In this document: positions 1-51,296 of the stretch, piece after piece | How positions within the stretch are numbered: position 1 is the stretch's first letter | Layout of the letters: every line of letters begins with the position of its first letter | Assembly (NCBI GenBank): GCA_032718475.1 | Contig: JAUCBJ010000889.1 | Location: 1-51,296 of the forward strand | Reading direction: 5' to 3' | DNA length: 51,296 nt | DNA from: Nemertoderma westbladi | Lineage: Eukaryota; Animalia; Xenacoelomorpha | The notes under the pieces: model-generated | Databases searched by the model: none | Seen by the model: only the letters and a program-made list of their open reading frames with translations | Told to the model about the DNA's origin: nothing | Position numbers and translations under genes: made by a program

Positions 1-1493
1 TAGTACTTTTCCGAAAAATATATTGTCTTCCTAGTAGTGAAAACCGTTTTCAAAAATATTTGGTACTTTTCGAGTTATAGCACCATTTTTTAACCCTACT
101 TTTGGCACTTTTTTTGAGACGTTTTTTGAAAATTACATTTCATTAAATATGAATTGTAACATCTCTATTTTTGATTTACACCGGTTTTTTGGTGTTAGAA
201 ATTGGATGGAGGATGGAATTCATATAAATTGATTTAGAAATTTCAAACTTGTTTTTTTCGGTGGGTGCCAAATTTTGGTGCCAGCACCAAATTTTGAAAT
301 ATGTCAATTTTGTAAATTGATTGTTTGAAACTTGTTTTTTACGCAATTGGGGTTTTTTGGGTTCTGGATTCGATGAAATATATACGAGTTGCACCAAGCG
401 TATCAAACTTGTATTTTTCGATGCTGTGTGCAAATTTTGGTGCTAGCACGAAATTGTGAAATACCATCAAATATATGCATTGTGACAATTTATGTCTTCC
501 GTTGGACCAGGCTTATGGCTGTTCTGAATTCAATGGAATATCTCAGTATCGAGCACTAGACATCTCACACTTGTACTTTTCGGATGTGGGTGCACAATGT
601 GGTGCTAGCACCTAATTTTGAAAACCAGCAAATTATGTCAATTGATTGTGTCACCTTGTTTCTTGCGTTATACGGGTTTGTGAGGGTTCTGAATTCAATG
701 GAATCATTGAAAAAATTGCATAAGAGTTCTCAAACTTGTATTTTTCGCCGGTGGGTGAAAATTGTTGTGCCAGCACCAAATTTTGGAAAATATGCAAATT
801 GATCAGTAGATAGTATCACCTTGTTTCTTGCGTTATACGGGTTTATGAGGGTCCTGAATCCGATGGAATCTATAAAAACAGCACTGGACATCTCAAAATT
901 GTACTTTTTGGTGATGGGTACGAAATTTGGTGCTAGCAACAAAATTTGCCAAATTACGCCGACAAATACAAGTAGCAATGATCTGGCATATTAGAAATGT
1001 ATTCCATTAGAATCAGCGCCCTCGAAAACCTGAAAATGGGAATTTATAGCATCGTATAAGAGAATTAACAATTGTGTGTTCTAACTGAAAAGTGCTGGTT
1101 ACTTGTTTTTTTCATTTTTTTCCTACGCAGAGAGGACTAAACAGCCATTTATAGTAATCATATCATTTTTAAATATTTTCTAATGTATTTTACACCCCAG
1201 AAAACCTATATTGAAAAATAATTAGCCGAAAATGTAACTGTCAAATTTTGTGAAAATTGCGCACTACTTGTAATTTTGGTGCCGCAATATAACCACACCA
1301 GTACATTTTTTCGAAAAAATTTTTTTTCGGTCGGATCCAGACAAGTGATACCTACGTACAAACAAAAAATCAGACGTTTTCGTAAATATTTGTAGATTTT
1401 AGAGGGGGGGGGGGGGGGGGGGGGTCAATATGACCCCCCCACCCCCCCCCCCCCGGTATTTGTACAACATTTTATAGCCCGGTACTAACAGGG
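1..1493. mobile_element. Right end of a non-autonomous DNA transposon (piggyBac-like terminus); left end outside the window
   Basis: Subterminal G21-TCAATATGA-C-run hairpin (1404-1454), then ...CCCGGTACTAACAGGG followed by TTAT (1494-1497, TTAA-like site). The sequence switches abruptly there into RT-coding sequence. Family assignment is inferred from the AGGG/TTAA-like end only. Confidence 0.4.
260..950. repeat. Degenerate ~163-bp tandem repeat, ~5 copies, each with a palindromic core AAATTTTGGTGC(T/C)AGCACCAAATTT
   Basis: Core copies start near 270, 433, 596, 760 and 923. Flanks also recur (e.g. caccttgtttcttgcgttatacgggttt at ~652 and ~817). Confidence 0.7.
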
Positions 1494-3345
1494 TTATGGG
1501 AGGAACACCAGGGTGATGGTTGGGGCGTTTTACTAGTCGACGCTAGAAACGCTTTTAACGCAGTAAACCGAGTGACAGCACTCTGGAACTTTCGTATGCT
1601 TTGGCCACGCGAGTCCCGCTTCTTGTTCAACACATACCGGGGGTATGCCTCCCTGATTATCCATGGTGAGCGAGGGGCGGTCACCCTACCTAGTAGGGAA
1701 GGTTGGACGCAGGGGGACCCCTTTGCGATGCTAGGTTACGCGGTCGCGGTGTATTCCCTCATCATTAAGCTAAAGAATTCAGTGGCATGGACTCAAGTAT
1801 GGTTCGCTGACGATGCTCAGAATGCCACTACATTATCTGACTTGCTCGAGTGGTTTATTCTCCTCAAGGAGCTCGGCCCCTCCTACAGCTATTACCCAGA
1901 GCCTGACAAGTGTATGTTGGTTGTTGAGGACTGTGATGTTACCCTAGCCCAAGAGTTGTTCCGTGACCTTGGGGTTAGGGTGGATGGACGAGGAATTGTA
2001 AAGGGCACTCGTACTCTGGGCGGCTTTGTGGGTGATGCTTCCCTCCAGGCCGAGTATATCTCCGGGAAGGTAGCGACATGGGAGTGTGCAGTGTCTAGAT
2101 TAGCCAGTGTTGCTACCAATCAGCCACAGGCTGCTTATGCTGCATTCACCAGGAGTCTGCAATGTGAATGGGACTACCTACAGCGAGTCATTCCTGTCAC
2201 GTTGGATTAGGACCCTTCGCCCTATACATCCATTGAACGAGTAGTTGCAGATTCGTTCATCCCTGCCATCCTAGACGCTCTGTCAACTGCTTTAGAGCGA
2301 GAGTTTTTCGCACTACCACCGCGATCTGGGGGCCTGGTTATCTGGAACCCTTGTGAGACAGCTTCACTCTCTTACACGACTTTGCATGAAGGTACTGCAG
2401 TGGCAGTCGCTGCTATCAAAGGTGACACCGTTTTCTCACATGCAGACCACATGAGTTGCCTGAAGGAAGCCAAGAACAAACAACGTCTCCAGAAACAGCC
2501 CAAGGAGGAGGAGGTGAATGGGAAAGTGTCCGACTGCCCCCCCCCCCCCCCCCTGAACGAGTTCGCACGATTGAGCAGGCTGCTTCGGAACGGACCTCAG
2601 GCTGGTTCACGGTCGCCCCAGTCTGATGTCACCACTTTTACCTGTCTGCCAATGAATTCCGGGATGGTCTTTACCTCCGATATGGACGTCCCCTGGTTGG
2701 TGCCCATGCGAGGTGTGATGGTTGCAGGGAAGTATTTACCACAACCCACGCGCTCGATTGCAAGAAGGGGCGCCTGGTAACCCTCCGCCACAATGAGGTT
2801 CGGGACATCCAGGGCGACCTGTTCAGTCTCGCCTTCCCTGAGTCATGCATAGCATGGGAGCCAGTGATTCGTGAGGTGACATGGGGTGGTGGGTCTACGT
2901 GCAGACCTTTCGGTAAGGGGCTATTGGCAGCCACAGAGACGGGCATTATTCGATGTTCGGGACGTTGACCCTGGTGCCCCCTCATACGTGTCGCTTCTGA
3001 CGGCCTCCATACTGATTGATGCTGAGCATGAGAAGAAGACGAAATACCACGACGCCTGTGCCCTTCGTCAGGCCGATTTTACCCCTCTTGTGGTAACGGT
3101 GGATGGCTTGCTCGCCCCTGAGTACTCCATGGCGTTATAGAGGCTGGCCGACAGGCCAGAAATTGGCAAATAAAATATCCAAGAAATTGGCAAAGCCTTA
3201 CAGCTGTGTCATGGGATGGGTGAGGGCGCGCCTCTCGTTTGGGGTCCTGAGGGCAACTTGTGCCTGCTTAAGGGCGTCGAGGACAAAGTGGCGTAGTATT
3301 GGGGCAGAGCATGGTGCTGGAATCCCCTTAGGTTTACGTATCTGA
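1494..3345 (+). pseudogene. Decayed, 5'-truncated CRE-clade non-LTR retrotransposon ORF (RT + CCHC + restriction-like endonuclease)
   Basis: Motifs: VLLVDARNAFN (from ~1527), GWTQGDP, WFADD, LGGFVG, LPPRSGGL, CDGC..HALDCKKG..RHNEVRD, RADLSVRGYW..FDVR, EKKTKY..FTPLVV, WVRARLSF. Broken by TAG at 2208-2210, a C17 run at 2537-2553 and further frameshifts. Confidence 0.85.
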
Positions 3346-3665
3346 AACTGTATGGTGTAATGCCAAGTAACAACAGGGAAGGAGTGGAAATACTAACTCA
3401 AACTATTGTATATAAACTCTTCATGATTATTTGTTAGATTTAATTCTTGTTTTTGAAGTTTGTAATTATATCTGAATAATTAAGTACGGGTAGGCAGGTT
3501 AAACAGTAACAATTAATTACCGCACAACTGAAAATTAAAAAGATCATGTTCCAACCGGGCTAACTATCTCAAACTAGTAAAATGGAAATTAACTACATTA
3601 TTACTATACCATCTCGTAGATTATTTATATTAATGGAGATAATTGCAATAAGTGTACCATAATAG

Positions 3666-3779
3666 TATCCATATTAATATAGTAATAGTAATAATATCCT
3701 ATAGTGTGTCATTAACATAGAGTTATAGTTATTTTTATAGTTATAGAGCGAGTTAAACATTTTGGCTGCTGATATTAGG
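3666..3779 (+). repeat. 114-bp direct repeat, copy 1 (copy 2 at 5733-5846)
   Basis: tatccatattaatatag...gctgatattagg occurs twice; one mismatch seen (ttaaac vs ttatac). Confidence 0.9.
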
Positions 3780-4193
3780 CTGCTGACCATAATAGTATTA
3801 ATTACCATTAATACGTATTTACTGCATCTCATTTTAAATTTATACGCATATATTTAATCTCATTTTTACGACATCAGAGACCGACCCTTTTATTAATACG
3901 TATATATATATTTCATCTTATTTTAATACAAATATTTCTATCTAATTTCATATAACATCCAGTCTTCTGACCCTTTTAACTTCTTCGTTTAATCTCATAA
4001 TTAGCACGGCCTTTTTGAGACCAATTACATACAGTAATAATTTTAACTCGATGTATTTTAATGTACCTTAAATAATTATTAACTCATATTTTAAACTAAG
4101 TAATGTATGAATGTGTATTAACTCATATTTTAAACTATGTAATGTATCTCTTATGGGGGAAACCCCATCACCATATAATACTATAGTTAAATT

Positions 4194-5596
4194 CGTTGAA
4201 AAGTTGAAAACAAATAAGTTGGTGCCAGTTCCCAAGAAGGGCAACCTAACACTCTATGGTTCTTTTCGGGGAATCTCATTGATCTCGATTGCTGCAAAGC
4301 TATACAATAGGATTCTATTAAATCGCATCAGGGATCCCATTGAGAGACTGCTCCGTGGAAATCAGAATGGGTTCCGTAAAGGTCGTGGGACCATGGAGCC
4401 CATTTTGGCACTTAGAAGGATAATTGAAGAATTATCAAAAAAGAAAGACAGGCATCTGGCTGTTATCTTTGTTGACTTCTTCAAGGCCTTTGATTCAGTC
4501 TCTCGCTCACGTATGTTCAGCATACTTTCATTATATGGGATTCCTGATGAAATTATTGCAGCAATCAGATCAGTATACGATGGTTCGACAACATTTGTGT
4601 CTAATGTTGACGGTGACACAGAACCATTTGAAGTGTTATGGGGCGTCCTCCAAGGAGACACACTTGCACCATTCTTGTTCATTATTGTGGTTGACTATGT
4701 TCTACGCATGTCCTTAGATCATCATAATGATGATGGGGTGATGATAACTCCACCTACTGGCTCCAGAAGTCGAGGAAATCCTGCCAAGTACCTAACTGAT
4801 CTAGACTTTGCTGATGACTTAGGAGTACTCTCAGAATCATTAGAGGGAGCCCAACGGCTCCTCAGCTCATTAGAACATGCTGCTTCTAGTGTTGGTCTTT
4901 TTATTAACTCCAGAAAGAAAACTTCAGCAAGTTTCTGATCGGATGAGCATAAGCTCAAAGGATGGTATGCTTGAGCATGTGGACGACTTCTGTTACCTGG
5001 GATCATGGATCCGGAAGTCAGGTGAGGACCTTCGAATACGTAAGGGAAAGGCATGGGCAGCCTTGAATAGGCTTTCCAGGATTTGGAAGTCACCGAGAAT
5101 TAATCGGAAACTTAAGGTCCGATTATTTAGAGCAGCAGTAGTTCCAGTACTCCTCTACGGGAGTCCATGCTGGGCTCTAACTGCTGAGGACACCAAATCT
5201 CTGGATGGCACATTCACAAGAATGCTACGCCGGGTTCATTGTGTCAAGTGCAATGCACACATCTCCAACCAGACACTATATAACATTGGAGGTGTCTCAT
5301 TGGTTCCCCCAAGCTTGACACTAGAACAAAATCGCCTCCGCTTTGCAGGACATTGCTTTCGCCGTGAGGACCAGCCAGTGCATAATCTTATACTTTGGCA
5401 GCCTCATGGAGTGAATAAGCATGGTGGACAGCCCATGACTTTCTTGAGACGCATCTTAATGGACACTGGCCTTAAAGATGCGGATGATCTAGCAAATGTC
5501 ATGGGTGATAGGGAGTTGTGGCGGTGCAATTTTGTTGACAAACCGGCACAGCATTCTTAAAAATGCAGCTGCAATGCAGCATGCCGATCCTAGTAG
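4194..5596 (+). mobile_element. 5'-truncated RTE-like LINE (RT and C-terminal region), frameshifted
   Basis: Motifs PKKGNL..FRGISL, NQNGFRKGR, FVDFFKAFDSV, GVLQGDTLAPFLF, LDFADD, FCYLGS, VLLYGS, RLRFAGHCFR. Frameshift near 4920-4940. Short (TAG)n tail. Flanked by the 12-bp direct repeat TATAGTTAAATT (4182-4193 and 5597-5608), consistent with a TSD. Confidence 0.85.
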
Positions 5597-5655
5597 TATA
5601 GTTAAATTGTCTATGCAGTCTTTGTTCAGTTCTAAGTTATGGTGTAAATTTATAT

Positions 5656-5666
5656 TAATAATAATA

Positions 5667-5733
<67 letters not shown>
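5656..5733. repeat. (AAT)n microsatellite
   Basis: Directly visible, ~25 units with one interruption. Confidence 0.97.
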
Positions 5734-5734
<1 letters not shown>

Positions 5735-5846
5735 TCCATATTAATATAGTAATAGTAATAATATCCTATAGTGTGTCATTAACATAGAGTTATAGTTATT
5801 TTTATAGTTATAGAGCGAGTTATACATTTTGGCTGCTGATATTAGG
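5733..5846 (+). repeat. 114-bp direct repeat, copy 2
   Basis: Near-identical to 3666-3779. Confidence 0.9.
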
Positions 5847-5989
5847 AATGTATTGTAACCATATTTGTTTCGAATCATAAGTATTTTTATTGTCTTGGTT
5901 CTAATATTTATTTGCTATGTGGTGTTTTTTAGTTGGTCAATAAAAGGAAGCCGTGTGTAATGCAGGAATCAGATCTAACATGTACCTGT

Positions 5990-6623
5990 AATAACTATTT
6001 ACATACTTGTGTCTAAAGTAGCACTTTACAGTGTGATGATCAGAGTGGCTTTGCTACACGAACGAACGTTAGTGAGTGATTGAAAATAAAGCCACGAGGA
6101 TCAGAACACTGTAAAGTACTTTGCAACAAGTATGTATGTAGTTTTATTCCAAAATTTTAACATTACGAAATGATTGCACATATACATTATAAGTGATATA
6201 AACTGCACAAATTATATTATTTCCTGTAAAAATAAATATAAAAATGACATAAATTATGTTATATATAAGTTAGCTTATATTTATGGTGGCGTTTGGAGCC
6301 ATGTTATAATAATATAGCTAGGCCCTAGTGGTTATTAATAGCTCTACCCCGCCTACCGGTAGGTAATGCAGTAGGACTATTTGGCTGTCACGAAAATTTC
6401 CACCTATTGTTTACGTGGTATCCAATGACGGCGTTAAGTAATGTCCCCTTAGTGGACATTACTTAACGCCGTCATGGGTTACCACGTAAACAATAACACC
6501 AAATAAAATACTAAATGTACAGGCCAATACAATGCTGTAATGTCCTAGAAAGTTGGAAAGTGCTAAATAACAATTCGCTGTTAATACTAACGGCGTTGAG
6601 TAATGTTACAATTTTGGAATAAA
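5990..6623. mobile_element. Hairpin-rich non-autonomous element (Crypton-like/MITE)
   Basis: Imperfect ~150-bp terminal hairpin (~5993-6143), 24-bp inverted repeat with 1 mismatch (6143-6166 / 6600-6623) and a 91-bp internal hairpin (6405-6495). The family name is inference. Confidence 0.5.
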
Positions 6624-7339
6624 GATATTTTGTTGAGTGGAACACTCATAGGGCGTTTAAGTGTGGAAGTCTTGTAACTGTTCTTAGTTCAGTTCCAGTG
6701 CTTTCTTGTATTTTTTTTATATGATACGGAGAGCATAATTTTGTATTTAATTGTGGTAGGGCATTACGAGTGTTTTATACAGCATTAGTTTCGTTAATAG
6801 AGGTAGTTGTCCTTTTATCTGTCTTAGTAATGATATTGTCATAAACATTTATTGCTGGGTTGTATGTAGCTGTTCCTTTCATGATATTTTATTATGGAGG
6901 AATTCTCGCGCTATCGTCACCGGCGTGGTAATCATTTTCTTGATACAACATACAATTGTAGCAACTTTTGTTTGATGTTAGTCTGGGTCTCTCTTGTAAT
7001 AACTGTTGTTATTCATTTCATTAGTCATCTGTGGTCAACCCGCTCTACCCCAAACTGTATCGATTTTTATTATCTATAATAACCCCCAGATATTTAATTT
7101 CTGTTGATTGGTCAATTATTTTATTGTTTAAGATTAAATTTAGGCTATTTATCTCAGGTGTTCGTGGTTTTGGGCTTCGTAGTAACAGTACTGTTTTAGT
7201 CTGTGTTATTGATTTGAATAGCTGTTCTATTATTTGTTTGTGTAGTTTATCTACAGCTAGAGGTTTTGGTTCTCTGGACGCCAGAAGAAATTATTACAGT
7301 TCTCTGATCACTGTACGATGGTTCCACCACATTAGTGTC

Positions 7340-7740
7340 TCCTGCTGATGGTGGCGACACAGATCCATTCGAAGTCTTATGGGGAGTCCTTCACGGTGAC
7401 ACACTTGCACTCTTTTTATTCGTAATTGTGATTGACTGACTATGTTATACGCATGTCCTTAGATCATCATAATGATTATGGGTGATGATAACTCCACCTA
7501 CTGTACTGCCACAAATAAATAAATCCATTAAATTACCTTACTGATCTAGAATTTGCTGATGACTTAGGGGTACCTGTACTGTCAGAATCACTCGGAAACA
7601 TATTAAGTTAGGGGGGGGGGGGGGGGGGGGGGTTGCGATCTTTGTCAGGTGATCAAAGTAGTATTATACTTAATTATACTTAATATACGTAATATATATA
7701 ATGCAGCTGCAATGCAGCACTCCGATAGCAGTAGTAGTAT
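7340..7740 (+). mobile_element. Degraded, internally deleted second copy of the RTE-like LINE
   Basis: ~7345-7590 aligns to ~4605-4840 (GDT.PFEVLWGVL.GDTLA..LEFADD). ~7700-7740 (aatgcagctgcaatgcagca..tagtagta) matches the 3' end at 5562-5598. A G22 run (7611-7632) lies between them. Confidence 0.8.
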
Positions 7741-9610
7741 TTCCTAGACGAGCGCCAAGGTTAGAGTAACTCACCACACCCATTGATTCTCTATCAAATT
7801 GAAATCCACATAAAAGACTATTAAGAACAGCACTAAACATCATCACATGACTTATGCTGAGATTTATTGTCAAATACCATGAATGTTGGTGACAGGTGAT
7901 GAATATATATCCTGGGTGTTATATCCTTGGTTATCTTACAGTATGGGAAACTTCCGTTAAGATTATTGGTTCCCATGACCTGAGTCATATTCGTGGAACA
8001 TAGTCACGGATTTCAATTAATTATAATCGATTTCTACGTACACACACCCCTTTCTTGTATAAAGATGACAAACATTACATTACAGAGATATTTGCGATAG
8101 ATAATATCTCCCTTGGAACACACAGCCCATTAATTAGTGAACTAAATGTTAACACCCATATTTGTAGAAGTAAAGTTCAGTTGTTACCAAACCATATAAA
8201 GGCTGTGAAACGGCTGTGTGTCAGTCAGTATACCTTACGAGTACTTAATCACAGTGTCGCAGAATCGCTACAATTTATTCAGCTCCAAAGATCCTGACGA
8301 AAGACAAAATTTATCTACAAATAAATGTAAGTTTGTAATCTAATTGCGTTGCCTTATGTTATACATATAAAGTAGCAAAGGTGCAGAAATATTTTTGTAG
8401 AAATAGATACATTTTTAGTAATATATTTTCTCCTGAACATCTTATATTAAATCTTTCACCAACATTATTAATGTTGCTTCATAAACATACAACAACATTC
8501 CAGTCACAGTGTGACCGTACACTTAATCAGGTTATACAGTATAAATAACTAGACCTATTATCTGTCTGTTCGTACATATTTAGACCTACCAGCTGTCTCT
8601 ATGTACATAAAGTACATACGGAGATTTACCATCAGTATGTACGTAGATACCAACACAGAACATCAATCTTTACATACATAGATACCTACTGTCATTATTA
8701 CTAAACCATAATTACTATCGGCTTGTAATATTATTATTTTAGGTTGATCAACGATACAGAAGATCAAATTCTAAGTGAATATAGACGAACCTCCCCAGTT
8801 ACCAACGTTCCTTCTCGTTCCATCCAATAACCTTCAGTTCCAGAACTTAATAATTGTAAATCAACCCATTGTAAGTTATACTTTTGTTATATATTATAAT
8901 GTGAGCCGTATTTTAGGGTGCAGGTTTAATAGTATTTATAATGGAATATGGAAGCAATGTTAAGTTTTTCGGTTGTGATATTTATGTTCCCGAGATATTC
9001 ATAGATATTTCGATAGTAAAACAATATCCTTCTGGTGGGTTTGGACGCAGAGTGGAGGCAGTTAGTTTGTAATGAATTATTTTACATTTTTTACATATTT
9101 TTTTTAATATATGTACGAGAATTATTTTATTTATTTAATATCGGCGAATAGGAGTCAGCATGGAATGAAGAAATTGCATTGAATTTGGTAAGATAAACCT
9201 ATTTTTGTAATCCATTTCTGTAATGATCTGTTTCGGAAGTAACCAAACCAATAGACACGGCGGTACGTATCATTTACCTTTACCGCAAACAAATTATTCC
9301 GTTAAAAATGAGTGTAAATGTTAGACCAAAACTCTATGTAGTCTATGATGATATATGTAAGCCGACCACTTGCGACTTACTCTTTATACATGACCCAAGA
9401 GTGGTTGGAACTTGGCCTAACCTAAATACCTTATGTGTAAACTAGCCGACTTCTAGCGATCCTCCATAAGTCACCTGTGGTCGGCTGGTCGGCTTTCATA
9501 TAAAATGAAATGAACTGGTATGTCTTTGCCAACGGAGTAATAGTCATAATAATATTTGTACCCACTTTATTATTCATATATACTAGTTAACAGATTCAAA
9601 ATAGAACAAC

Positions 9611-12600
9611 ACTTCGCCTCCCACACCCTCCACAGATCCACCTGTACTTCCCACTCCGCCTCCCACACCCTCCACAGATCCTCCTGCACTTCCCATTACA
9701 TCACCCACACCCTCCACAGATCCCCCCATACCTCCCACTCCGTCTCCTACACCCTCCACAAATCCCCACATACATCCCACTTCACCTCCCACACCCTCCA
9801 CAGATCATCCTGTACTTCCCACTCCCTCACCCACACCCTCCACAGATCCCCCCATACCTCCCACTCCGTCTCCTACACCCTCCACAGATCCCCCCATACA
9901 TCCCACTTCGCCTCCCACACCCGCCACAGATCCTCCTGAACTTCCCACTCCATCACCCACACCCTCCACAGATCCCCCATACCTCCCACTCCGTCTCCTA
10001 CACCCTCCTCAGATAACCCCATACATCCCACTTCGCCTCCCACACCCTCCAAAGATCCTCCTGTACTTTCCACTCCGCCTCCCACACCCTCCACAGATCC
10101 TCCTGTACTTCCCACTCCCTCACCCACACCCTCCACAGATCCCCCCATACCTCCCACTCCGTCTCCTACACCCTCCACAGATGCCCCCATACATCCCACT
10201 TCGCCTCCCACACCCTCCACAGATCCTCCTGTACTTCCCACTCCATCACCCACACCCTCCACACATCCCCCCACACCTCACACTCCGTCTCCTACTCCCT
10301 CCACAGATCCCCCCATACCTCCCACTCCGTCTCCCAACACCCGCCACAGATCCCCCGTACCTCCCACTCCATCACCCACACCCTCCACAGATCCCCCCGC
10401 CCACATACCTCCCACTTCGTCTCCCACACCCTCCACCGATCCTCCTGTACTTCCCACTCCGTCTCCCACACCCTCCACAGATCCCCCCATACCTCACACT
10501 CCGTCTCCTATTCCCTCCACAGATCCCCCATACCTCCCACTCCGTCTCCTACACTCTCCACAGATCCCCCCATACTTCCCACTCCGCATCCAACACCCTC
10601 CACAGATCCTCCTGTACTTCCTACACCGTCCACCGATCCCCCCATACCTCCCACTCCGTCTCCCACACCCTCCACAGATCCCCCCATACCTCCCATTCCG
10701 TCTCCCACACCCTCCACAGATCCCCCCATACCTCCCATTCCGTCTCCTACACCCTCCACAGATCCTCCTGTACTTCCCACTCCGTCTCCCACACCCTCCA
10801 CAGATCCCCCCATACCTCCCATTCCGTCTCCTACACCCTCCACAGATCCTCCTGTACTTTCCACTCCGCCTCCCACACCCTCCACAGATCCTCCTGTACT
10901 TCCCACTCCATCACCCACACCCTCCACATATCACCCCATACCTCACACTCCGTCTCCTACACCATCCACAGATGCCCACATACATCCCACTCCGTCTCCT
11001 ATACCCTCCACAGATGCCCCCATACATCCCACTTTGCCTCCCACACCCTCCACAGATCCTCATGTACTTCCCACTCCATCACCCACACCCTCCACACATC
11101 CCCCCATACCTCACACTCCGTCTCCTACTCCCTCCACAGATCCCCCCATACCTCCCACTCCGTCTCCTACTCCCTCCACAGATCCCCCCATACCTCCCAC
11201 TCCGTCTCCTACACCCTCCACAGATCCCCCATACCTCCCACTCCGTCTCCCCACACCCGCCACAGATCCCCCGTACCTCCCACTCCATCACCCACACCCT
11301 CCACAGATCCCCCCGCCCCCATACCCCCCACTTCGTCTCCCACACCCTCCACCGATCCTCCTGTACTTCCCACTCCGTCTCCCACACCCTCCACAGATCC
11401 CCCCATACCTCCCACTCCGTCTCCTATTCCCTCCACAGATCTCCCATACCTCCCACTCCGTCTCCTACACTCTCCACAGATCCCCCCATACTTCCCACTC
11501 CGCATCCAACACCCTCCACAGATCCTCCTGTACTTCCTACTCCGTCTCCTACACCGTCCACCGATCCCCCCATACCTCCCACTCCGTCTCCCACACCCTC
11601 CACAGATCCCCCCATACCTCCCATTCCGTCTCCCACACCCTCCACAGATCCCCCCATACCTCCCATTCCGTCTCCTACACCCTCCACAGATCCTCCTGTA
11701 CTTCCCACTCCGTCTCCCACACCCTCCACAGATCCTCCTGTACTTCCCATTCCATCACCCACACCCTCAACAGATCCCCCCATACCTCCTACTCCGTCTC
11801 CTACACCCTCCACAGATCCTCCCATAGTTCCCACTCCGCCTCCCACACCCTCCAAAGATCCTCCTGTACTTCACATTCCGTCTCCCACAACGTCCACAGA
11901 TCCTCCTGTACTTTCCACTCCGCCTCCCACACCCTCCACAGTTCCTCCTGTAATACCCACTCCGTCTCCCACACCCTCCACAGATCCACCTGTACTTCCC
12001 ACTCCGTCTCCCACACCGTCCACAGATCCTCCGGTACTTCACACTCCGTCTCGCACACCCTCCGCAGATCCCCCCATACCTCCCACTCCGTCTCCCACAC
12101 CCTCCACAGATCCTCTCGTACTTCCAACACAGTCTCCCACACCTTCCACAGATCATCCTGTACTTCCCACTCCGTCTCCTACACCCTCCACAGATCCTCC
12201 TGTATTTCCCACTCCGTCTCCCAGACCCTACACGGATCCCCACATACCTTCCACTCCGTCTCCTACACCCTCCACAGATGCCCCATACTTCCCACTTCGC
12301 CTCCCACACCTCCTGTACTGATCCTCCTGTACTTCCCACTCCCACTCCGTCTCCCACACCCTCCACAGATCCCCTCATACCTCCCAATCCGTCTCCCACA
12401 CCCTACACAGATCCCCCCATACTTCCCACTCCGCCTACCACACCCTCCACAGATCCTCCTGTTCTTCCCACTCCGTCTCCCCACACCCGCCACAGATCCC
12501 CCGTACCTCCCACTCCATCTCCAACACCCTACACAGATCCCCGCCTACCTCCCACTCCGTCTGCTACACCCTCCAGAGATCCTCCTGTTCTTCCCACTCC

Positions 12601-15600
12601 TTCTCTTACACCGTCTCTCACACCCTCCACAGATCCCCCATACTTCCCACTCCGACTCCCACACCCTCCACGGTTCCTCCTGTACGTCCCACTCCGTTTC
12701 CCACACCGTCCACAGATCCTCCTGTACTTGCCACTCCGTCTCCCACACCCGCCACAGATCCCCCAATACCTCCCACTCCGTCTCCCACACCCTACACAGA
12801 TCCCCCCATACTTCCCACTCCGACTCCCACACCCTCCACGGTTCCTCCTGTACGTCCCACTCCGTTTCCCACACCGTCCACAGATCCCCACATACCTCCC
12901 ACTCCGTCTCCCACACCCGCCACAGATCCCCCAATACCTCCCACTCCGTCTCCCACACCCTACACAGATCCCCCCATACTTCCCACTCCGCCTACCACAC
13001 CCTCCACAGATCCTCCTGTTCTTCCCACTCCGTCTCCCCACACCCGCCACAGATCCCCCGTACCTCCCACTCCATCTCCAACACCCTCCACAGATCCCCG
13101 CCTACCTCCCACTCCGTCTGCTACACCCTCCACAGATCCCCACATATCTCCCACTCTGTCTCCCACACCCTCCACAGATCCCCCCATACTTCGCACTCCG
13201 CCTACCACACCCTCCACAGATCCTCCTGTTCTTCCCACTCCGTCTCCCCACGCCCACCACAGATCCCCCGTACCTCCCACTCCATCTCCTACAACCTCCA
13301 CAGATCATCCTGTACCTCCCACTCCGTCTCCTACACCCTCCACAGATCCCCCCATACCTCCCACTCCGTATCCTACACCCTCTTCAGATCCCCCCATACC
13401 TCCCACTCCCGTCTCCTACACCATCCAAAGATCCCCACTTCCCACTCCGCCTCCCACACCCTCCAAAGATCACCCTGTACTTCCCACTCCGTCTCCCACA
13501 CCGTCCACAGATCCTCCTGTACTTTCCACTCCGCCTCCCACACCCTCCACAGATCCTCCTGTACTTCCCACTCCGTCTCCCACACCTTCCACAGATCCTC
13601 CTGTTCTTCCAACACCGTCTCTCACACCCTCCACAGATCCTCCTGTACTTCGCACTCCATCTCCCACACCCTCCACAGATCCTCCTGTACTTCCCACTCC
13701 GTCTCCCACACCGTCCACAGATCCTCCTGTTCTTCCAACACCGTCTCTCACACCCTCTACAGATCCTGTACTTCCCACTCCGTCTCCCACACCTTCCGCA
13801 GATCCTCCTGTACTTCCCACTCCGTCTCACATACCCCCCACAGATCCTCCTGTACTTCCCACTCCGTCTTCCACACCTTCCACAGATCCTCCTGTACTTC
13901 CCACTCCGTCTCCTACACCCTCCACAGATCCTCCTGTACTTCCCACTCCGTCTCCCACACCCTCCACCGATCCCTCCATACCTCCAACTCCGCCTCCTAC
14001 ACCCTCCACATATCCCCCATACTTCCCACTTCGCCTCCCACACCCTCCACAGATCCTCCTGTACTTCCCACTCCGTCTCCTACACCCTCCTGTACTTCCA
14101 ACACCGTTTCTCACACCCTCCACAGATCCCCCATACTTCCCACTCCGCCTCCCACACCGTCCACAGATTCTACTGTACGTCCCACTCCGTTTCCCATACC
14201 GTCCACAGATCCTCCTGTACTTCGCACTCCGTCTCCCACACTCGGCACAGATGCCCCAATACATCGCACTCCGTCTCCCACACCCGCCACTGATCCCCCA
14301 ATACCTCCCACTTCTTCTCCCACACCCTCCACAGATCCCCCATACTTACCACTCCGCCTACCACACCCTCCACATATCCTCCTGTACTTCCCACTCCGTC
14401 TCCCTCACCGTCCACAGATCCTCCTGTACTTCCCACTCCGTCTCCACACACCCGCCACAGATCCCCCCCATACCTCCTACTCCGTCTCCTACACCCTCTA
14501 CAGATCCCCCCATACTTCCCACTTCGCCTCTCACACCCTCCACAGATCCTCATGTACTTCCCACTCCGTCACCTACACCCTCCACAGATCCTCCTGTACT
14601 TCACACTCCGTCTCCCACACCCTCCACAGATCCCCCCATACCTTCCACTCCGTCTCCCACACCCTCCACAGATCCTCCCGTACTTCCAACACAGTCTCCC
14701 ACACCTTCCACAGATCATCCTGTACATCCCACTCCGTCTCCTACACCCTCCACGGATCACTACATACCTCCCACTCCGTCTCCTACACCCTCCAAAGATC
14801 CCCCCATACTTCCCAATTCGCCTCCCACACCCTCCACAGATCCTCCTGTACTTCCCACTCCGTCTCCCACACCATCCACAGATCATCCTGTACTTCCCAC
14901 TCCGTCTCCCACACCGTCCACAGATCCTCCAGTACTTCCCACTCCATCTCCCACACCCCCCACAGATCCCCTCATACCTCCCACTCCGTCTCCCACACCC
15001 TCCACAGATCCTCCCGTACTTCCAACACTGTCTCTCACACCCTCTACAGATCCTCCTGTATTTCCCACTCCGTCTCCCACACCCTCCACGGATCACTACA
15101 TACCTCCCACTCCGTCTCCTACACCCTCCAAAGATCCCCCCAACTTCCCAATTCGCCTCCCACACCCTCCACAGATCCCCCTGTACTTCCCACTCCGTCT
15201 CCCACACCCTCTAAAGATCCTCCTGCACTTCCCACTCCGTCTCCCACACCGTCCACAGATCCTCCTGTACTTCGCACTCCGTCTCCCACACCCGCCACAG
15301 ATCCCCCCATACATCCCACTCCGTCTCCCACACCCGCCACTGATCCCCCAATACCTCCCACTCCTTCTCCCACACCCTCCAAAGATCCCCCCATACTTCC
15401 CACTCCGCCTCCCACATCCTCCACAGATCCTCCTGTACGTCCCACTCCGTTTCCCACACCGTCCACAGATCCTCCTGTACTTCGCACTCCGTCTCCCACA
15501 CCCACCACAGATTCCCCCATACATCCCACTACGTGTCCCACACCCGCCACAGATCCCCCCATACTTCCCACTCCTTCTCCCACACCCTCCAAAGATCCCC

Positions 15601-18600
15601 CCATACTTCCCACTCCGCCTACCACACCCTCCACAGATCCTCCTGTACTTCCCACTCCGTCTCCTACACCCTTCACAGATCCCCCCATACCTCCCACTCC
15701 GTCTCCTACACCCTCTACAGATCCCCCCATACCTCCCACTTCGCCTCCCACACCCTCCACAGATCCTCATGTACTTCCCACTCCGTCTCCCATACCCACC
15801 ACAGATCCTCCTGTACTTCCCACTCCGTCTCCCACACCTTCCACATATCCTCCTGTACTTCCCACTCCGTCTCCAACACCCTCCACAGATCATCCTGTAC
15901 TTCCCACTCCGTCTCCCACACCCTCCACAGATCCCCCCATATCTCCCACTCCGTCTCCTACACCCTCCACAGACCCCCCCCCCCGCACTTCCCACTTCGC
16001 CTCTCACACCCTCCACAGATCCTCATGTACTTCCCACTCCGTCTCCCACACCATCCACAGATCCTCCTGTAATTCACACTCCGTCTCCTACACCCTCCAC
16101 AGATCCTCCTGTACTTCCCACTCAGTCTCCTACACCCTCCACAGATCCTCCTGTACTTCCCACTCCGTCTCCCACACCCTCCACCGATCCCTCCATACCT
16201 CCAACTCCGCCTCCTACACCCTCCACATATCCCCCATACTTCCCACTTCGCCTCCCACACCCTCCACAGATCCTCCTGTACTTCCCACTCCGTCTCCTAC
16301 ACCCTCCTGTACTTCCAACACCGTTTCTCACACCCTCCACAGATCCCCCATACTTCCCAATCCGCCTCCCACACCGTCCACAAATTCTCCTGTACGTCCC
16401 ACTCCGTTTCCCACACCGTCCACAGATCCTCCTGTACTTCGTACTCCGTCTCCCACACTCGGCACAGATGCCCCAATACATCGCACTCCGTCTCCCACAC
16501 CCGCCACTGATCCCCCAATACCTCCCACTCCGTCTCCCACACCCTCCACAGATCCCCCATACTTACCACTCCGCCTACCACACCCTCCACATATCCTCCT
16601 GTACTTCCCACTCCGTCTCCCTCACCGTCCACAGATCCTCCTGTACTTCCCACTCCGTCTCCACACACCCGCCACAGATCCCCCCCATACCTCCCACTCC
16701 GTCTCCGACACCCTCCACAGATCCCCCCATACCTCCCACTCCGTCTCCTACACCCTCTACAGATCCCCCCATACTTCCCACTTCGCCTCTCACACCCTCC
16801 ACAGATCCTCATGTACTTCCCACTCCGTCACCCACACCCTCCACAGATCCTCCTGTACTTCACACTCCGTCTCCCACACCCTCCACAGATCCCCCCATAC
16901 CTCCCACTCCGTCTCCCACACCCTCCACAGATCCTCCCGTACTTCCAACACAGTCTCCCACACCTTCCACAGATCATCCTGTACATCCCACTCCGTCTCC
17001 TACACCCTCCACGGATCACTACATACCTCCCACTCCGTCTCCTACACCCTCCAAAGATCCCCCCATACTTCCCAATTCGCCTCCCACACCCTCCACAGAT
17101 CCTCCTGTACTTCCCACTCCGTCTCCCACACCATCCACAGATCATCCTGTACTTCCCACTCCGTCTCCCACACCGTCCACAGATCCTCCAGTACTTCCCA
17201 CTCCATCTCCCACACCCCCCACAGATCCCCTCATACCTCCCACTCCGTCTCCCACACCCTCCACAGATCCTCCCGTACTTCCAACACTGTCTCTCACACC
17301 CTCCACAGATCCTCATGTACTTCCCACTCCGTCACCCACACCCTCCACAGATCCTCCTGTACTTCACACTCCGTCTCCCACACCCTCCACAGATCCCCCC
17401 ATACCTCCCACTCCGTCTCCCACACCCTCCACAGATCCTCCCGTACTTCCAACACAGTCTCCCACACCTTCCACAGATCATCCTGTACTTCCCACTCCGT
17501 CTCCCATACCCACCACAGATCCTCCTGTACTTCCCACCCCGTCTCCCACACCTTCCACATATCCTCCTGTACTTCCCACTCCGTCTCCAACACCCTCCAC
17601 AGATCATCCTGTACTTCCCACTCCGTCTCCCACACCCTCCACAGATCCCCCCATATCTCCCACTCCGTCTCCTACACCCTCCACAGACCCCCCCCCCCCG
17701 CACTTCCCACTTCGCCTCTCACACCCTCCACAGATCCTCATGTACTTCCCACTCCGTCTCCCACACCATCCACAGATCCTCCTGTAATTCACACTCCGTC
17801 TCCTACACCCTCCACAGATCCTCCTGTACTTCCCACTCAGTCTCCTACACCCTCCACAGATCCTCCTGTACTTCCCACTCCGTCTCCCACACCCTCCACC
17901 GATCCCTCCATACCTCCAACTCCGCCTCCTACACCCTCCACATATCCCCCATACTTCCCACTTCGCCTCCCACACCCTCCACAGATCCTCCTGTACTTCC
18001 AACTCCGTCTCCTACACCCTCCTGTACTTCCAACACCGTTTCTCACACCCTCCACAGATCCCCCATACTTCCCAATCCGCCTCCCACACCGTCCACAGAT
18101 TCTCCTGTACGTCCCACTCCGTTTCCCACACCGTCCACAGATCCTCCTGTACTTCGCACTCCGTCTCCCACACTCGGCACAGATGCCCCAATACATCGCA
18201 CTCCGTCTCCCACACCCGCCACTGATCCCCCAATACCTCCCACTCCGTCTCCCACACCCTCCACAGATCCCCCATACTTACCACTCCGCCTACCACACCC
18301 TCCACATATCCTCCTGTACTTCCCACTCCGTCTCCCTCACCGTCCACAGATCCTCCTGTACTTCCCACTCCGTCTCCACACACCCGCCACAGATCCCCCC
18401 CATACCTCCCACTCCGTCTCCGACACCCTCCACAGATCCCCCCATACCTCCCACTCCGTCTCCTACACCCTCTACAGATCCCCCCATACTTCCCACTCCG
18501 TCTCCCACACCATCTACAGATCATCCTGTACTTCCCACTCCGTCTCCCACACCGTCCACAGATCCTCCAGTACTTCCCACTCCATCTCCCACACCCCCCA

Positions 18601-21600
18601 CAGATCCCCTCATACCTCCCACTCCGTCTCCCACACCCTCCACAGATCCTCCCGTACTTCCAACACTGTCTCTCACACCCTCTACAGATCCTCCTGTATT
18701 TCCCACTCCGTCTCCCACACCCTCTACGGATCACTACATACCTCCCACTCCGTCTCCTACACCCTCCAAAGATCCCCCATACTTCCCAATTCGCCTCCCA
18801 CACCCTCCACAGATCCTCCTGTACTTCCCACTCCGTCTCCCACACCCTCTAAAGATCCTCCTGCACTTCCCTCTCCGTCTCCCACACCGTCCACAGATCC
18901 ACCTGTACTTCGCACTCCGTCTCCCACACTCGCCACAGATCCCCCCATACATCCCACTCCGTCTCCCACACCATCCACAGATCCTCCTGTACTTCCCACT
19001 CCGTCTCCCACACCGTCCACAGATCCTCCTGTACTTCGCACTCCGTCTCCCACACCCGCCACAGATCCCCCCATACATCCCACTCCGTCTCCCACACCCG
19101 CCATTGATCCCCCAATACCTCCCACTCCTTCTCCCACACCCTCCAAAGATCCCCCCATACTTCCCACTCCGCCTCCCACATCCTCCACAGATCCTCCTGT
19201 ACGTCCCACTCTGTTTCCCACACCGTCCACAGATCCTCCTGTACTTCGCACTCCGTCTCCCACACCCGCCACAGATCCCCCCATACTTCCCACTCCGCCT
19301 CCCACATCCTCCACAGATCCTCCTGTACGTCCCACTCTGTTTCCCACACCGTCCACAGATCCTCCTGTACTTCGCACTCCGTCTCCCACACCCGCCACAG
19401 ATCCCCCCATACTTCCCACTTCGCCTCCCACACCCTCCACAGATCATCCTGTTCTTCCCACTCCGTCTCCCACACCCTCCACAGATCCTCCTGAATTTCC
19501 CACTCCGTCTCCCACACCCTCCACGCATCACCACATACCTTCCAATCCGCCTCCTACACCTTCCACAGATCCCCCCATACTTCCCACTTCGCCTACCACA
19601 CCCTCCACAGATCCTCCTGTACTTCCCACTCCGTCTCCTACACCCTCCACAGATCCCCCCATACCTCCCACTCCGTCTCCTACACCCTCTACAGATCCCC
19701 CCATACCTCCCACTTCGCCTCCCACACCCTCCACACATCCTCATGTACTTCCCACTCCGTCTCCCATACCCACCACAGATCCTCCTGTACTCCCCACTCC
19801 GTCTCCCACACCTTCCACATATCCTCCTGTACTTCCCACTCCGTCTCCAACACCCTCCACAGATCATCCTGTACTTCCCACTCCGTCTCCCACACCCTCC
19901 ACAGATCCCCCCATACCTCCCACTCCGTATCCTACACCCTCCTCAGACCCCCCCCCCCATACTTCCCACTTCGCCTCTCACACCCTCCACAGATCCTCAT
20001 GTACTTCCCACTCCGTCTCCCACACCATCCACAGATCCTCCTGTAATTCACACTCCGTCTCCTACACCCTCCACAGATCCTCCTGTACTTCCCACTCCGT
20101 CTCCCACACCCTCCACGGATCCCCACATACCTCCCACTCCGTCTCCTACACCCTCCACAGATCCCCCCATACTTCCCACTTCGCCTCCCACACCATCCAC
20201 AGATCCTCCTGTACTTCCCACTCCGTCTCCCACACCCTCCACAGATCCCCCCATACCTCCCACACCGTCTCCCACACCCTCCACAGATCCTCCCGTACTT
20301 CCAACACTGTCTCTCATACCCTCCACTGATCCTCCTGTACTTCCCACTCTGTCTCCCACACCCTCCACAGATCCTCCTGTACTTCCCACTCCGTCTCCTA
20401 CACCCTCCACAGATCCTCATGTATTTCCCACTCCGTCTCCCACACCCTCCACGTATCCCCACATACCTCCCACTCCGTCTCCTACACCCTTCTCAGATCC
20501 CTCCATACTTTCCACTTCGCCTCCCACACCATCCACAGATCCTCCTATACTTCCCACTCCGTCTCCCACACCGCCCACAGATCCTCCTGTACTTTCCACT
20601 CCGTCTCCCACACCCTCCACAGATCCCCCCATACCTCCCACACCGTCTCCCACACCCTCCACAGATTCTCCCGTACTTCCTATTCCGTCTCCCACACCGC
20701 CCACAGATCCTCCTGTACTTTCCACTCCGCCTCCCACACCCTCCACAGATCATCCTGTACTTCCCACTCCGCCTCCCACACCTTCCACAGATCCTCCTGT
20801 TCTTCCAACACCGTCTCTCACACCCTTCATAGATCCTCCTGTACTTCCCACTCCGTCTCCCACACCCTCCACAGATCCTCCTGTACTTCCCACTCCGTCT
20901 CCCACACCGTCCACAGATCCTGGTTCTTCCAACACCGTCTCTCACACCATCCACAGATCCTGTACTTCCCACTCCGTCTCCAACACCTTCCGCAGATCGT
21001 TCTGTACTTCCCACTCCGTCTCCCATACCCTCCACAGATCCTCCAGTACTTCCCACTCCGTCTCCCACACCTTCCACAGATCCTCCTGTTCTTCCCACTC
21101 CGTCTCCCACACCCTCCACAGATCCTCCTGTATTTCCCACTCCGTCTCCCACACCCTCCACGGATCACCACATACCTTCCACTCCGTCTCCTACACCCTC
21201 CAAAGATCCCCCCATACTTCCCACTCCGTCTCCCACACCCTCCACAGATCCTCCTGTACTTCCCACTCCGTCTCCGACACCGTCCACAGATCCTGGTTCT
21301 TCCAACACCGTCTCTCACACCCTCCACAGATCCTGTACTTCCCACTCCGTCTCCCACACCTTCCGCAGATCGCCCCATACTTCCCACTTCGCCTCCCAAA
21401 CCCTCCACAGATCCTCCTGTACTTCCCACTCCGTCTCCCACACCCTCTACAGATCCTCCTGTACTTCCAACTCCGCCTCCTACACCCTCCACAGATCCCC
21501 CCATACTTCCCACTTCGCCTCCCACACCCTCCACAGATCATCCTGTTCTTCCCACTCCGTCTCCCACACCCTCCACAGATCCTCCTGTACTTCCCACTCC

Positions 21601-24421
21601 GTCTCCCACACCCTCCACAGATCCTCCTGTACTTCCCACTCCGTCTCCCACACCCTCCACAGATCATCCTATACTTCCCACTCCGTCTCCCACACCCTCC
21701 ACAGATCCTCTTGTACTTCCCACTCCGTCTCCCACACCGTCCACCGTTCCTCCTGTACCTCCCACACCGTCTCCCACACCTTCCACAGATCCTCCCGTAC
21801 TTCCCACTCCGTCTCCCACACCGTCCACAGATCCTCTTGTACGTTCCACTCCGCCTCCCACACCCTCCACAGATCCTCCTGTACTTCCCACTCCGTCTCC
21901 CACACCCTCCACAGATCCTCCTGTTCTTCCAACTCCGTCTCTCACACCCTCCACCGATCCTCCTGTACTTCCCACTCCGTCTCCCACACCGTCCACCGAT
22001 CCTCCTGTACTTCCCACTCCGTCTCCCACACCGTCCACCGATCCTCCTGTTCTTCCCACTCCGTCTCTCACACCCTCCACAGATCCTCCTGTACTTCCCA
22101 CTCCGTCTCCCACACCGTCCACAGATCCTCCTGTACTTCCCACTCCATCTCCCACACCCTCCACAGATCCCCTCATACCTCCCACTCCGTCTCCCACACC
22201 CTCCACAGATCCTCTCGTACTTCCAACACAGTCTCCCACACCTTCCCCAGATCATCCTGTACTTCCCACTCCGTCTCACAAACCCTCCACGGATCACCAC
22301 ATACATCCCACTCCGTCTCCTACACCCTCCAAAGATCGCCCCTTACTTCCCACTTCGCCTCCCAAACCCTCCACAGATCCTCCTGTACTTCCCACTCCGT
22401 CTCCCACACCCTCCACAGATCCTCCTGTACTTCCCACTCCGTCTCCCACACCGTCCATAGATCCTCCTGTACTTCCCACTCCGTCTCCCACACCCTCCAC
22501 AGATCCCCCCATACCTCCCACACCGTCTCCCACACCCTCCACAGATTCTCCCGTACTTCCTATTCCGTCTCCCACACCGCCCACAGATCCTCCTGTACTT
22601 TCCACTCCGCCTCCCACACCCTCCACAGATCCTCCTGTACTTCCCACTCCGCCTCCCACACCGTCCACAGATCCTCCTGTACTTCCCACTCCATCTCCCA
22701 CACCCTCCACAAATCCCCTCATACCTCCCACTCCGTCTCCCACACCCTCCACAGATCCTCTCGTACTTCCAACACAGTCTCCCACACCTTACCCAGATCA
22801 TCCTGTACTTCCCACTCCGTCTCCCAAACCCTCCACGGATCACCACATACATCCCACTCCGTCTCCTACACCCTCCAAAGATCGCCCCATACTTCCCACT
22901 TCGCCTCCCAAACCCTCCACAGATCCTCCTGTACTTCCCACTCCGTCTCCCACACCCTCTACAGATCCTCCTGTACTTCCCACTCCGTCTCCCACACCCT
23001 CCACAGATCCTCCTGTACTTCCCACTCCGTCTCCCACACCCTCCACAGATCCTCCTGTACTTTCCACTCCGTCTCCCACACCGTCCACGGATCCTCCTGT
23101 ACTTCCCACTCCGACTCCCACACCCTCCACAGATCCTCCTGTACTTCCCACTCCGTCTCCCACACCCTCCACAGATCCTCCCGTACTTCCAACACTGTCT
23201 CTCACACCCTCCACAGATCCTCCTGTACTTCCCACTCCGTCTCCTACACCCTCCTGTACTTCCAACACCGTCTCTCACACCCTCCACAGATCCCCCATGC
23301 TTCCCACTCCGCCTCCCACACCCTCCACAGATCCTCCTGTACGTCCCACTCCGTTTCCACACCGTCCACAGATCCTGCTGTACTTCTCACTCCGTCTCCC
23401 ACACCCGCCACAGATCCCCCCATACATCCCACTCCGTCTCCCACACCCGCCACTGATCCCCCAATACCTCCCACTCCGTCTCCCACACCCTCCTCAGATC
23501 TCCCATACTTCCCACTCCGCCTACCACACCCTCCACAGATCCTCCTGTACTTCCCACTCCGTCTCCCACACCGTCCACAGATCCTCCTGTACTTCCCACT
23601 CCGTCTCCTACACCCTCTACAGATCCCCCCATACCTCCCACTCCGTCTCCTTCACCATCCACAGATCCCCCCATCCCCCCACTCCGCCTCCCACACCCTC
23701 AAACATCCTCCTGTACTTCCCACTCCGTCTCCCACACCATCCACAGATCATCCTGTACTTTCCACTCCGACTCCAACACCCTCCACAGATCATCCTGTAC
23801 TTCCCACTCCGTCTCCCACACCCTCCACAAATCCTCCTGTACTTTCCACTCCGTCTCCCACGCCGTCCACAGATCCTCCTGTTCTTCCAAAACCGTCTCT
23901 CGCACCCTCCACAGATCCTCCTGTACTTCCCACTCCGTCTCCCACACCTTCCACAGATCCTCCTGTACTTCCCACTCCGTCTCTCACACCATCCACAGAT
24001 CCTCCTGTACTTCCCAGTCCGTCTCCCACACCCTCCACAGATCCCCCTGTACTTCCCACTTTGCCTCCCACACCCTCCACAGATCCTCCTGTACTTCCCA
24101 ATCCGTCTCCCACACACTCCACAGATCCCCCCATACTTCCCACTCCGTCTCCCACACCCTCCACACCGCAGATCACCCCATACCTCCCATTCGTCTCCTC
24201 CACCCTCCACAGATCCCCGCATACGTCCCACTCCGTCTCCTACACCCTCCACAGATCCCCCATACCTCCCACTCCGTCTCCTACACCCTCTACAGATCCC
24301 CCCTTACCTCCCACTCCGTCTCCTTCACCATCCACAGATCCCCCCCATCCCCCCACTCCGCCTCCCACACCCTCCAAACATCCTCTTGTACTTCCCACTC
24401 CGTCTCCCACACCATCCACAG
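9611..24421 (+). repeat. 42-bp tandem array, left part; consensus CCACAGATCCTCCTGTACTTCCCACTCCGTCTCCCACACCCT ([14 protein letters not shown]); possible mucin/extensin-like exon
   Basis: ~350 units by length/42. Two sub-variants (cctcctgtactt / cccccc atacct). Kilobase higher-order repeats. Many +/-1 indels in C runs. A 3808-codon stop-free frame spans 11034-22460. Confidence 0.95.
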
Positions 24422-26683
24422 TGTAAGGGTCCAGTAGTATACCGCTTACCAGATCCTAGTAACGATGTATCTTACTATGAGACTCTAGTAATGTATACGG
24501 GCTCGTACAGTATCTGACAACAAATCCCAGTCCAGGATATCTAAACAAACAGATACAGTACACAAACGACTACTGGCGAGGAACAGAGCCTTGTATCTAT
24601 TCTATGTACGTGAGCGGGTCTAATGCCTACGTACTAGACAGAAGGATACCTGTCCTCTAACCGGTGAGGCAGATGTACAGTTACAGTAACAGACCAAACT
24701 CACGGGAAAACAATCCCCGCGCAGCGAATCCTAACTATCACTGACAGTCCTAAATACAGTAACTTGCCGCGGTGTGATTTATATGGTTTATATACGAGCT
24801 AGTGGGTTAACAGACCTAGCGTAACAACACTGACAGTCCTAAATCAGTCGAAAAGGGGTCGTGCCTAAATGTAACAATAACTGATCCCCCTGTACGAAAT
24901 CAGTCTAAAGGGTCAGGCCTAAATGTAACAATACCGTTGTCCAGACAAACAACAGTTTAATAACGAAAGTGAAATACTCCTTATCGCCGCAACTAAATCA
25001 GATCCTAATTTTACAAATACAGACAATTTCCACCTAAAGTAATGTATAGTACGCTATAGCTAGTAGAACTTTAAGGGCGATATGTTTTAGGGCGTGTGTG
25101 TGTGGGTGTGTTACAAATAAAACAATTTCGTGTAATTCCTTTTACTAGGTTTTAGTGATTTTCTGACTAAGTGATACCGTGCGCTAGCTACTAAAATAAA
25201 CTAGTCGCGTTTGTAGAACTTTATACTCACGAATGACGTCAAAGCTCTCTCCTTCCTATCCACAACCCAATGGGCAACCACAGTGTTAGTAACTACACCC
25301 GTGATCGGCACTAATACCAGATTCTGGTTGTAAGATAAGAATAGGGGTTAATCGCTACCGTACGTTAGCTGATCTGGTATACTAATTTAATTCTAGAACT
25401 TTGTTGCTGCGGTAGTTAGCAGCAATACCTATCAGTACGTGGCAAGGCGCGGTAGGATATTAATAAACCTCCCTAGGCCAAGCAGTGTGCCGGTAGCAGA
25501 AATACTCCTTGCCTGATCAAATAGCTAACTCCAGACAGGGGGGGGGGGGGGGGGGGGTACTAATGTACGTTCTACAAAGCGAACCGGTACCAAACAGTCA
25601 GTGCTACGAATCACTAAATTATGGAACATATGCTGTCCGTACCTAATATGTACTCGCGTACTGACGAATGGCAATAGTTCGCACCTGTAGGAAGTACAGG
25701 GATTCGTAGGACTGACAAAGGGGGGGTTGTCTGGATATAATTATTTGATCCTAAATTTGCGGCGTCCAGTACGGTGTCACGCTTACCCTGATCTATAGGT
25801 CTTACGGCGGGCAAGGGCGTCGAACAAAGTCTTACCTTTCTCACAAAGCGGGCGCTGCATAGCAAGTTGAGCATTTCGAAGGGGCAAAGGGGGTGCGCGG
25901 TCAATCCAATGTGGGCGCTAGCGTGTTGTGGACATCCCTTCCCTGCGTTGCTTACGGCCTAACAATCTAGGCTGCCATCTCCCTGGTGTTCGGCTGTCCC
26001 GAAGTCGGACCAAAAGAAAACATGTCAGGAAATTGCAGTATATTTACAGTTTTACAAAAGGATTTATCAAATAAAGTTTCAACAAGAAACCGAATTAACT
26101 AATTTTACAAGAATAAACTATAATAATATCAGGTATTAACGTGATAAGGTGGAGTGATAACCGAAGGCAAAACGGCCTTTTTATACTAGAAATTGCACAT
26201 GGAAACTAAACAGAATTTTCCACAGCTTCACCATTGAGCAATGAAGTGCTTCGTGCTCTATGATTGGCCCAGCTCATCGTTCAACGCAGTCCGGCCCTTA
26301 CACTAATCTGGGACATGGAATCCTAACAGAATTTTCCACTGCCGCACATTTGAGCAATAAGATAATTTATGCCCTATGATTGGCCTGGCTCATCATTCGC
26401 TACGCTGTACGCTTCTCATTGGCCTACCAATTAGCACCACACGAAAATAAATGGCCCCAAAATACAAATTTCCCGACTGGGATTCGAACTCGTAACCTAC
26501 GTAATGTAACCAACGCCTTAACCATCTGACCACTACGCCACGAGAGTACCTAAGGGTTTTATGTGTACAAATATGAATAGGCATATTACATTACTGTAAC
26601 TTAATCAAAATACGTCGGATTTTCAAAGTTTTTACGTTAAAGTTAAACTACTAAATGCTATCTTATAGTGAAATAATTCATCA
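24422..26683 (-). repeat. 3' LTR (2262 bp)
   Basis: + strand TGTAAGGG...TTCATCA; direct repeat of 38272-40540. Confidence 0.97.
26470..26540 (-). promoter_or_regulatory. tRNA-derived (SINE-head-like) A/B-box module in U3 of the 3' LTR
   Basis: - strand GTGGTCAGATGGTTAAGGCG (A box/D arm) ... GAGTTCGAATCCC (B box). Anticodon and acceptor stems are not intact. Confidence 0.6.
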
Positions 26684-27138
26684 CCGCTCCATGAAAACAG
26701 TAAGTAAGACTGTTTTCACCAATCGAAATATAAAATATTTACAAACTATTTCTAAATTTACTGGTAGGGCCTAAAATATAAAATATAATCACTATCTAAT
26801 TATTGCATACTTAATATTGCAGATACGGCGTAAATACAATCGATCGTACATACAAATACAAATTTACGAATTAACTTCAGTGCCTAAAATACAAAAAAAG
26901 GCTTTCGGTTATCAAGGTAAGCAAATTAAACAAATCAGAACAAATAAATCAAACAAATCGAACAAATAAATCAAACTCTTTCGATAAATCTTTATATATT
27001 GTAAATATACATAATAAACCTTCACCAAATTAAATCAGTTCAAATATAATATAAACATAATGCGCTAATAACTTTCAATAGTGTCCTCCTGACGATCTAA
27101 TAGTTCGTCCTGCTGGTCTGGATATCTTCTCCTGAGCA

Positions 27139-27537
27139 CTAATTGCTAACGGTAGGCTCGCAAGCCTTCCTTTCCATATCTCGTCCTTCCAAACCCAACG
27201 TCCGATATAAATACCCAAATATAATATCCAAATATAAAATATCCAATATAAATATCCAATATAACATCCAAATATAATATCTGAATATAATATCCTTTCT
27301 TCTCGCTTTCCTATTCCTTGGCCGACCGGGCTCGTCCACGTCCTCTAATACGATTGGGTGGTGGTCGAGGTCGAACTGGGCTCGGACTTCGGCGTCGAGT
27401 TGTCGGTGGTTCCAAAACGCTAGGAAAGGGGACGACGGGAGATGAAACGACCGCCTTCTTGGTAACGCAGACTTTGGTGGTTTGGGCAACGCGCTAATAT
27501 CAGCTCGGGGTTCTCGCAAACGTCGCTGGCGTCGCAT
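27139..27537 (-). CDS. Putative accessory ORF B, Arg-rich (132 aa; C-terminus runs into AT-rich short repeats)
   Basis: MRRQRRLREPR, PRRRSF and GRPRNRKARRK clusters; lies in a GC-richer island within an AT-rich 3' region. No homology recognised. Confidence 0.35.
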   Translation of the reverse strand: MRRQRRLREPRADISALPKPPKSALPRRRSFHLPSSPFLAFWNHRQLDAEVRAQFDLDHHPIVLEDVDEPGRPRNRKARRKDIIFRYYIWMLYWIFILDILYLDIIFGYLYRTLGLEGRDMERKACEPTVSN

Positions 27538-27671
27538 AACGCATCGTAGGGGTACAACGCTTTGAACTCCGCGCGTAACTCCTCCGCTGTTTTGTTATAA
27601 GCGTCCAATCGCTGTCGCGTGACGTTTGGATCCGCCTTGGATTTAGCAAGCTTGGCTGTACTCCTAGCCAT
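27420..27671 (-). CDS. Putative accessory ORF A (83 aa, MARSTAKLAK...; C-x5-C-x9-C-x2-H)
   Basis: ATG at 27671 in strong context (AGTATGG), ~100 nt downstream of a branchpoint/polypyrimidine/AG acceptor (27795-27767). No homology recognised. Confidence 0.4.
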   Translation of the reverse strand: MARSTAKLAKSKADPNVTRQRLDAYNKTAEELRAEFKALYPYDALCDASDVCENPELILARCPNHQSLRYQEGGRFISRRPLS

Positions 27672-28466
27672 ACTCTCCACTCCAAACAGGTTAAAGTTTT
27701 GGCCCCATATCGGTTGAACGGCGCCTGGTGCTCCTATTCCTGCGTGGATCTTTGATAATAGTGTTTCTACTAGAGGAAGCACAAACAGAGGTTAGATGTG
27801 AGGTGACTTAGAGTTTGTCGGCTTTTGGCTCAACTCTGCTCTAAACCCCAACCCATTTTGCCTAATGACTTCGGGTTCGCGTGATTTCGCACTGGCTCCT
27901 AATCCAAAAAATTGTGCCGATAAAAAACGAATTCCGGGTAAACTAGCCGCGAGTCTAAAATACTCACCTTTTAATTTCCCATACTACGTTTCCCAAGAAA
28001 ATAAGTCAGTCGAGAATTAATTGGTCAAAATAATAGTAGACACGACTACGCAGAATAAGACCGATTTTCTTTTCAAAAAAAAAAAATTTATTTATCGGTA
28101 GGCTCGCAAGCCTTCCATCCGCTCTTGTCCTCCCCAATTTTAATTTTATCTAGCTGTATTCTAGAATTTGCTTTCACTGGAGAATCGTTTTTCTTAAATT
28201 TAAATCCAACTAAATGGATTTGTCTAATAATTTTGAAAATTGTCTCACTTGTGGGTTCCAAGTGGAATTCCATTCCTACTGTACACACAATCCCGCTCCT
28301 ATGTGATACATAAGGGTACTACCCTCCATGTTCACGTATAAAGACAATGGAATTCCACCGCTGTCTCTATCTACAGTGAAGAGGATTACAAATGCACGTA
28401 CAGTAATACAAATACAAATAACTAAAATACAGTAGGTCTATGTGGCGGCCAACAAAGGTCCCACAT

Positions 28467-30494
28467 CTATTTACTAATATTGGGTGGAGATTTGTAGTCT
28501 CCCGTCTCGTTTCTAGTCTCCTCAAGGAGTACGAGACGTTGTACAGGTCTATCTACGGTACGTCCGTCGATAGTCCGTACAGTAACTGTTCTCACTATAC
28601 CAGATGTAGGGTGCGTGGTCAAAATGACTCCAGTCAGCCAAAACCGTCTTCTCAGATTAGCTTCGGCCAATAAAACATGGTCACCACGCCTTAAACACCG
28701 GGTATTTAGATACCAGGAAGTTCTGGTTGAAATAGAGGGCAAATAATATTTCTGCCATATTTCCCAGAATTTATTTGCAAGCAATTGAGTGATTTTCCAA
28801 GCCTTGTTGCCGTATCCGTCACTATCAACGGGTACCGAAATGGGCAACAATGTCGTCGGCGCCTGCATAAGCAGGTGCGCTGGTGTCAAGGCAAACTGTA
28901 CGTCGTTATTGTCTGGGATCAAAGCGATCGGTCTGGTATTTAAGATTGCTTCGATTTCTATTAGTAACGTCGTCAGTTGGTCGTCTGTCAAGATGTGTTG
29001 CGTCGGTACGACTTTAGCCATAGCAGTCTTTATTGAGCCAATCAGCCTTTCCCAAACGCCGCCTCTCCACGGACTGTCTGGAGTATTGAAAAACCAAACA
29101 ATACGGTGAGGACGTAGTTCCTCGGAAATCTGGTTTTGGTCCAATTTTCTCAAAGCTCTGGTTATCTCGTTCCGTGCACCCACAAAGTTTGTCCCTTGGT
29201 CGCAGTATATGGATTTGACCAATCCACGTCTAGCGATAAATCGCCGTAAGGCTAGGATAAAGGCATTGGTGGACAAGTCTGTCACTCGCTCTATATGGAC
29301 AGCTCTGCTGGCCATGCAGGTGAAGATCAATCCCCAACGTTTTACCTGTACCCTTCCGCGTTTCGCGATTATGGGTCCAAAACAGTCTATCCCTGTCTCA
29401 GTGAAAGGGGGTCTAAACGCCTGTAATCTTGCTAGTGGTAGTTCACTCATTTCTTGGTGTCCTATCCTCGCGTGCACCTTCTTACAAATAATACAGTTCC
29501 GTGTTACTGAACTCAGTGCCTTACTAGGTCTAATCAGTACAAACCTTGAGCGTAAGTGTGATAGACAGTGGTGTCTACCTACGTGTTTGAGTTGTACATG
29601 TGCGTCCAGTATCATAGCGCGCTGTAACTCATGGTGTTGCGGTATGATGATAGGATACCTAAAGTCAAGTGCAAAGTCGATGTTTTGGAGTCTGGACTTG
29701 TGACAAAGTAAGCCCCGGTAAATAATCGGACTCCAACTCAAAATCGGTGAAGACTTAATCTGTTTACCTTGTTTGATCGCTGTGAACTCTCGTGCGAAAT
29801 ATCGCAATTGATAATGTCGAATGATATCAACTTCACAGTGGCCAATTTCCTTTAAGGTAAGTCTTCTAGGAAAGTCGCGTTTGCCTCTGGCATATTGTCT
29901 CAATCGTTTGAGCCATGCTAACTTGCGGCATGCGTCAGTCCATGATCTAGTTAGGTTCACTATCCTGTCTACGTAAGTGTTAGTGACGTCATCGGGTAAG
30001 GTGTAGTCGTAGTGTGGATACTTGTCTGGACTTGGTAGGCCCACGGGCCTTCCGGTAGGTTTGTCTGAGTCCCCAAGTACGTCAATCTCTACTGTCTTAC
30101 CTTCGCCGTCCGCACCTAATGTGTCGACTGGCAGTAATGGTTTCAACTCTACAGTGTCAGTGTGTTCCTGTGAGCCTGTAAGCTTCCTAACCTTAGTCAC
30201 CACTTTACCTGTAGGTAAGTCAAGTACCTTCTTCGAGCGGAGTGTAATCCCTGTGGCCACCACTCTGTCGTCCAAAGAAGTCAAATTTGGTACGTCTCTA
30301 AATGTCCGCTCCAATGGGTCTTCTAATGGAGTGTCTAGTAGACAGTCTGGTGAAGCGTCTGGTGAACAGTCTGGTGAGACGTCTGGTGAGACATAGCGCG
30401 GAACATCCGGCAAAATGTCCTGTCGTCGGTCCCAAAGTCTGTCTAGCGTAACTTCTGTCAGAAAGTCTGGTTCAAAGTCTGGTGGACAGTCGGT
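28467..30494 (-). CDS. pol: Pol C-terminal part: linker + integrase (HHCC, DDE, BEL C-terminal domain)
   Basis: H-VQLK-H...CIIC, TGIDCFGP, YCDQGTNF, GGVWERL, LNTRPI, GDHVLL..W..G.I..G.VR.V.VRT..RPVQRL. In frame with the upstream ORF across one TAG (30495-30497). Confidence 0.93.
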   Translation of the reverse strand, partial: TDCPPDFEPDFLTEVTLDRLWDRRQDILPDVPRYVSPDVSPDCSPDASPDCLLDTPLEDPLERTFRDVPNLTSLDDRVVATGITLRSKKVLDLPTGKVVTKVRKLTGSQEHTDTVELKPLLPVDTLGADGEGKTVEIDVLGDSDKPTGRPVGLPSPDKYPHYDYTLPDDVTNTYVDRIVNLTRSWTDACRKLAWLKRLRQYARGKRDFPRRLTLKEIGHCEVDIIRHYQLRYFAREFTAIKQGKQIKSSPILSWSPIIYRGLLCHKSRLQNIDFALDFRYPIIIPQHHELQRAMILDAHVQLKHVGRHHCLSHLRSRFVLIRPSKALSSVTRNCIICKKVHARIGHQEMSELPLARLQAFRPPFTETGIDCFGPIIAKRGRVQVKRWGLIFTCMASRAVHIERVTDLSTNAFILALRRFIARRGLVKSIYCDQGTNFVGARNEITRALRKLDQNQISEELRPHRIVWFFNTPDSPWRGGVWERLIGSIKTAMAKVVPTQHILTDDQLTTLLIEIEAILNTRPIALIPDNNDVQFALTPAHLLMQAPTTLLPISVPVDSDGYGNKAWKITQLLANKFWEIWQKYYLPSISTRTSWYLNTRCLRRGDHVLLAEANLRRRFWLTGVILTTHPTSGIVRTVTVRTIDGRTVDRPVQRLVLLEETRNETGDYKSPPNISK

Positions 30495-30745
30495 CTAGAT
30501 GTCTGGTGAACAGTCTGGTGAGACGTCCGGTAGACATTCTGTCGAGAGTTCCATCAAACAATCTGGCGAACAATCCGGAGAACAATCTGGTGTCTCTTCT
30601 GGTGAATAGTCTGGCGAGTAATCTGGTGAACAATCCGGCGAAACGTCTGGTGAAATCTCCCGCGGAACATCCGGCGAAGGATTCATACAAGCGTCTGGTC
30701 GAGTGTCTGGCGAGACGTCTGGCGTAATGTCAGGTCTGGCGTCCA
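30330..30745 (-). repeat. Degenerate 12-bp tandem repeat encoding (S/T)PD-x within the RNase H-integrase linker
   Basis: SPDVSPDCSPDYSPDYSPEETPDCSPDCSPD...; + strand tctggtga/tctggcga recurs with 12-nt period. Confidence 0.85.
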
Positions 30746-32159
30746 GGTCATCAGATTTCGTCCGTCCTTTTTTCCTTTTGACCTTGGCGTTGGCTTTCGC
30801 TTTAGACTTGACAACCTTGTCGAGTTTTATCTCGGCACCCTCTGGTATGGTGTTGGTTGTCGCGTCCAATAACGGTGGCCATTCGTCTGATGGTCGCTGT
30901 AGGAAATCGGGTCCTCTAAACCAAAAGGATTTATTGTCCGGTTTACAAAAGTCGAGTGGTTGCATCCCCCGTGACGCGATGTCAGCTGGGTTCAGCTTCC
31001 CTGGACAGTGACGCCAATCTTGTTTGAGCGACCGGTCTAGTATTTCAGCCCGTCTGTTGGCTACGAAAGTCTTGAACTCAAATGTTTCGTTGTTTATGTA
31101 CCAAAGTACCAACGTCGCATCCGTCCAATATGTGACCTTCAAGTTAGCCTCCAGCTCGCGTTGAACTAGACTGACAATATCGGTGGATATCGTCCCGGCT
31201 TGCAGCTCCCCACGAGGTACAGTCATATACTTCAATGGCATTGTTCTAGCCCTTGAAGTAACGAGAGATACATCGTAGCTGTCCGATGTCACTTGTCGTC
31301 TAAGGTATAAAGTAACCCCCAATCCATCCTTGCTAGCGTCACTAAAGCTGTGAAGCTCTAAATCAGCAGGAAAGGTGGTTTGCAAAGGAAAGTATACCCT
31401 TGGTATGGTATAGTCTTGTAGGAACGTCAGTTGGGCTTCCCAGTCCCTCCATCGCTCAGCTAACTTTTCTGGGATGGGATCGTCCCATTCCAGTCCGGCT
31501 TGCCAAATGCTGCGGAGTATGATCCTGGCATGTAGGATCACTGGACTAATGAAACACAACGGGTCATACAATCGACTCATGGTCGATAAGCAAGTCCTCT
31601 TAGTGAGAGGTCTAGTCTGGTCGTTGGACCTTACACGTACCCTAAAATTGTCGGTGTTAGGGTCCCAACTAAGTCCTAGTACTTTGGTCGTCGGCAGAGG
31701 TTCTAGGTCTAAGTCCAAGTCACCTCCACTGCGATCCATCGGGTCAAATGAGTTCACCAGTTCGGGTTCGTTGGAAGCGAACTTCGTCAGGTGAAATCCG
31801 CCCTCAGCGAGACAATCCTGGAGTTGGTGTGCTACGGTTGTAGCGCGCTCCAAGGTGTCACAACTCTTGAGGCCGTCATCCACGTAGAAGTCTCGTTCCA
31901 CGGTCCGAACTACTTCTGGGTCAAATTGGTCTCGTCTGTCCAATGCTGTCTGCTTCAATGCGTACATGGTGCAGTTGGGGCTGTCCCTGGCTCCGAATAC
32001 TCTTACCTGCATTTGGTAAGTTTCTGGCGGAAGTTGTAAGTTTCCGTCCGGATACCAAAGAAACCTCAAACTGTCCCTGTCCCGCTCCAAAGCCTTAACC
32101 TGGTGAAACATGGCCTCTACGTCACAGGTGAAAGCCACTTTGCGTTGTCTAAAACGCAT
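30495..32159 (-). CDS. pol: Pol middle part: reverse transcriptase + RNase H + SPD-repeat linker
   Basis: RFRQ..VAFTCDVEAMFHQV, VFGARDSP, FYVDD, LGLSWD, LYDPL, LHSFSDAS, PRGEL, YWTDA, NPADIASRG. Confidence 0.95.
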   Translation of the reverse strand: MRFRQRKVAFTCDVEAMFHQVKALERDRDSLRFLWYPDGNLQLPPETYQMQVRVFGARDSPNCTMYALKQTALDRRDQFDPEVVRTVERDFYVDDGLKSCDTLERATTVAHQLQDCLAEGGFHLTKFASNEPELVNSFDPMDRSGGDLDLDLEPLPTTKVLGLSWDPNTDNFRVRVRSNDQTRPLTKRTCLSTMSRLYDPLCFISPVILHARIILRSIWQAGLEWDDPIPEKLAERWRDWEAQLTFLQDYTIPRVYFPLQTTFPADLELHSFSDASKDGLGVTLYLRRQVTSDSYDVSLVTSRARTMPLKYMTVPRGELQAGTISTDIVSLVQRELEANLKVTYWTDATLVLWYINNETFEFKTFVANRRAEILDRSLKQDWRHCPGKLNPADIASRGMQPLDFCKPDNKSFWFRGPDFLQRPSDEWPPLLDATTNTIPEGAEIKLDKVVKSKAKANAKVKRKKGRTKSDDLDARPDITPDVSPDTRPDACMNPSPDVPREISPDVSPDCSPDYSPDYSPEETPDCSPDCSPDCLMELSTECLPDVSPDCSPDI

Positions 32160-35100
32160 TAGACTCCCATGAGGTAATTATTCATATTCGGCCCGTCCAT
32201 CAGTTCGCTGTTCATAGACATCCCTTGGTAAAGTGCAGCGCAGTCGTTGACTACACGCACCTTGCCAGGTTTGTCCGGGTGTCGAACAAAATGATGTGGC
32301 AGGTAATATGTCTGGTCTGTGGTTACCTCAGGATTTAACATCCTAATGGCGTATCCCTTTTGGAGATACATCTGAAGTTGTGCATTGTATTGCATATGGG
32401 CCGTCTCGTCTCGCAACAATCGCTGCCTTATTGATTTGAGTCGCCTCAAAGCAAGCGGGTAATTGTTAACGAGCTTAGGTTGTCCATCGCGCCACAACAT
32501 ACCAACCTCATAGTGGCCATTCGCGGTCTGGCGAATGGTATCTCTCATAATATTTAATGACCGTTTTTCCTGTTCTGACATAGCGGTCTCGTAACTACCG
32601 GGTTCTGCTGAGTCCTGTTCCAACCATTGAATGGTCCGTTCAGTCAGCAGTCGGTCAAGCGCTGCTTGCACTGCGCCATGGTCCTCGTCCACGTCTTCGT
32701 CCGCTGCGGTGGCTAGTGTCAATGTGTCTGGTAGGCTTGCAAGCCTTCCGGTGTCACTAGTCGGCGTCGAATCGTCGTGCGGCGGTTTGACAACCTCTTG
32801 ATCTATCGGTAGGCTCGCAAGCCTTCCAAGATCAACGACCGGTGTCGAAGCCTGGTGGGTGGGGTCAATGACCTTCGGATTTTTCGGTAGGCTCGCAAGC
32901 CTTCCAAAATCCTCGTTCATCGAGTCATCCACAGCAACAACCCTCAGGTCTTCAGTAGTCAATACAACCTGGTCTACTGCAAGTAGTTGTAAGTCAGAGG
33001 TCCGTATGGTCGTGTCCAGATCGGTTACGTCAGTATCGGTGGCGTCTGCGTTAGTGACGCAAGTCTGTCGTAGTGCCGTCCGTACAATTGGACCACGGGA
33101 GTGTGAAGGAGAATTATCTATCGTGTTAGTCAATAAACTACACGTACTCAAAACGTCGTCCTCCTGGTCACTTACCTCTAGTGAACGTATTGGTGCTCTA
33201 GTATACCAACCTATGGGAGTTCTACATGCGTAGGGGTTGCCCGCTGTAATAACAGATGGGCGTGTCTCCCATACCTGATGTAAGTTAAACTGGTCTGTCC
33301 CAATTAACATCGCAATGGAACGATAATTGACAGGACATTCCGGTATTCCAAGGTGTCGGAAATACTTACGATCTTCCGGTGATTGCTCTGGCACAGGGCC
33401 GAGCAAGTTACTAAAGTCCTTCGTAGCTGCAAAGGTCAAATTTCTTACCGGAAGTAATGAGCGCTCCTCCTTGCTGTGTTCCGCTTTGGAAAGAAGAGTG
33501 TCTAAAGTTAGTTTTACTCTCGTCACAGGAATCGCTCTCTTACCATGCATGCTGCTTACAGTATACTGAGCAGTCTTACCTTGACTCAAGTCCGTAACTA
33601 CGTCGGCTACTTGTTCGTCGACATAGCTATGCGATGACGCAGAGTCTAAGATGGCGTATATACGCTTGCTCCCTCGGGTTCCGGTAATCTTTATAGGAAT
33701 CACGCTAAACCCTTTCAATTGGTTCTGTGTGAGGAGCGTTATCGATGGCTGTTCCTCACCTGCATGCACGTAGAAAGTGTCGTCTTCCTCCTCGTCCTCG
33801 TCCGATGATCCTGACTGATCCATACAGTCGGTATAAAAGGTACGGATCTCGCGCGGCGCACGCTCCTTATAAAGCGCGTCGCATCTAGCCGCTTTATCGG
33901 GATGCTCTCGTCGAAAGCGTCTGGTCGGAGTATGACTGGTTGTGTGAAGCAACGCGTCATGGTTACGTCCACACAGAGAACATGTATCATCGCTCGGGCA
34001 ATCCTTCCGGACGTGTCCTGGCTTCATACATCTCCAACAGGAATCTAGAGATCGGATTTGGAGTCTCCTTTCCTCGATCCCTAACTCTTTAAAAGCGCGA
34101 CATCCACGTAGTTTATGTCCGCTATGGTTTCTGCCGTTCCGCTCGCAGTATGAGCATCCCACAAAGTCCGCCGGCAACTGTTGTCGTGGCTGCGTGGTGC
34201 CGATAGGCGTCAGAACTTTAGAAGTCTCAGTAGGGGTGGCGTAAGTAACGGCTTTCGCGTTCGTCGGAAATGGTTTAGTCCGATTTGGCGCAGAAACAGT
34301 TATCCCTTCCGCCGCGATATGGTGATCGGTATAGTTCGATCGAGTCTCGATCACGGCCTCCCGTGAAATAAGTTGATAGACATCGGTGAGTTTTAATAAC
34401 CCTCCGGCCTCTTCGCGCTGGTACTCGATGCGTCGCCATTCTCTTCGTAGTCGATGATGAAGTCGACCGATTATTCGAATGAGAACCGTCGGTGCGTTAG
34501 CGTACTCGAGTTGTCCAATGGACCGTAAAGTCCCTATAGCGTTCTTTATTTCGTCCGCGAGTCGTAAAAGGTCGATCGGTCTCGAAATGTTGCCTCCTCT
34601 GCAGAGGTCTTCTATAATGGATTTAGCCATGGCGACATTACCTCCGTAAATCGAATATAAACGGTCGTACGCCAACTCAAAGGCATCGGGAACACCAATA
34701 AAGGTTTCCGCTAATCGTTTCGGCTCACCAGACAGGACTTGGAGCAAGTAGTTAAACTTCTCCGTCGAGGTGAAAGCACACTTAGCGATCTGGGACTCTA
34801 CGTAGTCTACCAGTGTGCGCCAGTGTTTCGCGTTGCCAGAGAACTTCGGCGGTTGCTGTGCCGGTAATCCGTGTCTAGCCGCGAATTTCGCAATCTCGCT
34901 AACCAAATCCAACTGTCCGCGTCCCTGTTCGGCGGCGTCGTCCAGTCGCTCCCTTCCGCGCGTTGTTCGTCGGTAGGAATTATTAACGGGATCTTCTTCT
35001 CGATGTGTCGGAGTCCGTCTAGTCTCCTGTTCTCTCCTCGGTGGTCGATGTTGTCTAGTTTGTTCCAACTCCACGCTGGTTCGTGATCGATCCGACGGTT

Positions 35101-37042
35101 GCGCTTCGAGTCGCTCTTCTATCTGAGCTAGTCGGTCCGCTACAGGTCGCATTATTTCGGCGAGTCTGTTGGTGCTGATCGCTTCCGCTGGTTGCAACGT
35201 GGGTTTCTGTTGGGGTGTTTCTCGAGGTGGATTGTCGATGTAGGGATTCGTCGATCTCTCCTCTCGTTTGTAATCCGCTGCCGCTGCCGCTCCAATACGG
35301 AATATTTCCCGTTCCGTCGACTCCGAGTCACTGGATGAATCGCTGTCGTCCGGATAAGGTGGTTGGCGGGTTCGCGTCCGGCGTATTATTCTTGGTCGAG
35401 TTCGTCGTGGTCTGGGATCTACGGCTCCTCGTTGTTCGGTAGGCTCGCAAGCCTTCCACGAAGTTGTAGGTCTCGTTAAACATTGGGTGAGAGGTCTAGT
35501 AAAAACATCGGAGTTAAGCTCTACTGTAGGTTTATAAATGACTGGGTTCGCGCAGCACGTCACAGGTTTAACTTGTAATGGTTTACTTACCTGTTTTACC
35601 GTCATAAACGCAGGTTCGTCTCTCTCTACAAGTAAACTACGGCTTACAGTTGGTGGACTACTTATCTTACCTGCGAGAATCGGCGATGAAGTCGCCCTAG
35701 GTTGCGGTATTTCCGTCACAACAAACCTGCTACCTTGCGTCGGGCGCACAGGCGTTATTTCCTTAGGTTTCGTAACAAAGACCGGTTTTGTCGGAGTCGT
35801 GGGTTTGAGCATAGGAATAACTTGGGGAAAACGTTTACAGTAATCCTCGACGAACTCCTCTCCTCGATCTATCGCTCCCACACTTCCTTCCTCGATTCGC
35901 TTCTGAATTCTGCGATATCGAGTCTCCATGCGATCCAGGGCAGACAAGTCGTGTCCAGCTCGAGACCTTATAGATCTATCTCTCGCGTCGAGTTCGAGGT
36001 CCTCTTGCGCGTTGGCCGCCTCGCGCGATCTGCGATTTAATTCGAACTGGAGCTGCATCTCTCTTTCGCGTCGATCTGCATCCTGTTGTTGTGCCGCTAA
36101 CTCCGCTTCCTGTATAGCTAATCGAGCGTTTATTTGTCGCGCCTCCAACTTGGCCCGAGCGTCGGATGCTGCCTTTTTCCGTGCTAACTCGTCAGCTGCC
36201 GCCTGTCGTGCTAACTCGTCAGCTGCCGCCTGTCGTGCTAACACGTCAGCTGCCGCCTGTCGTGCTAACTCGTCGGCTGCCGCTTCTCGCGCTAAGTCCT
36301 CCTCCAGTCTCCGCATCTCTGATGCTTCGAACTCAGCCTGCGCTTGAAGTTTCGCAAGTTTCGCTACGTCTTCTCTACGCTGTCTTTCTCCTTCCATCGC
36401 AATCTGCGCCAATTGTCGTTGAGTTTCTTCCTCAGCGACTTGTTGTCGGCGTGCGACCTCCTGTTGTTGTCGAATAATTCCAGACGCTGTTCTACTAACG
36501 TCGCCAACGTCGCCAACGTCGCTCCGTACGCTAACGAACGATCTATCCAGTGGTGGAATTTGGTAGGCTCGCGAGCCTTCCGTAGATAGAACTTCCGTCA
36601 TCCCTCTCGGTACAACTTCCGGTTCTTCGATCGGTACTCCGCATCTACGAAGAAAATTGGTGAGCGTCTCCAACCTCCCGTCCAGGCAGTAGAGTTCTTC
36701 TTCCTCTTCGGGTTGTAACAAGGCGTCCGAAACTGACTCACCTAGCAGTTGGTCGAACTGCTCCTGTTGAGCCAATCTTATCACCGACTTAAACTGGATA
36801 AGGCTTTCTCTCGCACTTACCAACTTGTCTATTATCTTTACCTGAGTAAAGTTATCGCCACGCAACTCTGCAAGTTCGTGTAAACCTTTAAGTTTATCTA
36901 CGGAGGCATGTACCCTACTTTCTATCCTTACCTGTAAGGTGTAGAACTCATATCTCGACATCGGGGCGGTTAACTCGCGTAAAACGCGAAAACCTTCTCC
37001 GAGGTTCCGAGTAATCTGTACTATACATATATATATATACAT
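32159..37042 (-). CDS. gag-pol: Gag - aspartic protease - RT N-terminus; start codon uncertain; frameshifted relative to the rest of pol
   Basis: Coiled-coil N-terminus with ~4 ELARQAAAD repeats, PPKFSGN capsid motif, BEL triple knuckle (CSYC..H..C, CWRC..H..C, CSLC..H..H), protease AILDSAS...MLIGTD, RT start YYLPHHFV..KPGKVRVV.DC..MNSELMDGP. Confidence 0.93.
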   Translation of the reverse strand: MYIYICIVQITRNLGEGFRVLRELTAPMSRYEFYTLQVRIESRVHASVDKLKGLHELAELRGDNFTQVKIIDKLVSARESLIQFKSVIRLAQQEQFDQLLGESVSDALLQPEEEEELYCLDGRLETLTNFLRRCGVPIEEPEVVPRGMTEVLSTEGSRAYQIPPLDRSFVSVRSDVGDVGDVSRTASGIIRQQQEVARRQQVAEEETQRQLAQIAMEGERQRREDVAKLAKLQAQAEFEASEMRRLEEDLAREAAADELARQAAADVLARQAAADELARQAAADELARKKAASDARAKLEARQINARLAIQEAELAAQQQDADRREREMQLQFELNRRSREAANAQEDLELDARDRSIRSRAGHDLSALDRMETRYRRIQKRIEEGSVGAIDRGEEFVEDYCKRFPQVIPMLKPTTPTKPVFVTKPKEITPVRPTQGSRFVVTEIPQPRATSSPILAGKISSPPTVSRSLLVERDEPAFMTVKQVSKPLQVKPVTCCANPVIYKPTVELNSDVFTRPLTQCLTRPTTSWKACEPTEQRGAVDPRPRRTRPRIIRRTRTRQPPYPDDSDSSSDSESTEREIFRIGAAAAADYKREERSTNPYIDNPPRETPQQKPTLQPAEAISTNRLAEIMRPVADRLAQIEERLEAQPSDRSRTSVELEQTRQHRPPRREQETRRTPTHREEDPVNNSYRRTTRGRERLDDAAEQGRGQLDLVSEIAKFAARHGLPAQQPPKFSGNAKHWRTLVDYVESQIAKCAFTSTEKFNYLLQVLSGEPKRLAETFIGVPDAFELAYDRLYSIYGGNVAMAKSIIEDLCRGGNISRPIDLLRLADEIKNAIGTLRSIGQLEYANAPTVLIRIIGRLHHRLRREWRRIEYQREEAGGLLKLTDVYQLISREAVIETRSNYTDHHIAAEGITVSAPNRTKPFPTNAKAVTYATPTETSKVLTPIGTTQPRQQLPADFVGCSYCERNGRNHSGHKLRGCRAFKELGIEERRLQIRSLDSCWRCMKPGHVRKDCPSDDTCSLCGRNHDALLHTTSHTPTRRFRREHPDKAARCDALYKERAPREIRTFYTDCMDQSGSSDEDEEEDDTFYVHAGEEQPSITLLTQNQLKGFSVIPIKITGTRGSKRIYAILDSASSHSYVDEQVADVVTDLSQGKTAQYTVSSMHGKRAIPVTRVKLTLDTLLSKAEHSKEERSLLPVRNLTFAATKDFSNLLGPVPEQSPEDRKYFRHLGIPECPVNYRSIAMLIGTDQFNLHQVWETRPSVITAGNPYACRTPIGWYTRAPIRSLEVSDQEDDVLSTCSLLTNTIDNSPSHSRGPIVRTALRQTCVTNADATDTDVTDLDTTIRTSDLQLLAVDQVVLTTEDLRVVAVDDSMNEDFGRLASLPKNPKVIDPTHQASTPVVDLGRLASLPIDQEVVKPPHDDSTPTSDTGRLASLPDTLTLATAADEDVDEDHGAVQAALDRLLTERTIQWLEQDSAEPGSYETAMSEQEKRSLNIMRDTIRQTANGHYEVGMLWRDGQPKLVNNYPLALRRLKSIRQRLLRDETAHMQYNAQLQMYLQKGYAIRMLNPEVTTDQTYYLPHHFVRHPDKPGKVRVVNDCAALYQGMSMNSELMDGPNMNNYLMGV

Positions 37043-37043
37043 A

Positions 37044-37343
37044 CTATATATATATGTACTGTACTGTATCTATACTCCTAATAACGTTCTCCTGGCTCCC
37101 AGTCGAACTTACCATGTCCGGTTCCCGCGATCTAGTCTGCGGGACGGTAAGGAAATCTTCGATTCTGCCGTCGCCACGCGTTGCGGTTTCCGGTATTTCC
37201 GTTCGGGGTACCGGCGACGCAAGCGGTGTGACATCGGTGGAATCTCGGGTTCTCCTTCTCGGTTCGTCTACTGTCGATCTGTCCGGGTCGCACGAGTCAT
37301 AGTCGGTAGGTGGGTATCTCGTCGAATGGGGTGTGTCACTCAT
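37044..37343 (-). CDS. 99-aa ORF upstream of gag; possibly the true Gag N-terminus cut off by a TA-rich insertion
   Basis: Ends ..DTVQ-YIYI*, while gag resumes IVQITRN. GTACAG is repeated on both sides of the (TA)n patch, and deleting 43 nt fuses the frames. Confidence 0.4.
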   Translation of the reverse strand: MSDTPHSTRYPPTDYDSCDPDRSTVDEPRRRTRDSTDVTPLASPVPRTEIPETATRGDGRIEDFLTVPQTRSREPDMVSSTGSQENVIRSIDTVQYIYI

Positions 37344-40008
37344 GTCTTATTATATACGTCAAGTACGGGTAATAAAATGTCAAATGTCTGAATGTTGAAG
37401 TGTCAAACTTACCTAACCGGTACAAATAAATCAACAAGTCAGAATGTCGAAATGTCAAAATGTCGAAATGTACAAATGTCAAACTTACCTTGATATATAT
37501 ATATATCATATATATACCCTAACCGGTACAAATAAACTAACAAAGTATATAATAAAATAAGTAGTAATCTAGCCTACCGGCTAAATTTGTACGAATAAAT
37601 GAGATAACGGTATACGTTAACAAAATGTAGATCAACAAGTATAAACAATAGGCCAAACAGCAACGTCTAACGGGAAAATAAGTACCAACAACACTACTAA
37701 TAGACAGTGAAACCCACAAATTTTGAGTACTACTGTGCTTTCTTAAGTTTGAACGACGCGAGTCGTAAAACTTACGTTCCTTTGATCTTCCAGTCGTACA
37801 AATTCCCAAATACAAACCGGACGTGGGTCTTTCCGTTTTTCGGCGGCGCGGACGAATTTATTGTCTCCCAAACTTTGCGAAAAGCGGTCTAATCCTCGAA
37901 GCGGTCCAGAAATGAGTCCTTGAGTCCTGAAAAGGTCGAAGGTGAGAGTTTTACTTCTACGCTTACGAAAAATCTTCCTAGGTACCGATACAAATTGGTC
38001 TTTAAACCCTATGTACCTTTTCAAGTACCGAAAGTAACACCGCACACACACGGCGTAAAACAAAGTGCTACAAACTAACTGTTAGCTAGTCAAATATTAA
38101 ATACGAAAGTACTAGCTACCCTAAAAGCCTACTGAAGCAGGGGACGTTCTAAATTACTAAATTTACTAACCTTAGTTTTAAATATCTCCTACTTTCAATA
38201 GCTAACAATCGAAATAATACTATACGCTACGGCGGAAATACTATATACTAATTTATATAAATACTTCCTACTGTAAGGGTCCAGTAGTATACCGCTTACC
38301 AGATCCTAGTAACGATGTATCTTACTATGAGACTCTAGTAATGTATACGGGCTCGTACAGTATCTGACAACAAATCCCAGTCCAGGATATCTAAACAAAC
38401 AGATACAGTACACAAACGACTACTGGCGAGGAACAGAGCCTTGTATCTATTCTATGTACGTGAGCGGGTCTAATGCCTACGTACTAGACAGAAGGATACC
38501 TGTCCTCTAACCGGTGAGGCAGATGTACAGTTACAGTAACAGACCAAACTCACGGGAAAACAATCCCCGCGCAGCGAATCCTAACTATCACTGACAGTCC
38601 TAAATACAGTAACTTGCCGCGGTGTGATTTATATGGTTTATATACGAGCTAGTGGGTTAACAGACCTAGCGTAACAACACTGACAGTCCTAAATCAGTCG
38701 AAAAGGGGTCGTGCCTAAATGTAACAATAACTGATCCCCCTGTACGAAATCAGTCTAAAGGGTCAGGCCTAAATGTAACAATACCGTTGTCCAGACAAAC
38801 AACAGTTTAATAACGAAAGTGAAATACTCCTTATCGCCGCAACTAAATCAGATCCTAATTTTACAAATACAGACAATTTCCACCTAAAGTAATGTATAGT
38901 ACGCTATAGCTAGTAGAACTTTAAGGGCGATATGTTTTAGGGCGTGTGTGTGTGGGTGTGTTACAAATAAAACAATTTCGTGTAATTCCTTTTACTAGGT
39001 TTTAGTGATTTTCTGACTAAGTGATACCGTGCGCTAGCTACTAAAATAAACTAGTCGCGTTTGTAGAACTTTATACTCACGAATGACGTCAAAGCTCTCT
39101 CCTTCCTATCCACAACCCAATGGGCAACCACAGTGTTAGTAACTACACCCGTGATCGGCACTAATACCAGATTCTGGTTGTAAGATAAGAATAGGGGTTA
39201 ATCGCTACCGTACGTTAGCTGATCTGGTATACTAATTTAATTCTAGAACTTTGTTGCTGCGGTAGTTAGCAGCAATACCTATCAGTACGTGGCAAGGCGC
39301 GGTAGGATATTAATAAACCTCCCTAGGCCAAGCAGTGTGCCGGTAGCAGAAATACTCCTTGCCTGATCAAATAGCTAACTCCAGACAGGGGGGGGGGGGG
39401 GGGGTACTAATGTACGTTCTACAAAGCGAACCGGTACCAAACAGTCAGTGCTACGAATCACTAAATTATGGAACATATGCTGTCCGTACCTAATATGTAC
39501 TCGCGTACTGACGAATGGCAATAGTTCGCACCTGTAGGAAGTACAGGTTAACCCAGGGATTCGTAGGACTGACAAAGGGGGGGTTGTCTGGATATAATTA
39601 TTTGATCCTAAATTTGCGGCGTCCAGTACGGTGTCACGCTTACCCTGATCTATAGGTCTTACGGCGGGCAAGGGCGTCGAACAAAGTCTTACCTTTCTCA
39701 CAAAGCGGGCGCTGCATAGCAAGTTGAGCATTTCGAAGGGGCAAAGGGGGTGCGCGGTCAATCCAATGTGGGCGCTAGCGTGTTGTGGACATCCCTTCCC
39801 TGCGTTGCTTACGGCCTAACGATCTAGGCTGCCATCTCCCTGGTGTTCGGCTGTCCCGAAGTCGGACCAAAAGAAAACATGTCAGGAAATTGCAGTATAT
39901 TTACAGTTTTACAAAAGGATTTATCAAATAAAGTTTCAACAAGAAACCGAATTAACTAATTTTACAAGAATAAACTATAATAATATCAGGTATTAACGTG
40001 ATAAGGTG

Positions 40009-40042
40009 GAGTGATAACCGAAGGCAAAACGGCCTTTTTATA
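40009..40042 (-). promoter_or_regulatory. Pol II core promoter of the 5' LTR: TATA box + initiator
   Basis: - strand TATAAAAA at 40042-40035 lies exactly 30 nt upstream of the A (40012) in TCACTC (Inr-like). Several CCAAT boxes lie upstream. Same arrangement at 26185/26155. Confidence 0.65.
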
Positions 40043-40326
40043 CTAGAAATTGCACATGGAAACTAAACAGAATTTTCCACAGCTTCACCATTGAGCAATG
40101 AAGTGCTTCGTGCTCTATGATTGGCCCAGCTCATCGTTCAACGCAGTCCGGCCCTTACACTAATCTGGGACATGGAATCCTAACAGAATTTTCCACTGCC
40201 TCACATTTGAGCAATAAGATAATTTATGCCCTATGATTGGCCTGGCTCATCATTCGCTACGCTGTACGCTTCTCATTGGCCTACCAATTAGCACCACACG
40301 AAAATAAATGGCCCCAAAGTACAAAT

Positions 40327-40397
40327 TTCCCGACTGGGATTCGAACTCGTAACCTACGTAATGTAACCAACGCCTTAACCATCTGACCACTACGCCA
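40327..40397 (-). promoter_or_regulatory. tRNA-derived A/B-box module in U3 of the 5' LTR
   Basis: Same sequence as 26470-26540. Confidence 0.6.
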
Positions 40398-40540
40398 CGA
40401 GAGTACCTAAGGGTTTTATGTGTACAAATATGAATAGGCATATTACATTACTGTAACTTAATCAAAATACGTCGGATTTTCAAAAGTTTTTACGTTAAAG
40501 TTAAACTACAAATGCTATCTTATAGTGAAATAATTCATCA

Positions 40541-43500
40541 CACAGATCATCCTGTACTTTCCACTCCGACTCCCACACCCTCCACAGATCATCCTGTACT
40601 TCCCACTCCGTCTCCCACACCCTCCACAGATCCTCCTGTACTTTCCACTCCGTCTCCCACGCCGTCCACAGATCCTTCTGTTCTTCCAACACCGTCTCTC
40701 GCACCCTCCACAGATCCTCCTGTACTTCCCACTCCGTCTCCCACACCTTCCACAGATCCTCCTGTACTTCCCACTGAGTCTCCCATACACTCCACAGATC
40801 CTCCTGTACTTCCCACTCCGTCTCCCACACCTTCCACATATCCTCTTGTACTTCCCACTCCGTCTCCAACACCCTCTACAGATCATCCTGTACTTCCCAC
40901 TCTGTCTCTCACACCTTTCACAGATCCCCCCCATACCCCCCACTCCGTCTCCTACACCTTCCACAGAGCCCCCCATACTTCCCACTTCGCCTCCCACACC
41001 CTCCACAGATCCTCATGTACTTCCCACTCCGTCTCCCACACCATCCACAGATCCTCCTGTACTTCACACTCCGTCTCCTACACCCTCCACAGATCCTCCT
41101 GTATTTCCAACTCCGTCTCCCACACCCTCCACGGATCCCCACATACCTCCCACTCCGTCTCCTACACCCTCCACAGATCCCCCCATACTTCCCACTTCGA
41201 ATCAAACACCATCCACAGATCCTCATGTACTTCCCACTCCGTCTCCCACACCGTCCACAGATCCTCCTGTACTTCCCACACCCTCCACAGATCCCCCCAT
41301 ACCTCCCACACCGTCTCCCACACCCTCCACAGATCCTCCCGTACTTCCAACACCGTCTCTCACACCATCCACAGATCCTCCTGTACTTTCCAATCCCTCT
41401 CCCACACCCTACACAGATCCCCACATACCTCCCACTCCGTCTCCTACACCCTACACAGATCCCCCCATACTTCCCACTTCGCCTCCCACACCATCCACAG
41501 ATCCTCCTGTACTTCCCACTCCGTCTCCCACACCGTCCACAGATCCTCCTGTACTTCCCACTCCGTCTCTCACACCATCCACAGATCCTCCTGTACTTCC
41601 TAGTCCAGCTCCCACACCCTCCACAGATCCCCCTGTACTTCCCACTTTGCCTCCCACACCCTCCACAGATCCTCCTGTACTTCCCAATCCGTCTCCCACA
41701 CCCTCCACAGATCCCCCCATACTTCCCACTCCGTCTCCCACACCCTCCACACCGCAGATCACCCCATACCTCCCATTCGTCTCCTCCACCCTCCACAGAT
41801 CCCCCCATACTTCCCACTCCGCCTCCTACACCCTCCACAGATCCTCTTGTACTTCCCACTCCGTCTCCCACACCCTCCACACCACAAATCACCCTATACA
41901 TCCCAATCCGTCTCCCACACCCTCCACAGATCCTCCTGTACTTCCCAATCCGTCTCCCACACCCTCCACAGATCCTCCTGTACTTTCCACTCCGTCTCCC
42001 ACACCGTCCACGGATCCTCCTGTACTTCCCACTCCGACTCCCACACCCTCCACAGATCCTCCTGTACTTCCCACTCCGTCTCCCACACCCTCCACAAATC
42101 CTCCCGTACTTCCAACACTGTCTTTCACACCCTCCACAGATCCTCCTGTACTTCCCACTCCGTCTCCTACACCCTCCTGTACTTCCAACACCGTCTCTCA
42201 CACCCTCCACAGATCCCCCATACTTCCCACTCCGCCTCCCACACCCTCCACAAATCCTCCTGTACGTCCCACTCCGTTTCCCACACCGTCCACAGATCCT
42301 CCTGTACTTCGCACTCCGTCTCCCACACCCGCCACAGATCCCCCCATACATCCCACTCCGTCTCCCACACCCGCCACTGATCCCCCAATACCTCCCACTC
42401 CGTCTCCCACACCCTCCACAGATCCCCCATACTTCCCACTCCGCCTACCACACCCTCTACAGATCCTCCTGTACTTCCCACTAAGTCTCCCACACCGTCC
42501 ACAGATCCTCCTGTACTTCCCACTCCGTCTCCACACACCCGCCACAGATCCCCCCATACCTCCCACTCCATCTCTCACACCCTCCACAGATCCCCGCATA
42601 CGTCCCACTCCGTCTCCTACACCCTCCACAGATCCCCCATACCTCCCTCTCCGTCTCCTACACCCTCTACAGATCCCCCCATACCTCCCACTCCGTCTCG
42701 TTCACCATCCACAGATCCCCCCCATCCCCCCACTCCGCCTCCCACACCCTCCAAACATCCTCATGTACTTCCCACTCCGTCTCCCACACCATCCACAGAT
42801 CATTCTGTACTTTCCACTCCGACTCCCACACCCTCCACAGATCATCATGTACTTCCCACTCCGTCTCCCACACCCTCCACAGATCCTCCTGTACTTTCCA
42901 CTCCGTCTCCCACGCCGTCCACAGATCCTCCTGTTCTTCCAACACCGTCTCTCGCACCCTCCACAGATCCTCCTGTACTTCCCACTCCGTCTCCCACACT
43001 TTCCACAGATCATCCTGTACTTCCCACTGAGTCTCCCATACCCTCCACAGATCCTCCTGTACTTCCCACTCTGTCTCCCACACCTTCCACATATCCTCTT
43101 GTACTTCCCACTCCGTCTCCAACACCCTCTACAGATCATCCTGTACTTCCCACTCTTTCTCCCACACCTTCCACAGATCCCCCCATACCCCCCACTCCGT
43201 CTCCTACACCTTCCACAGAGCCCCGCATACTTCCCACTTCGCCTCCCACACCCTCCACAGATCCTCCTGTACTTCCCACTCCGTCTCCCACACCGTCCAC
43301 AGATCCTCCTGTACTTCCCACTCCGTCTCTCACACCATCCACAGATCCTCCTGTACTTCCCAGTCCGTCTCCCACACCCTCCACAGATCCCCCTGTACTT
43401 CCCACTTTGCCTCCCACACCCTCCACAGATCCTCCTGTACATCCCAATCCGTCTCCCACACCCTCCACAGATCCCCCCATACTTCCCACTCCGTCTCCCA

Positions 43501-43950
43501 CACCCTCCACACCGCAGATCACCCCATACCTCCCATTCGTCTCCTCCACCCTCCACAGATCCCCCCATACTTCCCACTCCGCCTCCTACACCCTCCACAG
43601 ATCCTCCTGTACTTCCCACTCCGTCTCCCACACCCTCCACACCACAAATCACCCTATACATCCCACTCCGTTTCCCACACCCTCCACAGATCCCCCCCAT
43701 ACTTTCCACTCCGCCTCCCACACCCTCCGCAGAACCGTCCTCCACAGATCCTCCTGTACTTCCCACTCCGTCTCCCACACCCTCCACACCACAAATCACC
43801 CTATACATACCACTCCGTCTCCTACACCCTCCACAGATCCCCCTCATACCTCCCACTCCGTCTCCCACACCCTCCACAGATCCCCCCATACTTCCCACTC
43901 CGCCTCCCACATCCTCCACAGATCCGCATGTACTTTCCACTCCGTCTCCA
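40541..43950 (+). repeat. 42-bp tandem array, right part (~80 units)
   Basis: Same unit. Removing the element and one CACAG restores a junction matching intact higher-order copies at ~23700-23780 and ~42750-42830. Confidence 0.95.
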
Positions 43951-44184
43951 TTCGCTTCTCCTCTCGCACGCCAAACTACTCCTCTCTCTCCTCCGATTGC
44001 AACCCTTGCACCTCTATCTTTTTGCCTCCCACCTCTAACTGCTCCCCTCACAACTATCACATTCTGCCCGCCCACTTCTAACACATTCTCTTGCACTTAT
44101 ACCGCTATCCCCTGCCTCTCCACCTCCACCGATATCTCTCACTTCTCCCTTCCTTACATCATCAGCATCCAGTATTCCATCTGA
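43951..44184 (+). other. Non-repetitive C/T-rich tail in frame with the Pro/Thr reading of the array, ending in TGA (possible C-terminus of a mucin-like protein)
   Basis: ..[36 protein letters not shown]; 77 codons without a stop. Confidence 0.35.
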
Positions 44185-44709
44185 AGTGTTATACACGTGA
44201 GACATGTCCTCCTCTGTAGCCCAAGTTTATTCGATTTACATGTTACATGTGGGACGTCCCGTCTTGTAACAATTTTTTGTGTTACAGGCCTTTGTTACAG
44301 GTTGGACAAAGCTCATGCTGATAAATGTAAAAGCAACTAAAGTCTATTCCACAGTCAATTGTTGCCACAAATGATTACTCACTCAAAAGACCAATATCTG
44401 GGCTATCTGCTGATATTAGAATCTTCAGATCACGTTTGTTAGAACTGATTCTAGAGCATGGCAAAGCAATGCCACTAGGGGTTACACTACACATGGGACA
44501 ATCCTAATTAACATTGACGACTCGCACGTATAAAACCAGCCATATCTCCGGTTGTGTTTTGTATTTTTTCGTAAAATCTTGCATGTTCAACTTCCCGAAG
44601 ATTTTCCTTTCAACTAAGAATTTAGTTTATAGAATCCCATTAAAAACCTTTTGGTGAATTCAGTTGTTACCGTTTGGGACAAGTAATTGTCAAAAATAGG
44701 GGTATATTA

Positions 44710-45345
44710 TCTATATTTATTACCCTATTATTGAATTATTTTCCCGGTTATTTAACCCGCGGGCAGGAAACAACCCGAGGGCGAAGCCCGAGGGTGTTCC
44801 TGCCCAATTTCTAAAAGGGTTTTGTTTGGGGGGAGTTGATAAAAAATGGGGCGTGGTATTTTTGGGGGGAAATAACTATGCATATATATTTTATCACTAT
44901 TCTTTTCCTATATTGATACGATTTAATTCAACGAATATTATTTATGGTAGACATTATTTCAGTAATGTTATTTTATGTCTATTATTTCAGTAATTTTTAA
45001 TGCTTTCATATGTGGCCTTTCTGCGCAGTAGAGCAATCAATACATTTATTAAATTATGTATTTATATAGTAGGTAATAGCGTAAATGTTATAGCTCTATT
45101 TCTCCGATTTATTTCCCAGCTACAGATAAGGGGACTTTCGACGGAATAAAAAGCGGGTGTAACAAGGGCGCATTTTTTCTTGCAATGACTAAATGAGTAC
45201 CGGTACTGGCTTTTCCTCTGTGGAGTATAGTTCGAGGGGGCCCGCACTGGAAATAGGTCGCCCGACTTTGCACGTAATCCCAGGCCTAACGGCCGAATAA
45301 ACATTTTACTTTTTTTACTTTTACACCGCTCCAGGGTAAAATAGA
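44710..45345. mobile_element. Probable non-autonomous hairpin element (Crypton-like); limits uncertain
   Basis: Hairpin GGGCAGGAA..CCCGAGGGCGAAGCCCGAGGG..TTCCTGCCC (44761-44805) with the stable GCGAAGC loop, and a short inverted match ttaccct (~44719) / agggtaa (~45332). Confidence 0.35.
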
Positions 45346-46078
45346 CGCAAATAACAGCTGATTACTGCTAAAATATACAACTGTAACCTGTTCTATTGTC
45401 TTTAACTTATTGTTTTGGTTAGAATAATGTCAATTGTCACCCGCTCATTTCCCTTAATTTTTAATTTAACATTAAGACGAAATATAAATTCGCCAAGATG
45501 GGATTTGCGTCCAACAACGCCCCCCCCCCCCCCCCCCACGTCTCCTTAGCGATCGATCTTTCTGGAATAATCGATCTTTCTAGAAAATATTAAAACTAAG
45601 GTAACAGTTACGTATCCGTGTAGCACTACATTTTATACCATAAATCATGGTTACCATGGCAACATTGTAGAGCTCTAGAACAAAATATAAATATTATACA
45701 GTAAATACCAAACCTTATACTAACTACGGTATGTAGCACAAATACTGGATGTTCAATATTCATGTTCTAGAACATATTTATTTTGTTCTAGAACATTTTA
45801 TTTAAACTAACTAGTTGTCGCTACTTTTTAATCTCCTAGAACAAGTTCGTTATCAATTAAGGTTCTAGAACACTTTGTTTTACTGGAACATTAAAAATAA
45901 ATTAAATATTATATTGATCGTTTATACAAACCGAATAAATAAAAACAGCTAGTAAATAATTACTGGCTACGCTGACTATCTAATAACAATTACTAGCGCT
46001 GTAATACTTATTAGTACTTTAGCAATTTAGCGGCAATTTACTTTATTTTACCTTTTAGATTCAATAATCCCCCTAACA

Positions 46079-46928
46079 ATGGCGCCGATCCGGGAACTCA
46101 AAATGATCCCGGGTACCGAGGAGGTTGTCTTTGTGTCTAACAACCTCCCCTGTATCCTAAACTCAACAACTCTCTACAAAAAGGAAGATCTACCGCGATC
46201 CGGAGGTTCTATCGATTACAGGAGAGTCGCGGTTTCTACGGACGGGAACCGCGTTGCCTCGGGAACCTGGGAGGGGTCGGTGACTGTCTGGGAGCGGGAA
46301 GCGACCGGTTGGAGGGTCGTAGTGGAGGTACCGTGGTGGGAGTTCGTGGTTGGTGGGGGGGAGTATGTACCTAGGTGGGGAATAGATATAAATCCCTCCA
46401 ACCGGGACGTCATGGCAACTTGTGGGTCTGACGGGGGGATTTCTATTATATCAATAACTGGGGGGAAATATAAGGTTACGAACTGGATGGGGCATTCTAG
46501 GTGCCGGTTTACTGTATTCGGTTCGACTCGAACGGGTCCCGGTTGGCCAGCTGTTCGTGGGATGGAACAGTAAAAGTTTGGGTGACCGGAACCCGGGAGA
46601 TGTTGTATCAATACCGGGGGCACAGTGGGGTGGTCTACAGTCTGGGTTGGGGTCCGGATGGGGAGTCAGTGGTGTCGGTAGATGGGAGAGGAGGGATCCA
46701 TCGCTTCGTTGTTGGTTCAGGGGAGACCTTGTGGAAACAGGAAGCAACTCCTGAGGTCCTGACGATCGTATTGAGTCCGAACGGATCCAGAATCGCTGCT
46801 GTTGGGGTGAAAGGGTTGATTTATATTCTAAATTCTGTAACTGGGAAGGTTATCAACCGGATAGAAGGAACGGGGAGCCGCATCGGTGCGTGTGGATTTC
46901 TGTAAAGATGACCGGCATATTATTACAG
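46079..46928 (+). CDS. WD40-repeat coding exon of a Roco-type gene (two apparent frameshifts as assembled)
   Basis: Acceptor ttttaccttttag at 46058, ACAATGG start, WD repeats (VASGTWEGSVTVWE, GH..PVYCIRF..LASCSWDGTVKVW, GHSGVVYSLGWGPDG), donor ACAG|GTAATT at 46928. Frameshifts near 46500 and ~46891. Confidence 0.75.
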
Positions 46929-47669
46929 GTAATTAATTAATAGACCTCTTTTATTAAAACACGTTAAATTAATTAATTAGGCCTAGGGTATAATTCAGTA
47001 CCGTACCACGTACCATAGTAAGTAATAATCATTAAAACACTTAAATAAATTAATTACATTAATATTCTTTAATTTAATTTTATTGAATTAATAATTTACT
47101 TACCGATATGATGCGGATTAACTGAACATTACCTTCACTGCTTCCTGCCAATATCGGGTACCATGGGAACGAAATTTAAATTGTCTAATATCAGAATATA
47201 TACTGATAGACTGCTGAAAATCAGAAGGTATTACAACATAGTCCCTGTAGTCGGATAGTTTTGGTTTTGGTTCCGGTAAATGTAACATAAAAATAAACTA
47301 ATAAACCAGCAATTAGCTTAATAATATTACAGTATGTATTCAGTTATCTGTTAGGTTGTTTGTTATTGGTTTGTATCAAAGGCGTTTTAACCAACTGGTA
47401 GTTCTACTTAAATAACCAAACTATAATGGTACCAATAGGCGTACCGGTACTGCAATACAGTAAAGTAACTGTACAGAGAATACAACCGGTAATGTATAAT
47501 AAAAACTTTCATTTTCAAGTCTGCCACACAGTCCCATTGCATACAACAAAGGCTTATTATAATAATATATTATTACACCTTGCCCGTAATAAAGTGTCAT
47601 TTTAGATAAGAAGGGACATCCCTAACCCACACCCCACCTTATTTTTATACAATCTTTATCATACTTTAT

Positions 47670-48281
47670 TTAACATGGAGCTACGTAGAATTTTCTTTTT
47701 TGAATTTATAGACTTTTAACGTTTGCGATATCGCCCTCATTGCATCACGGCCATTCCTCATATTAGCCACAATGACATATTATTAGAAAGCTTGAGTTGT
47801 AAGGATTCCAAATATAAATATATTTTGAGTTTCGTTGAGAAACAGCTGAGATATAATACTGGCGTTCAAAGATTGTGATAAATTATCATTCGCTGGAGGT
47901 CATTTATTATAATTAATATAAACACTACATTCTAGAACGTGATATTATTTGTATCATGCCTATGAAATATCGTTTTATAAGAAAAATATTTATGTATGCA
48001 TAGCTACACATATACATAAATAACTGGTATATTATAATGAAAGATACTTCTTGCAATCTTAGAACGCCCATATCTCATTTGTTTCTCAACGAAATTTAGA
48101 CATTCATACATATTTGGAATCCTCACAATGCAAGCTTTCAAATATATAAAAAATAAATCACTATTGATGAGAAAATTGGCAGCGAAACGAAGGCAACAAT
48201 TTCGTAAAAGACACTTTTATAAAACGCTAACGTAAAAAATTTAAATGTAAAATTGAAAATTCCGGTTACATGGGGTCCTCT
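47670..48281. mobile_element. MITE-like element with long imperfect inverted repeats
   Basis: ~47780-47853 (gaaagcttgagttgtaaggattccaaatat..tttcgttgagaaacagctgagatat) is the reverse complement of ~48070-48143. Outer limits are approximate. Confidence 0.5.
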
Positions 48282-49297
48282 GCTCTGAGTTGAACTAATA
48301 CAATTTTTAATAAGGAAACAGCTTATTTCTGCGAGTTAAATTATCGTGCAGTAGGGAGCTCATTTTTGACTCATACTGTTTGGAATATGACTATTTTATT
48401 TACAGCCACATTTACTATTTACAACTGTATGGCAATATTCCTGATCTCTTACGGGGTCAGGCAAAGACAACTTTACTCTATAGTATTTACAGTATACCGG
48501 TATTGATACAGAATATGATACCCTGACCTTTTTGAAATTTCCCACCACCACAAACAAACATACTTTCCCACAAACAAAGAAATGTATCATTGGAATTGGT
48601 AGGTTTTCTCATGTTACAATAAGTGTGGAATTATTGTACTGTTTATAGCAGAGTAAGTGTCTTTTTCAAAAATTACGAGTGTACAGAACAGTGAGTGTGG
48701 AAAAATAGTAATGTAAGTTCATATAAGTACATAAGGGTCACTCATCAAAGAAAGTACAATTTTTAATGTCGTTTTATTCCTGGTAAAATAAATTATTATA
48801 AAAATATATGTATATAAATTTGTTCGTATTTGAATAGTTTCGTGATTTGCCAAATCGGTTGGATCTATATATGGGAGTCTAGAACTGACACGTTATATTC
48901 GTCGAATATGTGGCCATATTGTCGATACAGTGCTGTGTTATTCCACAACGTTTATAGCCATTATAAAAGACCGCATATAACTGTAAATCGATACTTTTTA
49001 TTTACCAATTACCATTATTTAAATTCAAATTTTAAGCCCACCACCAACACTGTCAGTAAAAACTCTAACACTCTCCATAAATAATGTTCGTTGTGGCGTT
49101 TTACATGTTTTCGTTTAAGTTTCCCAATGTAATTATGGTCAGTTCAGGCATTACAGTCTATTTTACATATTGAATGCATGAGTTTAACCTTCTTTCCCAA
49201 CCCTCTTTAAATCGGAGCAAATTTGTAGAAATTTTCGAAACAGTTTCATATCGAGTCAACTTAAACTTTGTAAAAAAAATTTTAATTGGTAGTTCGT

Positions 49298-49828
49298 CCG
49301 ATGTAACAGGCTGAGATAACTCCCCGCCAAATATGACTCCCCAGTCTTTTCAGCCTAGGCTGAGAACACCCCCAGTTTTCTTCCAAGATTTCTTAATTAA
49401 CGGAAAGGAGCAGGTTACAGTGGCGGGCTTTTCTAACCAAAACAATAAACGATAACTCATTAACATAGGTAACAGTTTAATTTTTGCAATATACGAAATT
49501 AGCACAGGTACGGATATTAATTATAACTCAATTAGGGTAGTCATATCAGCCTAAGGGGAGTCATCTCATCCTAAGAGGAGTCATCTCAGCCTAAGGGGAG
49601 TCAACTCAGCCTAAGGGGAGTCATCTCAGCCTAAGGGGAGTCATATCAGCCTAAGGGGAGTGATATCAGCCTAAGGGGAGTCATATCAGCTTAAGGGGAG
49701 TCATCTCAGCCTAAGGGGAGTGTTCTAAGTCTAGACTATGATAACTGGGAGTGGAGAGTGTTATCAACCTAGGCTTAGACGACTGGGGAGTCATTTCAAG
49801 AGGGAGTTATCTCAGCCTTGTAAACCAG
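49298..49828. mobile_element. MITE with TIRs and an internal 20-bp tandem array
   Basis: aggctgagataactccc..atgactccccagtc (~49308-49347) is inverted at ~49781-49818; internal repeats resemble the TIR motif. Confidence 0.7.
49541..49720. repeat. 20-bp tandem repeat TCATCTCAGCCTAAGGGGAG x9
   Basis: Directly visible. Confidence 0.95.
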
Positions 49829-50240
49829 CACTATTGACTGCTGTTAGACCGAAGATTAAATTGGTAGTTCGTCTAGTCCAATATATTTGACCGAGTCCTA
49901 CGTTCGAATTTATATGTGTGCAATCCAATCTGATCAAGGATTGTTTTTATAGCTTTGGAGACTGTTGGTACAAATCGTATAAAACATTAAGTATCATCTG
50001 TAAGATTGGGTGCTTCTGTTAGTTCTGGGTGTGGAGGTTTTTATCAACCATATCTAGCGGGTTGTTGTTTATATTAACATAACAGTATATCAGTGTCTTC
50101 GGCTCAGAAATAGTTCAAACAACTTATCTTTATAATTTTAACCATCCTATTGTCCCGTTTATCATTGCTACCGTATAATACGTAATATTGGATGTCAACT
50201 CTGTGGAAAGACTGCTTAACAATAATTATACTTTATACAG

Positions 50241-51296
50241 GAGATGTTGGCGGCACAATTACAGTAATTGATAGTGAAGGTCAAACTGAAACAAAGAAAA
50301 GTATCAAACAGGTGGAAAGTATATTGGAGAAAACTGAAGAATTAAAGGGAATTGTTGAGTATATCGGATGGGTTGGTCCCATAAATAAACCACTCCAGGG
50401 TAAGATAAATAATATAATTAAGTCTACTGTTGATGTTCTTTCTGATAAGGAAAAACAACTTTACTTTAGACTGGATGCAGATATTTCTGAGTTAACAACA
50501 CAGAATCTGGTTAGTATTTGGGGTTTAGATGAAGTTTCAACAATAGAAATCGTTAAGAAATTCAGAGACTTGGGACTTCTGTCTACAAGTGAATTAAATT
50601 CACTTAAAGTTCCAAAACTTTTAATTAATTATATAAAAGAACAAAAACTGCCAATAGAGATACTGGCGAGAGGCCCAGAAGCATTGGCTGCTTATAAAGC
50701 AGCTCTTTCTAAAGGGACTACATGGATACTGAAAACCCGGTTAATGTTAGTTGGACAAGAGAGGGCTGGTAAAACAAGTTTGAAGAAGGCCCTTATTGGT
50801 CAACCTTTTGATATGAATGAACCAATAACTGATGGTATTGACTCATCTGCTAACTGTATTATAAATACCGAACAAAACACAGATTGGACCAACTTACGAG
50901 ATAAAGATAAAGAAAACTTGGAGAAAGATGTCAATGACTTTGTTACTAAACAAATAGCAAAAACTGTTCTAGAAAGTAAACAAGTTGCAGATAATAAAAG
51001 TGATGATTCTGGAACTCCTGGAAAGGTTGTTGGAAGTGCGACTCCGATAGTTTCAACCTCTTCATCAGCAGCTAATGCTAAACCTACAAAGATTCCTATT
51101 ACAGTTGCAAGTGGAAGTGCTGAAAAAGTTTCAACCGTTAGTTTGTGGAGGAGGTTAGTTTCCAAAATTACACGCAATAAAGAACAGATCAGTAATGAAT
51201 GTGAAGTCAGGGTCACAGAGGGAAGCATTGGTAGACATAGAGAAGGTACAGGATATATTCAATCCAAACATGATTCTTCTGAAATACAAATCCCTC
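50241..51296 (+). CDS. Exon of a Roco-family protein: end of WD40, APAF-1-like winged helix, start of Roc GTPase (partial; runs off the window, absent from the ORF track)
   Basis: My translation from 50243 is open to the end. It contains PIEILARGPEALAAYKAALSKG..RLMLVGQERAGKTSL (P-loop 50753-50779) and TDGID (switch I), typical of invertebrate Roc domains. Confidence 0.85.

Follow-up and report, generated by a model that had tools for sequence, protein, structure and literature searches.

The HIV-1 RRE is one large structured region; the retrotransposon described here has eight near-identical 20-mers instead. In the C. elegans Gypsy element Cer1, CERV derives from a spliced mRNA joining Gag exons to a unique exon, and it is required for export of the unspliced genomic RNA (PMC10309623, accessible text). 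The same layout of Gag exons plus unique exon is predicted for our element, which however belongs to BEL/Pao and not to Gypsy and whose accessory exon matched no protein in the searches made; in the accessible text of PMC10309623, CERV is not assigned any RNA target. For ssRNA viruses (MS2, picornaviruses, the HBV pregenome), the available part of PMC6281560 describes packaging signals as many dispersed stem-loops with a shared motif, coding sequence included; our element likewise has several predicted stem-loops of common motif, all on its genomic strand. Those signals vary in sequence and affinity, whereas our locus has few, near-identical copies and is a retrotransposon. The VANC/VANDAL system of Arabidopsis (PMC5735166, as far as the accessible text goes) resembles it in having a family-specific, tandem-duplicated motif in one orientation and an element-encoded reader, for which our element offers a candidate, but involves a DNA transposon and a 9-nt, mainly non-coding DNA motif rather than a 20-nt near-palindrome lying mostly in coding linkers. 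Loops of enterovirus oriL domain d, which is read by virus-encoded 3C/3CD, are confined to YNMG/YNUG, a stable tetraloop class, with UGCG among the commonest (PMC5633025, available portion); oriL, in contrast, occurs once, serves replication and belongs to an unrelated RNA virus, and the analogy extends to the loop class only. The SPRE of endogenous retroviruses is also a sequence-defined RNA element that aids expression in LTR retroelements, but comprises three different motifs in one mammalian element, not one repeated hairpin (PMC8579622, available portion).

The window, that is, the whole stretch of Nemertoderma westbladi DNA analysed (51,296 nt), contains a BEL/Pao LTR retrotransposon of 16.1 kb, the sense strand of which is the minus strand of the window.

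40541..40545, minus strand: target-site duplication CTGTG, 5 bp (second copy at 24417-24421)
38272..40540, minus strand: 5' LTR, 2269 nt, TG...CA ends
32159..37069, minus strand: gag-pol piece 1, with an orphan N-terminal extension of ~700 aa, DUF1759, three Cys-His knuckles, protease (LDSA) and the start of RT, ending at a frameshift within RT
30495..32177, minus strand: gag-pol piece 2, with RT (YVDD), RNase H (Peptidase_A17) and an SPD-repeat linker; in-frame stop at its end
28467..30494, minus strand: gag-pol piece 3, with linker and integrase (H2C2, catalytic motifs, DUF5641)
24422..26683, minus strand: 3' LTR, 2262 nt

The assignment to BEL/Pao made in the preliminary description holds, with TG...CA LTRs and the 5-bp duplication, the order Gag then PR-RT-RH-IN, and domains of BEL type (DUF1759, Peptidase_A17, Integrase_H2C2 and DUF5641). 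A search with RT/RH returned 699 homologues (best 47% identity), and the best integrase homologues showed 41-42% identity. The element is young; its 3' LTR differs from the 5' LTR by 3 substitutions and 15 gap columns. With an LTR of 2.27 kb and a total of 16.1 kb it exceeds the sizes given for Belpaoviridae in the ICTV profile (LTR 0.2-1.2 kb, genome 4.2-10 kb; PMC8742986), a range that is typical and not a strict criterion, but falls within the BEL/Pao maxima of 2,427 for LTRs and 22,762 for elements (PMC3118150, supplement S9), at about twice the BEL/Pao median length.

Along the internal region, the element sense strand carries a 20-nt hairpin with the consensus GGAAGGC-YYGYRR-GCCTACC (n = 8).

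36562..36581, minus strand: copy 1, loop CGCG, within the lineage-specific N-terminal extension of Gag and 160 nt into the predicted large intron
35438..35457, minus strand: copy 2, loop TGCG, in the Gag N-terminal extension
32886..32905, minus strand: copy 3, loop TGCG, in the protease-RT linker, where it belongs to the first of three tandem units of 78 nt
32808..32827, minus strand: copy 4, loop TGCG, second tandem unit
32730..32749, minus strand: copy 5, loop TGCA in this genomic copy, third tandem unit
30034..30053, minus strand: copy 6, C-G closing pair and loop CGTG, in the RNase H-integrase linker, the sole covarying copy
28097..28116, minus strand: copy 7, loop TGCG, non-coding, in the interval from the pol stop to the accessory exon
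27151..27170, minus strand: copy 8, loop TGCG, in the predicted 3' UTR beyond the accessory ORF stop, terminal in a 151-codon stop-to-stop frame

All eight copies reported earlier were recovered at their positions, in a single orientation (minus, the element sense) and with the loop variants claimed for them. A search of the window for GGAAGGCYNNNNRGCCTACC with up to two mismatches gave 16 matches, which are the eight copies read on both strands, against a chance expectation of 0.04 (mean of 100 dinucleotide shuffles; largest 1), while the 7-mers GGAAGGC and GCCTACC each occur eight times on the element sense strand, only within the copies. The motif is absent from the LTRs and from the rest of the window, and the 7-mers from the LTRs, in line with the earlier statement on LTRs and flanks. 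Because three of the eight copies are 78-nt tandem duplicates, they represent six independent placements; the tandem trio excepted, the spacing is 0.9-2.7 kb.

Selection acts on the nucleotides of the 20-mer. Conservation at this level, as proposed in the preliminary description, is evident in the 14 outer bases, which are invariant across three reading frames and outside gag-pol, the frame offsets 2, 1 and 0 yielding EGSRAYQ, WKACEPT, and GRLASLP (three times) and GRPVGLP, respectively. Fifteen of the 20 columns are invariant among the eight copies, all variation is confined to the central 6 bp, and the edges are sharp, with identity dropping to 3-6 of 8 immediately outside the 20 nt. Comparison of the three tandem units gives matches at 58/60 positions for the motif and at 62/174 for the spacers (36% identity; Fisher p 2e-18, from pairs that are not independent), and copy 6 has changed four of its six central bases and none of its 14 outer ones. 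The hairpins sit only where the element's proteins tolerate them, in linkers and in non-coding DNA: all six coding copies lie in 50-aa bins where a mean of 0-4 of 240 homologues align, such poorly aligned bins making up about 37-39% of residues. Read from its sequence, the 20-mer appears as a selected, family-specific tag repeated along the BEL/Pao internal region.

The motif peptides were present in none of the 240 homologous proteins, relatives too distant for testing positional conservation, and a scan of 24400-40600 with Rfam covariance models was negative up to E = 1. Scans of other collections returned single chance-level matches only (5 metagenome, 68 viral and 37 prokaryotic loci), none of these 110 loci having a second motif copy or a tblastn match to the element ORFs, and the viral contigs searched for related loci contained no relative of the element. 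Within the family, variation in the hairpins is weakly depleted, though not significantly (p 0.05-0.19).

In each of the eight 50-nt contexts the hairpin comes out as the minimum-energy prediction, with z-scores weaker than -2 for six copies; in longer contexts several copies are predicted to refold, and the isolated hairpin is predicted to be equally stable on the antisense strand. The YNMG/YNUG class accommodates seven of eight loops on the sense strand and two of eight on the antisense strand, and RNA is mildly favoured because of this better fit of the sense loops. The stem covariation reported earlier stands in so far as a compensatory change exists, at one pair in one copy (U-A in seven, C-G in one); as evidence it is not significant, since a value as high arises in 64 of 500 shuffles, and six of the seven pairs never vary. 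The sole sense loop outside YNMG/YNUG is the TGCA of copy 5, a variant scarcely seen outside this genomic copy: in the three runs that cover position 32738 (X1, X3 and X4), nearly all contig depth shows the other letter, giving TGCG. Dimerisation through self-complementary loops, suggested in the preliminary description, is accordingly weakened, CGCG also being found in just one copy; loop-loop dimerisation is unlikely because the UGCA loop is nearly private, and UGCA kissing as a family feature was rejected on the same ground. Extended flank stems, striking in three copies, were also rejected, as cognate flanks surpassed swapped flanks in one of 12 measures (p 0.012); cognate hairpin flanks pair no better than random element flanks and add no consistent pairing.

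A spliced mRNA can be predicted for the element from sequence alone.

37113..37343, minus strand: predicted coding exon 1, ATG, 77 codons, donor ATG|GTAAGT of phase 0
36742..37018, minus strand: predicted exon 2, shared with Gag, donor TAG|GTGAGT at 36741 of phase 1
27420..27769, minus strand: predicted accessory exon, ~115 aa, preceded by branch point CTAAC, an 84% pyrimidine tract and AG; needs phase 1

Exon 1 would be in frame with gag via the acceptor at 37018, and the predicted donor at 36741 and acceptor at 27769 agree in phase, an agreement that counts for little because three of the nine donors tested share phase 1. Splicing as predicted would place an orphan accessory exon behind the Gag N-terminus in one fusion protein, the arrangement of CERV in Cer1. 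Seven of the eight hairpins lie inside the predicted large intron, which is uninformative because this intron covers 77% of the internal region; copy 8 would remain in the spliced mRNA. Among the contig matches listed none showed the splice joint, and no run was identified as RNA. The accessory exon gave no Atlas match, no Pfam family and no RNA-binding domain (three HMMER matches were rejected as tandem-repeat artefacts), and its model folds poorly (pLDDT 42). HMMER and Pfam revealed no relationship between the accessory protein and Rev, Rex, Rec or CERV, and no similarity of the exon to VANC; the former result makes it less probable that this is a Rev/RRE- or CERV-type system, without bearing on whether it works like one. 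No homologue of the Gag N-terminus was found among 7995 shorter candidates, and a Foldseek search of viral and PDB libraries with the helical model of its 153 N-terminal residues (pLDDT 65.5) yielded nothing at E up to 0.001. Tag and candidate reader would thus both be lineage-specific, the motif peptides being confined to this element among the homologues compared and accessory exon and Gag N-terminus having no detectable homologue.

A ninth, polymorphic site lies near copy 8.

27238..27307, minus strand: polymorphic ninth site, AT-rich 13-mer repeats in this copy

From two joints in public contigs it is inferred that some other family members have an additional hairpin here, flanked as copy 7 is; hairpin copy number thus differs within the family. 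The extra copy with copy-7 flanks shows recent copying.

We tentatively favour, at somewhat short of even confidence, the reading that the hairpins are a dispersed response element for the predicted spliced accessory protein, licensing unspliced genomic RNA for nuclear export. Each copy in the sense RNA would fold into a 5-bp stem capped by a YNMG/YNUG-type tetraloop, with an A.A mismatch and then the GG/CC pairs at its base. Splicing from 36741 to 27769 would remove seven of the eight copies and yield a fusion of Gag N-terminus and accessory exon in the layout of CERV of Cer1; this fusion protein would bind the hairpins, multimerise on full-length RNA, and block splicing or recruit export. 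New hairpins may arise from short intra-element duplications in reverse transcription, being kept only where the polyprotein tolerates them. That BEL/Pao independently evolved a switch in the style of complex retroviruses, with a spliced Gag-accessory fusion reading 8-10 identical, linker-seeded and repeatedly recopied hairpins, is possible but doubtful.

The evidence for RNA would serve equally if the hairpins were dispersed packaging or assembly signals by which Gag, through its zinc knuckles or its 700-aa N-terminal extension, selects and compacts the long RNA, an explanation we regard as unlikely. Copies dispersed at 0.9-2.7 kb (the trio aside) along an element about twice the BEL/Pao median would suit it, it is established for ssRNA viruses that packaging signals can be multiple and dispersed (PMC6281560, available part), and the Gag N-terminal extension is likewise an orphan; yet the signals described there vary around a short motif whereas here 14 outer bases are fixed, and the knuckles are conserved across BEL proteins that lack the motif peptides. 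The same RNA evidence is shared, with a still lower probability, by a host protein for export, localisation or stability that would read the hairpins like a multiplied constitutive transport element. Simple retroviruses do have host-read export structures (PMC10309623, accessible text), but a conserved host reader would predict reuse by other elements, against which stand the peptides found in 0 of 240 homologues and the lack of any Rfam match at E up to 1.

Taken as DNA, the motif reads as 7-bp inverted half-sites with a 6-bp spacer, and it may, though we think it improbable, be a double-stranded site for a dimeric protein, either a VANC-like element anti-silencing factor or a host transcription factor. 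Variation only in the central 6 bp is what a spacer permits, folding is strand-symmetric, the flanks are without consistent added pairing, and VANC motifs amass in one orientation by tandem duplication within their own family (PMC5735166, accessible text). However, all eight copies keep the same asymmetry, the half-site of a perfect palindrome (GCCTTCC) being absent from the sense strand; the spacer ends are complementary in all eight, albeit with one informative event only; the loop class fits one strand better than the other; the LTR promoter is free of copies; and VANC motifs are, in the same text, 9 nt long and mainly non-coding. Recent copying, seen in the family variant with its extra copy-7-flanked hairpin, would also follow if the hairpin were a neutral by-product, merely tolerated, that drives its own duplication through gene conversion or through template switching of reverse transcriptase; any insertion is expected in tolerated places, and the depletion of family variation is not significant. 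We consider this very improbable, as conservation ends sharply at exactly 20 nt, intact motifs are set in tandem spacers whose identity is down to 36%, copy 6 altered four of six central but none of 14 outer bases, and isolated half-sites are absent from the sense strand.

Replication of Belpaoviridae is called poorly understood in the ICTV profile (PMC8742986). We found no repeated RNA motif described for BEL/Pao in the open-access literature, nor the literal 20-mer in any open-access paper. The 7,861-element BEL/Pao nucleotide archive of PMC3118150 may bear on novelty; the available portions of PMC12440569 and PMC6238403 contain nothing on such motifs. Since a sharply bounded, exact 20-nt element with natural variants occurs alongside two orphan candidate readers within one retrotransposon, self-recognition of genomic RNA is directly testable with short synthetic RNAs, and a compact hairpin-protein pair could possibly serve as an RNA-tagging tool.

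In Belpaoviridae the 5' LTR is immediately followed by an 18-nt site to which a host tRNA primer binds (PMC8742986). Here no TGG start follows the 5' LTR, as judged from the element letters, and the first 10 nt after it are complementary to 39543-39534 within the LTR.

All eight hairpins claimed in the preliminary description were found at their positions along the element, all on the minus strand, which is the sense strand of the element. Searching with the pattern GGAAGGCYNNNNRGCCTACC (up to 2 mismatches) matched the eight copies only, each on both strands, against a shuffle expectation of 0.04, and each 7-nt half-site of the motif occurred 8 times on the element sense strand and never outside a hairpin. 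Across the copies 15/20 columns were invariant, while agreement dropped to 3–6 of 8 in the flanking columns immediately beyond the 20-mer. The copies are distributed over frame offsets 0, 1 and 2, plus two positions outside gag-pol; because they span three offsets, each outer base falls at the third position of a codon in at least one copy, and all are constant. Within the tandem trio of 78-nt units (copies 3–5), pairwise matches reached 58/60 in the motif vs 62/174 in the spacers. The hairpin is under selection at the nucleotide level. All six coding copies lie inside 50-residue bins where a mean of 0–4 of 240 homologues align; such bins hold 37–39% of residues, and by arithmetic the chance of this placement is about 0.02, counting four independent placements. 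Tandem repeats of 12 nt (SPD-type) and of 27 nt enlarge the polyprotein linkers (30333–30722 and 36180–36295). For the hairpin copies, only existence, constraint, placement and variable number are established.

The features framing the hairpins are as follows.
40540 to 24422, minus strand: BEL/Pao element with LTRs, TG...CA ends and a 5-bp duplication
9512–24421 and 40541–about 44100: tandem array with a 42-bp unit, about 18 kb long, interrupted by the element
Upstream of gag, minus strand: 77-codon exon, predicted from sequence alone to splice in frame into gag
37019–37112, minus strand: predicted 94-nt GT-AG intron between the 77-codon exon and gag

The element's domains are of BEL/Pao type, and by PMC3118150 supplement S9 its length and LTR size lie close to the upper end of published values. 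Between the LTRs (2269 and 2262 nt) there are 3 substitutions and 15 gap columns. In this copy a frameshift within RT, near 32160–32177, and a stop at 30495–30497 disrupt gag-pol. With the nearest proteins at 47% identity, sampling of this lineage is poor. Directly downstream of the 5' LTR there is no tRNA-type TGG primer site; the 10 nt adjoining this LTR (38262–38271, minus strand) are exactly complementary to the LTR stretch 39534–39543 (25687–25696 in the 3' LTR), a complementarity that occurred in 15 of 5000 shuffled LTRs in a post hoc test and suggests self-priming. That LTR stretch also has the look of a splice acceptor's pyrimidine tract. By eye, a segment resembling a tRNA, with words like an A box and a B box, lies near each LTR start (about 40330–40405 and 26470–26550, minus strand), on which ARAGORN made no call; its one call, tRNA-Val at 26942–27035 within AT-rich DNA, is probably false.

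In public sequencing runs of a single organism the element family is high-copy and variable. Its contigs over 32680–32960 showed 13 variable sites, one inside a hairpin, where it is the window's own genomic copy that differs from the rest. Depletion of variants in hairpins gave p 0.19 (at most 1 of 13 sites), 0.05 (0 of 12) once that hairpin site was removed and 0.07 with one row, in all likelihood a wrongly placed contig of copy 7, also dropped; this depletion is weak, and depth over the motifs is inflated by contigs from other copies, which biases toward depletion. The 40 of 1292 family difference rows listed, with none in hairpins vs about 0.5 expected by arithmetic, are uninformative. In one run (X5), two joints of equal depth (305.2; one contig each) lead from 27237 to 28094 and from 28124 back to 27308, the former backed by X3 and the latter by X1; we infer both edges of an extra hairpin bearing copy 7's flanks, where the window copy carries AT-rich repeats. 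A minor joint also links 27459 with 36561 (one contig, 22 letters) and marks a tenth site or else a 9-kb deletion. Loose contig ends suggest that diverged relatives may retain hairpins between altered flanks. A related-subfamily contig (X1) joins across 32120–33343, so a derivative without the three tandem hairpins exists.

In favour of RNA, the hairpin was the predicted minimum-energy fold in 8/8 50-nt contexts, and the loop fitted YNMG/YNUG in 7/8 copies in sense and 2/8 in antisense, a test picked after the data were seen. According to PMC5633025, this class includes stable UNCG-type folds in enterovirus domain d. The preliminary description also claimed stem covariation: one event was indeed seen, but it is not significant, 64/500 shuffles reaching the observed value, and both changes in the pair are transitions, which counts against RNA. 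UNCG tetraloops are most stable with a C-G closing pair; here it is U-A in seven copies. The stem's A.A asymmetry, unrepaired in every copy, speaks for RNA; against it, folding energies are strand-symmetric, most folding z-scores are unremarkable, and no consistent added pairing from the flanks was found across the eight copies. On balance, the hairpin probably acts as RNA; action as a DNA site is unlikely, and neutrality very unlikely.

The likeliest reading, held tentatively, is that the hairpins would form a distributed response element for the predicted accessory protein. Motif peptides occurred in 0/240 homologous proteins, and no second multi-copy hairpin locus was found in the scanned metagenome, viral and prokaryotic collections; because the tag is family-specific, a family-specific reader is suggested, and reading by a host RNA-binding protein appears rather improbable. 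Packaging signals bound by Gag, comparable to those in PMC6281560, are a doubtful alternative, as is a VANC-like DNA site (compare PMC5735166), which the strand-symmetric energies would suit and the sense-biased loop would not. Neutral self-copying is least probable.

The orphan coding parts of the element are an extension of Gag (700 residues) and, after pol, an accessory exon of 115 residues (predicted at 27420–27769, minus strand), neither of which gave homologues or fold matches. Predicted donor 36741 is phase-compatible with the strongest acceptor found, 27769, a weak match in that 3/9 donors share the phase; this splice would fuse the Gag N-terminus to the accessory part, as CERV is laid out in Cer1. 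According to PMC10309623, Cer1 requires CERV to export unspliced RNA, and the full-length RNA of any element that has splice sites of this kind needs protection and export. Unspliced RNA would hit a stop in the 37019–37112 intron, gag then starting only at a later ATG. An arginine-rich overlapping frame (27594–27139) is unreachable from acceptor 27769 in the window copy. By eye, a possible 16-nt micro-exon (27968–27983, minus strand) ahead of donor 27967 would turn phase 0 into phase 1 before the accessory exon. At 27420–27513 the accessory frame differs among family members in its C-terminal part and is kept before it, as indicated by contigs ending loosely at 27451 and at 27513 and by a depth roughly halved in that bin.

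Rfam gave no match; the literal motif was absent from the open-access literature searched, which likewise yielded no account of a motif of this sort for BEL/Pao elements. This kind of system has precedents in retroviruses, Cer1 and RNA viruses, of which a 20-mer kept nearly invariant and scattered through a BEL/Pao polyprotein is a novel version.

Elsewhere in the window, the 42-bp array has extreme C-over-G skew and stop-free, Pro/Thr/Ser-rich frames of up to 4147 codons; it could be either a satellite or an exon of mucin-like type. A broken RT fragment with DUF6451 (4111–5560, plus strand) is probably a non-LTR element, and long inverted repeats at 6405–6495, 47781–48144 and 49333–49794 are possibly MITE-like.

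Follow-up and report, generated by a model that had tools for sequence, protein, structure and literature searches.

A Rev-like regulatory circuit has already been described in an LTR retrotransposon, where it is exemplified by CERV of the Ty3/Gypsy element Cer1 of C. elegans, a protein of 517 amino acids with H, G and M domains, among them a G-protein-like one, and proven function (PMC10309623). For the BEL/Pao elements, the ICTV profile names gag, pol and env as the only genes and refers to a replication that is poorly understood (PMC8742986), and in the accessible parts of two further accounts env alone is mentioned as a third gene (PMC3118150, PMC554778). In the literature covered, which comprised few subscription papers, we found neither a spliced accessory gene other than env nor a Rev-like circuit in this group. 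An older study is said to have described an extra ORF in the C. elegans element Cer7.

The locus described here is contained in a stretch of 51,296 nucleotides, which is referred to as the window. Its LTRs, the CCHC knuckle in Gag, the domain order PR-RT-RH-IN and the motifs YVDD and DAS are shared with Belpaoviridae as these are portrayed in PMC8742986, PMC554778 and PMC3118150, whereas its third gene is not env-like. With 16.1 kb and LTRs of 2.27 kb, the element exceeds the 4.2–10 kb and the LTR length of 0.2–1.2 kb given in the profile, ranges that are descriptive rather than defining (PMC8742986).

A BEL/Pao element of unusual size

The element and its principal features, in coordinates of the window, are:

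24422..40540, minus strand: BEL/Pao LTR retrotransposon of 16.1 kb, with a 5-bp target-site duplication
38272..40540, minus strand: 5' LTR of 2269 bp with TG...CA ends, defined by LTR–LTR identity
24422..26683, minus strand: 3' LTR of 2262 bp, defined by LTR–LTR identity
37407..37491, minus strand: donors 37488 and 37412 of the leader, which lie within a duplicated unit upstream of the initial gag ATG
37107..37343, minus strand: 5' part of gag (predicted), 77 codons from ATG 37343, ending at the in-frame phase-0 donor 37112
28467..37069, minus strand: gag-pol with DUF1759, CCHC knuckle, protease, reverse transcriptase (YVDD), RNase H (DAS) and integrase

By its sequence, the element belongs to BEL/Pao (Belpaoviridae), an assignment that is based on the Pfam domains DUF1759, Peptidase_A17, Integrase_H2C2 and DUF5641 and on the order of motifs in pol, where the protease is followed by YVDD of the reverse transcriptase, DAS of RNase H and the integrase (PR-RT-RH-IN). 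The LTRs and gag-pol are flanked by a 5-bp target-site duplication (24417–24421 and 40541–40545). The two LTRs are 99.2% identical (three mismatches and four gaps) and the sequencing runs X1 and X3 contain thousands of contigs, which marks a family of high copy number with recent activity; its abundance and diversity are reflected in the 16405, 7199 and 308 contigs found on 26500–38500 in three DNA runs from three studies, one of which may stem from the same source as the window. The integrase has 843 relatives with the same domains, the nearest of which is 41% identical, and the named matches originate from marine invertebrates and fish. An animal is thus the likely host, and in the collection searched the element's lineage is without a close sequenced relative.

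The element interrupts an array of about 370 repeats of 42 bp on the plus strand (9605–24421 and 40541–44184), which reads as a mucin-like open frame rich in Pro, Thr and Ser of up to 4147 codons, and fragments of LINE-type reverse transcriptases together with an intron-poor WD40-like stretch are located at 1434–5560 and 46031–46920. Each LTR harbours two 86-bp repeats with CCAAT boxes 5' of a TATA-like site (26197–26398 and 40054–40255), a block that is likely the promoter. BEL/Pao elements are characterised by an 18-nt primer-binding site for tRNA-Arg or tRNA-Gly; here, no primer site of the TGG type follows the 5' LTR, and a site of the tRNA type is not recognisable. The first ten internal bases (38271–38262) are exactly complementary to a 10-mer of the LTR (39543–39534, minus strand; probability by chance roughly 0.002). 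Self-priming, as it is known from Tf1-type elements, is possible by this complementarity; the match may also be a coincidence, and the same LTR 10-mer is at the same time the tract of a good acceptor.

In the window copy, gag-pol is broken at three places, namely in a TA-rich stretch at about 37018–37069, by a frame change near 32160–32177 and by a stop at 30497–30495. A gag intron spanning 37112–37015 was considered and dropped, its acceptor ranking 135 and one contig departing from the window copy at 37070; this departure implies that the TA-rich stretch is not common to all copies. The 5' part of gag is a candidate for a shared first coding exon. The unusual size of the element is explained in part by long insertions in Gag (with an open stretch of 1636 codons) and by 12-bp tandem repeats at 30310–30746, which encode a spacer rich in Pro and Asp that separates RNase H from integrase. 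Among the sense donors, the leader donors 37488 and 37412 rank 2 and 6. In the duplicated unit in which they reside (37382–37543), an acceptor-like tract is followed in one version by a TA-rich mini-exon of 30 nt with donor 37488 and in the other immediately by AG/GTAAGT (37412), the latter arrangement resembling, by its sequence, a recursive splice site of zero length; some copies skip 54 bases in this unit. Between the integrase stop (28469–28467) and the start of the 3' LTR (26683) lie 1783 bp, and no env-like ORF fits into this interval.

Coding constraint on ORF A

The following frames are located in the interval 3' of the integrase:

27420..27671, minus strand: ORF A, 83 residues from its Met, with a basic N-terminal half predicted to be helical and a C-x5-C-x9-C-x2-H tail
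27421..27537, minus strand: 5' part of ORF B, starting with MRRQRRLR in a shifted frame that overlaps ORF A, doubtful as the start of a separate gene
27139..27419, minus strand: 3' part of ORF B, read in phase 1 behind acceptor 2 (see below) over 92 codons, with the basic patch RPRNRKARRK

A preceding sequence-only reading had pointed out both ORFs, an acceptor, the donors 27967, 37412 and 37488 and eight hairpins, all of which are present where it had placed them on the minus strand. ORF A stands out from chance by its synonymous bias between copies rather than by its splice motifs. The bias was determined on contigs of four DNA runs (from three samples) in the region 27370–27830, where 40 of 55 listed single-base differences were scored one at a time against an expectation in which the same types of changes are placed at random; the listed differences are the best supported ones, sites near contig ends are absent from them and many originate from a single split between subfamilies. 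In the core of ORF A that is free of overlap (27671–27538), 17 of the 25 listed differences are synonymous at an expected number of 7.6 (P about 5e-5), compared to 2/25 and 4/25 in the other two sense frames. From Met to stop the count is 18 of 29 (8.6 expected) with no new stop, and no indel is listed within ORF A, the sole listed one being located outside of the ORF. A similar bias is found in gag-pol, which served as control (17/28 synonymous, 9.4 expected); its sites were taken from 40 of 803 rows, of which 28 were used after exclusion of eight located outside of gag-pol, one in the 5' gag piece and three adjacent ones at 30201–30203. The synonymous excess demonstrates that the core of ORF A is kept as a protein, under purifying selection among the copies of the family at a strength like that of gag-pol, and we are highly confident that ORF A is a real coding exon.

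Both ends of the ORF are less clearly delimited. In the Cys/His tail, one of the four listed sites is synonymous and none falls into a Cys or His codon. The contigs of other subfamilies depart from the window copy at 27513 and 27515, and the full Cys/His arrangement may therefore not be family-wide; from the spacing of these residues, zinc binding could be guessed. Towards its 5' end, the frame of ORF A in the window copy extends without a stop as far as acceptor 1 (phase 1, 115 codons). Upstream of about 27697, a different frame accommodates five of six differences as synonymous (P about 0.005), and one of the differences would introduce a stop in the frame of the window copy. One extra base 5' of the Met is found in three contigs (records 8, 15 and 24) and is absent in two (23 and 29), and when read in frame 3, the region 5' of the Met contains a stop at 27736–27734 in the window copy. 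The bias in the other frame and the extra base in three contigs suggest that in some copies coding runs 5' of the Met in another register, which would need an upstream exon.

By sequence, ORF A appears to be an orphan, with no similarity that would connect it to RNA-binding or export proteins. Among 1.84 billion protein representatives no credible homologue was detected, and the search extended to longer proteins, the Atlas and Pfam equally gave no match, with a best E-value of 1.7 in the PDB. Three matches of ORF A (E up to 0.001) were rejected as tandem-repeat proteins aligned in 5–8 short stretches. The structure predicted by AlphaFold2 from the single sequence is of low confidence (pLDDT 52, pTM 0.24), and no leucine-rich pattern resembling a nuclear export signal (NES) is found in ORF A. 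For residues 56–106 of ORF B, there is no relative among proteins of 83–265 residues.

Predicted splice sites and a repeated hairpin

The signals that would connect these frames to the leader, and the hairpin copies, are:

27767..27795, minus strand: acceptor 1, with branch CTAAC (27795–27791), pyrimidine tract and tandem TAGTAG (27772–27767)
27420..27446, minus strand: acceptor 2, a pyrimidine tract closed by a TAG that doubles as the stop of ORF A
27968..27983, minus strand: micro-exon candidate of 16 nt with donor 27967, entered in phase 0 and left in phase 1
27150..36581, minus strand: a 20-nt hairpin in eight copies, with starts at 36581, 35457, 32905, 32827, 32749, 30053, 28116 and 27170

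Acceptors were ranked among the 850 sense AG sites of the internal region with a crude score derived from consensus frequencies. The two AGs of acceptor 1, at 27767 and 27770, rank 2 and 5, and its TAGTAG is kept in one divergent contig of run X2 (read by eye). A higher-ranking acceptor, which had been overlooked, is found at 27421–27420. When the 1.78 kb were shuffled with dinucleotides preserved, the best site observed was equalled in 57 of 500 cases. The AG of this acceptor 2 ranks first of 850, and its neighbourhood coincides with a regional peak in contig depth (27402–27433) and a single listed difference in 27370–27481, which is synonymous in both candidate frames of the 3' part of ORF B. 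The second-best acceptor is likewise equalled in 57/500 shuffles, and a MAG/GTRAGT donor occurs in 10/500; the splice motifs on their own are therefore only moderately above chance.

The donor AAG/GTGAGT at 27967 ranks third on the sense strand. The micro-exon that it would terminate and the donors within gag had both escaped the first reading. The AG preceding the micro-exon (27985–27984) is weak (rank 108 of 850) and follows a 60-nt zone free of AG; in one divergent contig of run X5 this AG and the donor side are kept and the exon is two bases shorter (read by eye). In-frame gag donors are found in phase 0 at 37112, 36931, 35590 and 33175 and in phase 1 at 36741, 35670, 33759 and 33579. Behind either acceptor the longest frame is in phase 1, with 115 codons after acceptor 1 (ORF A) and 92 codons after acceptor 2 (3' part of ORF B). 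The same phase is that of several gag donors and that in which the micro-exon is left when entered from phase-0 gag donors; the micro-exon and the Gag donors are, as predicted, phase-compatible with both acceptors. The phase-2 frames encode a 25-codon Arg-rich peptide after acceptor 1 and, overlapping ORF B behind acceptor 2 (27418–27311, minus strand), a 35-codon peptide rich in Arg, Ser and Pro with RRRSPSP, which we take to be reminiscent of SR-type or hepadnaviral core tails.

The location of strong sense acceptors in front of the selected ORF A makes a subgenomic spliced accessory gene likely. Of the corresponding earlier proposal, the gene has thus gained support from selection and the splicing is still a prediction, with spliced expression of the ORF A region being probable. 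None of the 15 joints listed out of 115 in run X5 (33 shallow contigs, guessed to be RNA and possibly DNA) is located at a predicted splice site, a result that was given no weight in either direction. As the stop of ORF A forms the AG of the best acceptor, a link between ORF A and ORF B by splicing is likelier than the frameshift that had been suggested to join them in a single gene, and for the 3' part of ORF B an exon that begins at acceptor 2 would be the better explanation. The NES pattern matches this part three times unspecifically. With a score of at least 6.5, there are 15 donors on the sense strand compared to 3 on the antisense strand, and unspliced RNA therefore has splice sites to overcome.

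The eight hairpins are all in sense orientation and spread over 9.4 kb, with no further copy in the window and none in an LTR. They share a fold consisting of a 7-pair stem, an A-A mismatch and a 4-nt loop (z-scores of –0.7 to –3.7), and 15 of the 20 columns of the core are invariant, including the unpaired A residues. Pairing is retained in all 56 pairing cells, and a divergent copy keeps its seven pairs by means of one double change; the covariation concerns this one pair and is not significant (77/500 shuffles). The copies within coding sequence are read in three frames, and the position of the hairpin shifts between copies of the element (with joints near 27240–27310 and 27459), thus indicating that it is selected as nucleic acid. 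Rfam contains no match for the hairpin. No related locus was found in viral contigs, whether searched by integrase or by hairpin; five metagenome loci with one hairpin match each were dismissed as chance, as none of their proteins significantly matches Gag, either of the ORFs or two relatives of the integrase.

Seven of the eight hairpins are located 5' of acceptor 1 and thus within the predicted intron, and the eighth is part of the retained 3' exon. The joints 27237–28094 and 28124–27308, which are found at equal depth in run X4 and also in X1 or X3, indicate that in other copies the basic patch is immediately followed by a hairpin, which thus lies in the predicted retained exon; joint 27237–28094 does not reflect a loss of the accessory region, since together with its partner it describes a hairpin at another position. 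The assumption that hairpins mark unspliced RNA holds insofar as predicted splicing would remove seven of eight, and it is weakened by the hairpin in the retained exon of this and other copies. The repeat is therefore not confined to intron-containing RNA, as a response element of the Rev/Rex type would be, and its distribution suggests that the hairpins mark genomic RNA by number and not by presence.

Candidate roles and comparison with known systems

We tentatively favour a view where the ORF A protein, likely produced from spliced RNA, would regulate the export of unspliced RNA by analogy to Rev or CERV, and we regard a role in export or splicing control with the same reservation. Transcripts from the 5' LTR would be spliced from leader or gag donors, either directly or through the 16-nt micro-exon, with the use of acceptor 1 leading to ORF A, perhaps carrying a piece of Gag at its N-terminus, and that of acceptor 2 to a second, basic product. 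Default splicing would provide the accessory protein, which would move the balance towards unspliced RNA, and as a nuclear regulator it would let the splice-site-rich unspliced genomic RNA be exported and translated. Direct binding of the accessory protein to the 20-nt hairpin, as envisaged by this analogy, is doubtful. Comparably doubtful is the full picture of a giant BEL/Pao family with an independently evolved layout of complex retroviruses, where a micro-exon, two 3' acceptors and orphan proteins of Cys/His and basic character recognising the hairpin would together form a switch from splicing to export and packaging.

Among the alternatives, it is conceivable, if on balance rather unlikely, that ORF A is a spliced accessory gene unrelated to the hairpins, which would instead serve as packaging signals for Gag or as sites for host export or stability factors, and that the protein acts in counter-silencing, transcription or particle assembly. 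Dispersed sense hairpins of shifting position that are also found in the 3' exon suit multivalent sites for packaging or host factors, and small accessory ORFs of unrelated role are known from sORF1 and sORF2 of the MDG1 group (bioRxiv 10.1101/2025.03.14.642691). According to this source, these resemble the present case as two small accessory ORFs of an env-less animal LTR retrotransposon, with sORF1 being nuclear, but they are mostly located 5' of gag, belong to Metaviridae and comprise in sORF2 a membrane protein, whereas the hydrophobic part is not conserved here. Against this separation of protein and hairpin stand the location of seven of eight hairpins in the predicted intron and the many strong sense donors, which create a need for export.

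It appears improbable that ORF A is the remnant of a captured gene or of a gene in env position, whose bias records past selection in a region that is now silent. The register changes 5' of the Met, the divergence of the C-terminal part among subfamilies and the broken gag-pol of the window copy would fit such decay, but the bias is found among subfamilies of an abundant and recently active family, at a level similar to gag-pol and in a core without a listed stop or indel.

The sequence-only reading had proposed the Arg-rich frame as a candidate Tat/Rev-like partner of the hairpin, with MRRQRRLR starting a separate protein or a frameshifted continuation. We consider this unlikely in either form, and for a separate protein starting at this Met our judgement ranges from unlikely to doubtful. 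What remains in its favour is that none of the 11 third positions of ORF A in 27505–27539, exactly over MRRQRRLREPR, carries a listed change, compared to 18/44 just upstream, and that most such changes would destroy Arg codons; the corresponding P of 0.003 is naive, as the test was post hoc and covered 40 of the 55 rows, and sites near contig ends are unlisted. Six Arg codons of MRRQRRLREPR are themselves a shifted reading of the codons for C-D-A-S-D-V-C-E in ORF A, namely of Cys, Asp, Ser and Glu codons, and clusters with at least five Arg in eight residues occur five times in 5690 shifted-frame codons of gag-pol. No synonymous bias is apparent in the frame of ORF B, where one of four sites of the overlap is synonymous, one subfamily fails to align over 27516–27537, and on any RNA that uses acceptor 1 the Met would be preceded by upstream ATGs.

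The near-palindromic character of the repeat, the invariance of 15 of its 20 core columns including the unpaired A, and the basic, predicted helical ORF A would also be expected of a DNA site that is recognised by a Cys/His DNA-binding transactivator, comparable to Tas of foamy viruses or Tax of HTLV. A role of this kind is quite improbable, as there is no copy in the LTR, all eight copies share one orientation and the divergent copy keeps seven pairs by a double change. Finally, a small sORF2/FAST-type membrane protein, encoded by the 3' part of ORF B and spreading the element between cells, is suggested by a 19-residue stretch of mean hydropathy 2.0 beside the basic patch, and is very improbable and largely refuted by the loss of this segment in other copies, where the 13-bp AT-rich repeats that encode the hydrophobic tail are skipped or replaced (joints 27174–27297 and 27237–28094). 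The combination that marks sORF2/FAST-like fusogens, namely a conserved membrane segment with a polybasic patch behind it and an N-myristoylation motif, is not found, and the patch precedes the hydrophobic stretch, whereas it follows the membrane segment in sORF2.

Returning to the regulator of unspliced RNA that we tentatively favour, a selected orphan gene other than env, predicted to consist of several exons and accompanied by a repeated hairpin, provides a testable case of unspliced-RNA export. Its features differ from the viral paradigms in several respects. There is no homology to Rev or Tat. Compared to Rev and its response element RRE, eight dispersed 20-nt hairpins, one of which would stay in the spliced form, take the place of one large structured element. 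Compared to Tat and TAR, no hairpin is found at the 5' end of the transcript. A further difference to Rev concerns the lack of an NES-like pattern in ORF A and an Arg-rich motif that is only a candidate for selection. The likeness to Rev and Tat resides in small basic products that are predicted from multiply spliced RNA, with overlapping frames behind shared acceptors, in a micro-exon and in RNA hairpins that are mostly located in the predicted intron (for Rev see PMC10309623). The comparison with CERV is one by description, as the present system is known from sequence: its products would comprise 83 to about 200 residues and are found in a BEL/Pao host with two candidate acceptors and a repeated 20-nt hairpin. 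If functional in the proposed way, it would work like CERV or Rev, without membership in either family being claimed, and its minimal, defined hairpin would make it much more amenable to experiment than CERV, for which the RNA target is left untested in the paper. Should the protein bind the hairpin, Rev-like control would have arisen independently once more, in a third family of reverse-transcribing elements after retroviruses and Cer1.
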